Assembly (NCBI GenBank): GCA_000091205.1
Contig: AP006500.2
Source of the DNA: Cyanidioschyzon merolae
Lineage: Eukaryota
Length of the DNA stretch: 64,000 nt
Direction: 5' to 3' (one strand)
A program made the translations under genes and the position numbers. This document shows positions 1-64,000 of the stretch, in pieces. The notes beneath the pieces are model-generated. The model searched no databases. It was not told the DNA's origin and worked only from the letters and a program-made list of their open reading frames with translations. The number at the start of each line of letters is the position of its first letter. Positions within the stretch are counted from its first letter, which is position 1.

Positions 1-483
1 GTGCATCATCGAGGTCAGCCGCATCACTGTCAGCATGCGTTCATGCGGCCCAGAGCGATGGTGTCTGATTGTGGTGCAAGCAAAAGTGGCCACGAAACCG
101 CCGGTCCAGATGTCAATACCATTTTATATCAGCCGATCAAGTCTGGAACTCGACATGCTTCATTCGCGCATGCTCGACATGTTGTCGCAGCTCTTGCGAC
201 ATCAATCTGCATACGCTTTCGTCAGTCTGTTCTGTGGATGCTCAGCGGATTTTTTAAGATAAAATGAGTTTCAACGTCGAAATCGAGGAAGCGACACTCC
301 ACCCAGCGCATCGAACAGCGCCCCCATGTTTCAGTCGGGTTCCGAGGCAACGACGCATCGCTGCCGGTCGTCTATCCAGGGCCGCAAACTCGGGTCGCGT
401 CCACGCGCAGACGACGCCGAAGCCCGCACGCCCCCCGACTGCCACCGCCATCTGGTGCATCGTGTTCCCGATGATCGTATCGT

Positions 484-2742
484 TTATGATCTGTCCAGGT
501 CTTCAGGAACGGCATTCGGATCGACTAAATTCAGAAAACTTGTATTGCTCGGGAGCCGTACAAGTGACCCCCAGCTCATTCGCTCGTTGCGTCGTAGAGG
601 TCGCGTCGACTGCTGCAGGGACACGTCATCGGTGTGATCTCGAGGCGCCGTACGCGGTGCGTGCTCGATAAACATCACATCCGTGTCCGTCGAGTGCGTG
701 CTCGCGTCCCGCGGCGCATCGCCCTTGCCTCTCGCAACGGGTGTCGCGTTCGGGTACGCACTCGCTGTTGATGCTTCTCCGTCGGTAGCGCGGAATGCCC
801 CGTGCTCGACGTGCTGCAGCATCTGAAGAAAACGATCCTCCTGAGTGTCGTTGATGGAACTGAGAAACATCCACGCCATCGGTGGTAGTTCATCTGTTGG
901 CTTGCCGGACAAGAGCTGCAGGATGCTTTGTGTCGAGCCGTTTCGCTGAATCGACAGTGTTCGCGGTGTCAGCGAACGCACAAGCGGAGAAAGCGTTGCC
1001 GAGCGATCCGGTAGCGCGCTCTGGGATGGCAGCAGGCTCGGAGCGTTCACTGGGTATGCTGAAGGTTGCAAGCCGCCCATGCCGCCTGGGTTTGCGACTA
1101 AATCCAGCTCGTCGATTGGCATGGTCACAGCAGCGGTTGCAGTTATCATGGGAGACGCCGTCTCCGGAGTCGGTGAAAAACTATTCACATGACGATCAGA
1201 GAGAACGGATGAAAAATACAAGGGCGATGAAGGTCCGGACCGTCGTTGCCACAAAGGGATCGACTCTCTGGCGGTATCGGGCACAGACTCGATGCCGGAG
1301 CTGTCTCCCGCGGGCGAACCGCGTAGCCTCCTGGTATGTAGCTGCACCTGAAGTAGATCCGCATAGTGCTTGACGCGCGGCTCACATTGCGGATCTTGGG
1401 CAAACGCTTCGAGGCCGCGCTGCAACAGATCCATATCCAATTCCATCGGGCGATACAGGTCTGCCGTTGCGAACGCACCGGCTCGGGAAGCTTGTTGTCC
1501 CGGAACGTATCCTCGATGATCATCACTGGGGGTCGGCGTATGCAAGCTAAGTTCGCTGGGAATCGGGTTGATGCCTTTGACCGGAGCCGGGTACCCCAGG
1601 CGCGTTGTCTCCGGCTCCCGCGTCGCATGTGGATTGAAGAGTGCGTCTTGGCTCCACGTCCGTCCGTATTCGAATTCCTGCAAATCATCCTCTTTCAGAA
1701 TACTCTCCAGTGCTTGGCTAGCCTGTTTGGGCGAAGGATGTTTCAGCTCTCCATCGGCTGCGTCGTCTCGTTGTGATTCTGCGCTTCGGGAGCGGCGTCC
1801 GGCACTACCATCCCCAGCAGTTTTTTGGCGAGCGCTCGAGCGACCGCGCGAGTTTGAGCGCGAACGGCGACCTCTTCCACCATCACTACGAGGGGAATAC
1901 GCGTCACTGCTCGCCAATTCGGGAATATCCAGGGAATCTGTACCCAAAAGCACCGCGAGTTCATCAGGAGCATCTCTTCCGTCCGTAGAGCTCATCGGAA
2001 CCGAGGCTGATTTTGGATCATCCTCTTCTGACTGGCCTTGCTCTTCAACGAGGAAGAGTTCGGTGCGGCGTTGAGTCGCGCTCTCATCCAACGACCGTCG
2101 CCGACGGCCTTTCTTTCGGGATGTCTCGTTCTCTCTGCCCACGGATCGCTCAAATTCCTTGTATCCAGCGGATTGGTCCGTCGTAATCCCTGGTTTCCCG
2201 TCCACACTACTGGCGGAGTCCACGCTGGTGCGCTGCAGGACATCGAGAAGGCTCTGCGATCGAAACTGGTCCCTGGCGGCATCGATCGCCACCATCGGGA
2301 TTCGCATGCCCGTCTGAGAGTCCACTTGTTGGGAGAGAATGAAATATTCCCATATTTGGTCGTTGCTGAGCTGAACATCCCCATTCACAAAGTTCAGAAC
2401 CAGCTTTGCGGCCTCTCGTGCAAGGCGCAGGTAGTATTTCTGGGCGTGTGTGCGCACCTGAGTTGCCGTTCGGGTTGCGACATGCTCCGCAATCGAGCGC
2501 ACATCTTTGAACCCGTAGAGCTCCAGCGCTTGCAAAAAACGCAAGTGCTCTTGCTCGGACCAGTAACGTGGTTGCGGTGTGAGCGCTCCGGAACTTGTTT
2601 TCGCGGTCGCTTTCATTCGCGCGTTCGCTTTCCGGTTCGTTGGGAGCTGTGAGGAATGAGCAGACTCTCCAAATCGACTAGTACAAGTTGCAGCACGTGG
2701 AAAAACTGCAGCTACGGCACAAGCACTGCCAGAAATATCCAT
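484..2742 (-). CDS. MYB-related transcription factor with a single SHAQKYF-type Myb/SANT repeat (CCA1/RVE-like); long low-complexity C-terminal region
   Basis: The ORF translation contains WSEQEHLRFLQALELYGFKDVRSIAEHVATRTATQVRTHAQKYYLR, a Myb/SANT repeat with the THAQKY(Y/F) signature of the SHAQKYF class. The rest is Ser/Arg/Asp-rich low complexity. The true start may be the internal Met (MKATAK...). The overlapping antisense ORFs are ignored. Confidence 0.55.
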   Translation of the reverse strand: MDISGSACAVAAVFPRAATCTSRFGESAHSSQLPTNRKANARMKATAKTSSGALTPQPRYWSEQEHLRFLQALELYGFKDVRSIAEHVATRTATQVRTHAQKYYLRLAREAAKLVLNFVNGDVQLSNDQIWEYFILSQQVDSQTGMRIPMVAIDAARDQFRSQSLLDVLQRTSVDSASSVDGKPGITTDQSAGYKEFERSVGRENETSRKKGRRRRSLDESATQRRTELFLVEEQGQSEEDDPKSASVPMSSTDGRDAPDELAVLLGTDSLDIPELASSDAYSPRSDGGRGRRSRSNSRGRSSARQKTAGDGSAGRRSRSAESQRDDAADGELKHPSPKQASQALESILKEDDLQEFEYGRTWSQDALFNPHATREPETTRLGYPAPVKGINPIPSELSLHTPTPSDDHRGYVPGQQASRAGAFATADLYRPMELDMDLLQRGLEAFAQDPQCEPRVKHYADLLQVQLHTRRLRGSPAGDSSGIESVPDTARESIPLWQRRSGPSSPLYFSSVLSDRHVNSFSPTPETASPMITATAAVTMPIDELDLVANPGGMGGLQPSAYPVNAPSLLPSQSALPDRSATLSPLVRSLTPRTLSIQRNGSTQSILQLLSGKPTDELPPMAWMFLSSINDTQEDRFLQMLQHVEHGAFRATDGEASTASAYPNATPVARGKGDAPRDASTHSTDTDVMFIEHAPRTAPRDHTDDVSLQQSTRPLRRNERMSWGSLVRLPSNTSFLNLVDPNAVPEDLDRS

Positions 2743-4651
2743 AACAAGCGTTTTTCACGTCGAGGTGCTCCAGTTACCTTTTCGCCTCGTTGGAGCACGA
2801 GCACCCGTGAACCGCGGACCGGAAGGCACGTCTCGGAACAGCGCTGTTGCTTACCTCTAAATCACGAAGCCGTCGTTGCTATATACAGAAGACGAGCTCG
2901 TCGACCAGTAAGGCTAACGCTGGCAAACTCGTCGATAGGCAGGCTGCGGCCTTACTCCGGGGAACCGAAAAGCCTACGTTCAGGGGCTTCTCTACCCAGT
3001 TCTTCCGGACTCTGCAGTTCTTAAAAGTGCTCCCCACAGTTAGTACTCTGTGCAGTGAGCGCTGGTTCCCAGTACTGCTTCCTGGCAACCGAAACGCGCT
3101 CAGTAGCAGGCGAACTTGCCAACGAGTCCAGGCAACTGGATATTGCCTTGTGGCGGTATCAGGAACAGCGCTTCGCGGATGGCTATGCTCGATCGTCCCG
3201 TTGGCGTCACGTGCGTTTCGCGATCCGCGCCAGGGATTCCCTTATTTGCATGGTCAGGGCGCAGCGATGGCCAATGGCGATTCGATCTGTACAGACGCCA
3301 CGTCAATTGTCCCTTTAGGTACAAAATGATACGCATTGTGGGGTGTGCATCTGTGTTGCATGGTGGCAGAGGGCCGGCGGCAACTGCCGCCTCGAGGTCG
3401 TCTGCCCAGATTCATGGAACGTCGGCTCTGCTGGCCCCGGCGGTCTCCGTGGCGTCACCAGGTGCCTCCAAGTAGCCATGTGGTTGATCAGGAACTAGGT
3501 CGCGGTGACACCGCTCGTTCTGCCCGGCGATTGCTCCGCAATGTGCCAAGAATCGTAACCGCCTGCACTATATAGCGAGGGAGCCGCAAGAAGCGCCCGC
3601 GGCAGTGCTTATCATCAAGTGTGAATGATCGAGGAGAGCAACTGATGCTATCTCAGGTACAAGCTCTATAATCGGATGACTAGAAGTTCAGTTCCGTGAT
3701 CGCTTGAGCGTGAGAACGTTTTCCAACCTGGCCGTTGCGTGGCACTTACGCGCACCCTACCCTCGTATCGGGCTGAAGACGTCGCGCAAACGCAAATGAA
3801 TGGGTCCCTGTTGGGCACGACAGAGCGGTGCCTTGTGATTACACGCGGGCTCTTGAGCGATTTCGCTCGATCCAGCGTTCATAATGCTAGCATCTTGGGC
3901 ATTCAGCAGCCGACAAGGCACCAGGTGTGCGTCATGCACGCGTCATCGCAACTGTTGAGCCGTATTTTCTGCATCTGAACGCCTGAGCACCAGTTCAACA
4001 CCACAGGTGGCGTTTCGCGGTGGCGGCATGCACCAGCGACTACGCAGATTCCCCGATAGAAACCGCCATGCGCTGTCGAGAGCCCCGCTGCACGGCATTG
4101 GCGCGAACGGCGGCCTGCAGTCAGTGTTGCGAATGCAGCGCAGCACGTAACCAACAGCAGTTTCCATAATCAACGAAACAAGCGCTACCTCCAGATTCGG
4201 GACATGATTCAGAGCCCAGGATCCAATGAAGGCAGCAACGAGCAGGGTTTTGGTGCCGTGGAGCCTTCGCGCCAGCAGCCAAGGCATCCGCCTGGCAGCG
4301 ATGACAACCGCAGAGAGGCGTCGAGCCCCGCGAGCAGCATCAGAACCGGACAATAACGAACTTAAATACCAATAGGTATACAGATTGGCACGCGCCGCAC
4401 CATCCGTAAGGCTTCTGGACAACGAATCGATTCTATAAAGTAATTTCCCTTACCGACAGAAAGTCTGCACAATTTAGGACACATCGATCACCAGCATCGA
4501 AACGACGTTTGGACGCCTCGCAGGCCCGCCGCGGTTGCAGCGCAGGCGACGGGCGCGCACCGAAGAACGGCCGTCGACCGAGCGCGCGCACTGGGCGGCG
4601 CACTGAGGGCGTCACGCGGCATGCTCGCCAGCGAGCAACCAGCACAAGAAC

Positions 4652-7600
4652 GTGGTGGTGTGGTTTTCGGTAGGCGCCGGCGTCCTCGACCAGGGCGAGC
4701 GGGTGTTCATGATGGAGGCAGAGGAGAGTTACACGGAGTGGAAGCGCCTCCTGGAACGCGCTGTAGCGCTGGAGGCTCAGTTGTTTAGCGAACGAACTCA
4801 GGGAGGTTTCGCAGGCGAGTCTTTCGCGGCGGGAGTGCCAGCCAGCCACGAGAAGCTGGACCCGTTCCTGAAACCGCGCTTTCCGCCGGCGTATCGTAAC
4901 CTGAATCAGCTGGAGAGCGAGTCACAGAGACTGTTGAAGCAAACAGGTGCCACCGAGGCAGGCGCCGAGAGTTCCTTTGCAGGCACGTCGACGGAGCACG
5001 CACGTGCGCACGCTTTGCTGGCCCAGCGCGGCTTTGATCCAGATCGCATCGAACTCCAGGCGAAGCAGGTTGATTTGGTTGAAGATGTCGAGTATCTGGA
5101 GCCGTTTGCTGAGACCGACCTCGATACTTGGCTTCGGCTGCAGCACGAATGGGCGGTTTTAGAGCTTTGCGAGCTCGCCCGACATCGTACCGATTCCGCT
5201 GCCGAGGCGCTCTGGGAAGATCATGCAGCAGCTTCATGGGAACAACGTCGGAAACAGCTATTAAGCCTTCTGGGTAGTAGCACCGATGCGCTGAATCTGC
5301 GTGATATCCTAAGCTACACCGGGGGATCGGTCGACGCACGTAACCTTCGAAGTCGCACCCAGAGCCGAGCACGATCCGCATCGCCTTCAGGCGCGGAGAC
5401 AAGTCAGCGAACACCGGTGCAGTTAGATCGACGGGCGCGAGAACACCCTGAGCGCCAAGAGAGCAGCGAGCCGCACTCAGGTTTTGAGCGCGAATGTGCA
5501 GCCCTGGTCCTCGCTCTAGTTCGCCAGGCACCGGATAGTAGATCGCAGCTCTCTGAATCCGCGCACATCACGCAGTGGAGTGGTCTGGATATCAGCACTT
5601 TTTTGAGCGGCCAGGTGGCCACGTCTGTAGTTGGCGCTGCGGACTTGTCGACGGACCTCGTTGCGTTGAGGTTTGCACGAGCCGCGCGTAAATGGTCCCA
5701 GGTACGCACTGCGGCAAGTTGGCCGCATGTGTCCTACTCCGAAGCATGCTACGAAATTCTCTGTGCTATGCTTGGAGAAGGCGATCTCACCGCGACTCTC
5801 ACGAGGCCAGATTCGTTTGCCCGAAAGCAACCATTGACGCATGAATACGGCCCGTTCCGCGCACCTGCAGAAGGCATGCTTCGACCAAGTCGAGGGCACC
5901 GCCTTCGTTTCGTCTGCGGTGCACTTGACTGGCTTCAGAGGCAATTTCACCAACGCAAGCTGCGCCTCTCCATTGAACGCGAACCAGAAATGGCAGCACT
6001 CGGTGGCAAAACCGGCACACTAGCAGAAGTCCGTGCGTACCTGCGGGTCATGGAGGCTGGAACGATGGCGGTATCGCGACCGACGGGCTGGCTGACTGAG
6101 GATCCTTTTGCGGAGATCTATTACTGTCTGCGGTGCGGTGACATTGGGGCGGCTGTAGAAGCGGCCAAAGATTGGCTCTCCCCAGAAGGCAAACACTACT
6201 CCGGCGATGATCTACCTCGGTTCCTGACCTATCTAGAAAGTTTCGAGCAGAGCGCTCGTCGTCGATGGCAAGCTATTCGCCGCGCAAACGGTGGACCAGG
6301 TCCGTCCGAAGCGGGGTCGACTTCACAAGCGTTCGAGCTAAGGGGCCTGCGGGGCTCCGTCAAGGCAACGATGCTGTCACAAATGATCCACGACTACGGA
6401 TTATTTGTGCACAAGTCGCAGCTCCGATCTGGATACCGAGACTGGAGTGTCGCTTGGAACGCTAATGCCCAAGAGGAGCAACACCGTTTGGTAGAGCGCG
6501 ACATATTCAAGCGCGTCTGCTACGTGCTCATAGGACGTTTCAACAGCGCGGCACCAGAAGGAATGGAGTTGCTCGATATGGATTACGACGTGCTGTTTGC
6601 ATCCATCGAGGACTATCTCTGGATGCGTCTGTGGACATGCCGTCTCAGTGTCGATGAATGCGATGGAGAGCTTGGCTTCATTTCGTCGGAGCGCTCAGGT
6701 ATCGATGAAGAGACGCTCGCCGATGAGCGCTTGCCTCCGGAGATGAGCACGCTGGAGCTTCCACTGGATGCCGTCCAAGAGGAGATGCGCCAGTTCGGAT
6801 CGGCCCATTTTGACCCGCACGGTAATCGACCGCACTTCTACGCGATGATTCTGCTATTGACGTGTCAGTTTGAGGCAGCGCTGACCTATCTGGTGTACAA
6901 CGGTGTTGTGCGGGCGAGCGCGAGTGCCCTGACGCAGGACCCTCTGGTAGATGCGGTTCACCTCGGCCTGATCCTGAACTATTATGGTGCGCTCACCGAG
7001 TACGTACAACAGGATTCAGATCTTGTTCTCTACGACTATGCCGCAATTTTATGGCGCTACCTTCAGCGAGAGCAACGTGAAGTCTCTCTGGCCAAGGCCG
7101 ACCCTACTGCTGCTGCGGCCTACCTCATGACCATTCGCGATGCGGAACAGCGTTTCGCGTGTCTCTGCAAACTCGTCACCACGACCCGGGAGTTCTCGCT
7201 CCTGCTTGGTGCGATGATTCCCGGGACGTTACGACGACGCCCCGGGGTTATCGAACGACTCGAGCGCACTGCCTATACGACGCGGCAGCTTGCAGGCACT
7301 GCTGCAGAATGGGCTCGCGTTGCTTACGCTTGTGCAGAGTCGTGCGAAATAACCGGGGACGTTATCCACGCTGCAATGCTCTTCGAGCTAGCAGGTGATT
7401 TGAATCGAGTGATGTCGATCTTGATTCGAGCGCTCTGCTCCACGTATCTGGATCATCGCTTCTACCAGAATCGTCTACCACAGCCGGTGGATATGGAGCG
7501 CCAGCAACTGGAGCTGGCGAAGCAAGCGCAGTCCATATACGAAAAATACGAGCACGAAGGTGTCCTCAGTAGGCGTGAAGAAGATGGTGGACACAGGAGC

Positions 7601-8143
7601 TCCGATCAACAGACGAGTGCGCGTTTAAGTCGTTCGCTGGCGGTCGCGCTAAAGCTCGCGCGCTTTATTGCGCTCGTTTACGATGAAGCGCAAGACGACT
7701 CTGACCCAGACTCGTCTGCGGTTTCCCGAAAAAGCGTTGAGGAGAGATACGAAGCTGCGCTGGAGCTTCAGAAACAGCTTGGCCTGCTGCCTTTCTCTCG
7801 TTCGCAACTTACGGCAAAGGTAGAAGCACTTCGTCCAGGTGCAGTCTACGAGGACGCTCTTGTAGAACGCCTGCCAGTTGTGGTTCTTACGCTCATGCGT
7901 GTCGTGCATGTCCTCTACGAGAACACGAAAACTGCTTTGCGTACTGGTATCCCACACAAGTCGCCCGCGGAGCAAGCGCGTCCAAGCGAGCGCACCGTTT
8001 TAGCTTGGCGTTCTAGTATGGAGCAGCGCCTCGCTGAACTGAAAGAAATCGCTAGCACCCTGGTTACGTTCAGTGGTATGATACCCTTTATGACTGCAGC
8101 AGAGACGTCAGAGCTGGTGCGCTTGGAAATGACGCTCACGTGA
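4652..8143 (+). CDS. Nucleoporin Nup93/Nic96 family
   Basis: The 1163-aa ORF has a C-terminal alpha-solenoid with the stretch HFYAMILLLTCQFEAALTYLVYNGVVRASASAL, which I recall as characteristic of Nic96/Nup93. The call rests on that recalled family motif and has not been searched. Confidence 0.65.
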   Translation: MVVWFSVGAGVLDQGERVFMMEAEESYTEWKRLLERAVALEAQLFSERTQGGFAGESFAAGVPASHEKLDPFLKPRFPPAYRNLNQLESESQRLLKQTGATEAGAESSFAGTSTEHARAHALLAQRGFDPDRIELQAKQVDLVEDVEYLEPFAETDLDTWLRLQHEWAVLELCELARHRTDSAAEALWEDHAAASWEQRRKQLLSLLGSSTDALNLRDILSYTGGSVDARNLRSRTQSRARSASPSGAETSQRTPVQLDRRAREHPERQESSEPHSGFERECAALVLALVRQAPDSRSQLSESAHITQWSGLDISTFLSGQVATSVVGAADLSTDLVALRFARAARKWSQVRTAASWPHVSYSEACYEILCAMLGEGDLTATLTRPDSFARKQPLTHEYGPFRAPAEGMLRPSRGHRLRFVCGALDWLQRQFHQRKLRLSIEREPEMAALGGKTGTLAEVRAYLRVMEAGTMAVSRPTGWLTEDPFAEIYYCLRCGDIGAAVEAAKDWLSPEGKHYSGDDLPRFLTYLESFEQSARRRWQAIRRANGGPGPSEAGSTSQAFELRGLRGSVKATMLSQMIHDYGLFVHKSQLRSGYRDWSVAWNANAQEEQHRLVERDIFKRVCYVLIGRFNSAAPEGMELLDMDYDVLFASIEDYLWMRLWTCRLSVDECDGELGFISSERSGIDEETLADERLPPEMSTLELPLDAVQEEMRQFGSAHFDPHGNRPHFYAMILLLTCQFEAALTYLVYNGVVRASASALTQDPLVDAVHLGLILNYYGALTEYVQQDSDLVLYDYAAILWRYLQREQREVSLAKADPTAAAAYLMTIRDAEQRFACLCKLVTTTREFSLLLGAMIPGTLRRRPGVIERLERTAYTTRQLAGTAAEWARVAYACAESCEITGDVIHAAMLFELAGDLNRVMSILIRALCSTYLDHRFYQNRLPQPVDMERQQLELAKQAQSIYEKYEHEGVLSRREEDGGHRSSDQQTSARLSRSLAVALKLARFIALVYDEAQDDSDPDSSAVSRKSVEERYEAALELQKQLGLLPFSRSQLTAKVEALRPGAVYEDALVERLPVVVLTLMRVVHVLYENTKTALRTGIPHKSPAEQARPSERTVLAWRSSMEQRLAELKEIASTLVTFSGMIPFMTAAETSELVRLEMTLT

Positions 8144-8410
8144 ATCCGACTTGAGTATCGGCCAGCAGTTGGACGTGGACACTGCGTCGGATACGTGCAT
8201 CGAGACAGTATAAGCATTCCCTTACGACTCACAAGCGTATGCCGCTGGTCCCGGACGGAGACGTGTTCCGGTCTGGGTAGAATCACACGAGCGCAGCTGC
8301 AGCAGGTTCCCCAGTCGGTGATCTCTGCACGTTAGATTCATCTGTGGATGAGAGTATCCTATGGATCCTCAGGGATATACGCAGATCGCGTAGGGTAAAC
8401 GCATTTATTC

Positions 8411-10375
8411 TTGATGGTGCATTGCACGATAGAAACGTATTCATGTGATGCGTATGCCGTTCTTGCATTTGTACGCGAATCTTACCTCGCTGATGGTGGA
8501 ACGTTTAAGCATATGAGAAGGAACGCTGCTCTCCTCGCTCGTTACAGTCATCACTCGGTGCTTGGGAAAGCATCCGGTTCGATTCACCGGTATCCCGTCA
8601 GTGCAAGTCGTGGTACTCGCATTGCTCGTTACTGTCATCACTCGGTGCTTGGGAAAGCATCCGGTTCGATTCACCGGTATTCCGTCAGTGCAAGTCGTGG
8701 TACTCGCATTGCTCGTTACTGTCATCACTCGGTGCTTGGGAAAGCATCCGGTTCGATTCACCGGTATTCCGTCAGTGCAAGTCGCATTGCGATCTGCAGG
8801 AGCGGCATGGCGAGATGTTCGCGTCCAGCATCGCGATACGGCAAACACCTGAACAAAACGATTCGTGAACAGTTTATTTTCAATAGTTTCAGAGCAATGG
8901 AACGTTCTTTTAACGGATATATTCAATATATTGATGACTACAGCCATGAGCCTGTGAATCAAAGGCGATATGACTTGCTCGTTGTTCAGAAAGAGCAACC
9001 GTTCAACGCAGAGCCAAAAGCTCCGCTACTGGTTCAGCACCACGTGACTCCAACGGAGCGCTTCTATGTGCGTAGCCACGGTCCAGTGCCAGCTTGTCCC
9101 GACAGTACACGTTTCCGTCTGGTTGTAGACGTGTCGCTGGCGCTCGAGCACTGTCAAAGTGGTGCGCAAGATAACCAAAAGCGGCCGGGTCAGCTGCAGT
9201 GGAGTCTCGAGACGCTTCGGGAGAAGTTCAAGTTTACGGAAGTGGAAGCTTGTCTCCAGTGCGCTGGCAACCGCCGCACTGAACTTGTGGATCGAACGAA
9301 ACGACCCGTGAAAGGCGTAGGTTGGCATCAAAGCGCCATCGGAAACGCTCGCTGGGGAGGGTTCCTGCTCGCCGACCTGCTGCGTTTCTCGCTGCACCAA
9401 GCGGGCCTGACGGACGACGCACAGCTCGCACAAGTTCCTTGCGATGTTTGTATCGAAATGGAGGGCGCGGATTGGGTCCCAGAAGAGGAATACCGACGGA
9501 AGCATCGTGACACGCCCCCACCAGGCTACATGGCGTCTCTCCCGTGGTCCATGGTCATGGGTGATGGCTCCAGCGGGCACGCGGTGCCTCCCGTGCTGCT
9601 GGCAACGCACATGAATGGTGCTCCGTTGACTGCAGACCACGGGTACCCGCTGCGCTGTGTCGCCCCCGGAATCTATGGAGCTCGCTCCGTGAAATGGTTA
9701 TGGCGGATTGGGCTCAGACGCGGACATTCTGACGGTTACTTTGTGGAGCGCGACTATAAGGTTTTCTCACCAGCTGTGGACGCAGCATACGTGCGATGGG
9801 ATAGTGCGCCTCCACTCCTGGAAGTCAATGTGCAGTGTGCAGCATGCGTGCCAGCAGAGCGAGCTTGGAAGTTGTGGACCTCCAAGGCTGACCGCCACCC
9901 GCCAGGCACCGCCTCAAGTCTGGTGGTGCCGCTCTGGGGCTATGCGTTCAGTGGCGGTGGACGGCGAATCATTCGCGTCGATATCAGCGGTGATGCCGGT
10001 GCAACATGGACCGTCGCACAGCTCATATTCGGTGAAAAGGGCGCGCACCATGCGATCAGAGCGGAGTCCGCACGAGTAGCAGACGACACCGATGAAGCAC
10101 ACAATCTCTATACACCAGGATTGGAGCCTTTCCGGGTACGTCCACTCGATACCGAGCGTCCGATTGCGAACGATGCCCATCGCTATGCCTGGTGTCGCTG
10201 GTACGCGAAGCTAGCGATTCAGCCGCCGTGTGAGGTCTGGTGCCGCGCCGTCGACGAGTCTGCGAATACGCAGCCCGACGACGTGCGGGCCTGTTGGAAC
10301 TTTCGAGGGGTTGCACACAACTCCGTATATCGAATCCGAGTGGAATCGGATGACGGACCACGATCGCGGCTGTAA
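8411..10375 (+). CDS. Sulfite oxidase-type molybdopterin oxidoreductase (Moco-binding plus dimerisation domains)
   Basis: It contains QPFNAEP...FYVRSHGPVP, LQCAGNRRTELVDRTKRPVKGVGWHQSAIGNARWGGFLLADLL and CVAPGIYGARSVKWL, which match the Oxidored_molyb signature of sulfite oxidase including the CAGNRR motif. The conserved domain starts just after the Met at nt 8897 (MERSFNGY...), so the CDS is probably 8897..10375. The 5' part of the ORF (8411-8896) is the 87-bp tandem repeat and may be 5'UTR. Confidence 0.85.
   Translation: MMVHCTIETYSCDAYAVLAFVRESYLADGGTFKHMRRNAALLARYSHHSVLGKASGSIHRYPVSASRGTRIARYCHHSVLGKASGSIHRYSVSASRGTRIARYCHHSVLGKASGSIHRYSVSASRIAICRSGMARCSRPASRYGKHLNKTIREQFIFNSFRAMERSFNGYIQYIDDYSHEPVNQRRYDLLVVQKEQPFNAEPKAPLLVQHHVTPTERFYVRSHGPVPACPDSTRFRLVVDVSLALEHCQSGAQDNQKRPGQLQWSLETLREKFKFTEVEACLQCAGNRRTELVDRTKRPVKGVGWHQSAIGNARWGGFLLADLLRFSLHQAGLTDDAQLAQVPCDVCIEMEGADWVPEEEYRRKHRDTPPPGYMASLPWSMVMGDGSSGHAVPPVLLATHMNGAPLTADHGYPLRCVAPGIYGARSVKWLWRIGLRRGHSDGYFVERDYKVFSPAVDAAYVRWDSAPPLLEVNVQCAACVPAERAWKLWTSKADRHPPGTASSLVVPLWGYAFSGGGRRIIRVDISGDAGATWTVAQLIFGEKGAHHAIRAESARVADDTDEAHNLYTPGLEPFRVRPLDTERPIANDAHRYAWCRWYAKLAIQPPCEVWCRAVDESANTQPDDVRACWNFRGVAHNSVYRIRVESDDGPRSRL
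8538..8800. repeat. Tandem repeat, 87-bp unit, about 3 copies (unit begins ctcgttac[a/t]gtcatcactcggtgcttgggaaagcatccggttcgattcaccgg...)
   Basis: Direct reading shows unit starts at 8538, 8625 and 8712 with one or two mismatches per unit. The unit is 29 codons and is in frame with the downstream sulfite-oxidase ORF, where it would encode RYxHHSVLGKASGSIHRYxVSASRGTRIA x3. Confidence 0.9.
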
Positions 10376-11229
10376 GCGACGTTCATCTAGGATGCGCACC
10401 AGCAGAAGTTTTATCCTCGAACGGAACGCGTCCACGTTGACGCCAGTGTACTGTGCAGCGCGTGGTCGAGCAAACGGCGCCATATCTCTCGAAACTGCGG
10501 ATATGCATTGAACAGCGCCCTACAGCGTTTTGTCTACATGTTACCCAGTGATTTTCTTGTGAGCACGCTGGCGCTTGGTAAGCTTAAAGTGGATGTTTCG
10601 TTGGCGCCGCGTTCTGACTCCGTCGACGTGAGGAGATGGCAGGCATCCCTGTGACGAGAGGCTTTTCCCACGACGCTATGTACACTCCGCATACCTGGTT
10701 TTCAGTAGCGAATCGAGCTTGATCGGAATGTCAAGTGCAAAATTTCAGTCAAACGGAGACATAGATACGATGTGATGCAATCGAATCGGTACTCCTTGGG
10801 CATTTGTGAAACGCATTTCCAGTCCGGGATCGGTTATGAGGTAAACCTGTCGAGATTTAGGTATGGGTAAGAGTACTTGTTTTTGTCTTGAAGAGGAGAA
10901 CGCTTCAAAGCTTGATCGAATCGTTCCAACGAATCACTGGATTCCTCGCTGTGAGGATCGCTCAGTTCACACCTGAGTGCAAGCACGCCATCGTCAAATG
11001 CCACGTCGTCGGTCCCTGCGTACAAAGGATGAACCTTGCGAGGTCTGCAAAACTCAGGAACGAGCGTTTTCGGTTCTGAGACGCTCTAAGGTCCAAGAAT
11101 TGGACGCCTCTTCGCCATATGCATCACAACTGTACACACTGTCCGGTAAGAGAGTACACGCGCAAAATGAAGCCTGGCAAGTCGCTCGCCTCAGCTACAA
11201 CGCCACCCACACCTGCCGATGCATCGTCG

Positions 11230-11256
11230 TTGTCGTGGTGGTGGTGGTGGTGCCGC
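11230..11256. repeat. (GTG)n microsatellite
   Basis: The sequence gtcgtggtggtggtggtggtgccg is seen directly in the convergent 3' intergenic region between the sulfite-oxidase-type gene and DDI1. Confidence 0.9.
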
Positions 11257-11600
11257 GGCCCGAGCCCTCGGGGTCATGTGTTCTATCAGGCTCTCTGCGT
11301 CGATCTCGGATAATGACGACTCAATCTGGGTACCGGAGATCACGATTTCGGACCTTGATCCCTTCAAAAACTGTCTGCGAAGTGTTTGCAGCGCGGCATT
11401 GCATGTACATGCATCATGACACCTCTGCACTGCCCGAGAAGCACCAACATACCGATGACTTGGGCCATCCGCACAACTTGGTACACCCACACATACAAAT
11501 GCCATATCCAGAGCCTTCTGCTAGTGTCTGGTCGCTAGACGATGCATCCGGAGAGCGCCGTCCGCGGACGTTGCACTCGCCTTGAGGTAGTGCGCGAGTA

Positions 11601-12746
11601 TCACGGAGCTTCGATACCGGGTCGCATCAGCAGCGACGCTGCCAACCCGAGGTTCCCGTTCGCTGCTGCGAGCGCTGACCTGGCTGAGGCTTCATCGAAT
11701 CCCATGGCAACGAGGCGCTGAACATTGACGTCTGTCTCGTTACGAGCCGGAGCGGAATCGAGGCCTCTTGCTTCTGCGATCTCTCTGTCGCTGAGAAACG
11801 GAACAGCGCGGTCTCTCTCTCGCAGAACATTCTCTCTCAAATCAATACACATTCCGTGCTTGCGCAGCGTGTCGAGACCCAGAAGCATATCCGTATTCAG
11901 CTGCTCGACAATGGCAAAGGAACATTCATACCATTCTCCATCGAGTTCCATAAGCGCCATATGGACCCGTCCGATGAACTCTGCCCGTCCCAGGCCGATG
12001 GCAGTGCCGCGAAAACGCCGATCAATAAGTCTGCTGAGACCGGAACGCTCCGCACAAGCCTGGCTCATAACGGTGCACTGTGCGCCACTGTCGACAAGTG
12101 CAAGGACCGGCTGGGCGTTGCGAGCTGAGTCAGCAGTGACACGAACTCGAACGTACAGCGGCGTAATATACGTGAACGACTCTACATTGTGCTCCAGAGC
12201 AGCCGCCAGATTCTCCTGAATGTTATGTTCATGAATCGCAGCTTCAATCCGGCGCTGTAGCTCTGGACTCATGAGCTCATCTTCAAATGGCATCGAGGTC
12301 CAATCAGAGCCGCTTCGGGACACTAGTCCACTGACGCCAGCTGTGGCAGGTAAAGCGCTCGTCTCTGAGATAGGGGCAGGCAGCGCAGCGTCGCGGTCAC
12401 GTACCGAGTCTGGTGCAGTCGTCTGTGCACGCTCCAGGGCTTGATTTCGGAACTGAGGTTCAACAGTGATAAGTTCATCGTCCGGAAGGGCTAGCTCGCG
12501 AACGGTTCGTTGAGGCGGGAGCAGCTGGCCCCGCCAACGAAACGCATAGTTTACGGCTGCGTCTTCCACAACACTTTCGCTGGGGTGAAGCTCGACGAGA
12601 ACCGCTTCCAGCAAGTCCGCAATAAGTGCTTCTTCTGAAGCTTCTAAAGTCGCGAAACGCTCACCGTCTGCAGACACAAAGCATAATCGTTTACTCGTCA
12701 TGGTACTGTCCAGAAAACTCAAGAGAGAAACCGTTTTCAGCGCCAC
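11601..12746 (-). CDS. DDI1: DNA-damage-inducible protein 1 (Ddi1/Vsm1) with UBL, retropepsin-like aspartyl protease and UBA domains
   Basis: The N-terminal ubiquitin-like region is followed by LALVDSGAQCTVMSQACAERSGL...GTAIGLG, the D-S/T-G-A retropepsin fold of Ddi1. The C-terminal UBA is NVQRLVAMGFDEASARSALAAANGNLGLAASLLM. Confidence 0.85.
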   Translation of the reverse strand: MALKTVSLLSFLDSTMTSKRLCFVSADGERFATLEASEEALIADLLEAVLVELHPSESVVEDAAVNYAFRWRGQLLPPQRTVRELALPDDELITVEPQFRNQALERAQTTAPDSVRDRDAALPAPISETSALPATAGVSGLVSRSGSDWTSMPFEDELMSPELQRRIEAAIHEHNIQENLAAALEHNVESFTYITPLYVRVRVTADSARNAQPVLALVDSGAQCTVMSQACAERSGLSRLIDRRFRGTAIGLGRAEFIGRVHMALMELDGEWYECSFAIVEQLNTDMLLGLDTLRKHGMCIDLRENVLRERDRAVPFLSDREIAEARGLDSAPARNETDVNVQRLVAMGFDEASARSALAAANGNLGLAASLLMRPGIEAP

Positions 12747-13679
12747 GCGTGACGCCGACTTGTCAGGTAGCAGCAGGAAGACCCAAGTATGTGCTCTGAA
12801 CGCTCAGGATCAATCTAACCCGTGCATACCTCCGGGACTGATATGCTCAGGTGTATAAAAAAGCCGCCACTGAGAGCAGCTGTCGCCTTAAAGGACGAAC
12901 ACCAGCGCCCGTGGTGGAAAGTTCCAGCGTAGTCTGGCAGCTGTGGCGGTATTGCCGTTGTGTGCAGCCTCGAACCGCTGCTGCACTCTGGGGCCAGCAC
13001 GTGGATGCAAAAGTATGCAGGAGACTACCTGCAAGGTCCGTATACATCCAGGGCAGTCTACAGGGCCTCTACAATGGCGATCAGTCGAACTGTTCACGCT
13101 GCAATGGTGTCAGTTTAGCATGGAAAACTGAACTGTTAGCTCGGTTCCTGCCTTTCGAATCTTTCCGAACTTGTGCAGCCACGACGATCGAACTGCAGCA
13201 AAAAGGACTTAAGGATGTATACGTAGGTTTAGGATTGTGGGTCTTATGTTTAGGCTGGCTTCTTCGACACGTTGTCGGTGGAACGCTGTGCATCACCAGT
13301 ACCCGGGTGATTCGCGACGCTCTCCAACACGGGTTCGTCGACGAACCAGTATGCTTCTTCGAAGCGTACAACCAAAGCTCCACGCTTCTCTATTGCTTAC
13401 GTTTAACGTGGCCAAATCACGCATGTTTCAAGTTTTGGGCGCTTATCTTTCAAGGCATCTCGTGGGCGTCGCAACGCACGCTGCTGGCTTGGCGCGGAAA
13501 AATGCTCGACGTGGCCATTGGCTGCATATGCACGAGCTCGTATCGAGACCTCACTGAACTTGTTGCATCACAAAATCGATCTCGTTGGAAAGACGCATCC
13601 TCTTGTGTCTCTTGCCATCGAAGAAACTCCATTGGGCAGCAGCAAGATATCTCCAAGCAGATACGCTCTGGGAGGAGGC

Positions 13680-13760
13680 TCCCGTCTCTTCTGTTTCCAC
13701 GGAAACGGGTCTTGGATCTGGACTTGAGTCATCGTAACATCCACCACTGATGGAGCGTAC
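13680..13760 (-). other. Copy C of a dispersed conserved ~150-bp upstream element (core ATGACTCAAGTCCAGATCCAAGACCCGTTTCCGTGGAAACAGAAGAGACGG), about 0.9 kb upstream of DDI1 in the same orientation
   Basis: It aligns at 70-80% identity with the elements at 15421-15560 (+) and 59090-59250 (+). The shared blocks are GACG[CT]ACG[CT]TCC, ATGATGACTC, GACCCnTTTCCrTGsAAA, CAGAAGAGACG and TTCGTCGAT. Confidence 0.6.
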
Positions 13761-15420
13761 GTCACTGCTTACCAAGAACAGAGCGTATACGGATCGAAAA
13801 TTGTCCACTTGTGCTTCTGTCCGGATTTTTCCATGGTATTTGTTTCACCATGAAGAACATCGCGTTCTAGAAACTCGCTTCTGTTCGTTCCTCCGTTGAT
13901 TCGCGAGTGCCCGAGGAGCTCCGGATGTCAAGTGCATCGTGCGCTTCTATAAAATCCATGTTGTCGACCGGCTCCTATTCTGCCGCGACGCTCGTTGTCC
14001 TCATCGGATGCATTTGCCATGCTTTTGCGCTGGCGCCTCGTCCTCAACCAAGCGGGAAGAAGCTCTAACCGAGGCGCGCGGCGAGCAACCCCGAAATACC
14101 TTCGGAAGCGGCTAAAGTCTCCTGCGCTCTGGAGCTCTGATAGAGCACTCCACCAGCAAAAACACCATCACTATCGTTGACGTGTTTCTCGTTGACCACC
14201 AGTCCATTTTCTCTTCAGCGTCCTCGTCTGTGTGAACGATTCGACGGGGATGTATCACGCTCTATCCTCCGATCCGCTGGGCTTGAACGAAGCACCGGCC
14301 ATGAAGAGATCCTTTATGCCGCCCAAGCACGCGACCGAGTCGTCGCCGGTTCGCCCGAGGTCATCGAATCCTTTACTGGCTGGTGCCCGTGAATCCTGGT
14401 GTGTCTCATTCACTGTTGTCATGCGTATCTTTTTCCTACGAATTTCTTTGTGTTATCCAGACTGCATCGAATCATCAAGCGAGTGCATGCTTCGACACCC
14501 GCAAAGCCGTTCAGCTGTGTAGCTGAAGTGCTTGCGGCTTCGATGGAACCACGCAGCTGGGGGGCTGTTTCCAGCATGTGCTTGGGGTTTAGTGAGGACA
14601 CGGAAAGCCGTGGGTCTCAACAGCAGGTCAAGCGAGTTTCCCACTTTTGAACCTCCTCGACGCATCGGACCTGCGCGTCCATCACCGTCAGGTAGTGGCG
14701 CTGCTGGACCCAGCTGTAATGACGTACGGTATCCAGTACGCTGGCTATGTGTTCTGACAAGAACAGGTACGTTCCGATGCGTCCGTTTAAAAAAGTAGCA
14801 TCAAAGCGTAGCGATGTGCTTCGAGCAGGAAAGCGTTCCATCCAAGAGTGGCAACGTTCTCCGGGTGCGGTACGCTCTGCTTTTCAGACCGCTTCGGTAC
14901 ATGTCGACTGCTCTTCCCCAGCTGTTTGCCTGGCATTCCTAGTGTGCATCGACTGTGCGCTTCCGTTGATAAACATGCAATTTAGATTTATTCTCTATAC
15001 GCTTTTCACCTCTCTGCTTTAAGCGTTTTCAGATATCCGCGATCCGCTATCGGCTATGCATTTCGCGAAACATGCGCCCCGATGAGCGCCATTGCCTCAG
15101 ATGCCGCGCTTCAAGCATCGAGCACCAGTTCGTGTCGAAGACGATCAAATCAATCGAAACCTGTATACGCGTCCCTGAGCACGTTCCCCAGGGCCCCGAA
15201 TCTGTTCTGAATTGAGTTCAACGATGGAGAATATGTCGGAGAGTATAGCATGACGCATCCTGCGTTCTCTGCTGGATTCTAAACAAAAGAGGGTTTGTAG
15301 AACGCGGCATTTTGTATGATAAAACAGAAACAGAAAGGCAAAGCCAGGCTGGACGGCATTTCGAGATATGTCGATACCCCCATGCTCCCCTCGAGCAGAT
15401 CGATGACGCACGCTCCACTG

Positions 15421-15560
15421 GACTTGATCGCTATGATGACTCAAGTCCGAGTCAAAGACCCCTTTCCATGCAAAACGCAGAGCAGGGAGCCTCTGGGAAC
15501 ATATCACGTGAAGACTACCATACAGCGAGGCGAGGATTCCATTTCGTCGATGATCGCGAA
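15421..15560 (+). other. Copy A of the dispersed conserved upstream element (core ATGATGACTCAAGTCCGAGTCAAAGACCCCTTTCCATGCAAAACGCAGAGCAGGGAGCC), about 0.85 kb upstream of the KsgA/Dim1 gene in the same orientation
   Basis: It is the same element family as 13680-13760 (-) and 59090-59250 (+), with the same conserved blocks described under copy C. Confidence 0.6.
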
Positions 15561-16329
15561 GTGACGAAGATTTACCTTTCGAACTGAATCAACTCTTTTA
15601 GGTGGGAACATCACCGAACCTGCGGTGCGCGCATGCGAACAAGTCCCCCAGAGATCACGTCAACTTTATCTCGTCGTTTGCCTACAGGCGCGACTTGCTC
15701 TGCCCACGTGTTGTTTTCTGAAATAGACAGATCGAAACCTTGACGAGGACGTGACTAGGGCGTGCTAGACATAAGGAAATGAGAAAACTGGAGGCCTTCA
15801 ACCTTGAATTGGACAATGATAGTAGTCATTTTGAGAACACGACTTCGCGGGTGGCGCCAATCATCGTCATGAACGTTCCTTGACGAATGCCAGCGACAGA
15901 CTGCCGACGAAGCCATTCCCAGAAGCTGACCGAGAAACCCGAATCGACGAATGAATCCGCAAGCGCTCGTTGTGGCACTTTGAAAGTCGCTGCTTTGCGT
16001 GTAAAATGTCCAGAAAAAGATCGACAAACAGGAACAAGGCAAGTAGTTCAATGTTCCATATGAATCGGATGCAGCTGCAGCGATGGAAACATCATTCACC
16101 GTTTTCGAGCGCGACGTTCGCATAGCGCAACGACACGACTATTGGTTGGGTTCCACGTGCTCAGTCAGCCGCTATGGAGGCAGCGTATTGGATCGGAGTG
16201 TTCTCATCTGGAAGTCGAACTTGGTAGTGGCGGCTGACACACACCCAGTGCGAAAAAAAAAGTCGAGTTTTACCTTTCCTCGCGCCGAGCGTTAGCGCGG
16301 AACGAACTCCCAAGGCTCTAGGGACTCGG

Positions 16330-17412
16330 ATGCAGCCACTTTGCTTGGAACAGTGCTCGCTTTTCGGAAGTGCCGTAGCGAAAGTGAGCTGGGTGCGCAC
16401 TTTTCCGATAACGAATACCAGAGGAACGGGTTCATTTCACAGTCGAAACTTGGAAAAAATCTGTCGACTGGGGAACAACTGTTCGCGTGAACACAAAAGT
16501 GCCACCCGCTTTGCATTGCAGCTGTTGACGGACGCTCGAGAGCCCAGACCGTCTTGGCGGCCGAAACAAAGTTTAGGCCAAAACTTCCTCAAGGATCCTG
16601 CGGTTGCCGCCGCTATCGTGCAAGCTGTGCGAGCTTGTGAGCCCCTCGAACTGGTCGAAATTGGTGCCGGAACCGGTGTGCTTACAGAGCCGCTTCTGGA
16701 AGTATTCCCCGGGCTTGTGGCGCTCGAGCTTGACGCACGTGCGGTGGAGCACGTTCGAAAACGCCTTGAACAGAGCGAGCGCTTCCGTTCGGAGCATTTT
16801 CCCGAGCTGCGCACCCGTATCTACCATGCAGACTTTTTGCGCTCGGACTGGCTCAGGGAAACCGGCATGCTCACTAGGCCCGAGCCGCGGATCACGCTCG
16901 TGGGGAATCTTCCCTACTACATTGTATCGCCTATATTCTTTCACTGTATTGAGAGCATTCAACGATACCGGAACGCAATCTTCATGGTTCAGCACGAATT
17001 TGCAGAACGGTTGATGGCAAAGCCTCAGTGCAAGGACTACGGAGTCCTATCGGTGCTGGCTCAGCTCCACGCCGATATTCAAGTGCTTCTCCGAGTGCCG
17101 CGAAGCGCATTCTATCCCATGCCTAAGGTGAACTCTGTGGTACTGCGCCTGGATTTTCGAGACCCGTTGCAAAAGGACTGCATGTCTTGCGGCGTCTCAT
17201 CGGATGTGATCCGCCTGGCACTGCATCGGCTCGTTCGACGAGCATTCCAACAGCGGCGGAAAACTTTACGGAATACGCTTGGCGATCAAGTGCCGATGAG
17301 ATGGTCGCGAAGACGTCCTGAGGAGCTCCATCCAGCTGAATTCCTCGAATTAACGATGATTCTATCGCAGGATGCTGCGCTAGACACGGGAAAGCCGCCT
17401 GTGTCTGGCTAG
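16330..17412 (+). CDS. rRNA adenine N6,N6-dimethyltransferase of the KsgA/Dim1 family with an ~80-aa N-terminal presequence (organellar TFB1M/KsgA-like)
   Basis: It contains QSLGQNFLKD, LVEIGAGTGVLTEPL (the SAM-binding motif) and LVGNLPYYIVSPI, all hallmarks of KsgA/Dim1. The N-terminal extension is Arg/Ser-rich and has no Met between residue 1 and the conserved core. Confidence 0.8.
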   Translation: MQPLCLEQCSLFGSAVAKVSWVRTFPITNTRGTGSFHSRNLEKICRLGNNCSREHKSATRFALQLLTDAREPRPSWRPKQSLGQNFLKDPAVAAAIVQAVRACEPLELVEIGAGTGVLTEPLLEVFPGLVALELDARAVEHVRKRLEQSERFRSEHFPELRTRIYHADFLRSDWLRETGMLTRPEPRITLVGNLPYYIVSPIFFHCIESIQRYRNAIFMVQHEFAERLMAKPQCKDYGVLSVLAQLHADIQVLLRVPRSAFYPMPKVNSVVLRLDFRDPLQKDCMSCGVSSDVIRLALHRLVRRAFQQRRKTLRNTLGDQVPMRWSRRRPEELHPAEFLELTMILSQDAALDTGKPPVSG

Positions 17413-20400
17413 CCCCAGCAAATGGAGCTGGAGCCGAGAAAACAACTGGGCACGATCGACAGCTCGACGCCTGTCGTCGTCTATAAGCAGTGATGTAGTG
17501 CGCAGCGCAGGATGAGCACTGAACCTTCCGATCTCAGCGTACACCATGAATTACATCCAGGCAGACATTCGAGGATCCTGTGCACATGAGGTTTGGATGA
17601 GACCGCATGGTCACCTTACGTGCGGGTCGCGGCACCGATTTGCTTCATGTAAAGCGTACACCAGGAAGAGACGAGCGCTGCACCCAGGAATTCGTCGATG
17701 CAGCGCGAGGAGGAGTCATGTGTACTCGGTTCCCGGATGTGCGCTGTCAACGTCGACATTGCCGAACCTGGTCAACGGTACCAAAAGCGCGATGAACGAG
17801 TGCCCAAGAGACCGAGTTCGTCGTTCCTTTCTGGTTAGACTGGGTACACGGTGCGCATGTTTCGTGCACAGACCGCGTAAAACGCTCGGGATCGCAACAC
17901 CATCTATAGTAACCTCTGATTTCGAGTTTGGGTATTCCAGGTAGTATCGAATGATAGAAGCCCATGACCGTCAAGGAATTGCCCAGGAAAACCGCCTCCG
18001 TGCGTATATACCGGACGAAAGCCTCGCCGGGTTGCTCAACCCGACCATACTAGTTCCTTGCTCGAGGCGGAAATCCAATCGTCTATGTCTTGGCTAATCG
18101 TTTGCTTTCATCAAAAGTGTTCAGCGTTTCAGCAAAGAATTCGCTCATAATACGAACCGAATACCTCGAAAAGACGCCCAACACAAACCCGCTGGACGCT
18201 CCAAAAGTACGAGATATTGAAGGATGGTGGTAATGGCATTCGAGTCTCGGTGCATAACGCACTTGCACGCATCCTTGCTGTTGAAATCACATCATAGCCA
18301 GCCTCTCACCTGGGAAGACCTCACCAGCTGAAGTTTCGTCAGCTTACCGTACACCATTTCGTCCACCAGGCTCCGTTTCGCACGATTCCTCCAGACCAAT
18401 TTCACCGTGTACTCGTGCTCACTATATGTGTATGTCGTCCTAAACGCATCGATGGGAATCGGGCTGATTCGATTCCTGCACGCGTTGAACGCCCTGGTCG
18501 AGGGCGTACGAGTGCAGCGTTCGCGCGCAACGGCACGTCCAGCGCCGCAGGAGAGCATCACCAAAGGACGCTGCTTGCCAGTGATGTACGTTTCCAAATC
18601 AATGAAAAAGTTGGTGGATGCAGGTTCTTGCGTCCATGCATCCGCATCTATTGGCGACACCCGGGCAAGTTCTCTCATTCTTCAACTGAAGATCGTCCGA
18701 ATGAGCATTCTGGATGCTCATGCACTTGCCGAATGAGACGTACAAGACATCCTCTGCTGCTCGATAGGATGCTCAGAGCGTCGAAATGGGCCTGGCGCTG
18801 TCACTCCAGGTGTTGGTATGCCTCCTGACGTCAAGCGCGCAGGACTCTCGACACGACCGGGCCCCGGCATCGTTGAGCGGCTTCATCTGCCTTCCGTTCA
18901 GGCCGCTGGCGCTGTTCTCGTGATGCAGAGCAGAGCGATGGCCATAACGCCGTTCAGGCCAGGATCCATGCTCATGAACAAGTCCTGCTCCTGGGCTATC
19001 TTGAGTGCTTGAAAATGGGTCACGTGGTGCTGCTCAGGCAGAGGTTTCACGAAGTTCATGCAAATGGATATACCATCAGACTCTATCATGCCAGTAAACG
19101 TCTTTCCATTTCCACCCTGTAAGCGATAAAGGTCGGACGAGCTCCACCCCAATGGTCTTCGTGAAATTTCTCGAATGGTTCGCGCTTGCTCGCTGGGAAC
19201 AGCTCTCTTCGCCTGCTCCTCTAGTTTGCTCGGTGGCATGGGAGTGGTAGCTGTGCTCCATTTCGGTTTTTTTTCGCGGGATTCAGACGCCCTGCATGGA
19301 CGAAGTTACTAAAGCTCGTCTTCTCTTTTTATGTGTCTACGATTCCTGAACTACATTTTCTTCGACGTCTTCGTCACAAGTATGCCCACGAATCGAAGCA
19401 CACTTTTTGGCATTCTCCCGTGCTCGAGCAGAGACGAAGACAGCAGGTCTGGGCTGCTGGAACTAGAGAACAATTGCTTTCCGAAGAAAGGTGTCACGGA
19501 TGTAAACGACTCGTCTATTGATCGCAGGCATTTGCATGGCATCGGACAACGGACAAAACGCCATCCGCTGGACTGAAACACGAATAGCCCCCTAGTACGA
19601 AGAACAGGTCGATGCTAATTACAGCTGCGTGCTCCGCGACCGCTTGTGCTTCATGGAATTCGACGTCGTGTAAGAGCAGAACACAGGACTGTGCGAGCGA
19701 AAGCCCGCGAAATGCATCGACAAAGCATGAGGTGTTGGCGGCTCCTGTCCGCTTTGCGATTCGTAGGCGTCCACTCGATAGTATCGTCGCTCGGGGATGT
19801 TGTTGTTGGTATTCTCGCTCGCCTGTTCTTTACGAACACCAATTTACCCGTATTGGAGTACGCATGTACAGATCTACTATTTCCACCGAATTCGTGCTCA
19901 TCGAGTCAGACAAACACCTCTCCCTTCTGTACCCAGCGTTCGCATTTCAATCCAAAATCGATCGCGTGTTCTTCGACGTGCAAAGCGCTCCCATGCAATC
20001 GCGCTGCACGCTTTACCCATCTGTGTGTGTTCATTACCGTACGTGCCGATGGTACGAACACTTCACGTCCTGTGCTCTGTTTTGTACTATTTCATAGAGA
20101 ACTTTTTGAGTTGAAGGTATGAGAGAGGAGGCCTTCGTGTCGATAGAATTTGATTCGTTCGGTTCCCGGTGCACGACGTTCGTGTCAAGGACGACGACAA
20201 GTCTAGTTCAGGCATCTGCTTACCCTTGTCTGACTCATTTGCAATCGAAAGGTTGGGTTTCGCAAGCTAAGCGTGACAACATAAATTCTGTTTTTGGCCT
20301 TTATCGAATCTACAGGACACAATCCATTTGTTGATTACGTAAGACAAAAAAGCAAGCAATAACGAAAAAGGCATGCTGGTTACGTTATCAACGTATCCAC

Positions 20401-21027
20401 TGCTAGTTTGGGTATAGGGAATCCACGCAGCGAGGCATTCTAGAAGCGCCTGGGGAAACGCGCGCGTCTCCGCACTCGGATACTGCGTCACCAACGTCCG
20501 TGCGCACGCTTCCATACACGAAGGGATACTGCTGTGCAACTGATACGCAGTCCTTCTCTGGAAGCGTGGATGGCGCGTCCGTCAGAATTCCACCATACAT
20601 AACGCGAGATACGCAACACACAGGTGACACCAGGGCGCATCCTGGTCACGGATGCGTTGTGCGCGGGAGCATGCGCAGCGTAGCTAGTACAGCGATCATG
20701 CAGCATGTGATGGGAGCATTTCTGGTTGCCAACCGCTGACATACATCCGGTGTAATTTGGTTAGATGTATCCCTCTGATACCATATCAAGAAATGCGTCG
20801 CGTACCCGAACATGCCTAGCGCTGCTTGTCAAGCCAGCACGCATCATATCAAGTTCGCAGCAGCCCGCGAGCGAGCACCGATGAACACCAAGGTGTATCG
20901 CGGCGCTCGTATGCCGCGCCTCGCGTCCCTGCGGTGGACGCCTCAGAGATGAGTGTCTCTGCAGGTCAGGATCCTGTCCAGGTGAGGCGCGCACTGCCGG
21001 AAAGTCTCGTGGCAGGCATTTGGGCAA

Positions 21028-22410
21028 TTGGACAGGAGCCTCGGTGCTCTGTGGTCATGCGTGAGACCCGGTTTACCCGCTCTGTGTCTGCTTAGGGTGC
21101 TAGATGCGTCATCAGTAGGTTCCGTGCCACGATGTAGCACTGGGAAGACGCGATGGAGATGCGTACCCTCCAAAGACCACAATGTCAAGGTGTTTCTCAC
21201 ATCCACCCGGGAACCATGCGCAGCCACATCCGCCAGCTTTTCTACCCTTGTAAGGCTTATTGAGCGTGCCGCTACAGCGACGACGTTTCCTTTGATGGCG
21301 GCGACTAGCCCTGAAAATAACAGGTTTGACAGTGGTACTACGACTGAGGAAAGCTCGGAACTGGAAGAGCGCTTTTTGCCGTTCGAGCGCGAGGCACCGC
21401 GCGGTGGTTGGGAGTGCCCGCTCCAGTGGCTCCTGGCACCACTCGTTGTACCGCTGAGAGTTGTACTTTGCTTCGTGATCTTAGTATTCTTTTACCTTGT
21501 TTGTGTGAGTTTTGGGCCGCGTGTTGACAAGAAAGCAGCGGAAGTCGGCTTTGTGTGGAACTTACCGCGCTGGCGAGCTCACCTGCTGCGCGGGCTCACC
21601 AAACGCTGTGCCCGCGTCGTGCTCTTTATTCTGGGTTTCTATCGCATTCGCCGCCAGCATCTCGCTGGCTATGATCACAGGATTCGTTCAAAAGTTCTCA
21701 TTGTTAGCAACCACGTATCATTGTTCGATATTTTATTCTTCATGGCTGATGACGGCCGTTCGTTCGTGAGCAAGCATACGCTGTTGCAGGTACCACTCAT
21801 AGGACGCATCGCCGCCACCATCGGATGCATCTTCGTGAACCGCACGCTCCACAGTGGCGGGCAGGCCACGAACCTCGTTGTGCAGCGGCAGCGGCAAATG
21901 TGGGCGTCCGACAGCTCAGCACCGCCCCGTGGGCATCGATCCTCGACGGACGCGTCCTCGCTATGTTCATCGCCGCCATTGGTGCTGTTTCCTGAAGGCA
22001 CAACCACTAATGGAAAGTATCTTTTAACGTTCAAGACAGGCGCGTTCGTCGCCGGACTCCCGGTGCAGCCCGTGATCTTAACGTATGAGCAACGCTGTTT
22101 TTCGCTGGCCTACGAGACAATCCGCGGATGGAAATACTTCCTGGGTGTGTTCCGTCAATTCTATAACCGGCTCAGCGTCATTTACATGCCAACTTATATT
22201 CCAAATGAGGAGGAGAAAGGCAACCCGCGTCTTTTTGCGCAGAACGTGCATCTACACATGCTCAAGGAAATGCAGTCGCGATACGGCACGCAGCTCAGCA
22301 ATAGCTCGTATCTCGACAAGGTTGCCTACCACAGAAAACTTCGCCAGCAATGGGGCGAATACGTCCCAGTGCCTTCGTCAAGCGCGCGGTCGCATTCGCA
22401 TCATGAGTGA
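21028..22410 (+). CDS. Lysophospholipid acyltransferase (AGPAT/LPCAT-type, PlsC family), membrane protein
   Basis: It has the acyltransferase motif I (H-x4-D) in LIVSNHVSLFDILFF and motif III FPEGTTTNG, preceded by a predicted transmembrane segment (LAPLVVPLRVVLCFVILVFFYLV). The start is probably the internal Met at nt 21295 (MAATSPENN...). Confidence 0.8.
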   Translation: MDRSLGALWSCVRPGLPALCLLRVLDASSVGSVPRCSTGKTRWRCVPSKDHNVKVFLTSTREPCAATSASFSTLVRLIERAATATTFPLMAATSPENNRFDSGTTTEESSELEERFLPFEREAPRGGWECPLQWLLAPLVVPLRVVLCFVILVFFYLVCVSFGPRVDKKAAEVGFVWNLPRWRAHLLRGLTKRCARVVLFILGFYRIRRQHLAGYDHRIRSKVLIVSNHVSLFDILFFMADDGRSFVSKHTLLQVPLIGRIAATIGCIFVNRTLHSGGQATNLVVQRQRQMWASDSSAPPRGHRSSTDASSLCSSPPLVLFPEGTTTNGKYLLTFKTGAFVAGLPVQPVILTYEQRCFSLAYETIRGWKYFLGVFRQFYNRLSVIYMPTYIPNEEEKGNPRLFAQNVHLHMLKEMQSRYGTQLSNSSYLDKVAYHRKLRQQWGEYVPVPSSSARSHSHHE

Positions 22411-22909
22411 TCCGGGTTAGATGATTCAGACGGAGATAATGCGTGCAACTTGGCAGCGTAGCGCAAGCTGGTTCCTGAGGGCGCATTTCCTTTTAGGAGC
22501 TATGGGCGCGGAAATGCAGCGCACTGGTACGTATGCACGTGCACTGCCCATGATAAACCAGATGCTTCACAGAGAATTTGCATGTATGAGTGTTGTTCTC
22601 GCCGCAACTGTGCATGCTCAGGTGCGACAGGCAACCTTCTCCTGGGAGCCAGCCCCGCGCACTTACCTGGACGCTCCGAGGGGATACGCCTCGAAACAAG
22701 TGCGCATGTAGATTCCGAATACTCCAAGCCCGCAGTATCTCTCGCTTCCCGTACTTGTGGATACGCGTGTAAGACGCTGATCCATACCACGCCGCGACGA
22801 CATGCTCGTATCTGTCATTCGCGAAAAATTGGACACATATCGTAAGCACGTTTTCATCCATGGCGTGCCCGCAAACTCGACATGGATCCGAATACAAAAG
22901 CACGCCCAG

Positions 22910-23860
22910 TCAGCACATGCCGAGCTGCTGCAACTCAACGGCCAAAATCACATCATCTCGCATCATCGACAGGCCGCTGTTCCGCACGCGCCCGTGATCC
23001 ACTTCGTTCCGAATCGCGTAGATGACCCGGCCTATGATATGATCGCTTGTTACCGGTCCAAAGTCTCGACTATCACGACGAAGAATGCGCAGGAGATTAA
23101 TTTGCTGGGCCAGTGGAAGCCGCTCCGCTGGTAAGGCCGCTCCACTGCCTACGTTTGGAGCATCCGCTTTCTGCGCGTTTGCCTGCGGGTCGGCAGAGGC
23201 GGTTTCCGCTTCGAGCGCCCGCTCTCGCAGCAGCTGAATATCCTCCTCGATGGGGTTATCATTGTCTCGCAGAACCCAGTACTGACCACGTTCGAGCCGC
23301 AACAACGCCTGGCTCGTTTCTTCTTCATCACGTACGAGCTCGTCACCCTCAAGTGCAACCACTCGTCGGACGAAACGACGCGAACCGTCTTCGGGGTCCT
23401 TGACGACCACGATATCGCCCCGGTACGCAAGAGGTCTCCGGTAGAAGGTAACCTCGCCTCGGACTGTGTCCATGCTGCCGGTCCAGCGCGATAGCCGTCG
23501 AATGACGAGACGTTCGCCCGGACGGAACGGGGACGTGACGTGGGCGTTCAGCGTGGGTGCCATGGAGTTCCCAGTCAACGTGGCCACAAACGACGCTGGC
23601 TTCGACATTTCGTCAAGTACGGTTTCAACAAACACTTTGCGCTGTGCAGGTGCACCTCGCCAAACTTGGAATAGCGCACGAAAGAGGGAGGTTGTTCCTG
23701 CTGTCTCCGTCGAAATCTGGACGCTGGCCAGGGAAACCTCCAACGCATCCCGGAACCGAAGACTCCAGTATAACGCACGACGCAGCAGTGTCGCCATGAT
23801 CAACGTGCCAGCTCTCAACTTTACAAAACTCTGGTGCCGACAAGGTAGCGCGCCTCTCAC
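22910..23860 (-). CDS. Signal peptidase I (S26 family), mitochondrial inner membrane protease IMP1/IMP2-like
   Basis: LTGNSMAPTLN matches the S26 catalytic-Ser box G(D/N)SM(E/A)PT. It also has RGDIVVVKDP, FVRRVVALEGDELV and a C-terminal GPVTSDHIIGRVIYAI. The start is probably the internal Met (MATLLRRALYW) near nt 23797. Confidence 0.75.
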   Translation of the reverse strand: MRGALPCRHQSFVKLRAGTLIMATLLRRALYWSLRFRDALEVSLASVQISTETAGTTSLFRALFQVWRGAPAQRKVFVETVLDEMSKPASFVATLTGNSMAPTLNAHVTSPFRPGERLVIRRLSRWTGSMDTVRGEVTFYRRPLAYRGDIVVVKDPEDGSRRFVRRVVALEGDELVRDEEETSQALLRLERGQYWVLRDNDNPIEEDIQLLRERALEAETASADPQANAQKADAPNVGSGAALPAERLPLAQQINLLRILRRDSRDFGPVTSDHIIGRVIYAIRNEVDHGRVRNSGLSMMRDDVILAVELQQLGMC

Positions 23861-24077
23861 GCGGTTCCCGGTTCCAGCAAGAGGTTAGTGTGCGCGCCTC
23901 CCTGACGCCCACACAGAAGTGTACACTTTTGCTGCCGTACACGAGCACTGCTGCTGCTCAAGCGCCAACTCTAGCGCTTCCTTCAATAGCAGTGCAGCGT
24001 CTGGTTTCCTGTGTATACGAAAAGACGCTCCTCGCGTCTCTTGACTGTGTCAGGGGCACTTGCGTGTGCGCGCACGC

Positions 24078-24375
24078 ATGCACAGCATCATCAGCGCAGC
24101 GCAGCAGGCAATCGATTTCCTTCCCCATAAGGGGTGAAGCTGATAATGAAGCTGATGATGATCGCGATGACGCTGAGGCATCGCGCCGGGCTGGAAACCG
24201 TGGGCGGATGGATGTCACGCATGCACAGCATCATTAGCGCAGCGCAGCAGGCAATTGATTTCCTTCTCCATAAGGGGTGAAGCTGATGATGAAGCTGATG
24301 ATGATCGCGATGACGCGGAGGCATCGCGCCGGGCTGGAAACCGTGGGCGGATGGATGGACGGATGGATGGATGGG
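24078..24375. repeat. 143-bp tandem duplication (2 copies) ending in a short (GGATGGAT)n run
   Basis: The two copies begin atgcacagcatcat[c/t]agcgcagcgcagcaggcaat at 24078 and 24221 with about 4 mismatches, followed by gggcggatggatggacggatggatggatgggcgg. ORFs through this region on both strands are repeat artefacts. Confidence 0.85.
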
Positions 24376-24657
24376 CGGCGCTGGTCCATTGCCGTGCCTA
24401 GATTTTGACGAGGCGCGCGCTGCGTGACGCTGCGAGGCACGGCCGACGTCGCGGGTTATATGACCGGCAAGCTGGAAGCACGCTGTGACTAGCGTAAACC
24501 CTGTTTTAGACGGAAACCTGTCTGTTGGACGCAAGACCGAGACAGGGTAAACACTAGCGCAGCCTGGGGGGTAGTAGCTTGCACGGCAACTGGCGGTGAC
24601 AGTTCCGCGAGTCAATCTGTTTTTTCTGAGGTAACCAGCTAGAGTTGGCATTGACGA

Positions 24658-25323
24658 ATGGTGCGGAACTCACGAGTCACTGATTACAGCGGTTTCGTCA
24701 CAGCGTGCAGTGCGAGGCAAGCACTCGTCGGCTGGCATAGTCCCGTGAGACTGCACCTGGGCCGGCGTTTCCGGCTGCTGAAAAGTCGCTGGACGCGGTG
24801 TTTCTGCGGGCACCTGCGCTGCCGGGCGCTCAACACGCTGTCGTGCACACATAGGCGGCTGGCGGGTTCCGCAACCTGCGGACCGTTCGCAAAACGACCC
24901 GGAACTGTGCTGACTGCAGCGTGGTTGGCGGCTGTACCCTCAACGTCACGGGCAATTGAGTCAGGTTCGGCTACCACGGAATCAGTGAAGAGCGCCGCCG
25001 AGGAGATCGGAAACACAGCAGCGCAAGCCGCTACAACAAATAATGTGGACTGGAGCTCGCAGCTCACGAACTGGTTGGCTGCGATTGATGCAGTGCTGCT
25101 GGTGAGCGCCACAATTCTGACTATCATTGTGACAGTTCGCGACTGGCGCAGGCGAAGTGCTAAGAAAGAACAAGAGTCGAAATCAAAGGATTCAGGTGCA
25201 AGTAAAAATGCTCGCGAAGGAGATCGTTTGAAAGCAGCAGCGAACGCACCGCCCGGAAAACTCAACCGGTACCAACGACGCGAGTTACGGAAAAGACGGA
25301 ATCAAGACGACTCGTCGCTTTGA
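24658..25323 (+). CDS. Hypothetical small membrane protein (one TM helix, basic C-tail); weak model
   Basis: The C-terminal half looks protein-like (WLAAIDAVLLVSATILTIIVTV, then a KR-rich tail). The N-terminal half is Cys/Arg-rich and looks like GC-rich non-coding sequence. I recognise no homology. Confidence 0.2.
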   Translation: MVRNSRVTDYSGFVTACSARQALVGWHSPVRLHLGRRFRLLKSRWTRCFCGHLRCRALNTLSCTHRRLAGSATCGPFAKRPGTVLTAAWLAAVPSTSRAIESGSATTESVKSAAEEIGNTAAQAATTNNVDWSSQLTNWLAAIDAVLLVSATILTIIVTVRDWRRRSAKKEQESKSKDSGASKNAREGDRLKAAANAPPGKLNRYQRRELRKRRNQDDSSL

Positions 25324-26833
25324 TGACAAAGACCGGGAGCGCGTGAACGCAACCACAAAGTATTCGTAGATTTTCGCTCTGTTCTCATTGTAGTTTCGCG
25401 AAGCGCCCCGGGAGGAAACTGCAAAGCGCGCATCGAGGCTGCTGTTGCAAGAGTCGAGTGCCGCGGCGAGTCTCGAAGCGCTGCGTAAGCCGTCCGGAAT
25501 CGATACGCGCGCTCGGCACCCGTCGACACTAGCGACGATCCTTGAACCTACCTCTGCAGCGCTTATCACCACATGGTAGGATGAGAAGCTCCGGCATCGT
25601 GCATCACCGCCGCAATGCCTGCCGCGAAGGGCTCCAAGGAGCACACTACGGCCGGAACGCTGTGTGGCATTGTGCAGAGGCATTTCCACGTAACCTTCAT
25701 GGAAGGGAGCGCTTTGACGAGACTGGAAAAGCAAGGAGAGCACTACAGGAACCTCGCGCAATGCACGGTGTCCAAGAGACACGTCACTCGCGCGTTCTTC
25801 GTAAACGAATGTAGGCGCCTCGTCCTGCTTGCGGATACCGCTCGTGTCTCTCGTCATCTGTCGTTCCGGCGGTCTGCTGAGCGAACGAGATAGCTCGTAG
25901 CGACACCAACGCCTGTACGTCAACATGCAGAGAGACGCGCATTCCATGCACGTGTACTGTATTCGAAATACAGGACGTGTGCCATTGCGCTGGTCGAGTG
26001 GCGTCGCGAATCATCGCTCGGAAGCGCCCGTTATTGGTTGGAGGCCCCAGGAACGGCACCAGTTCCTGTCCCGTTGCAACTTCGAAACAGTGACCGGTTC
26101 GAAGGTCATATTGCGGAAACAGGTTCTCGTGTATCAGCGATAAACAGAGTGAGCCTGCCAGCCTCGCATTCCCATACTTGCATAAGTGCGGAACGCGTCT
26201 CACCGGGGACGGCAGTGCTGGTTGTAGCGGTAGTGTCCGGTTGACGTTTTGCGACTGCTTGGCGTGCTTCGCTGGCCACTATCGCAGATCATGCGCAACC
26301 TAGATGGTGCTTGCTTCTCCCGGACACATGATTGGCTCGGATGATTCCTAGCGAACGTTGGTTCACGCGATACAGATCTTTTACGAATGGCCCGTCAGCG
26401 GGATGGTCCGGATTGTTTTCTCGTCTACGTTATCAACCAGGAAAACGATGTAGCCATTCCTCAAACCCGCGCTCTGAAACCAGTCGGGGAAACGCGCTGC
26501 TCCAAAAGTCAACGAAACGGCGTTAGAGTCAAGGTCGGACGTCTATGGCGCCAGTGCACTAGTGGTAGCCCAGATGAATCCGGACGCTCAGCTCAGGCAC
26601 TGACACCTGGAGGGTAGGCTTCGTTGACGAAGCACGCAACACGGCCACAAGAGTGCACTTACACCAAGCGCTTCCAAGCATGCGTGAAACCTGCTGCAAG
26701 GTACTTAAACTGCTCCAGCAGCGCTGTTGCACGGTGCAACTGCATTCGCGCAGTGCAATCACTGGACGATGCGTCACGGCAAATAATTGCACCGGAAACT
26801 TGGGGAATATCTGACTCGGACTTGGTCTATATT

Positions 26834-27321
26834 TCGGTTTCACGGCAACGCCAGTGCTGAATCCTTTTGCGACACTGCACTGACGACGGAGCGGTACGCG
26901 ACATCGTCCCTGGATGACGTGTTGACAGCCATACGCTGAACGATCCGTGAGCTTCTCACGTTCAATCACCGGATTCATTCGAAACACGAATTCCGCTCGC
27001 TTCCTGAGCACCCGCAAAGCCGCATTCGTTCCCAGAATGATTCCTGTCACGGGGGATACGCCCAGATGCTGCCGTCGATTCTCCTTTCGCGGAAACGGAT
27101 GCCAGACGCTGACTCCAGTTCTCGCAGCGATGGCGTAGCGTGCGGGACGTATCACCGACTCGTACGAGGGCAGCGTCGACAGATCCACGATATTCGACTT
27201 GTTCCTCAGCCCGAAAACTCATTCCGGTGCTTGTTTCATCATGCGGAACATCGCACTCCACAGATCCCCCATCGAATGGAGCAGCGTGCGCTTTCTTAGA
27301 TATAGCGGATAGCGCTCTCGC
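26834..27321. repeat. 488-bp dispersed direct repeat, copy 1 (about 99% identical to 32224..32711)
   Basis: Direct comparison shows identical sequence from tttcggtttcacggcaacgccagtgctgaatcc through gatagcgctctcgc, with about 4 mismatches. It lies about 1 kb upstream of the RING-H2 gene. The minus-strand ORFs within it (26559..27188, 26962..27390) are repeat-derived and Arg-rich, so they are probably not coding. Confidence 0.9.
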
Positions 27322-28188
27322 TGATATGATCACCCTGAACCAGCTCGTGATCGTCTGTACGCCACTTATCGCGGAAACGGAGGAGGGCATCGAGCGAAGC
27401 CTTCTGTGCCCGACAAGCGCATGTTACGAGCGATGAGGCAAGCGTCCGCGCTGACCAGGACAGCACTCGGCGAGGCAGTTGCCGCTGACATATGGGAGCA
27501 CCTGACCACAGTCCCGTGTCACCGCTGCATAAGGCGCATCGACGCCATGTACGAATTCGATGAAAACGGCATCCAAAAGGGAGATCGCAACTTTCATGGT
27601 TGCATGAATTGCAGCGATAGCAGCAGGAGGATGGAGCGCCGAAATCGGGATGTGCGCTATCGCCATACCACCACCAATATCGTTCGATTGCGAACAACAA
27701 GGGTAGAGGGAAACCGGAGTCCGGCGCATTCGTATCCCCAACTAGTAGAGAGGAAAAGGAAGCAGTCATAGACAAAAAGTACCCGCAAATGTTCCTGTCG
27801 ATGATCATAAGAAGATACCCAAACGATTCCGTGTGCACGCATTCGTTCTGCACGACCGATCCCAGTGAATCCGAATGTCACGGCCCGCCAGCGTGCATGA
27901 TGCGTTGGCAGGCGCGATCACCTGCACTGTACGCTCGCGCATGTGTGGCTGTACCCGGTGCGCGCCATCCAATGCGCCATGCGCGTGCGCGCCACCTGCA
28001 TGGACACGCTGTCCAGCACGCATGCCCAGCGATATTCGGGAGGCGCGCGAAGCGGCACATCGTGATCCGCGCGAATCGCTGTTGATCGCGGCAGGCCGCG
28101 AAGCCGCTGCCCCCAACGGGTCTCCGCATATCCAGCTGTCCACGATGATCAGCGGCGGCTGCGGCGGCTGCGGCGGCGATCGTTTCCG

Positions 28189-30423
28189 ATGCGATGCACA
28201 GCGCGGGATATGCGTCGCACCAGCGCCCTCGGCACGCTCGCCTCGAACGCGCAGCGTGTACGTTGGCAACGGTATTGGTGCAGCTGTGGTTGCTTTGCTC
28301 TCCGGGTACGTACTCTTTGTGATACTGGGTACGCCATCTGGCCATATTCAGACAACTGTACGTCCCGTTGGTCTATGCCGCGCTACGTGCGGCTCGTCCC
28401 CGTTATCCTTAGTGTGGTATGGGTCGGTATTGCCGTGTACTGGACGTTCTTCGGTGGAGCCTTGCTCGAGAACTATCCCGGTTATCGGCCCTATTCTTGC
28501 AAGTTGCTTTCCACACCGAAGGTAGAACCATGCTGTTCGCCGTCACCAACGGTAAATCCTTCACCGGCCTGCTCGCCGGTGGGTTATCGCATAGAGGTGC
28601 AGAGCGTGGAGCTCTTTCGCAACTCGTCCGGGCAGAGCGCGATGAACAAATTGTACCGAGGCTGTGACGACGTGAGCTGTGACTGTTTGTATGCATCAGA
28701 GCAGCAAGCGCAACAGGCGCTCAACTCGTTGGACTTTACCGTCAACGAGACAGTCAAGTGCTGGTACAACGGGAGCGGAAGTATTGTTGTTCTCGTGAAC
28801 CAGGGTTTTAGCTATAACATTGCGCTCGTTGGCCTGGTGCTGCTCGCGCTGGGGGCTTTGCTGCTCTGCTGGTCCGTGCTGCATGTCCTGGGTCTCGACT
28901 GTAAGTTATTGGAAATCATGCTGCGTTGTCTGTGTTGTGGACATTTCGACGAATGGGAGCTGCGGCGACGCCGACGACTCTGGCAACACACCCAGGCCTA
29001 CGGGGCGAATCGTGGCGGCCTCGCCGGCCTCATGCTCCGGGCGCGTACCGGAGGTCTGCTTCCGGATGAGATTCGTGAAATTCTGCGCAAGATAGAAATC
29101 AGTCATCAGGAACTGGAGGACTTGAAGAAGCGTGCCGAGTCTGGGGTTGACGAGCGAAACACTTCATCAGTGGACGCGCCGCTGGAACCGAACGGGTCGC
29201 CCGCGCTCACTCCCGTTCATGATGCCGCTTGTCGTCAGCCGAGTGCCGCAGAGGGCTACGCAGGAGCCGTTGCGTCGGATCCATCGCCGACAGTAAGAGC
29301 GTCGCATCCGCTGGTCGTTGGTGACCTCATCGACTGTGGCATTTGTCTCGATGAGCTGACCGCACCTCTGGCAGCCGAGGATCACGACTGGGAAGATGAC
29401 GTGGTGCGGGAGTCGCAGTTGCGACGCAGGATCGCACAGGCAGCCCCGAGCGCTCCGGTGCGATCAGCGGCGCCGCAGACGCATTCGGCTGAAGATCCCA
29501 GCGTGGATCCTGGCCCAAGAGAAGGAGCTCCAGCGGCTTCACCTGCGCAGCAAGCTGGGATACAGTCGTCTCGACATGCTCGAGCGGGGCCGACGCCTGC
29601 GACGCAGCGTTGGCGCCATCTCTTTCGGCCCATTTCAACGAATGAGCAGCGTTCGCAAACAGACGCATCACCATCAACACCAACAACAACAGCGAGAGGT
29701 GCGGCATGCACCACCATATCCGGCGTTGATATTGAGGCAGGACACGGGCCCTCACGAACAGGTGAGACGTCCTCCGTAGAGGCGGTAGCAGCATCCACGA
29801 TGAACGAGGGTGCCGGGAGCTCGTCAACAACAGCGGCGCCCGGCTCGATAGCGGTACGCACCGTGTCCGGCAGTCGACGCATCGTGCTGCTCAAATGTGG
29901 ACATATCTTTCACTTTTCCTGCATGAAGCACTTTCTCTGCGCAGGCGGTGTGACGTGCCCCATCTGCAATCGAAACTTACCTCGCGATTACCTCACAGAC
30001 TCTGGAACAGTCTCAGTGGGACACGCCTCGCAAGAGACAACACCCGGAGGCACCGCGTCGGAAGCTGGGCACGAAAGCACGCGGCGCGCAACAGCGTCGG
30101 CTGGGCGCCCTGCGGATGCACACGCTGCAAGCGGGCGTCGCTGGCGAGGCTTCTGGGGGCGGCGTCGACCTGCCCAGCAACCGACGATGCCGGCGTCGTC
30201 GAGTGCATACGATGGGCGCGTTCCAAACGAGTCCGAAACGGGGGTATCGGACCCAGCGGTACCTCCGCGGGCGGTCATCGGCTGGAGCACCGCGCCTCGT
30301 GCAAGCGAAACGACCCGCCGCGAAGCAGACTATGGACTTGTCATGGTACCGCATGTGTCGCGCAACCCCGAAGACATCAGGGACTCGCCTCGTGATGCGT
30401 GTATCCAAGCACCTCCCGTATAA
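28189..30423 (+). CDS. Membrane-anchored RING-H2 zinc-finger protein (putative E3 ubiquitin ligase) with long low-complexity regions
   Basis: The C-terminus LLKCGHIFHFSCMKHFLCAGGVTCPICNR reads as C3-x-H-x2-H-x2-C-x11-C-x2-C of a RING-H2. The only candidate C1-x2-C2 (DCGICLDEL) is about 190 aa upstream. Two N-terminal hydrophobic segments are present (LVPVILSVVWVGIAVYWTFFGGALL and ALVGLVLLALGALLLCWSVLHVLGL). The probable start is the Met at nt 28375 (MPRYVRL...). Confidence 0.6.
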   Translation: MRCTARDMRRTSALGTLASNAQRVRWQRYWCSCGCFALRVRTLCDTGYAIWPYSDNCTSRWSMPRYVRLVPVILSVVWVGIAVYWTFFGGALLENYPGYRPYSCKLLSTPKVEPCCSPSPTVNPSPACSPVGYRIEVQSVELFRNSSGQSAMNKLYRGCDDVSCDCLYASEQQAQQALNSLDFTVNETVKCWYNGSGSIVVLVNQGFSYNIALVGLVLLALGALLLCWSVLHVLGLDCKLLEIMLRCLCCGHFDEWELRRRRRLWQHTQAYGANRGGLAGLMLRARTGGLLPDEIREILRKIEISHQELEDLKKRAESGVDERNTSSVDAPLEPNGSPALTPVHDAACRQPSAAEGYAGAVASDPSPTVRASHPLVVGDLIDCGICLDELTAPLAAEDHDWEDDVVRESQLRRRIAQAAPSAPVRSAAPQTHSAEDPSVDPGPREGAPAASPAQQAGIQSSRHARAGPTPATQRWRHLFRPISTNEQRSQTDASPSTPTTTARGAACTTISGVDIEAGHGPSRTGETSSVEAVAASTMNEGAGSSSTTAAPGSIAVRTVSGSRRIVLLKCGHIFHFSCMKHFLCAGGVTCPICNRNLPRDYLTDSGTVSVGHASQETTPGGTASEAGHESTRRATASAGRPADAHAASGRRWRGFWGRRRPAQQPTMPASSSAYDGRVPNESETGVSDPAVPPRAVIGWSTAPRASETTRREADYGLVMVPHVSRNPEDIRDSPRDACIQAPPV

Positions 30424-31138
30424 ATTGCTTTCATGGTTGTATAATTTACGGGAGTAGACGCTGTGACGCTCAACGCGCTCACAGTCGGCATTGATACCGC
30501 GATCCATGGCGCGCAGCTCGCATGACATCCTGCGCCATACTGGATAACGACGGTCCAGACACGAATGAAACAAGGCTCAGAAACAATGCAAATGCCGGGC
30601 GTACCGTTCACACCAAATGCACTGTCGGGTGCGCTGCGGGCACTGTTTGACAAGCTGTTTGCCCAGCGACTCGGGTGACGCTCCCTCGTGATCTGCTTGT
30701 GTGCGGTTTCCGTTGGCGTCTGTTCCTCATTTCGGATGAGGTGCTTCTTCGAAGTTGACGACGCGTTTCATTGAGATCCTTGTCATTCAAAAAACGAAGC
30801 GTTCCTCGGGCGCTGGGTGCGTCTTGCGTGCCGTGGTATCGCTACCGTGGCATGCGGCATGTCTGCCTTCCATCGAGCTATGGTCGTTCGAGTGTTCGCA
30901 CAAGCGAGGCAATCGACGAGCCTCATACGCTAGCCGCACCGAACGGATCCGCATACGAGTCTATTCACACAGAGCGTGTCGCACGGCTTGGAGGATAGAT
31001 AAAAACGTGCCACGTGATGCTCGCTGTCCAGCCATGGCGCTGTTTCGTACACCAGTGCTTGCAGCGACGCAGGAGCGCTGAGCGGGTGCTCATGTCCTGC
31101 TCCCGTCCCAGGGTGCTCGGTTCCAAGTCACGCGTTGA

Positions 31139-31987
31139 CTAGCACTTTGGAGTAAGGTGTTCCAGTTTGCCCTGCTGGATTAGGAGTTCGACGTCGGCGC
31201 GCCTCACGAAATGTACGGTACCCTTGGCCAAATGGGCGCTTTGTCCGCTGCTAGCCATGAAGAAATCACCACAGTCCTCGAGCACGCGAACCTCAATGAA
31301 CTCCTCCTTCGGGGGCACCAACAGAGCCGAGCGCAGGTCCAGACCTACCGCACTTCCGTATGCAGCGAGCAGCGCCTCGTAACGACTGGCGTAGGTGCGT
31401 TCGGCCTCCGACAGCAACGCCGTCGCTCGCCCCGTGGTGCCTTTGTCCTCGCTCGGCCCCGAATATATCGTCGGATCCCGATTCCAGCAAGCCTGCTCGA
31501 CTCTCCGAAGACGATTTACCAGGTACGCTAGCACGCAGCGTTTGTTTCGCAAAAGGCGGGCCCGACGAACGAGCAGACTCCCCTGTAGGGCACGGTCCTC
31601 AACTCGTGACCCCTGCTGACTAGAGCCGCTTCGCCATGCCTCTATGCCTTTCTCAAGCTGTGCGTACTCTTCTAGAATCTCATCAACGACTCGTTGCAGT
31701 AGATCACGACGGTACAGCGGCAGGTGCTGCGCATCACGAAGTTCAGATACGAGCGCGGTCGCTGCCCCTGAAGTCATTGTAGGCCTCGAGCGTTGCCCTA
31801 CAACAGAGAAGAGCGTTCGCGCCACGCGTGCGTTCGCGTCCAGCCGGTGCACGCGCTGCACAGTGGACGGACTGGGGTGTCGGATGAGGAGCGAACACAA
31901 CCGTGTTCGATATGCTTGTGCGTCTCCATGCCTTTTGGACCTGTCTTGAAAACGACAGTCTCCGAAATTGCGAGGCAGAAATGACAA
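31139..31987 (-). CDS. PSF1: GINS complex subunit Psf1 (GINS1)
   Basis: LLVRRARLLRNKRCVLAYLVNRLRRVEQACW matches the Psf1 motif (human [26 protein letters not shown]). EEFIEVRVLEDCGDFFMASSG...ELLIQQGKLEHL matches the human C-terminus [20 protein letters not shown]...EQLIRQGVLEHI. The start is probably the internal Met at nt 31777 (MTSGAATALVSELR...), which gives about 213 aa. Confidence 0.85.
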   Translation of the reverse strand: MSFLPRNFGDCRFQDRSKRHGDAQAYRTRLCSLLIRHPSPSTVQRVHRLDANARVARTLFSVVGQRSRPTMTSGAATALVSELRDAQHLPLYRRDLLQRVVDEILEEYAQLEKGIEAWRSGSSQQGSRVEDRALQGSLLVRRARLLRNKRCVLAYLVNRLRRVEQACWNRDPTIYSGPSEDKGTTGRATALLSEAERTYASRYEALLAAYGSAVGLDLRSALLVPPKEEFIEVRVLEDCGDFFMASSGQSAHLAKGTVHFVRRADVELLIQQGKLEHLTPKC

Positions 31988-32223
31988 GTTTTGGTTTTAT
32001 CATTAGGCGCGGGATTTCCGTGCGGAGTTTCCGAGTAGCCCTATGGACCCGGTACAACTGGATTTCAAACACGCATCCGAATCGAGATGATATGCGACGT
32101 ACTCGATATATAGTTCATGAATGATGGATACCACTATACAATTCATAAGTATAAGCCTCCATTTTCTCGTTTCCGTAGTCGTCATACATTTTCAAATCAC
32201 AAGCGCTTCAAGTTTGCGCTCTT

Positions 32224-32711
32224 TCGGTTTCACGGCAACGCCAGTGCTGAATCCTTTTGCGACACTGCACTGACGACGGAGCGGTACGCGACATCGTCCC
32301 TGGATGACGTGTTGACAGCCATACGCTGAACGATCCGTGAGCTTCTCACGTTCCATCACCGGATTCATTCGAAACACGAATCCCGCTCGCTTCCTGAGCA
32401 CCCGCAAAGCCGCATTCGTTCCCAGAATGATTCCTGTCACGGGGGATACGCCCAGATGCTGCCGTCGATTCTCCTTTCGCGGAAACGGATGCCAGACGCT
32501 GACTCCAGTTCTCGCAGCGATGGCGTAGCGTGCGGGACGTGTCACCGACTCGTACGAGGGCAGCGTCGACAGATCCACGATATTCGACTTGTTCCGCAGC
32601 CCGAAAACTCATTCCGGTGCTTGTTTCATCATGCGGAACATCGCACTCCACAGATCCCCCATCGAATGGAGCAGCGTGCGCTTTCTTAGATATAGCGGAT
32701 AGCGCTCTCGC
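32224..32711. repeat. 488-bp dispersed direct repeat, copy 2 (about 99% identical to 26834..27321)
   Basis: It has the same boundaries as copy 1. It sits in the divergent promoter region between PSF1 (minus strand, start at 31777/31987) and the La gene (plus strand, start at 32846/33020). Confidence 0.9.
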
Positions 32712-32845
32712 CCAGATATGCGGATAAGCAATGCGCATCCGATGACCCCTGCTCAGACGCAACCTTCCCACATTACCGAAAAGAAAAATAAAAAACGTCT
32801 CCCGCCAGCGCTGGAGCATATCAGCGTACACTGCGGAAGCCGCCA

Positions 32846-34552
32846 GTGCCGCCTTACGGACGCCGGGGCCGGCGTGCGCGCTCGTTCGCCACCGACCGAC
32901 TCGCCGCCGCTTTGTTGAAACATAAAGAAACGCTGCCCGGGACGAGTGTCAGCGGTTGTGTTGCACGATCATCAGTGCTACTGAGACAGTTCGCATATTC
33001 CTCTAGTCTCGCAAGCAGTATGGCAGTCCACAAGGCGTCTGCTCCTGTTGATGCTTCCCTCGAGGAGAAGCTGCGTAACCAGGTCGAGTTTTACTTCTCG
33101 GACTCGAATCTGCCGCGTGACAAGTTCCTTCGCGCACGCGTTGATGCAGATCCCGAAGGCTACGTCGATCTACAGCTCATTGTAACGTTCAAACGAATGA
33201 AGCAGCTGAACGCTACTGCAGAAAAGGTAGCAGCTGCTCTTGCGGGCTCCGAACTCGTCGAAGTGAGTCCGGATGGCCAACGCGTTCGTCGGAAAAAGCC
33301 TCTACCGCTCGATGATACGAGCAAGGAGCGCTCCATCTACGTCAAGGGGTTCAAACCAGGGGAGTCGCCCGCCGCTGAACCACCCATAGAGGACGTGATG
33401 GCCGTTTTTGAACCTTTCGGTAAGGTGCTTTCAGTGCGTATGCGGCGCAGGAAAGTGCACCGGCGACCGGGGCCTGTACCTGCTTCCGGTGACGGGGTTT
33501 GCTCGCCGAACGGCGAATCGTCGACCGCAACCCGACCTGAGAACGAGAGGCCTACCGCCTCAGAAACCGATGAACAAGCCGCAAGGCCGACCACTGCAAC
33601 CTCCCAGACTGCGGGCGACACCGACGCTGAGCAGTGTCAGAAGCTACGAGCGGGTGCATCGTCGGAGCACGAACTCGACGCCGAACGTGCTCTTGAGCCG
33701 TCGGCTGGTGGCCAGTCCCAAGACCTGGTACTCCATGATCATGATCGCGATCAAACGACAGTGATTTTCAAAGGCAGTGTATTCGTGGAGTTTGACTCCG
33801 AGGACGCCGTCGCAAAGGCACTGCAACGTCATGCGGAGCATCCGTTGTTGGTTCCCGGCACGCAAACTCCCTTTACGATTGAGCGCAAAGATCTGTATCT
33901 GAAACGAAAGAATGCCGAGGCGAAAGAAGCACGACGAGCGCGAAAGCTGCAGCGTACAGGTGCGCAGACAAAGACGGATGCGCCGTCAACGAAACCAGCG
34001 ACGAAACGATCCTTGCAGCAGGTTGCAGGCGATACAGAGAGCCCGTCGAGACCAGAGGATGCTGCTTTCGACGATGCCACAAGCCCGGGAACTGCTAGTG
34101 ATCGCGACTCTGCTGCTGGTACAGATACCGATGACGGCACCGATGTCTCGGAGGAGTCAGAGGAAAACGCTTTCGAACCTGGTCTGATTCTACGCATTGA
34201 AGGTCTAGGTCCCGCGGTAGACCGGGATGATCTTCGGCAGGCATTCTCGAAATACGGACAAGTCGGTTGGATCGACCACACCCGAGGCAACGAGGTTGCA
34301 CATGTGCGTTTCCTGGAGCCCGGGGCAGCCGCACAAGCGGCCACCTCTGTGAAGCCATCGTCGGTACTGGGCGGCTCCGACGTGCGCATGCTGGTGCTGG
34401 AAGGCGCTGAAGAGCATGCCTACTGGGAACGGATCCGGGAAGCACAGAGAGCCATTCGAGAGACCGAGAAGCGTAAGCGCAAACGTGAAGAGAAACGTCG
34501 CCTATCGCGAAACAAACGTCGTAGGTTTCGGAAGAGATCGCTGGAAGCATGA
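32846..34552 (+). CDS. La protein (La motif plus RRM), Lhp1/SSB homolog
   Basis: The canonical La motif EEKLRNQVEFYFSDSNLPRDKFLRARVDADPEGYVDLQLIVTFKRMKQL is followed by an RRM-like region (SIYVKGF...VLSVRMRR) and a basic, KR-rich C-terminus. The probable start is nt 33020 (MAVHKASAP...). Confidence 0.85.
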   Translation: MPPYGRRGRRARSFATDRLAAALLKHKETLPGTSVSGCVARSSVLLRQFAYSSSLASSMAVHKASAPVDASLEEKLRNQVEFYFSDSNLPRDKFLRARVDADPEGYVDLQLIVTFKRMKQLNATAEKVAAALAGSELVEVSPDGQRVRRKKPLPLDDTSKERSIYVKGFKPGESPAAEPPIEDVMAVFEPFGKVLSVRMRRRKVHRRPGPVPASGDGVCSPNGESSTATRPENERPTASETDEQAARPTTATSQTAGDTDAEQCQKLRAGASSEHELDAERALEPSAGGQSQDLVLHDHDRDQTTVIFKGSVFVEFDSEDAVAKALQRHAEHPLLVPGTQTPFTIERKDLYLKRKNAEAKEARRARKLQRTGAQTKTDAPSTKPATKRSLQQVAGDTESPSRPEDAAFDDATSPGTASDRDSAAGTDTDDGTDVSEESEENAFEPGLILRIEGLGPAVDRDDLRQAFSKYGQVGWIDHTRGNEVAHVRFLEPGAAAQAATSVKPSSVLGGSDVRMLVLEGAEEHAYWERIREAQRAIRETEKRKRKREEKRRLSRNKRRRFRKRSLEA

Positions 34553-35223
34553 CGTGCCTTCGCGTACTGCACAACCGGCGCAACAGTGCCTAGAGCAGAC
34601 TTGTTACCGTTTATATTCGGTGTGATTCCGTTTCGTGGCGGGAGTCTGGATCAGCACTGAAACCTGGGAGGTGTTCCCAGGCGCTTCGAATGATGCTCGT
34701 CTCGTACGCATCTGAACGGTACGCGAACAGTGTGCGCCTCTTCTCGACGAGCAGCTGCCTTTTCGTCGTACAGCCATGATGCGTTTTGCGTAGCGCTTCA
34801 GCGGACTTTTCCTGTGAATGCCTGCGTAAAGTGTCCGCGAAGGATGCGGCAACGATCGACTTTATCGGGGTATGTCAGCGATGAAGGCCGCAGGTTCAAG
34901 GCTGGACGCAAGCCGGGGCCTCTGGTCAGGTCACCGGCAACCTGCCCGCTTGCCTGAGCGTCTAGTTCCGTGGATCCATCACGTAAACGCAGAAAGACGG
35001 GCAACCCTAAGGCAAGCCTTCTTTTCGGCAACGCTCGACACGTGCAGACCCCATGAGCTGCAAGTGGGTGACACAACCGCAGGTCACTGCGACAGCCAAA
35101 CACGGGTGACCAGGTGTCGCGTTCGCCTTGCGTGGTCCCTTTGGACTAGAATGCAGCGTGGAAAGTGCTCGCTTGCACCTATTGCTGCTCAACGGCTGGT
35201 GTTGCTGCACCTGCACCAACACC

Positions 35224-35243
35224 AGCTGCTGCTGCTGCTGCAC
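35224..35243. repeat. (CTG)5 microsatellite
   Basis: The sequence agctgctgctgctgctgcac is seen directly. Confidence 0.8.
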
Positions 35244-35373
35244 TTGTTGGTAGTCTAGGCGACGGACAGCAAGCCGGCGCTTCACGCGATAGCGTTGTTC
35301 ACGTCTTCTTCCAAGCAGAGGTCACTGGCTTTCAGGAAACACCAAAATCGGTCGTATCCGAAACATTTATGCT

Positions 35374-37368
35374 ATGCGAACGACTGAGCTTCCCGAGTCG
35401 GCGGAAAATGAGCCGTTGGAGTGGCTCGAAACCCTCATGTGCCGCACCCTGGGAGAAGCGTTTGCGCTCGCTCACGGGGAAAGTGACCAGGGCCGAGCGC
35501 ACGCTCTGAGCACCGTTCACCAAACGAGTGTGTGGGAGAGTCTTGTACCCATCGCTCTGAAACGCATCACTGACGGTGCTCAGCGCGTTGCCGCCAACGC
35601 CGAAGCCAACACTGGACTCGCCACTAGCAGCGGCAGCGGCAGCAGCAGGACGCTGGCAGCACTCGAGGCACTCTCCACGCTCAAACGACGGCAGCGCCAG
35701 CAGCATCAAGCACAGCACGCGCTGGAAAACGCGGTACAACGGCTATATCTGACGGACTCGTTTGCTAGTCTGGAGACACGGCTAGAGCAGCAAGTACGTG
35801 CGCTCTGCAGACGCCTCCGAGGACTGGACCTCTATACCGATGAGAACGGCGACGGAGTCGTGCTCACCCTAAGCAGTACCACCATGCTCATCGATATCGA
35901 CGCGAGGACCGCTCACACACGTGTACGATACGTCGACGAGCACGGCACCGAAGTAGACGACCCGTATGCGGAGCGAGACATTCGCGAATGTCTGCTTCGT
36001 GGCGACATGGACGGCCTTGCGAATCGGTTGCAGGTTCTCCTGGACTTGGAAGAACTCGCTTCCGAACCGAGTCTCCGGGCGACAATGCACCCACGCACTT
36101 GTCTGATGACATGGAATGATGCACTGGTTGCTAAAACGGCGGATGCTGCAACGCTCTCGCTGAAGGCTTGCGCGCAGTGCAACGTACCGTTGGCCTCTGT
36201 GCGACGCACAGACGGTTTATCGCTAATCTTTGACGTGAAACCGTTGGCGCTTTTCGTTCCGGAATGGCAGAATGCGACGCTGGAGCAGGTGTCATCCACG
36301 TCCGTGGTTCGCAAAGCGCACCTGCGCTTCGAGCCTGTCGTCGTTTCCGTCGATGGTACCGTCACAACGTGTGTACGACCGGTGCTCCTGCTGGAAACGC
36401 CACTGCTGATCACCACATCGATCTGGAGAAGGTGCCATTGCCCTGCGGACGACGGTACACAGAGGGCAAGTGTTGCACCAGCGCCGTTGCAGACGTCGGG
36501 TTGCGGGGTACGGCGCGTATCGCTCTGGCAACTCCTGCTACAACGAAACGAACACCACCGACTTGCTCGGCAGCATGCATCCGACGAGCAGAATGGCCCA
36601 CGAGCAGCAAGGCCTGAAGCCGTCGCTTTTGAGGCTGTGCCTCCTAGTCCAGCGCGATTACCTGCTGCGTCTGGAGCGACACCCACATCGCCACATGGTG
36701 TGCAGTTCGCCTTCGATGAGAGCGAACCCGCGCTTTGGATCCATCGCATACCGCTTGCGGAGGTTGATGACGTCCTGCGGATAGCGCCGCTTCTACGCCA
36801 GCAATGGGTTCTTCTGGATTTAATGGAGAGCCTTCTGCCGTCTTGTGTAGCGTCGATATCGGACAGGCTCAGGGAGGGAGCGCCCTGTCCAGCTTGGCCT
36901 ATGGGATTGCCGGCGAGTGCAGCTACTGCAGCTGCTGCCCCTGCAGTGCGCTCAATGGTAGACGAACGCTGGGCCGATTCCGAGGCATCCTCCGTTCAGA
37001 CAAGGACGCACGATATCCCTTGGAATGGTCGGTGGCGTGCGCGGCAAGAGCACCGGGATGACCGTGCGGTTCTCATCCTGGATGCGGAGCGATGCCCGAG
37101 TGCAGCCTCTTCGGTGTCGTTGTTCCAAGCGGCATGCGAGGCTACCAGTCCAGGCGCTGAACATGCGGATGTTGGCGTGACGTCGCCCTCACCAGCACCG
37201 AGGCGGCTTGAGATTGTTGTTTGCGCTGACGGAGGTCTGCGCGTATTCCAGAACGGTGAAGATGATCCACGCTTAAGCAAACTGGTACAGACTTCGCGCA
37301 ATATTCCGTTATCGATAGCCGTTGCCACCACAGGCGCTGCAATTCGCGCGAATCGGATAGTTTCCTGA
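35374..37368 (+). CDS. Hypothetical protein (664 aa), no recognisable domain
   Basis: This long ORF has protein-like composition over most of its length and runs co-directionally in the gap between the La gene and the satellite region. I recognise no motif. Confidence 0.4.
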   Translation: MRTTELPESAENEPLEWLETLMCRTLGEAFALAHGESDQGRAHALSTVHQTSVWESLVPIALKRITDGAQRVAANAEANTGLATSSGSGSSRTLAALEALSTLKRRQRQQHQAQHALENAVQRLYLTDSFASLETRLEQQVRALCRRLRGLDLYTDENGDGVVLTLSSTTMLIDIDARTAHTRVRYVDEHGTEVDDPYAERDIRECLLRGDMDGLANRLQVLLDLEELASEPSLRATMHPRTCLMTWNDALVAKTADAATLSLKACAQCNVPLASVRRTDGLSLIFDVKPLALFVPEWQNATLEQVSSTSVVRKAHLRFEPVVVSVDGTVTTCVRPVLLLETPLLITTSIWRRCHCPADDGTQRASVAPAPLQTSGCGVRRVSLWQLLLQRNEHHRLARQHASDEQNGPRAARPEAVAFEAVPPSPARLPAASGATPTSPHGVQFAFDESEPALWIHRIPLAEVDDVLRIAPLLRQQWVLLDLMESLLPSCVASISDRLREGAPCPAWPMGLPASAATAAAAPAVRSMVDERWADSEASSVQTRTHDIPWNGRWRARQEHRDDRAVLILDAERCPSAASSVSLFQAACEATSPGAEHADVGVTSPSPAPRRLEIVVCADGGLRVFQNGEDDPRLSKLVQTSRNIPLSIAVATTGAAIRANRIVS

Positions 37369-37774
37369 CAAGCTAGCGGGAGTGCTCTGTGTCTACGTGT
37401 CCCTGGGACTTGGTCGTCGTAACGCCTCGCTGGTGTCGACGGAGCGTTCATCATATCGAGGCTGGAAACGTATACAGCAGCGTCTGTGGAGCGCGTTGGG
37501 AGCCGGAGGCCTCCATCCTGAACCGATACCAGGGTGCTTGGGAATGAGCATGATGCCTCGTTTCCATAAATCGTATGGAGCTTACGAGGAATGATTAGAG
37601 CACGAGCGGCGATTCTGTTTCATGGGAAATGCCGTAGATCTCCCTGGCGTTGCTCCAGCGATAATGGTTGTGCCTGCACGTTTGCGACGAGTCTGCTGTA
37701 GGTGCGGTTTATCTCCATCATGACCGGAACGGTACCGGCTCCACGATGGAGCGTCTCTTCGACTGCGTTAGGAG

Positions 37775-37777
<3 letters not shown>

Positions 37778-37837
<60 letters not shown>

Positions 37838-37853
37838 ACTTCGCTTCCCAGCC
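37778..37853. repeat. (GTC)25 trinucleotide microsatellite
   Basis: There are 25 uninterrupted cgt/gtc units immediately 3' of the 664-aa ORF. The poly-Arg ORF at 37668..38054 is a repeat artefact. Confidence 0.95.
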
Positions 37854-37999
37854 CTAGTCCATGATACTCAGAGCAGGTCATTCTGGAGTACCTGTACCAG
37901 CGCGCGCTTCTGGCTCAAAATAAGACGATTTCAGTGCTGCTGTCGTTCGCGGAGCGGGACCCCAGCCCCATTGACGTATGTTCGCGGGGAAGTTCATCT

Positions 38000-38826
38000 G
38001 GATGCTTGCGAGCTTTGCTCAACGTGCACATGTCGCATTTCCTCAATGTCTTGATGCGGTTCCGCGTGGGGCAACCCGCCTTGCCATGTGATGCTTGAGC
38101 GCTTCCAGAAACGTGGCACTCAACGTGCACATGTCGCATTTCCTCCACGTCTTGGTGCGGTTCCGCATGGGGCAACCCGCCTTGCCATGTGATGCTTGAG
38201 CGCTTCCAGAAACGTAGCACTCAACGTGCACATGTCGCGTTTCCTCCACGTCTTGGTGCGGTTCCGCGTGGGGCAACACGCCTTGCCATGTGATGCTTGA
38301 GCGCTTCCAGAAACGTGGCACTCAACGTGCACATGTCGCATTTCCTCCACGTCTTGGTGCGGTTCCGCATGGGGCAACCCGCCTTGCCATGTGATGCTTG
38401 AGCGCTTCCAGAAACGTAGCACTCAACGTGCACTTGTCGCATTTCCTCCACGTCTTGGTGCGGTTCCGCATGGGGCAACCCGCCTTGCCATGTGATGCTT
38501 GAGCGCTTCCAGAAACGTAGCACTCAACGTGCACATGTCGCGTTTCCTCCACGTCTTGGTGCGGTTCCGCGTGGGGCAACCCGCCTTGCCATGTGATGCT
38601 TGAGCGCTTCCAGAAACGTAGCACTCAACGTGCACATGTCGCGTTTCCTCAATGTCTTGGTGCGGTTCCGCGTGGGGCAACACGCCTTGCCATGTGATGC
38701 TTGAGCGCTTCCAGAAACGTGGCACTCAACGTGCACATGTCGCATTTCCTCAATGTCTTGGTGCGGTTCCGCATGGGGCAACCCGCCTTGCCATGTGATG
38801 CTTGAGCGCTTCCAGAAACGTGGCAA
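38000..38826. repeat. Minisatellite with a 101-bp unit and about 8 copies (unit gcttccagaaacgt[a/g]gcactcaacgtgcacatgtcgc[a/g]tttcctc[c/a]a[c/t]gtcttggtgcggttccgc[a/g]tggggcaacccgccttgccatgtgatgcttgagc)
   Basis: The anchor cttccagaaacgt recurs at 38103, 38204, 38305, 38406, 38507, 38608, 38709 and 38810. The 101-bp unit is not a multiple of 3, and the staggered 100-aa minus-strand ORFs, each spanning three units, are artefacts. Confidence 0.95.
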
Positions 38827-39389
38827 CTTGCGAGCGATGAAAGCGACCTCGGGCCGGAAACGTTGCACCCCGTCTCCTCGGCGCGTGAACGCTTCTCGGT
38901 ATCGCGTCCTGAGTGCTGTTGCCTGTGACTTTTGTCCTTGCAGGATCAGCGATCAACGATTTCGCTGTCTGGTACGCGTGCAACCCATGATGCATAAGGG
39001 CGCTGGCTGCGTCCGCCAGGGACTGTACAACGCCAAACCAACCGCTTAATGCATCGTAGTTCCGTTACCGCAGGAACATCAGGACCCGTTCGAGCGAGCT
39101 AGGCTCTGTGGTACGGCAGCGGTACGAAAAGCACCAGCGTATAGCGTTGTGTGTCGGAGCAGAGCCTGATTTTCTAGCGCGCTTACCCGTACACACTGCC
39201 GAGCGACCAAGCGAAAGAGCCGCTTGATGCTTTGGACTGCAGGTACGCGTATTTTATGGTGAGTCATACCGTCGAGCGGACCAGAGACCTCGTCTGCTCG
39301 GATTTGCAGTGCGTTGTCCAGTTTGTTACGCTGCCACACACCAGAACCGGCACGTCTACCAGGAGGATGCTCCTGCCGGCTCTACAACC

Positions 39390-41708
39390 TCAGATACGCT
39401 CACTGGTCGACTGGACGGCCGCTTCGCAGACACTCGTCATCTCTTCCTCTGCTTGATAGAAGCTGTGGCGATCATGTGCACGTTCCTGATCCGGGATACC
39501 CAGAGAAACGGGTCGACGGAAGCGCAGGCGAACGAGCCACTGCGCTGTCGAGGACGTCGTCGCACTCACCGGACGCTCGAGTTGCACGACAACTTTGCCC
39601 CGCTGGCCAAACGTCCGGACGATGCGCCCCGAGACGCATGCTCGAACTGCTTGCCGACGATATGTATCCGCTGGGCATCCAGGCGGCTGCGCTGTGCTGT
39701 CGGTAAGCAACTCCAGCCGCACTCGTAGGCCCAGAATGCGCTCTGGGTGCTGCAAGTCGCGATCGAAGAGGTCTCGTACCAGGCAGCAGGCTCCGTCCTG
39801 GAGAAAGCGCTCTACGCGACCTATCCGTTCTTTGCGTCGGTATACACGGATCTGTCGAGCGACGGATGCGAGCCGCTCGCTTCCAGCGTCCAAGTGCGTC
39901 GTTGTCGGCATTTGCGTCGATAAAACCGCCTCTATAGCCAGAACAAAGCGTAGTCGCAAGTCGGGAGATTCGCCGTCTGGGCCGGCGCGGCGCTCCAGTC
40001 TCGCTTTTCTAGCCGCCGTTGCAGCCTCCCAGTGAGCATCTGATAAAAGCGCGACTTGAAAAGGCGTCAATGGTACTGGTCGCCTGGCGTCCGCCGCACC
40101 CCTCCCTAATTCAAATGGCAAGAAAATGCACCTCTCGAGACGCAGCACCACGAAACGCGTACGTTCTGCGGAGCACGTCGCTGTGCTAGCGTCTGCCTCC
40201 GTGGCACTCGCCAGGCATTCGTATTCACCGGCGGCATCTGCAGCTGCGAGCCAGTGCGTCACCCGGCCGGGAACAGTGGTCAACGCTAGGGTCAACTGCC
40301 ACTGGCGTGAGAGCGACGGTACCTGCCCTGGTGCAGGGTGATGCTCGGCACATGTCGCGATGGAGAACGCGTCTCCTCGCGCTGCCCCTGGATGAGTCAT
40401 GTCGAGTACCCGCTGCACTCGCATCAACAGCTTCTCGACCGGGTAAAACTCGATCAGGTTTGCCGGCGCATACACAAGACCTCGCTCCCAGGCGTCTCGC
40501 GGTGCACGCTGCCTGTGACTGGCAGTTTTGTTGCCACTGGCTTGTTTGCTCTTTTGAGCAAGGCTGCCAGATTTGGTACCAGGTGTGAGACCTAGAGCAG
40601 CCCGGTCGCCGGCAACAATTTCTGAGACCGATGATCGATAGACCTGAATAGAGCGGACGCTACGAGCATCCGCAATAAGGCGTTTCTTGGTGCCCTCGCT
40701 CCTGCTCTTGGTGCTGGCGACGCCCGCGCCCACAAACGCAGCGTGAATGACCTCCCCGATGCGTAGTCGTCCTGTCAGGAGAATACCCGTGAGCACAGTG
40801 CCCTGTCCGGTAACCTCAAAAGCGTGATCCACTGCGAATAGCGCATAGGGTTTCCGCTGGAGCCGGAGGCGCTCCTGCCATAGTCCACTGGCGAGCGCCT
40901 GCTCGGCTGCTGCCTGCACAGCCTGTGCTAGGGCCACAACGCCCCCGATATCGTCGTTATCAGCAGCGGGGAACAAAATGGAATGTTGGTGTTGTTGGTG
41001 TCTTTCGAATGCGGTTCTCCGAGCATCGGTTCCGATCCAGGTAGGAATCGTTGCCAGCGGTGTCGGGAGCCACCACCGGTTCGTGGACACATAGGCCTGC
41101 AACTGTTGGAGACGCTCCTCCAGGACTGCGGGCTGGTCTCGCACCCGATCACATTTGTGGAGCGCAACCACGACGTGTTTGGTGAAAATCGCAGCGAGGG
41201 CAAGACATTCGAGGGTTTGTGCTTGGATACCTGCACTGGCATCGACGACAAGCAGCAGGAGGTCCATGACGCTCGCCCCCAGTAGCACCGTTCGTAGCAG
41301 CGATGCATGTCCGGGGCAGTCAATCCAGGTCAGTTGGAGTCCCTCGTACGAAACATTCTCCAAAGACGCTGCTTCATCGTCCACAAGTTGCACCACAACT
41401 GGGCTCGCTGGCAGTCGGGTACACGAGAACCCCAGGTCGATCGTTCGACCGAGCTCCCGACTCGCGGGGTGCTTATCCAGTGCCGCTGTCGACAGTATCT
41501 CGCTTAGGAAGCGCACCAGCGTGGTTTTTCCGACGTCAACATGTCCCATGACGGCCACGTTGATGTTGAGGAAGCGACGCGTTTGCACTAGAGGTTGCCG
41601 AGCGAGCGACTCGTACCCTGGCCGTGTCGAGCGACCAACTCCAGGCATATTTTGGAGTACGACGGAGAACGAGCCTTCAACAGGTGACAGTGTCTCTCTG
41701 GTGTTCAA
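39390..41708 (-). CDS. EEFSEC: Selenocysteine-specific translation elongation factor (eEFSec/SelB-type GTPase)
   Basis: NINVAVMGHVDVGKTTL, STAALDKHPASRELGRTIDLGFSC and DCPGHASLLRTVLLGASVMDLLLLVVDASAGIQAQTLECL align closely with human eEFSec (NVNVGVLGHIDSGKTAL, STAAFDKQPQSRERGITLDLGFSC, DCPGHASLIRTIIGGAQIIDLMMLVIDVTKGMQTQSAECL). The C-terminal RIVRTFGQRGKVVVQL resembles GIIDSAFGQSGKFKIHI. Confidence 0.85.
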   Translation of the reverse strand: MNTRETLSPVEGSFSVVLQNMPGVGRSTRPGYESLARQPLVQTRRFLNINVAVMGHVDVGKTTLVRFLSEILSTAALDKHPASRELGRTIDLGFSCTRLPASPVVVQLVDDEAASLENVSYEGLQLTWIDCPGHASLLRTVLLGASVMDLLLLVVDASAGIQAQTLECLALAAIFTKHVVVALHKCDRVRDQPAVLEERLQQLQAYVSTNRWWLPTPLATIPTWIGTDARRTAFERHQQHQHSILFPAADNDDIGGVVALAQAVQAAAEQALASGLWQERLRLQRKPYALFAVDHAFEVTGQGTVLTGILLTGRLRIGEVIHAAFVGAGVASTKSRSEGTKKRLIADARSVRSIQVYRSSVSEIVAGDRAALGLTPGTKSGSLAQKSKQASGNKTASHRQRAPRDAWERGLVYAPANLIEFYPVEKLLMRVQRVLDMTHPGAARGDAFSIATCAEHHPAPGQVPSLSRQWQLTLALTTVPGRVTHWLAAADAAGEYECLASATEADASTATCSAERTRFVVLRLERCIFLPFELGRGAADARRPVPLTPFQVALLSDAHWEAATAARKARLERRAGPDGESPDLRLRFVLAIEAVLSTQMPTTTHLDAGSERLASVARQIRVYRRKERIGRVERFLQDGACCLVRDLFDRDLQHPERILGLRVRLELLTDSTAQPPGCPADTYRRQAVRACVSGRIVRTFGQRGKVVVQLERPVSATTSSTAQWLVRLRFRRPVSLGIPDQERAHDRHSFYQAEEEMTSVCEAAVQSTSERI

Positions 41709-42224
41709 AGAAAACCACAGAGGCTACAGACATGGATCGCTAGGTCAGCAGCAAGTCCAGTTTTCTGCTCTTGTACAGAAGCTCCCGCCCTGTTCCAGCG
41801 ATCGTCGTAAACAGAGACCCCACTTGTTTCGTTTATCTACAGTTGAAACGACTTTTTACGAAGCTCTCTTCCTCGAGCGTAGAGGCGCTCAGGCACCAGG
41901 CTCGCCCCAGTGTGCTCCGCGAGTTGTCCAACAACAAACCCCTGTGGACAACCGTCCGTCTACTTTTACCTGACTCGAGTCGAGTCCCGCAGACATACGC
42001 GAGAGTGTCTAGTGAACGCTTCACAGAACGCAAACGCCGTAAAAACGAGCCCGACGCATCGCCTGGATACGTCGTTCACAGGAGCGCTAAGCGCTCCAAG
42101 AAGCAGTCGGTTTCTTTTCAGCTGGTGCGGGATCGTTCACTCACGGACCAGGAGGCCCCAAAAGTGCGACTTGTGACGACGTCTGGCAGAACGTCTGCAA
42201 TACTGGTCACAACGCACGTCGGTT

Positions 42225-43763
42225 TTGGCTTGGGGTTTCCCAGTCACGCTGCCAGTCATGGTGCGCTGCGTCCACCTGCGACGACCTCGTTCGTGCATCG
42301 GGTTCGTGGACGCCCAGCTCATCAGGGACCACAGGAAACTGACACGATGTCGTTCGGATACAGGCGGGACAGGTCTGCGGTCGACCTGTTGTACGCGCCG
42401 CTGGTGCTGTGCTCAAGCGCAGCGTCTGCCGCTGCCGGAACGCAGCCCTGGTACGATCCTGCGGGTGGCGTGTGTCGGTGACGTTCACGACCAGTGGTCC
42501 GATGTTGACGCTCATCTTCTAGACACGGTGGTACAACCTGATGTGGTGCTTTTCACGGGTGATTACGGGAACGAGAACGTCGCCTTGGTGCGCAACATTG
42601 CAGCCTACGCGAGGAGGCGCTCTGGAGCAGCAACTTCAGCGCGCTGCGTTGCCAGTGTGTTCGGCAACCACGATGCCTGGTATACGGCTTCTGCACGGAG
42701 ACAAGCAGCAGCAGCAGCAGATGCTGCTGCTGCTGCGGGTTTGACACGTCGCTTCGGGGTTCCGTTGTTGGAAACGAAGGTCGAAGGTGCCGTTCGTGAG
42801 CAACTGGCTCTACTACGGGAGGTGGATGTGGGCTACGGCGTACGTACCGTTCACCTGGCCGAAAGAGATATAGGTGTACCGCTTTCCATTGTTGGGGGTC
42901 GCCCGTTCTCGTGGGGCGGCCCCAACTGGCGTTATCCTCGATTCTACGAGGAATATTTCCAAGTGTCCAGCATGGAGGAATCAGCTGCTCGCATTCGAGC
43001 CTGCCTCCGAGCAGAAGTGGAACGCGTTTGGTCCGCACGGCTTGAGCGCCTCGAGGAAGAGCGATCAGGGCAAGCTACCTCCAACCGACATCCGTCGAAG
43101 CAAGACGCGTTTGCTCCGGTGCCCTGTCTTGGAGTTCACCAGGTGGTCTTCCTCGCGCACAATGGGCCCTGTGGTCTCGGTGATGAGCCGCATGATATCT
43201 GTGGCCGTGACTTTGGCTTCGGCACTGCTGGAGGTACTGGATTCGATACCTCCAGCAAGCTGCAGGGTGACTTTGGGTGCCCGGACTTGGCCGACGTCAT
43301 TCAGTCGCTGAAAACGAAACCTATGATGGCGATCCTGGACGGAGAAGCCTCCGTTTTTATAGATGTGCCGCTTTGCGTCTTCGGGCACATGCACGAGCAG
43401 CTCCAGTGGGATCCACAAGGTTATGGAATCCGCCAAATGGTTGTCGAGAGCCATCATACTGTCTATGTGAATGCGGCTGTGGTGCCGCGCGTTCGTGCTG
43501 CTCGAGAAATTGCGGAGCTCAGCGGGCAAGCCAGCCTGGAGCCTGGCGAACAGCCTTTCCATAATTTCACGGTGATCGATATGGAACAACGTGCTTGTCG
43601 AGAGACAGAGGCAGCAACCTGCCCAGCGAAGGAACCCGATGATGCGCTCTATCGTGTGCGGAAGGTGTTTCAGGTGTGGCTGTCAGAGAAGGCGCCTCAA
43701 ACGGCGAGCTACGTAACCTGTCTGTATGAAAGCTCCACAGAATATGGGCAAGACCCGGAATGA
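42225..43763 (+). CDS. Calcineurin-like metallophosphoesterase domain protein
   Basis: The metallophosphoesterase motifs are RVACVGDVHDQW, VVLFTGDYGNEN and SVFGNHDAW, with a later GHMHE. The N-terminal ~70 aa of the ORF are Cys/Arg/Trp-rich and look non-coding. The true 5' end is uncertain and may lie in the upstream frame-shifted ORF (41771..42481) through a short intron. Confidence 0.65.
   Translation: MAWGFPVTLPVMVRCVHLRRPRSCIGFVDAQLIRDHRKLTRCRSDTGGTGLRSTCCTRRWCCAQAQRLPLPERSPGTILRVACVGDVHDQWSDVDAHLLDTVVQPDVVLFTGDYGNENVALVRNIAAYARRRSGAATSARCVASVFGNHDAWYTASARRQAAAAADAAAAAGLTRRFGVPLLETKVEGAVREQLALLREVDVGYGVRTVHLAERDIGVPLSIVGGRPFSWGGPNWRYPRFYEEYFQVSSMEESAARIRACLRAEVERVWSARLERLEEERSGQATSNRHPSKQDAFAPVPCLGVHQVVFLAHNGPCGLGDEPHDICGRDFGFGTAGGTGFDTSSKLQGDFGCPDLADVIQSLKTKPMMAILDGEASVFIDVPLCVFGHMHEQLQWDPQGYGIRQMVVESHHTVYVNAAVVPRVRAAREIAELSGQASLEPGEQPFHNFTVIDMEQRACRETEAATCPAKEPDDALYRVRKVFQVWLSEKAPQTASYVTCLYESSTEYGQDPE
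42703..42737. repeat. Palindromic trinucleotide tract (GCA)5 then (TGC)5
   Basis: The sequence gcagcagcagcagcagatgctgctgctgctgcg sits inside the metallophosphoesterase ORF, where it encodes a run of Ala, one Asp and a second run of Ala. Confidence 0.8.
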
Positions 43764-43913
43764 TTCGCGTATTTTTGGTTAAGGTAGATGCAGCGTGATG
43801 AGGAGGCCTCCAAACGGGCCGTGTATGGTGATTCTATTCGCCGAACTTGTATGACAAGCACGACGAATAAACATTGTAAGAATGCAGGCACGTGTAAAGG
43901 AAAACGATGCCTA

Positions 43914-44616
43914 GACGGATGGATGCATCCGGGAATCCATAAGCGGATAAGTGCATGAATCAATGAATACGAACGATGTATGCATGATTGAATGCATCCA
44001 TCCATACAACCGATGCATCCTGGTGACTCTGGGGTAACGTGGCAACTTGGATGATGATCGAATCCATGAATCAATGAACACGAACGATGTATGCATGATG
44101 GGATGCATCCATCCATACAACCGATGCATCCTGGTGACTCTGGGGTAACCTGGCAACTTGGATGATGATCGAATCCATGAATCAATGAACACGAACGATG
44201 TATGCATGATTGGTTGCATCCATCCATACAACCGATGCATCCTGGTGACTCTGGGGTAACGTGGCAACTTGGATGATGATCGAATCCATGAATCAATGAA
44301 CACGAACGATGTATGCATGATGGGATGCATCCATCCATACAACCGATGCATCCTGGTGACTCTGGGGTAACCTGGCAACTTGGATGATGATCGAATCCAT
44401 GAATCAATGAACACGAACGATGTATGCATGATTGGTTGCATCCATCCATACAACCGATGCATCCTGGTGACTCTGGGGTAACGTGGCAACTTGGATGATG
44501 ATCGAATCCATGAATCAATGAACACGAACGATGTATGCACGATTGGATGCATCCATCCATACAACCGATGCATCCTGGTGACTCTGGGGTAACGTGGCAA
44601 CTTGGATGATGATCGA
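43914..44616. repeat. Minisatellite with a 111-bp unit and about 6.3 copies (unit contains gatgcatcctggtgactctggggtaac[g/c]tggcaacttggatgatgatcgaatccatgaatcaatgaacacgaacgatgtatgcatgat[g/t]gg[a/t]tgcatccatccatacaacc)
   Basis: The anchor gatgcatcctggtgactctggggtaac recurs at 44011, 44122, 44233, 44344, 44455 and 44566. The unit is 37 codons, so both strands stay open across the array (the 283-aa and 229-aa ORFs) and are artefacts. Confidence 0.95.
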
Positions 44617-45259
44617 ATGCGAAGGAATGCAGAGGCTTTGCGATATCCTCATGCGAATGAATACATCAGTTTTCCCGTGACTTGCCAGAGATGCAGCTTA
44701 CAAGCTCCTCTTGATAGGTTCAAGAGCTGTCCATGAACATCAGTTTCGACTTCTCGGATGTCGAGTACGGTATCTGGTCGTTGCGTTGCTAGATTGCAAC
44801 TCTACCACTGGTGTTATCGAACTTGTCTAGACTTTTTGGAACTCAAGAAAACACGTTTTCCCTGGTCGCGTAATACCCTTTAACGATGCGTTCAGTTTGG
44901 AACGACACAGGTTGCTGGCATTTTCACCGGAGAACGTTCCTGAGAAACGCTTTCTGTCTTGTTCCGAAGCGTCGCAAAGCTTGACCCCTAAAGTTATGTC
45001 CCAGAAAACCGAACACCCGGCGGGGTCGGGTGCGAGTCTTCCTTTGAGGCGCTTCCGCTGCGCTGCGCGCCTTCTTCGATACCCGTTGTCGTTCGACGCT
45101 GCCGCACCAAAGCGAACAAAAAACTGCTTCTCGAACGAGAGCACGGTCGCGAAAACCAGGCAACAGAAACAACTATTCAGGCTTCAGTGCTGTCCGTTGG
45201 TAAGGTTACGACGTCGCTACAAACGGAACCGGAGCAGCGGTCTTTCTGCTTACCCGGTC

Positions 45260-45709
45260 TGTAAGCAGTCCGTCAGGGCAGATACCACGACGACGTCTAC
45301 AAACAGAGCAACACTAGCCGACGCTCATAGTTTGTGCGCTCCTGTGCAGCGTTCAAGCTCATCGTGCAACAAGTAAGCAGTCCGTCAGGGCAGATACCAC
45401 GACGACGTCTACAAACAGAGCAACAGTAGCCGACGCTCATAGTTTGTGCGCTCCTGTGCAGCGTTCAAGCTCATCGTGCAACAAGTAAGCAGTCCGTCAG
45501 GGCAGATACCACGACGACGTCTACAAACAGAGCAACAGTAGCCGACGCTCATAGTTTGTGCGCTCCTGTGCAGCGTTCAAGCTCATCGTGCAACAAGTAA
45601 GCAGTCCGTCAGGGCAGATACCACGACGACGTCTACAAACAGAGCAACAGTAGCCGACGCTCATAGTTTGTGCGCTCCTGTGCAGCGTTCAAGCTCATCG
45701 TGCAACAAG
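45260..45709. repeat. Minisatellite with a 112-bp unit and 4 copies (unit gtaagcagtccgtcagggcagataccacgacgacgtctacaaacagagcaacagtagccgacgctcatagtttgtgcgctcctgtgcagcgttcaagctcatcgtgcaacaa)
   Basis: Unit starts are at 45260, 45373, 45485 and 45597. It lies about 150 bp upstream of the POP1 start. Confidence 0.95.
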
Positions 45710-45861
45710 TCGGCTCTCGTTGCACCGCGTCTACTCGGCTGCTGCTGTGCTGAAAGCGTCCAGCGGTTCCAAGCACAGTCGAATAGCCGATCGAGCTAGG
45801 CTTGTTTTCGTTTGACGCTGTGAGCTTTGCGCCTGGTGCTTCCGCAACGATTCGGTGACTG

Positions 45862-48624
45862 ATGAAGACACCAGCTGCATACTGTGGCATTCCACGGGCG
45901 CTCGACGTCTCTGCATATGCTGCTGCACGTCTGAGAGAGTTGTGGCGACTGCAGCACGTCGTTCGAGCAGAGCAATGGCCCAACGTGAGCCGTAATAGAG
46001 CGCGGGCGGGTCGCTCAACGCGTCGTGTGTTCCAGTTATTGCCGTGGCATGCTCGTCGTCGAACGATGTCTTTCAGCACTCATCGTGTTCCGCGACCCTT
46101 CCGACACCTAGCTTGGGTTGAACTTTCGAAACAGCCGGCTGCTAGCCGCCGTTCAAGGCGTTCAAAGCTTACCAAGAAGGAACACTATCGTCGTCGGCGA
46201 TGGACTCGACGCGCCTACCGAAAGAGCGCCTTTCTTGTGAGAGATCGCTCCGAAGTAACGAGTCCATATGGCTGGCTCGAAACCCATGTCTGGCATGCGA
46301 AACGGATGCATATGTTTGAACCGTGCTGGGGCGGTCGACTCGCTTGGGCGCCCTGTGACCGAGGACTCAGAAGTTTCTGGCGCTGCGTATCCCGTGGTCA
46401 GTCTGATAAGCGCTGGAGACTCTGCAACGATATCTGCGCTATATATGATGCATCGTGGTATCGGGTGATTGAAATTCCTGAATACGTCGCACGCCATGTC
46501 CTACCGGGGCTCGTTGGAGAACGCACTTGGGCACGGCTTTGTTGTCAACCGGTCTGGCTTGGCTTGAAACGACTGGAAAATACCGCTATCTGGGATGAGT
46601 CAGGACGGATGATTGCTGCACAGGTGGAGTGGCTCTGGGAACCGCCCTCATTACCGATGTCGTCAGAGTCACGAAGAGAACCGGCTCCAGAGGGTACGCA
46701 ACCCATGGAAATCGAACAAACCGCAAGCAACGAGTCGGGGCACCTTGCTGGCCATTCGAAACGGCGTCTCTGGGCAATGGTACATCCACTCGTAAAAGAC
46801 GCTGTTCTGGAGTTGCTGCAAAGGGGCGTATCACGGATGTTGGCTTCCAGTCGACACGAGGCAGCTCCCGCGGAAGTGCATGCCACAACGCTTGATGAAC
46901 CTCTGGTATCGGGAACGCGCCCAAAGAGGCAGGAGGGAACCAGTGCTTTGCGATGCGCTGCACAAATGGAGCGCTCCCCAGACGCCCAAGAGCACACAAG
47001 TACCTGGTCAAATACCCCGGACACTGTGCAGGAGTTACCTGATGGTCTGGTTCGCTTCGAGTTGTACGGGAAGCGCTCCACAGAAGCGCTTCACCGAGCC
47101 CTGTTGAACGCCAACGCGCAAGGTCGAGACTGGATAGCATTCAGCCAGCTTGCGTCGCGGCTGGTATCTGCCGACAGCGTCAGCGGACAGAGCGTGTTTC
47201 ATCTGCATTGCGCAGATCCTCGACTGTTTTACCCTCCTAGAGTCCGAGTACCTGGACAAAGTCTATCGCAGACGCAAGCCGATTACAACTATGATGCCTT
47301 CGGGACGTATCTGCGCGCGGCGAGCGACTGGAAACGAAACTCCAGCCTGCCGGCCGCTATGCACGCGAGAACGCTCTTTGATACCACCTGGCGCAATGAG
47401 CTGGTGCTGAACGGCGTACGCGCTCTACCAGAAAGGTCATCTACTCGTATCCTCAGGTGGAAGCGGCGCCTAGCACGAGCAGAGGCTGCCTTGCAAGCAA
47501 CGCATAGTCGCCGGCCTGTTGCTGGAACGTGCGCTGCCGTCGTGCCGCGGACGTCATCCACAGCGCCTCCGCTCAAAAAGCGCCGCGTAGAGCCAGCACC
47601 TGCCGGGACGTTGTCGTCAAGCGCAGCTCTGGAAGCATCACGCGTGCTTGCAGGTGAAGCGCTCAGTGGATTGGCTGCTGCGCAGGCCGGTGAGCACTCG
47701 ACTTTGCTGCGCATACCCGTCGTGCTGCTGCATCGTCCAGCACAGGCGAGACGTCGATGGGACTCGGGCTGGGATGTGCTGCTCCCCAAGCGTTGGGCGA
47801 TGCCGTTCTGGAGCTCCCTGTGCTACGCGGGTGCTCGCGGTGTTGGTCTACGAGAGCGACGCTACGTCTATCACGAATCGGGCCGCTGTCATTTCCCAGA
47901 GGACTTTCCGGAGTGTAGGGAAGCGTACACACGCTGGGCTCAGCGCGACATTGAACGCGCTGCTGAGCAATGGAAACGAAGACCTCCGAGCAAAAGAGTG
48001 AATTTTACCCTGTACAGAGTACCGGAGCCTTTTGGTGTCGCCGATTGGCTCACGACGTCACTCTCTTCGGCGGGTAACGCGGCAGGAGCTGCCACCGCTG
48101 CTGTCGCTGGTGAAGAGTTGCATGTGCTTCGTTCGCGACAGGCCTTGATCGCACACGATGCGTACCAAACTGCATCGCATTCCGAGCAGCATCCCGTGTC
48201 CAGAGCTCGTTATCTTGTTCGAGTTCGTTTGCATCCGATCGGGCGAGCACCGCTGGCGACCAACGCTCTGATATGTTTGCCGCATACCGAGGACCTGGGC
48301 CTGGACGCCAGCACTAGTCACGCTCGAGTCGATGCGGTTCGGGAACAGCGCCCAGTGCCGGTCATCGAAGAACCTCGGGGTACGCACAACGACCACCAGT
48401 CAACAAGACAGGTCATCGGGCGACTGACCTGCAGTCAGTATTCGTGGAGCGACGGTTGTGTACGTGCATATGGTTTCGTCGATGTGGATACCCTGAACGT
48501 ATGTGCTGGTTTCGGATCTGCCAGCCAGAGACGCGCTGAACACCCGGTGGTGCTGGTACGCAACGTCACCAGCCGGGTGTATCGTTGGGCTCGACTCGAG
48601 CCGCTCTTCGACGAGGATACATAG
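45862..48624 (+). CDS. POP1: Ribonuclease P/MRP protein subunit POP1
   Basis: The N-terminal region VSAYAAARLRELWRLQ...LLPWHARRRTMSFSTHRVPRPFRHL matches the human POP1 N-terminus (VDKFAQARAAEISAML...[21 protein letters not shown]). It also carries the POP1 signature WLETHVWHAKRMHM (compare THIWHAKRFHM). Confidence 0.85.
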   Translation: MKTPAAYCGIPRALDVSAYAAARLRELWRLQHVVRAEQWPNVSRNRARAGRSTRRVFQLLPWHARRRTMSFSTHRVPRPFRHLAWVELSKQPAASRRSRRSKLTKKEHYRRRRWTRRAYRKSAFLVRDRSEVTSPYGWLETHVWHAKRMHMFEPCWGGRLAWAPCDRGLRSFWRCVSRGQSDKRWRLCNDICAIYDASWYRVIEIPEYVARHVLPGLVGERTWARLCCQPVWLGLKRLENTAIWDESGRMIAAQVEWLWEPPSLPMSSESRREPAPEGTQPMEIEQTASNESGHLAGHSKRRLWAMVHPLVKDAVLELLQRGVSRMLASSRHEAAPAEVHATTLDEPLVSGTRPKRQEGTSALRCAAQMERSPDAQEHTSTWSNTPDTVQELPDGLVRFELYGKRSTEALHRALLNANAQGRDWIAFSQLASRLVSADSVSGQSVFHLHCADPRLFYPPRVRVPGQSLSQTQADYNYDAFGTYLRAASDWKRNSSLPAAMHARTLFDTTWRNELVLNGVRALPERSSTRILRWKRRLARAEAALQATHSRRPVAGTCAAVVPRTSSTAPPLKKRRVEPAPAGTLSSSAALEASRVLAGEALSGLAAAQAGEHSTLLRIPVVLLHRPAQARRRWDSGWDVLLPKRWAMPFWSSLCYAGARGVGLRERRYVYHESGRCHFPEDFPECREAYTRWAQRDIERAAEQWKRRPPSKRVNFTLYRVPEPFGVADWLTTSLSSAGNAAGAATAAVAGEELHVLRSRQALIAHDAYQTASHSEQHPVSRARYLVRVRLHPIGRAPLATNALICLPHTEDLGLDASTSHARVDAVREQRPVPVIEEPRGTHNDHQSTRQVIGRLTCSQYSWSDGCVRAYGFVDVDTLNVCAGFGSASQRRAEHPVVLVRNVTSRVYRWARLEPLFDEDT

Positions 48625-48824
48625 CGAGAAGTTTCGCATGAACGTTGTCTATCGCAGCTGCGCTGGATGCGAGCAGAGGCAACGAAGCAGTGCACGCTTC
48701 CGTGGCTTTGACCAGTTCTTGAACCGTTCGGTACAACTAGCTCGCAAAAACACTGCACATCGCGTAGCTTCATTTGCGTCATCGCCAGAGCGCCAAAACC
48801 GGTGCTACCACGCCTTGCGCCCTT

Positions 48825-49400
48825 TTACGCCCGGTGCTTTTCATCGCGCTCCTGACCTGCCATACTATCGCTCGTTCGGATGCTGTGCAGGATCACATCG
48901 CGACTGCTCTCTTGGAATTCACCAGCCATGAACATATCATCTATGATTTGATACACGTTCGGAAAGTTGAATATGAGGTCTAGCTCGCAGACGTTCCCAA
49001 AATACCGATCGAGACACTCGACGAGCAAGTGGATCATATCGAGGGCGAGCAGCTCATTAGCCTCTCCGGTCGCCAAAGACTCTGCATCTATACAGAGTAT
49101 GATGTACAGGGCCGCATACCGGCGGTAGACGAGGCGATCTCTGTACTGTCCCGTTGTATGGAGCCGAACAGCGTCCGACACCGTTGGCTGCACGCCGTTT
49201 GTTTTGGAGGAGGCCGCACGCTGGCCCGCTACGGCGTTGTAGTAGTCGACTACATTGGACCAGTTGGGATCTCGCAGCAGCACCAGGTTCATCATGTCTC
49301 GAATGATGCGTTGCTTTTCCGCCTGGGTGAAAGATTCGAACCACTTTGCTACACGGACTTTGCCGTGGCGGCTCATCATTAACAAAAACCGAAACGTCAT
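48825..49400 (-). CDS. Adaptor protein complex sigma subunit (clathrin adaptor small chain)
   Basis: YRRYAALYIILCIDAESLATGEANELLALDMIHLLVECLDRYFGNVCELDLIFNFPNVYQIIDDMFMAGEFQESS aligns with the sigma-adaptin core (YRRYASLYFCFCVD...ELDLVFNF.KVY.ILDE.FLAGE). The N-terminus MTFRFLLMMSRHGKVRVAKWF is also typical. Which complex (AP-1 to AP-4) is not resolved. Confidence 0.85.
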   Translation of the reverse strand: MTFRFLLMMSRHGKVRVAKWFESFTQAEKQRIIRDMMNLVLLRDPNWSNVVDYYNAVAGQRAASSKTNGVQPTVSDAVRLHTTGQYRDRLVYRRYAALYIILCIDAESLATGEANELLALDMIHLLVECLDRYFGNVCELDLIFNFPNVYQIIDDMFMAGEFQESSRDVILHSIRTSDSMAGQERDEKHRA

Positions 49401-50748
49401 TTTTTCGGAACGATACTAGGACGCTGCTGCGGGTGCTTGCTCGTCCTGCAGAGGCCTTTTGTGCGGTCCCGCAGAGCAGTCTGTGTCACGTTCGCTTCCA
49501 CAACCTGCAGCCACCCGACGGGAGTGAAGGCCGAGCAGGCGAGCGCGCAAAGCACAGGTGCGTCCAAGAGCACTATTTGGTACGTTCCTCGAAACCGGAT
49601 GTAAACGAACAATCCAGCTTGTGACGCTAACACCTCGAGAGGCCAACGTGTTTCAAACGTGTAGCGAGGCACGTCTCTGCATGCACCCGGAGTTGCGTTC
49701 GGACTGGAGAGCGCCGTATCCGACGCTGCGCGAAAACACTTGTCCACGTGGCTGCTGCGACATGAAGGTGCTTGGACGCAGTGCGTTTGACAACCACAAC
49801 CGCCTAATGGAAGCATCACATAAGATTCTGCATATAGAACAATGATCAGAAACGAATGAATAACTAGCAACGACATAGTGATTTTTTGTCGCTCTACGGT
49901 AAACGTTTAAAGGGAGAAGAGCTTTCGGTATTTTCGACAGTTTACCCTATGAGCGGAAGGTCCCGCGAGCCGGACGAGTCTGTCGGGCTCCTGCTTCATG
50001 CTCCATACAGTGCCGAGTGCTGTCGTGAGACCTGAGCAGTTCGTCCGAAACGCAGTTTATTCTGGGACTGGGAGCGGGTAGATTTCATTCGGGCGTCGCC
50101 CGTATTGCAGTAATCGTCTAGTATATCGCTTCGCGCTGCCGCAGGCAGCAGGTCTATCAGCACAACTTGCAGGCTCCCAGAATGATACCGAATGCCGATT
50201 CGGTCTTGAATGAACCATCCCTCGAGCTGACACCCTCTTTGGTATGGCAGAGCCGTTCTGCCTCCGTGCTGCATCTGCTCCATCTGAAAAACAAACGCGC
50301 AAAGGTGGGTGCTCAAAGCAGACTAGGTGCCCAGTGGAACATACGAAACGGCCAGTATATGCCAGAGGAAGTACAATTGATGGAACTTGGAGATAGGGTG
50401 CAGCAGCAAGATGGACGCTTTCTCACTTAACAATATCCATCCCGTATTCTGGGATCCCTAGTCCAGCGAAATCTCCGAATCAAAACATGGAGTGATGCGC
50501 GACTGGCGGCGACGTTGATAAACTAGGCCTCTTCTCAGCGCTCAACGGACGACACATTCCTGGTGAAAGGTTCGTACGAATAGTGCGTGTTTGAGATACC
50601 TGCAGCTCACATACTTGAACGTGCGACAAATATGGTCACAGGTGTGTGCTAGTTAAGGTGTTTCCTTGTGTTTTCTGCGACTCAACGCTAACTTCCGACG
50701 GCTCGTTCACCTAGACGCCTGCGTCAGTGTCGCTCAGCCAGGTAAAGC

Positions 50749-50787
50749 GTGTGTGTCTGTGTCTGTGTGTGTGTGCGCGTGTGTGAG
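50749..50787. repeat. (GT)n / (GTGTCT) dinucleotide-rich microsatellite
   Basis: The sequence gtgtgtgtctgtgtctgtgtgtgtgtgcgcgtgtgtg is seen directly. Confidence 0.9.
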
Positions 50788-53700
50788 CACATGACGCGTG
50801 CACTAGGGCAACTGGACGACACAGCTGCAGCGCCCGACACGCTGAGGCGTCGGCATGCGCGCTACATTCCACAGATAGACTGGAGCGAGTCGCCTTTGGA
50901 AGCGTCGACGGACTCGTCGGCCTCCGAGTCGGATCGTGCAGTGCGCTCTGCAGCATCGGTCGTGTCAGTCGGCAGCAGTTACGGTACCGGTAATGGTGCA
51001 GGGCGCACAGCGCTCACGGATAGCATGGTAAGCGAACTGGTTGAGCAGTGGTCTCTGCGCAGGCCGCTGCAGGCGAGCGTCCAAAACTCGTCACCAGCTC
51101 GTCGGCACTGGAGCGAGGCTCGTCAGGTGGAGGTGTCGTACTTTATAGCGCCCGAGTTGTTTTCAAACCGGGACTTGAACTTGCGACCCGGCACGAGACA
51201 AGTCGGGTGTTGTCTTTCGTGCCTGCAGCGGCATGCTGAGAGTCAGCAAATCAACATACCGTGAATGTATTCGATGATCTTCACGAGTCTTTGCAGTCGC
51301 AGGGCCCGCTCGTTTTCATGTCGTGCATGGTACTTGCTGGCGCTACCATGACTGTGCAGACATCGCACGGTACTTGCGAGAAGGCACAAAGGCAGTAACG
51401 ACTGCGTTGATAGATGGTGGATCGCTGCAAAGTCCAAACCTGGCATTGCTCGCCTATAACAAGCAGCAGGCGAAATCGTCTGTAAGAGGCATGGGCAGAC
51501 GGAGCATTGCGAGGGAATGCGGACATTGGCAAAGCAAAATGAAAGCCAAGTCTATCCATCCTGTGATGCGTTGGATACATACCCAGCTGTTGCTGGAAGC
51601 GACGCTCGGTCTTGTCTTCTCGTAGTGCAGCAACCGCAAACGTGTACGGCCTGTTTGATAGCTGTTAACAAGGGTATGGTGCGCACCCTCTGGACGTTGG
51701 AGCTGGAAACGGCAGCGTATTCTCAAGACGACGACGGAAATGCGAGCCTCGCTCTGAAGGAGCGACCTCAACGGCACTCTTTTAGACTCCGAGTCGATAC
51801 CTCTCTTAAGCGGTCGCATAGAGGCTGCGAGAGAAAATCGCTGGACGTGTTCCCGGAATCCAGTGTTGGAACGGAAACGAGAAGTAGACGCCATCCTGCA
51901 GGTGCGTATCCCTGTGGGCATCGATGACCGTACCGATATGCCTTGGTGGGAGTGCGCGTTCACCGCGCCGCAGCGCACCGTTGGTGCAGTTCCAGTCGAC
52001 CAGAGCGCATGCGTCGCAGCGTGAGACCCCCGTGCACCGAGCTGAGCATCCGGAACCGCAACGTCCGTGATCCGGTATGCAGCATGCCCTGACAAGAACG
52101 CCTGATCCGATCTGCGCTAGTAACGGATGGATGTTTGGAGGACCCGTGCATCATCACGGGTAGCGTTCGACAGCATCGTGCATGCGTTTCGGTTCGCACT
52201 GAAACTGCAATGTAGCTGGGGCAACTGCTCGACGATAGCGACACACACGGGTCGGTAAACGTGCCGCGTGTTTCCCGAGTTTTGTTTATTTTGTATCTGA
52301 AACAGAGCATGGGGCGCTGCACGCTTCATGTGTAAATTCGGATGTAGCTTCTATGGATCTATCTTGATGACGGTCTGGGGATTTCTCCCGTACCATAGCT
52401 TGACGTGGAGCGCAGCAGGCGCCGACTTCTAAGGGGGTTCTGGAGCTTGCGCGGCATCCATCCAGCTGAACACCTATTTACGGCCTAAGATGGAGGAATC
52501 TAGCGGTGCTAGTTTGGGATGCGCAAAGGCTATCGGTTCATGCACCCGAGGCCTCATCTGCGGCTGTGCCAGATTGAAATGCGAAACTGCATTGCTTGCT
52601 CGGTTCTTTTCCGTCGTTTTCTCGCCCAGCCTCACGCGGTGTACATCCGCTACATTCGAAGCGGAGCAACAGCGGCTTACGAATGCACGCGTCGGTTCAG
52701 GATCCGGAGTCGTCTTGTCCGAGTGGCTCCTTGGACGCGTCACCGTTCCATTTCCGCATGCCATCGGAATCGAGATAGCTCGCGATGCCCCTGGAAACCA
52801 ATTCCAAAATTAACCGATACCATTCCCGAGTTCATACAATGAAGCTTCGAGCCTGCTCCTCTCGTTACGTTTTGCATGCTCAAATCACACACGCTCCAAG
52901 TATTCGATTTCTCTGTTTCAAGGTCGCTCGTGGGCGGAGCATGTGGCGCTCCGGCACCGACCACGAAAGAGAATCGGTGTCATCTGCTTGGCAGCTTGTT
53001 GACCAGCGTATACCGCAAATTCAGTCAACCTGTAACGTCAAATGAGAGAGATCGAATGCGTTCGAAAGACAGGTTCTCGCTTTTCTGTGGTCGTCGTCTA
53101 CGCGGGATTCTACAGTACCATGACGCCTCTGACAGCGTATGCTCCAGGATGCTCCAGTCGGTTGCGCTTGCCCGCAAGAGGTTTTCTGAGTCAGACCTGA
53201 CTCATCTACGGGATCGCATCCAGTGGAGCGTGTGGCATCGCTTTGCATGAGGCGAGCGTTGTCGGACGGGAGTCTCTCGACCTGTTCCCTGGTCTGGCGT
53301 CGCCTTCGAGGCCTTGGTGCATCATGGAAAACATCGCGCTCCACGAACCCGCTATCGAGTGGACCAGCGTGCGCTTCCACGCCCAGCAGACAGCGTCCTC
53401 GACGCTGGGAGCGCCCTGAGGAAGCCCCTGATCGTAGAGTACGGCACGAGACGCAGAGACGCGAGGCGGGTATCGAGGATAGCCTGCAGTGCCTGCCACG
53501 AGCGTGTACCGTGCGATGACGCAAGCGTTGACGCGCCACAGGGCAGCCTTCTCATGAAGACGTGTGGTCTGCATATCGTTAGACCTGAACGCAGCCACGT
53601 GTCGTCTCTGCGAAGGGCGTCTCCAGGTTGTCTGGCGAAAGGATGAGAGTGGCAAGCGAAACGTCGATCACAACTTTTGCCAGTGCACGGCATGCGTTGA

Positions 53701-54277
53701 CAACAATCGGCAGCTACGACACCGGGATTTGAACACCACCACCTATATCCATCGACTGCTATCGACGGAGCTGGCGGCAAAGGGGAGACCAGCGTGTTTA
53801 CACCCGCAGATTCGAGGAAACACAGGGAAACATTCTTGGGGAAAGAGGCCACAAACGCTGGTGCGCATAGGAATAGGACGAAACGAAAACCTCGGTGCGT
53901 ACGTCTTTATCAGTGGATCTGTTCTATCTGGTACTGGCGTGAATGCCAGGCCACCGCGCGGCACCTCCATTCCCTACACTGAGGCATACAAGCACGTCGC
54001 TTTGGGCGTGCTGAAGTCCGCTCTTCCCTGTCTCTTGGAAACAATGTTGCTCCGGGGTATTCTGGTTCCATGTATTGATCATCCATCAATAACAAAGCAG
54101 GTTTCCTGGTGATGCGCCTTCCACTACACCAAACCGGACAGTGCTCGCGTACAGTGTGCCACCTGAATGAACGCGAAAAGCTGGACCCCCTAGATATCGT
54201 TGGATGCACGAATCTCGCCCCTGCCTTTGCCAGCAAGTCTCGACCGGAGCCCATAGTGAATGGAAATTTCCGGAGTG

Positions 54278-54303
54278 TTGTTGTTGTTGTTGTTGTTGTT
54301 GTC
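54278..54303. repeat. (GTT)8 microsatellite
   Basis: The sequence gttgttgttgttgttgttgttgttgt is seen directly. Confidence 0.9.
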
Positions 54304-54745
54304 TGCTTCCAAGCTGTCCACAGCAACTGCGCATCCGGGTTGATCCAGTTTCCATGTATCCATCGTATGCCATTCAGAGCGTATCCTGGAGGCAGCGCGT
54401 GTCGGTCTCGGTCGTTTCAGTGCAGCGGCGTCCCGCCTCGGGGCGCTGGAGTCCCTTTCGTGCTTCGAGATCGACGCGTCTTATCACATGCATCCGGATG
54501 CAGCTATGGCGCCCACATCTAGAAAACGCAACGTCGTTTCACTCTAGACGCTTCTGAGATCCGCCGCCAGCTCCTGTTCAGAAGACTCCTATCTGACTGA
54601 GGCTCGATGGATGCAGCGACCCGCCGGTTGGCGAACTTCCCACGAGCGCCTGCTGCGATGCTGCTTGCGCCAACACTGCCACTGTTGGCGTACGGCGATG
54701 CACTGCGCTAATCCACGCTTCCTCGGGAGACGAATCATGCAACTT

Positions 54746-56557
54746 TCACGCTTCTTCACAGACGAGACGAAACTTTGCGAATACATAGGGGTAATGTGCC
54801 TGATACCAGTTCCGGAATGTCGAGCGAACGAGTGGAGTGCCCGTCGCCCACGAAGCCCCTTTGAGGACAAAATGCTTATCATCAAAAAAATCCGCCGAAT
54901 ATTCCGGATACAGCGGTGAAGGCTGGAAACGCTCTCGGTCCAGCGGCTCAAAGAGGGACTCGGTCCACTCCCAGCCGTTGCCAACGAGGTCACAGACACC
55001 CCATCGCGAGCAGTTCGGTGATTCATAGGTGCTAATCGGGCCCCAGTGCCGGAAGCCGTAATTCCCGTCAGCCGATGACTCCGAGGACTCGTCGCTATCG
55101 AGGGCGCTGTCGGGATAGGCACCTTCAGCGAGGTGCTGCCACTCGGCCTCGGTAGGCAGCCGCCATGTCGCTGCCGGGTGTCGCTGGTTTCCGAGCGCCC
55201 CAGAGACCCAGTTGGCAAAGGCGCGGGCCTCAGCCAGCGTCACATACACAGGCCAATGGTTTTCGACACAAGCGGGTTCCCCGAGCGCGTGCTCCCCCAG
55301 TCGACCGTCGGGGTGCACCACATAGCATGCGGGCCCGCTTTGCTGCTGTCCAGAGCGGTTCAGGGCACGCCAGAACTGCGGCCACTGTCGCCCAGATCTT
55401 GCACACCACTGCCGATCGCTTTCATTCAGCCAGTAGCGATCCAGTTCACGATAGCCACCGGCCTGAACAAAATACCAGTACTGTAAGTTCGTTACGGGGT
55501 ATCTCTGCACGAGTAGCGAGCGCGGAATCTTGCGCTGTACGCGAGGCAGCTCATTATCCCAGGCAAAACGCAGGTACGGTTCAATCACCTCGTGTGGGTT
55601 GCGTCCCAGAGAGACGATGCCGTCGCTCTCGACACGCTGCGTAGCGCCAAGCGGCGGGTACGACGAGTTCTGGTCCATAGGTAAAGCGTCGGCGCTGGCG
55701 AGACTCTGCATTTGCTGTCGATATTCGGATATCCAGAACGGTCGCATACAGTAGCCGTTCAGCTGATGGAGCATGTACAGGAGGGTTTCGGTGTGCATCC
55801 ACTCGTGTTCCGCGATGGTCATCAGCAGCGTGTAGCACGAGCTTGGCGGCAGCACCTGGTCGTCGACTGACTCGCTCCAGCGCCGTAAACGATAACTCAG
55901 ATCCTGCCGAATATAGTCTCGATAGGCAGCAACCTGAAAGACTGGAGGCCACTCTTCAGCGGTACTCGGCACCTGCGAGTGCCAGTGGCAGCGCGTGGGG
56001 TCGTCTACATCCGGATCCATGCCGCGCTCGAAAAGTTTCGCGAAAGTGCTCAACATCTCGAGTGTGAGCGGGGGTTGTATGGGCAGCGCGTCTTCAGGCA
56101 GCAGTCTTGAGTTGTAGCGGTTCCAGGCGAACGCTGGCAAATGACCCATGTAAAAGAGAAACGGATGCCGCAAGTCGATTGGTTTCAATAGCAGAATCTG
56201 GGTCACAGACGTAGCTGGGAAGGTTCCAAAGACAGCGTCTACCTGCTTCCAAGCTTCTGTTAGTGAAGCTAGAGCCGCCTCAATAGCGCGACGCTCTGAA
56301 AATAGCTTTCCCGTCTCGAGGGCGTGTTCCGAGTCAACGACGGGCAGACGCCCAACGCCCGAGAAAGGATTGAGCGGACGCCAGCCTCGCAACAGTGCTG
56401 GACGTGTCGTAGCGTCAAGCGTCCCGTCCAGTAGCGGCTCGTGAACTGCAGCAGTTGAATTCAGCATGGATAACCAAGAGTGGCCACCTGAAGCCGTGCC
56501 CAGCGATACGCACCGCACAGAATAGCAAAAAAGCTCCTCTGCTGCTTTTGGACGCAC
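54746..56557 (-). CDS. EgtB/OvoA-like sulfoxide synthase (N-terminal DinB_2-like domain plus C-terminal FGE-sulfatase/SUMF domain)
   Basis: The C-terminal half has the FGE-sulfatase signatures RLPTEAEWQHLAEG, GNGWEWTESLFEP and HFVLKGASWATGTPLVRSTFRNWYQAHYPYVFAKFRLV. The N-terminal half has a DinB/EgtB-type metal-binding region (ILLLKPIDLRHPFLFYMGHLPAFAWN...FERGMDPDVDDP). There is no C-terminal methyltransferase domain, so the protein is EgtB-like rather than full-length OvoA or fungal Egt1. Confidence 0.7.
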   Translation of the reverse strand: MRPKAAEELFCYSVRCVSLGTASGGHSWLSMLNSTAAVHEPLLDGTLDATTRPALLRGWRPLNPFSGVGRLPVVDSEHALETGKLFSERRAIEAALASLTEAWKQVDAVFGTFPATSVTQILLLKPIDLRHPFLFYMGHLPAFAWNRYNSRLLPEDALPIQPPLTLEMLSTFAKLFERGMDPDVDDPTRCHWHSQVPSTAEEWPPVFQVAAYRDYIRQDLSYRLRRWSESVDDQVLPPSSCYTLLMTIAEHEWMHTETLLYMLHQLNGYCMRPFWISEYRQQMQSLASADALPMDQNSSYPPLGATQRVESDGIVSLGRNPHEVIEPYLRFAWDNELPRVQRKIPRSLLVQRYPVTNLQYWYFVQAGGYRELDRYWLNESDRQWCARSGRQWPQFWRALNRSGQQQSGPACYVVHPDGRLGEHALGEPACVENHWPVYVTLAEARAFANWVSGALGNQRHPAATWRLPTEAEWQHLAEGAYPDSALDSDESSESSADGNYGFRHWGPISTYESPNCSRWGVCDLVGNGWEWTESLFEPLDRERFQPSPLYPEYSADFFDDKHFVLKGASWATGTPLVRSTFRNWYQAHYPYVFAKFRLVCEEA

Positions 56558-57314
56558 GAACGCTCGACTGGAGCAACGGCGGGCGCGCCCCCGTGGCGAT
56601 ATGTGCTCGTCGTGCGCAAGCGCCCGGCGACTACAGGCGACAGAAACGTGTGCGCTTGCGTTTCTAGGGAATGTTGCGCTTCGGGATATCGCTCAAGGAT
56701 GTGATGTGTCGACCAGTAGGATGGAAAGGGAGTGTCGAAGAAGCGCCAGCTTCGCCCGGCCGGAGATTCGCTTTACCGTTATGCATCGCAACACGAGTAC
56801 TCTATACGCTTGAGATCCTTCTTCTCGAATGAGAGGAGAGAGCGCTTCCACCGCTAATCCCAGCACTGCCACCATCCGAGCAGCGAGGTATCTGTGCAGT
56901 TCTCGATGCACCAGAGCGTCTGCCTGCACCCAAAGCGTGATGATCATAGCTCGCACTGAACAGCGCACAATGCACAGAATTCCGCCAAGTGATCCTGAAC
57001 ATGGCATTCGAGCTGCCTTTTCCAAGTCCAAGTGACGGCTTACATGCACGCACACGTAGGGTGACGCGTTTATCCGCCGCTCGCTCTCATGTATTCCAAT
57101 GAGAACACGACCACAGGATGCGCCATTCGGCCAGGGGTGGCTTTTCCATAAAACACCGCCGTCACACACAGTTCTTACCGCGACTCGACGCCTCAGCACC
57201 AACTAAGGCACTGTACCAGCCGAGCCGATAGCCACGAACAGTGAGCGGCAGACGTTTGTACAGCGCCTGCTCTGGGGTAGCGCCGCTCTGCACAGGCCGG
57301 CGAGGAAGCCCCAC

Positions 57315-57776
57315 TCATGCCGCTCCCGCAAGTCGCTCAGCGTAGATACGAGCAGCCTGTGTGTCCAGGTCCTGTCTCCCTTTCCGTGTGATGACGCGAC
57401 CGCCCGCTTCCTCGTCTCTAGCTACGAGTCCAAGCCTCTCCAGTTCTTGAAGACAATATCGGATAATTCCGCGCGACCCTGTGGCAAAATGAGACGGTCG
57501 CGGACCGTTCCTCTTCTTACCCCCGTACTTGCGGCTGTACGCTCCGACACCAAGATTTTGCCGCAAGTAAACCTGGCGCGCAAGAGCCGCCATTCGAACG
57601 TAGAGCCAGTCTCGATCTTGCGGTGGCATCTCACGCAGGGTACCCGTTTTCACGACGTCCATCCATTCCGGTTCGCGAACTTGACCCTGCTGTTTGAGGT
57701 GCGCTGCATAGGATCGAATCAGATGATCAGCTGGCACGTCTTTCAAGGTAATGCCAGACCTGGGCGCCATCACCAC
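57315..57776 (-). CDS. RPS19: 40S ribosomal protein S19 (eS19)
   Basis: It is a full-length match to the eS19 family: GITLKDVPADHLIRSYAAHLKQQGQVREPEWMDVVKTGTLREMPPQDRDWLYVRMAALARQVYLRQNLGVGAYSRKYGGKKRNGPRPSHFATGSRGIIRYCLQELERLGLV. Confidence 0.95.
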   Translation of the reverse strand: MVMAPRSGITLKDVPADHLIRSYAAHLKQQGQVREPEWMDVVKTGTLREMPPQDRDWLYVRMAALARQVYLRQNLGVGAYSRKYGGKKRNGPRPSHFATGSRGIIRYCLQELERLGLVARDEEAGGRVITRKGRQDLDTQAARIYAERLAGAA

Positions 57777-59089
57777 TCCACAGTCCGCTCGTTCGTCAGC
57801 GAAGAATACGGCTTGATCGCTGTGCTCGAGTGCGGGCCCTGTCGCATGACGGCGTCGACGGCAAGGTCAATCCTGTACGTTTACGGTATATCATGGACAA
57901 AATAGACACTCTGGTGCGACGCCTCCGAGGCTCGCCATGGCAGGCGTTTCGTGCAGCGCCTGCGCAGCGTCACCCTGCTGTCTGGCAACGACATGGGAAA
58001 TGCTTAGCGCCCAAAAACTCTGGCCTACCCGCCGGGCTTCTCCGGTATGTCGTTCGGCATCGCCAGTCGCAGGCCTGTTGATGCCGTTTCTAAGAGCGGC
58101 GGGATGTGCAGACGCATTGCGGTCCGGTGCGTACCGGCTCAAATGCGCATCGAGCCGACGCTTCCGATTACGGGGCGGGGCACTCGCCTGAACTGCGGCC
58201 ACTGCAGCGTATCTCGCGCCGCCGCGAAGCGCATATAGCAGACCTGGTATCCCTTCGGTCTCTGATTATATTTACGTCAACGTCTGCACGGAATATGACC
58301 CTGGGATACGCCGACTATGATCGCGTCTGTCGGGTAGCCGCGGTCGCTTGTGCTGCTCGAACTACCGGGCAGTTCCTACTGCACCCCTGTCAGTATAAAT
58401 GGAAGAGGTCCTGTAGTATGAGCGGAAACTTTCAATTTTGGGTCACGTATCAATGTCATCAGTACGAGTCTCTGTGAGCTTTTTCCGTGACTGTGTCTTT
58501 TCCTCTTTCAAATCTCCGGTTCTATATCCGGCGATCCCTCGACCTCCTCCAGCTCCAGTATCAGCAGGCGAAGGATGCAGGCTTTGACGTTCAAATCCTG
58601 CTTTCGCCACTTGCAGCAGTTGTCGATGCTCTGGATGCCCAGACGCTGGTTGCGATCTACGCTTTGCACGCCATTCTCTTCCTCTAGGTTTACAGCATCG
58701 GTGCGCTCTTCGCAAGGGTGGCACTTGGCTCTGGTCCGCTGTTGCCATACGTCCAGCACACCTTCTCCGGACGCTGTCCTGTGGCTTGTGAACGCTTGCT
58801 CCATCGCTCGATCTATGGCCTTGACGCGAATAGAAAAGTCGTCTCGATGCCGTGCACTGGTTCCGTGCCCAGTGCCGTACCGGCGGATCATGGGGTTCTT
58901 GTTCGCCATCCGCTATGCAAGTACGCCGTCGGCTGCATACTCAAAGGCACGCCGTTCGATTCAGTGGAGGATTTGCGGAACGCGATGTTGTCCGTGATGA
59001 AACAAATGCCGAAAAGAATATTCAGAATGGAGTACATGTCTGGAAATTTCTAACCGTCTTCGCTCCCTTCATACAAAGCCTTGACGCAC

Positions 59090-59250
59090 GTTCCGCTAGA
59101 AGCAATCATCATGATGACTCGCATCCGAGTCCAGGACCCTTTTCCATGCAAACAGAAGAGACGATATCCTCTGGTGCGCATCTTAGGGGAAGCATCATGC
59201 TGTCGATGACGCCAGTTTCGTCGATAGCCACAAGAAGAACAGGAGGGCTT
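59090..59250 (+). other. Copy B of the dispersed conserved upstream element (core ATGATGACTCGCATCCGAGTCCAGGACCCTTTTCCATGCAAACAGAAGAGACGATATCC), about 0.86 kb upstream of RPL21 in the same orientation
   Basis: It is the same element family as 13680-13760 (-) and 15421-15560 (+). Confidence 0.6.
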
Positions 59251-59968
59251 GTCTTTCGAACGAAATCTATCAATAATTCGACATCCCAAGTTCATGGAAT
59301 GCTTGGCATATGCTGGTGAACAAGTCGTCATCGGACGACAATCGAGTATTTTCTTCGTCAATGTAGCAGCGGGATCTGCTGCGCCCATCAGCTCCCCCGA
59401 AATACAAAGATCGGAAATTTGAAGCATGCATGGTTTCATCATTCTACACGTAAGGAAGTCAGAAGCGTGATGGCTTGTGCGTATGCACAGCGTCATGATA
59501 TGAGTTAGGCTATGAGCTCGAACTCAACGGCGTTATGCAGCATCTTGGACGACATTGACCTAACGAATTCGAGCTGCAAAGCGTCACACAAGGCACCCCT
59601 AAAAGAGAACCGAGCATCCTAGAACTTTGTATGCATCCGTAAGCCCAGAGTGCTACAGGGTGAATGTCGAGTCTGTATACCTGTAAAAAGGTTTCGAGGA
59701 AGAAACGCAAGACAGGAGTCGGGTGAGCGCTTGCGTGTCCCTTTTTCTCATCTGGAACAGATATGGACTTATCGATCCCATGCGGGGAACAGTTTGCTGC
59801 CGGACGCCGCGCCGCCCTGCAATTTGCACCAATCGGAATGTCCATGATTTCCAGGATCGACGCGGATCCGTGACGGCGCTCGCTGCGGCGTCGCTGCGCG
59901 CTGCGTCGTTCTCCGAAGGATGCCTTGCGGGAAGCGCTCTGCTGGTGCGGGACCTGGTGCAAGGGACC

Positions 59969-60457
59969 ATGGTGCGCTCACATGGACTGCGTAGTAACAC
60001 CCGCGACAAGTTCGCGAAACCGTTTCGAGGTCATGGGAAACCTTTGCCCTCCAAGTACTTGACCACCTACAAAGTCGGGGAGTACGTTGACATCGCAGCT
60101 GACTCGTCGATTCACAAGGGCATGCCGCACAAGTTCTACCACGGACGCACTGGGCGCGTGTTCGATGTAACACCGCGATCCATCGGGGTCGAGGTCAATA
60201 AGGAGGTGAACGGGCGGATCCTAGTGAAGCGCATTCACGTACGGGTTGAACACGTGCGACCGTCCCGCTGTCAGGAGGCTTTCAAGGCGCTCGTGCGAGC
60301 CCGGGACGCTGCGCGCAGAGCTGCACGAGCAGCCGGCGAGCCCAAGGTTATACACGAGAAGCGACAGCCTGCTGGCCCGCGACCTGCACGTGTCGTACAA
60401 GTGGGTGCAGGCGGTATCAAGCACCTGGAAGCAAAGCCGTATGAGTTCATCTGCTAG
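59969..60457 (+). CDS. RPL21: 60S ribosomal protein L21 (eL21)
   Basis: The Met at nt 59969 is followed by MVRSHGLRSNTRDKFAKPFRGHGKPLPSKYLTTYKVGEYVDIAADSSIHKGMPHKFYHGRTGRVFDVTPRSIGVEVNKEVNGRILVKRIHVRVEHVRPSRC, which matches eL21 (compare human [50 protein letters not shown]). The listed ORF starts at 59723, but its first 82 aa have no homology and are probably 5'UTR. Confidence 0.9.
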   Translation: MVRSHGLRSNTRDKFAKPFRGHGKPLPSKYLTTYKVGEYVDIAADSSIHKGMPHKFYHGRTGRVFDVTPRSIGVEVNKEVNGRILVKRIHVRVEHVRPSRCQEAFKALVRARDAARRAARAAGEPKVIHEKRQPAGPRPARVVQVGAGGIKHLEAKPYEFIC

Positions 60458-61388
60458 ACGTCGTGCTTGCAACCTGGCACCGCACCGGTGGCCGTGCACA
60501 CCGCTCAAGTCAACTACACTTGTGCGTTTTCTAAAGAGTAAGCGGCAGCTTGAGTATGCGCGAAACGGCAAGTCTGTGCTCGAGAACGAATCGATGACGA
60601 AGCGCAGACCTCATCCAAACGGACTCTTGGTCGTATATTTCGCAGGTAAACGATGATCATCGCATCTTGGTCCAGTATCGTTGTGCATTTCCAAAACGAA
60701 ATAGGTCGTGCCGGGCTCTTCTGCAACAGCTCACGATCCCAAAGTCGTCGTCTGCTTGCGCTAGCATAAAACGATACGCGACGCTTGGAAGACTCGCTCC
60801 CAGTGGGCACTGGAAGCGCTCCACAGGTGCCGCGACAACATCTATCCACCGCTTGCTGTTCTGGGACGCCATACGCACCGGTTACGTACCTCGAGCTTGC
60901 ATTCGTCCGAGAACCTCGATATCTCTCTGTACAACTGGACGCTTGCTCCCTACTTGCATGCAAGCAACCAGTGCTTGTGCAGCACCGCCAGCCGGAGCAT
61001 TCATGCACCCTGCGTATCGACTCGAGGCACTGGGAGCAAGCCTGCCAGCCAGCGAGCAAGCAGTCGAGAGACTGGGATTTTCTCGCATCGCAGATCGACT
61101 CATGGAACAGGTATTCTTCGGATGCGCCAATGCTGGCGACAGGCAGGGAAGCAACCAACCTACTTTCACAGACGCTTTTGGGTTGCACTGAACCAGGACT
61201 AGTCCTCGCATCGAGGACAGAGGTTCCATAGATCCAGCGACAGCCGCAGATCATTGGCGCTCCCACCGAGCGCCAATGATCTGCGGTATCGACTTGCTGG
61301 CACTTCAGGGTTCAGACACGAAAACTTACGAAACGTCGACTAGTTTCAAAGCCAGGGAACAGTTCATCGACCACTGAAGCTTAGGACT

Positions 61389-61823
61389 ATGTCCGTCTTG
61401 AGTTTCTGGACGGGCTTGATAGCGCTCGTACTGTTGGTGGTTCTCGTGCGACACCAGCAGCGACAGCGTTCCGCGAGACAGCCTGGGATGCGTCCGGAAC
61501 GACGCAACGAGCCTGCCTACGTCGCCAGTACGAAACCGGTGACCCACCAGGCGGCAAATATCGCGGTCAACCGAGCCGAAACACGAACAAAAACGGTGTA
61601 CACCACAGAGGAGGTTAGTAGACACTGCACACGCGAATCGCTTTGGCTCATCATCGACGGACGCGTCTACGACGTTACGAGTTACGTCGATCATCATCCT
61701 GGCGGTGACGCCATCTTCCGCAACGCTGGGCGAGATTCTTCGGCAGGGTTCCATGGAGACCAGCACCCAGAAAAGGTTAACGAAATAATACCCGATTTCT
61801 ATATCGGCGACTTGAAGCAGTGA
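61389..61823 (+). CDS. Cytochrome b5-like heme-binding protein with an N-terminal membrane anchor
   Basis: The cytochrome b5 heme-binding signature is EEVSRHCTRESLWLIIDGRVYDVTSYVDHHPGGDAIFRNAGRDSSAGFHGDQH, including HPGG. A hydrophobic N-terminus (FWTGLIALVLLVVLV) precedes the heme domain. Confidence 0.8.
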   Translation: MSVLSFWTGLIALVLLVVLVRHQQRQRSARQPGMRPERRNEPAYVASTKPVTHQAANIAVNRAETRTKTVYTTEEVSRHCTRESLWLIIDGRVYDVTSYVDHHPGGDAIFRNAGRDSSAGFHGDQHPEKVNEIIPDFYIGDLKQ

Positions 61824-62639
61824 CTTTGGTCCGGTTCAAAAGCACGACTTTAGCCAGTTTTCGTCTGGCTCTGGAGCGCAAGCACTTAGAGGAAACGGCA
61901 TGCGTGACTTGGCAAAGCCGCTCACGGGGGATGCGCTTGCTTTCGAACGAGCCGGGATCATGCACTGGTCGCGTCCTCTGTCGAGTCGACGCCCTGCTTG
62001 TCGCTTTCGTTGAAGCGCTGTGCTTAACACGCGTCCATGAGGAAGTTCTTTCGAAGGTTCGTATTCCAGCCATTCCATCGCTGCGACTGATCAATACATA
62101 TCATGGAAACCGATGCTACTGGTCGTCGGAAATGAAGCGAACGAGAGGAACACAGAGGCGAACCTCGAAGCCGACACAAGCCGTCTCGCAAGAGCGCTCA
62201 ACGTCGTTTATTGTATGGATTCCGTAGAGCATGCAGTCGAGCGGATCAGCGGCAGGGCTGCAGCGAGATAACTTTTTATGGTGTCGGATCGATGCATGGA
62301 ATTCGAAAAAACCGACTCGATGCACAGTTCCGAAAAAACGGCAGTCAGGAAAGTGTGCACGACTCCTAGTCCGATCCGATGGGTTGCAGGGAACCCACAG
62401 ATCAGCGTTGCGGTCGGAGATCATGAGTCGTTCAAGAGATTCGCCGAGTGCCGAGCCTATGGTCGGCACCTGTGGCGTGCACAACGCCATGTCCCTGCTC
62501 TGGTGCTGTGTGCGGAAGGCCGCTTCGAGCCTCATTGGCTACTATCGCATGGAATCGAAAGCAAAACAGCGCAAACGGTGACAAACGGTGTGCGTCACGC
62601 GCCAGCATACAGCGTGTGCGTTCGCGAAAACGTCAGCGC

Positions 62640-63818
62640 TCACAGCGCTCGTTGAATATATCGCTTGGAACCGAGGCGACCTCGTTTCTCTCGCATTCGG
62701 CGGTTCGAAAACCACCAACAGATTTGCTTGCGAGTGAGTCCTGTACTGTTGACTAACTGCTCACGCTCTGCTGCTGATGGATAGATGCTGACGCATTCGT
62801 AATGCTGGATGAGGATAGCTTCAGCGTGTCGCGAGAGTTTGTGGCGCTCGCTACCAACCATGCCCGTCCCAGAGCCCGTGCTCAGCTGCTCCATCAGAAA
62901 CCCCTCACCGTAGCGAGCAAGTACCGTCCTGAAGAACGCACGAGCAGTACGCGATCTGGTTGGCGGGATCGTCAGCTGCTGCTGCTGCGCGAGATCCTTC
63001 TGATCAACAGATTCTGAGATCTGGGATGCTACGCTTGAGCGCTCATCATCCAAGCCGGGAGCTTCCCGCGGAGTGCACAGCTCCACAGCCGACGATGGAA
63101 GCGCTTTCGAAAGCGGCCGCCGGAGGATTCCTTGCTCCGGGTTGCGAGCATTGAATTCCGTTGCATGGATGCCCCCGAGATACCCCGTACGATTTGCAGC
63201 AGATGTGGCTCCAGCGGGTAGACGCTGTACCGCGGACCCATGGAAGCATGCATCCGTAGTGCCAAGCGCTCCCCGATAGACATCGCACACGTCTTCATAC
63301 CAGAACGATTCTCCGTCGTTGGCAGCGTCTCCGAAAGCTTCGACATGCCACGGCAACGGTATCCGTAAACCAAGCGCTGCTCCAGATGCTGCTACCGCGT
63401 TTCGATCGCTTCGGCGTGCAGCATCCGAGGAGTCGGCCGTCTCAACAAAGCGCTGTGTCGATGCACTGAGATGCTCCGTCACGACTGGCATCGAAGACGT
63501 AGAACAATGCCCAGGCGTGCCTGTCCCTGGATCGTTTTCATCGCGAGCACGCGAAACGGCATATGCTCGGCAAGCACGCTCGTGCATCTGGAGAAGACAC
63601 TGGCAGCAGGACTCGAACTTGAGTCGGAAACGAATCAGCTGTTGCAAGGCGGTAACGAGTTCAACCAGTGCACCGGAGACGTGCACAGACGCCAACGGGA
63701 CATGCTCGCTGCATTGCTGGAGTTGCTGGAGCAGTAAACAGGTGGCCTCTCGCGGCTCGCAAGTCGCCAAGGAAGCGAGCGCCCGTAGCATTCGACGAGG
63801 AAGCGTACCCCTGAGCAA
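62640..63818 (-). CDS. Homeobox (homeodomain) transcription factor
   Basis: The C-terminal homeodomain is RHKLSRHAEAILIQHYECVSIYPSAAEREQLVNSTGLTRKQICWWFSNRRMREKR, with the WFxNRR recognition helix. The rest of the protein has no recognised domain. Confidence 0.7.
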   Translation of the reverse strand: MLRGTLPRRMLRALASLATCEPREATCLLLQQLQQCSEHVPLASVHVSGALVELVTALQQLIRFRLKFESCCQCLLQMHERACRAYAVSRARDENDPGTGTPGHCSTSSMPVVTEHLSASTQRFVETADSSDAARRSDRNAVAASGAALGLRIPLPWHVEAFGDAANDGESFWYEDVCDVYRGALGTTDACFHGSAVQRLPAGATSAANRTGYLGGIHATEFNARNPEQGILRRPLSKALPSSAVELCTPREAPGLDDERSSVASQISESVDQKDLAQQQQLTIPPTRSRTARAFFRTVLARYGEGFLMEQLSTGSGTGMVGSERHKLSRHAEAILIQHYECVSIYPSAAEREQLVNSTGLTRKQICWWFSNRRMREKRGRLGSKRYIQRAL

Positions 63819-64000
63819 CCATTCCCGGAGGTTCTCGATGCTTGGCGTTGCCTCTGCGGCTGTTGTCCGATCGAACGACGGGACACTCAGGAGTCCACCG
63901 TTGCAAATAACGTGTTCGACGAGAGCCTCTAGTTTTTCCGCAGCTGCTTGTTGGACTCGCGCTTCACTTGACGCGGGGTGTCTGGAGTCGGCAGTCGAGT

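What the first reader, a model, noticed from the sequence alone, without database searches (positions are those of the whole stretch)
37778..45709. Three unrelated minisatellite arrays plus a (GTC)25 tract concentrated in the two spacers flanking the eEFSec / metallophosphoesterase gene pair
Within 8 kb there are four arrays. (GTC)25 is at 37778-37853. A 101-bp x8 array is at 38000-38826. A 111-bp x6.3 array is at 43914-44616. A 112-bp x4 array is at 45260-45709. The three minisatellite units share no sequence with each other, and each array is highly homogeneous (few mismatches per unit). No comparable arrays occur in the other ~56 kb of the window. The arrays occupy exactly the two intergenic regions that bracket the convergent eEFSec (minus) and metallophosphoesterase (plus) genes. 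The last array ends about 150 bp before the POP1 start. I do not know what causes this local tendency to generate or retain tandem arrays. Slippage or unequal-exchange hotspots, boundary or insulator-like elements, and a recombination hotspot all seem possible to me.
Basis: seen in the sequence. Interest (0 to 1): 0.55.

Follow-up and report, generated by a model that had tools for sequence, protein, structure and literature searches.

The report
Ordinary variable minisatellites in red-alga spacers
The four tandem arrays are real, but they are ordinary, locus-specific, copy-number-variable minisatellites in the non-coding spacers of the red alga Cyanidioschyzon merolae, and their closeness to one another is no more than chance would give.

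Summary
The window is Cyanidioschyzon merolae 10D chromosome 18: its POP1 is 100% identical to XP_005538434.1. All four arrays exist, with small corrections. They are (CGT)19.7 at 37776-37834 (not x25), 101 bp x8.0, 111 bp x6.0 and 112 bp x4.0. The units are unrelated to one another and occur nowhere else in the window. eEFSec(-) and the metallophosphoesterase(+) are divergent, not convergent. Two further minisatellites of the same class lie elsewhere in the window, 87 bp x2.9 at 8537 and 143 bp x2.0 at 24073. With five arrays in 64 kb, three falling within 7.3 kb has P of about 0.2-0.4, so there is no significant clustering. Environmental Cyanidioschyzon contigs about 99% identical carry the same arrays at the same sites with fewer copies (101 bp: 8/3/2; 111 bp: 6/3/1; 112 bp: 4/2/1; CGT: 20/10/6/5). 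Over 41.8 kb aligned to one such strain, every indel of 6 bp or more is a tandem-repeat copy change. Cyanidiococcus- and Cyanidium-like relatives keep the gene order with much shorter spacers. Best explanation: neutral VNTRs made by slippage or unequal exchange in relaxed intergenic DNA. They account for most of the spacer enlargement at this locus. Low interest.

The parts
37776..37834 (.). (CGT)19.7 perfect microsatellite in the tail-to-tail spacer between the Med1-like gene and eEFSec
   Evidence: TRF. The tract is shorter in other strains: 9.7 units in L009, about 5.7 in L091-93 and about 4.7 in L089-90.
38000..38835 (.). 101-bp minisatellite, 8.0 copies (TRF core 38018-38825), with a degenerate partial unit on the left. 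A 9-bp direct repeat CTTGCGAGC lies at both borders.
   Evidence: It has 3 copies in L009 and 2 in L089-93 and L010. The period is not a multiple of 3.
43954..44618 (.). 111-bp minisatellite, 6.0 copies, starting 190 bp after the phosphoesterase stop codon. Units 2 and 4 are identical, as are units 3 and 5, so a 222-bp two-unit block was duplicated. It lies in the lowest-GC 1 kb of the window (46.5% for the 1-kb window at 43751).
   Evidence: It has 3 copies in L009, L089-93 and L096, and 1 in L094.
45261..45710 (.). 112-bp minisatellite, 4.0 copies (units 2-4 identical), ending 151 bp upstream of the POP1 ATG
   Evidence: It has 2 diverged copies in L009 and 1 copy in L089-96 and L098. Contigs L001, L003 and L097 break at it. 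The period is not a multiple of 3.
35374..37368 (+). Med1-like ORF (664 aa), left neighbour
   Evidence: It is syntenic in L004-L006 and L008.
39390..41648 (-). eEFSec (selenocysteine-specific elongation factor), 752 aa from the first ATG
   Evidence: Environmental strains also call a 752-aa product.
42258..43763 (+). Calcineurin-like metallophosphoesterase, head-to-head with eEFSec. The shared 5' spacer of about 610 bp (41649-42257) carries no array.
45862..48624 (+). POP1 (RNase P/MRP subunit), 100% identical to C. merolae 10D XP_005538434.1
8537..8784 (.). 87-bp x2.9 minisatellite about 113 bp upstream of the annotated sulfite oxidase start.
   Evidence: It has 1.9 copies in L101.
24073..24357 (.). 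143-bp x2.0 minisatellite about 210 bp upstream of the signal-peptidase S26 gene (minus strand).

Best explanation
These are four independent, locus-specific tandem repeats, one trinucleotide microsatellite and three minisatellites of about 100-110 bp. They lie in non-coding spacers of Cyanidioschyzon merolae 10D chromosome 18. Each probably began as a tandem duplication of a unique stretch of spacer DNA (inferred). Each has since gained and lost whole units by replication slippage, unequal sister-chromatid exchange or repair-associated misalignment (inferred from the anatomy). This keeps the units nearly identical within a strain while copy number and unit variants differ between strains (shown, with an assembly caveat). 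They persist because C. merolae spacers are long and weakly constrained. Their presence in two neighbouring spacers is a chance co-occurrence in a genome where such arrays are common. They have no required sequence-specific function. At this locus they are the main reason the spacers are larger than in related genera.
For: Identity of the window: POP1 is 100% identical to C. merolae 10D XP_005538434.1, on a 1,253,087-bp record.

The arrays are real and homogeneous.

Units are unrelated and locus-specific:
- No unit-unit similarity beyond shuffles, and no copies elsewhere in the window.
- The window's dispersed repeats do not touch the arrays.

The arrays are non-coding:
- Periods of 101 and 112 are not multiples of 3.
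- There are no Pfam hits for ORFs crossing the arrays, no tRNA or Rfam hit, and folding no better than shuffles (z 0.0-0.6).
- GenBank protein accessions BAM82386 to BAM82398 are consecutive and match the 13 ORFs counted from sulfite oxidase to POP1, so no CDS is annotated in these spacers (inference).

Turnover:
- The 111-bp array carries a duplicated two-unit block, and three of the four 112-bp units are identical.
- Environmental contigs 98.6-99.4% identical have the same arrays at identical borders but with 3/3/2 copies (L009) or 2/3/1 copies (L089-93) of the 101/111/112-bp units, and CGT tracts of 9.7, 5.7 and 4.7 units.
- Some substitutions are private to one strain yet present in all its units, such as G33/C35 in both L009 112-bp units against A/G in all four 10D units.
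- Over 41.8 kb aligned to the Ga0078972 strain, all 8 indels of 6 bp or more are tandem-repeat copy changes.

The cluster is not special:
- Scan-statistic P is 0.2-0.4.
- Two more arrays of the class lie in the window.
- Ensembl lists 3335 TRF features genome-wide (PMC11050394).

Comparative context:
- Gene order La / Med1-like / eEFSec(-) / phosphoesterase / POP1 is conserved in Cyanidiococcus-like (L004-6) and Cyanidium-like (L008) contigs.
- The Med1-like-eEFSec spacer is 2022 bp here, 696 bp in L006, and the genes overlap in L008. The phosphoesterase-POP1 spacer is 2099 bp, 1100 bp, and again overlapping.
- This matches published mean spacers of 1890, 930 and 320 bp (PMC9812998).
- The arrays (867 bp and 1115 bp) account for 65% and more than 100% of the excess over L006.
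Against: - Only 64 kb of the 10D genome was available, so the genome-wide density of arrays with periods of about 100 bp rests on this window plus a published total TRF count that is not broken down by period.
- The comparison strains are metagenome assemblies, and short-read assemblers can collapse arrays. L010 has N at exactly the variable positions. L002 and L101 show perfect 2.0 and 1.9 copies. Logan contigs are particularly unreliable here.
- 10D, the only Sanger-finished sequence, is the longest at all four minisatellites compared with another strain.
- The only minisatellite found in 44 kb of Cyanidiococcus-type sequence (107 bp, 1.6-3.6 copies) lies in the same phosphoesterase-POP1 spacer. 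This could hint at a site-specific propensity, although a chance coincidence has a probability of about 0.2.
- No expression or chromatin data were examined, so a regulatory side-effect, for example of the 112-bp array 151 bp from the POP1 ATG, is not excluded.
Confidence: 0.8

Rival explanations
1. There is a local instability hotspot. A fragile site, replication-fork barrier, double-strand-break or recombination hotspot around the eEFSec/phosphoesterase pair repeatedly generates and expands tandem duplications in the flanking spacers.
For: - Four tandem repeats lie within 8 kb.
- All four differ in copy number between strains.
- A Cyanidiococcus-like relative has its own unrelated 107-bp array, with 1.6, 2.6 and 3.6 copies in three assemblies, in the same phosphoesterase-POP1 spacer. 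No other array was found in 44 kb sampled from that genus.
Against: - The clustering has P of about 0.2-0.4 given the window's own array density.
- The 87-bp array 30 kb away shows the same copy-number variation.
- The eEFSec-phosphoesterase 5' spacer in the middle of the supposed hotspot has no array.
- The positional coincidence in the relative has a chance probability of about 0.2, since 4 of about 20 spacers carry arrays.
- No shared motif links the three units.
Confidence: 0.1
2. The arrays are functional cis-elements: multimerised transcription-factor sites, terminators, or insulator/boundary elements that separate the divergent eEFSec/phosphoesterase unit from its neighbours.
For: - The arrays bracket the gene pair exactly.
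- The 112-bp array ends 151 bp before the POP1 ATG.
- The 87-bp and 143-bp arrays also lie 110-210 bp upstream of start codons.
- The 111-bp unit carries a perfect 10-bp palindrome, GGATGCATCC, and a GGATGGATG motif that is over-represented in the window, with 13 matches against 0.5 expected.
Against: - Copy number ranges from 1 to 4-8 among strains about 99% identical.
- The arrays are absent from Cyanidiococcus- and Cyanidium-like orthologous spacers, although the genes and their order are conserved.
- In the Cyanidium-like contig the same genes abut or overlap with no spacer at all.
- The three units share nothing.
Confidence: 0.06
3. The arrays are remnants of mobile elements: internal tandem repeats of a MITE, Helitron or LTR element, or members of a dispersed satellite family.
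For: C. merolae carries about 8% unclassified repeats and 12.7% LTR-derived sequence, concentrated in spacers (PMC9812998).
Against: - There are no terminal inverted repeats around the arrays.
- No second copy of any unit or flank exists in the 64-kb window.
- The sites are occupied by a single, non-repeated copy of the unit in some strains, with identical flanks.
- The wider genome was not available for a direct check.
Confidence: 0.03
4. The arrays are a sequencing or assembly artefact.
For: None beyond the general difficulty of assembling repeats.
Against: - The same units are found at the same borders in at least three independent projects: the Sanger-finished 10D genome, JGI 3300005573, and the JGI 33000503xx series with Logan.
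- Short-read contigs break exactly at the perfect 112-bp array.
Confidence: 0.01

Closest known systems
Classical minisatellites / VNTR loci (as described in human and yeast genomes)
   Same: - Head-to-tail arrays of a unit tens to about 100 bp long at a single locus.
- High identity within an array, with interspersed variant units.
- Whole-unit gains and losses between individuals.
- Non-coding location, with no dispersed copies.
   Different: - The units share no G-rich or chi-like core, unlike human hypervariable minisatellites.
- The arrays are short, 4-8 copies.
- The organism is a haploid-phase unicellular red alga.
- Polymorphism is inferred from metagenome assemblies, not from sizing.
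Intergenic repeat expansion in Cyanidioschyzon relative to Cyanidiococcus and Cyanidium (Cho et al. 2023, PMC9812998)
   Same: - The same organism and the same trend: spacers of about 2 kb, 0.7-1.1 kb and about 0 across the three genera at this syntenic locus.
- Repeats account for the excess.
   Different: - That paper attributes the excess mainly to LTR and unclassified interspersed repeats and lists 'simple repeats' at only 0.83%.
- At this locus the excess is locus-specific tandem arrays, not interspersed elements.
Satellite DNA / centromeric tandem repeats
   Same: Tandem organisation with unit lengths of the order of 100 bp. The 111-bp array is the most A+T-rich kilobase of the window.
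   Different: - The arrays are under 1 kb and single-locus.
- Three unrelated units lie side by side.
- Copy number drops to 1 in some strains.
- From my recollection of Kanesaki et al. 2015 (not retrieved here), C. merolae centromeres are short A+T-rich regions without repeats. At 46% GC this array is only mildly A+T-rich.
Multimerised promoter or spacer sub-repeats (for example rDNA IGS enhancer repeats)
   Same: Tandem sub-repeats lie immediately upstream of a start codon, as with the 112-bp, 87-bp and 143-bp arrays.
   Different: There is no conservation of sequence or copy number between strains or genera, and no evidence of factor binding.

Membership tests
Minisatellite / VNTR | Head-to-tail tandem copies of a unit of about 10 to over 100 bp | tested here: met
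   TRF periods are 101, 111 and 112, with 4.0-8.0 copies, 96-99% matches and 0% indels.
Minisatellite / VNTR | Locus-specific: the unit is not dispersed through the genome | tested here: inconclusive
   Each unit is found only at its own array in the 64-kb window and only at the orthologous site in related contigs. The remaining 16.5 Mb of the genome could not be searched.
Minisatellite / VNTR | Copy number differs between individuals or strains at fixed flanks | tested here: met
   Copy numbers are 8/3/2, 6/3/1 and 4/2/1, with identical flanks. Caveat: the comparison sequences are metagenome assemblies that may collapse arrays. The CGT tract differences (59 bp or less) are not exposed to that risk.
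Minisatellite / VNTR | Homogenisation or turnover within arrays (shared private variants, block duplications) | tested here: met
   In the 111-bp array, units 2 and 4 are identical, as are units 3 and 5. G33/C35 is present in both L009 112-bp units but in none of the four 10D units. C7 is shared by L089 111-bp units 1 and 2.
Satellite / centromeric repeat | Long arrays (kb to Mb) of one unit family, at many loci or at the centromere, bound by CENH3 | tested here: not met
   The arrays are 450-808 bp and consist of three unrelated units, each reduced to a single copy in some strains. CENH3 binding cannot be tested with these tools.
Transposon-borne tandem repeats (MITE, Helitron, LTR) | Terminal inverted or long terminal repeats, target-site duplication, multiple dispersed copies | tested here: not met
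   There are no inverted repeats flanking the arrays. No other copies of units or flanks occur in the window. Genome-wide copy number was not testable.
Coding tandem repeat | Period a multiple of 3, inside a conserved ORF | tested here: not met
   Periods of 101 and 112 are not multiples of 3. The 111-bp array (37 codons) mechanically opens a minus-strand ORF (43709-44560), but that ORF has no Pfam hit. Its length would change with copy number from 1 to 6, and it is absent from the relatives.
Structured RNA gene array | Match to an RNA family, or folding more stable than shuffled sequence | tested here: not met
   No Rfam gathering-threshold hit and no tRNA. Unit folding z-scores are 0.0 to +0.6.

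The most novel reading that the evidence does not exclude
Tandem-array growth may be directional in the 10D lineage and a real, under-appreciated contributor to the doubling of intergenic length in Cyanidioschyzon. In the alignment to the Ga0078972 strain, 10D carries the longer allele at 7 of 8 tandem-repeat indels, including all four minisatellites compared. At this locus, locus-specific arrays rather than transposons account for 65% to more than 100% of the extra spacer length relative to a Cyanidiococcus-like genome. If real, and not an effect of short-read collapse, this points to a lineage-specific bias in slippage or repair that inflates spacers.
Probability: 0.2. Interest if true: 0.45.

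Novelty: new member of a known kind. Interest (0 to 1): 0.15.

Why it matters
The practical value is modest.
- These arrays, and the 87-bp one upstream of sulfite oxidase, are ready-made VNTR markers for telling Cyanidioschyzon strains apart in hot-spring metagenomes and culture collections. They also explain why short-read contigs of this alga break just upstream of POP1.
- They show, at one syntenic locus across three genera, that locus-specific tandem duplication can account for most of the spacer enlargement that separates C. merolae from its compact relatives.
- They do not reveal a new kind of element or mechanism.

Tried and rejected
- **Exact-sequence look-ups of window proteins.** POP1, the phosphoesterase, the Med1-like protein, and the 10D POP1 record P0012 found nothing on record. 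I reached other strains through 99%-identical cluster members instead.
- **Accession searches.** Searching the literature for the assembly accession of the relative (GCA_041825655 / JBBELT) found nothing. Sample accessions did place two relatives in acid or geothermal sites, which led to the Cyanidiales identification.
- **Kinetoplastid idea.** My first guess, a kinetoplastid-like polycistronic layout with strand-switch regions, was dropped once genes proved to lie on mixed strands throughout.
- **Homology between the 107-bp and 111-bp units.** I tested whether the relative's 107-bp unit and the 111-bp unit in the same spacer are related. The result was not significant (p about 0.075 against shuffles, uncorrected).
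- **Centromere idea.** This was prompted by the 111-bp array being the window's lowest-GC kilobase. I rejected it because 46% GC is only mildly low, the array shrinks to one copy in a strain, and the papers I could read gave no chr18 centromere position.
- **Structured DNA or RNA.** The units fold no better than shuffles.
- **Transposon origin.** There are no flanking inverted repeats and no dispersed copies in the window.
- **The metagenome scan.** Only L009 and L010 were relevant.
- **Logan contig L099.** It shows 0.85 copy of the 87-bp unit. I treat this as unreliable, since I recall Logan assemblies use a short k-mer.
- **Unused search.** I ran no further search on the 143-bp array, because the answer would not change the verdict.
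Full report
**1. What is in the sequence.** Tandem Repeats Finder over the whole window reports nine rows. Four match the finding:
- (CGT)19.7, perfect, at 37776-37834
- a 101-bp unit x8.0 at 38018-38825 (96% matches)
- a 111-bp unit x6.0 at 43954-44618 (97%)
- a 112-bp unit x4.0 at 45261-45710 (99%)

Reading the DNA confirms them.

The same TRF run also shows an 87-bp x2.9 array at 8537-8784 and a 143-bp x2.0 array at 24073-24357. 'No comparable arrays elsewhere' is therefore wrong, although those two are shorter. Both are non-coding. The 87-bp array lies about 113 bp upstream of the annotated 492-aa sulfite oxidase start. The 143-bp array lies about 210 bp upstream of the minus-strand S26 signal peptidase.

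**2. Genes and orientation.** Pfam confirms La, a Med1-like ORF (35374-37368, +), eEFSec (39390-41648, -), a calcineurin-like metallophosphoesterase (42258-43763, +) and POP1 (45862-48624, +).
- The CGT tract and the 101-bp array sit in the tail-to-tail spacer between the Med1-like gene and eEFSec.
- The 111-bp and 112-bp arrays sit in the tandem spacer between the phosphoesterase and POP1.
- The shared 5' spacer between eEFSec and the phosphoesterase has no array.
- There are no tRNAs and no Rfam families in the window.

**3. Organism.** The POP1 search and cluster listing show that the window's POP1 is 100% identical to XP_005538434.1 / BAM82398.1 of Cyanidioschyzon merolae 10D. That record is 1,253,087 bp long, the length of chromosome 18 in PMC11050394. 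Two relatives with the same gene order were recovered.
- **Cyanidiococcus-like:** contigs with 53% GC (L004-L006; POP1 51% identical). Their sulfite oxidase is the close counterpart of a named Cyanidiococcus yangmingshanensis protein: 66% and 67% identity to the window query.
- **Cyanidium-like:** a 67% GC, extremely compact contig from Rio Tinto (L008).

The spacer sizes at this locus are:

| Spacer | 10D | L006 (Cyanidiococcus-like) | L008 (Cyanidium-like) |
|---|---|---|---|
| Med1-like to eEFSec | 2022 bp | 696 bp | genes overlap |
| Phosphoesterase to POP1 | 2099 bp | 1100 bp | genes overlap |

These reproduce the published genus means of 1890, 930 and 320 bp (PMC9812998).

**4. Nature of the units.**
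- BLAST and rotation-aware local alignment against shuffles show no similarity among the 87, 101, 111, 112 and 143-bp units or the relative's 107-bp unit.
- Each unit occurs only in its own array within the window.
- The window's few dispersed repeats lie elsewhere.
- No inverted repeats flank the arrays.
- The units fold no better than shuffled sequence.
- Periods of 101 and 112 cannot be coding. The ORF that the 111-bp period opens mechanically has no family match.
- GenBank protein accessions run consecutively from sulfite oxidase (BAM82386) to POP1 (BAM82398). This matches the 13 ORFs I count, so no CDS is annotated in the array spacers (inference).

**5. Turnover within and between strains.**

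Within 10D, the 111-bp array reads W1,(W2 W3),(W4 W5),W6 with W2 = W4 and W3 = W5, which is a duplicated 222-bp block. Three of the four 112-bp units are identical.

One metagenome scan and several cluster-member look-ups gave environmental Cyanidioschyzon contigs 98.6-99.4% identical to the window. They are collinear with the window, have the same array borders and carry fewer copies:

| Array | 10D | L009 | Other contigs |
|---|---|---|---|
| CGT tract | 19.7 | 9.7 | about 5.7 (L091-93), about 4.7 (L089-90) |
| 101 bp | 8 | 3 | 2 (L089-93, L010) |
| 111 bp | 6 | 3 | 3 (L089-93, L096), 1 (L094) |
| 112 bp | 4 | 2 | 1 (L089-96, L098) |

Each lineage has private substitutions shared by all its units. 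For example, G33/C35 is in both L009 112-bp units, and G7/G43 is in the single L089 unit. This is what independent expansion or concerted evolution predicts.

A global alignment of 41.8 kb of 10D with the Ga0078972 strain has 13 indels. All 8 that are 6 bp or longer are tandem-repeat copy changes, including the 87-bp array 30 kb away.

Caveats on the strain comparison:
- These are metagenome assemblies.
- L010 carries N at exactly the variable positions, a sign of collapse.
- L002 and L101 have perfect 2.0 and 1.9 copies.
- L094 has a terminal duplication artefact.
- Contigs L001, L003 and L097 simply break at the 112-bp array.
- 10D, the only finished sequence, is longest at all four minisatellites compared with another strain.

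The CGT differences lie within read length and are not exposed to collapse. In L009 the units within an array differ from one another, which argues against a trivially collapsed loop.

**6. Is the cluster special?** With five minisatellites in 64 kb, the chance that three fall within 7.3 kb is 0.26. It is 0.21-0.41 when measured in non-coding coordinates, and 0.22 for four of eight tandem repeats of any period. Ensembl's TRF track holds 3335 features for the 16.5-Mb genome (PMC11050394 Table 3). That is about 13 expected per 64 kb, against 9 rows here.

The relatives also have minisatellites. The Cyanidium-like contig has 63-, 77- and 73-bp arrays. The Cyanidiococcus-like contigs have one 107-bp array, with 3.6, 2.6 and about 1.6 copies in three assemblies, just after the phosphoesterase stop. 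A further 21.6 kb of C. yangmingshanensis has none. That the relative's single array falls in a spacer that also carries arrays in 10D has a chance probability of about 0.2, and the two units are not demonstrably homologous.

**7. Explanation.** The best-supported reading is that these are ordinary, neutral, locus-specific VNTRs. They were created by tandem duplication of unique spacer DNA and are kept in flux by slippage or unequal exchange, in a genome whose spacers are long and weakly constrained. The steps stand as follows:
- **Shown:** the arrays, their independence from one another, their non-coding position, the fixed borders, the assembled copy-number differences, the shared private variants, and the lack of significant clustering.
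- **Inferred:** the molecular mechanism and neutrality.

At this locus the arrays (867 bp and 1115 bp) account for 65% and more than 100% of the extra spacer length relative to the Cyanidiococcus-like genome. Published work attributes the genome-wide excess mainly to LTR and unclassified repeats. The rival readings (a local hotspot, regulatory or insulator arrays, transposon remnants, an artefact) are weighed in their own section. None has positive support beyond position.

**8. Verdict.** The arrays are real and unrelated. The gene pair is divergent, comparable arrays occur elsewhere in the window, and the concentration is within chance. This is a new instance of a well-known kind of sequence in a long-published genome. 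Interest is low. The useful by-products are strain-typing markers and a possible, unproven directional growth of arrays in the 10D lineage.

Noticed in passing
window 26832-27321 and 32222-32711: A 490-bp direct duplicate, 99.2% identical and 5.4 kb apart. One copy lies upstream of the RING-finger gene and the other upstream of the La gene. L009 carries the second copy too. The first site lies outside the L009 locus, so it could not be checked there.
   Followed up: partly
window 13675-13867, 15289-15496 (inverted relative to the first), 58967-59174: A dispersed repeat family of about 200 bp, 67-76% identical, with three copies in intergenic DNA. A second pair lies at 27230-27445 and 53313-53528 (71% identical). 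These may be old interspersed elements of the 'unclassified' class reported for this genome.
   Followed up: no
window 24206-24373, 43917-43925, 43995-44558, 52125, 52455: The motif GGATGGATG occurs 13 times against 0.5 expected. It lies in each 143-bp unit and just beyond that array's right border, in the left flank of the 111-bp array, and in every 111-bp unit. A (GGAT)n-like seed may favour slippage at array borders.
   Followed up: partly
window 8537-8784: An 87-bp x2.9 array lies about 113 bp upstream of the annotated sulfite oxidase start. Metagenome gene callers read through it, giving 'proteins' of 595 and 624 aa that differ by exactly 29 residues, one repeat unit. The window's own read-through ORF (8411-10375) is 654 aa, about one further unit longer.
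   Followed up: yes
window 35639 (Med1-like CDS) and 42716 (phosphoesterase CDS): In-frame hexanucleotide-repeat length differences lie inside coding sequence between 10D and the Ga0078972 strain. (GCAGCG)3, 18 bp, is extra in the other strain. AGCAGA, 6 bp, is extra in 10D.
   Followed up: partly
L004 / L006 / L005, about 8836-9224: A Cyanidiococcus-like relative has an unrelated 107-bp minisatellite starting 43 bp after the phosphoesterase stop, with 3.6, 2.6 and about 1.6 copies in three assemblies. In L004 the eEFSec gene is not called as one ORF, which suggests a frameshift or an assembly error there.
   Followed up: partly
L008 5700-5703 and 9523-9539: In the 67% GC Cyanidium-like contig from Rio Tinto, the called Med1-like and eEFSec genes, and the called phosphoesterase and POP1 genes, overlap by a few bases. 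The two spacers that hold the arrays in C. merolae are entirely absent there.
   Followed up: no
L094 1-165: An exact 82-bp x2.0 duplication at the contig end overlaps sequence that maps to the eEFSec 5' region. It looks like an assembler end artefact and is a warning about the reliability of that sample's repeat lengths.
   Followed up: partly
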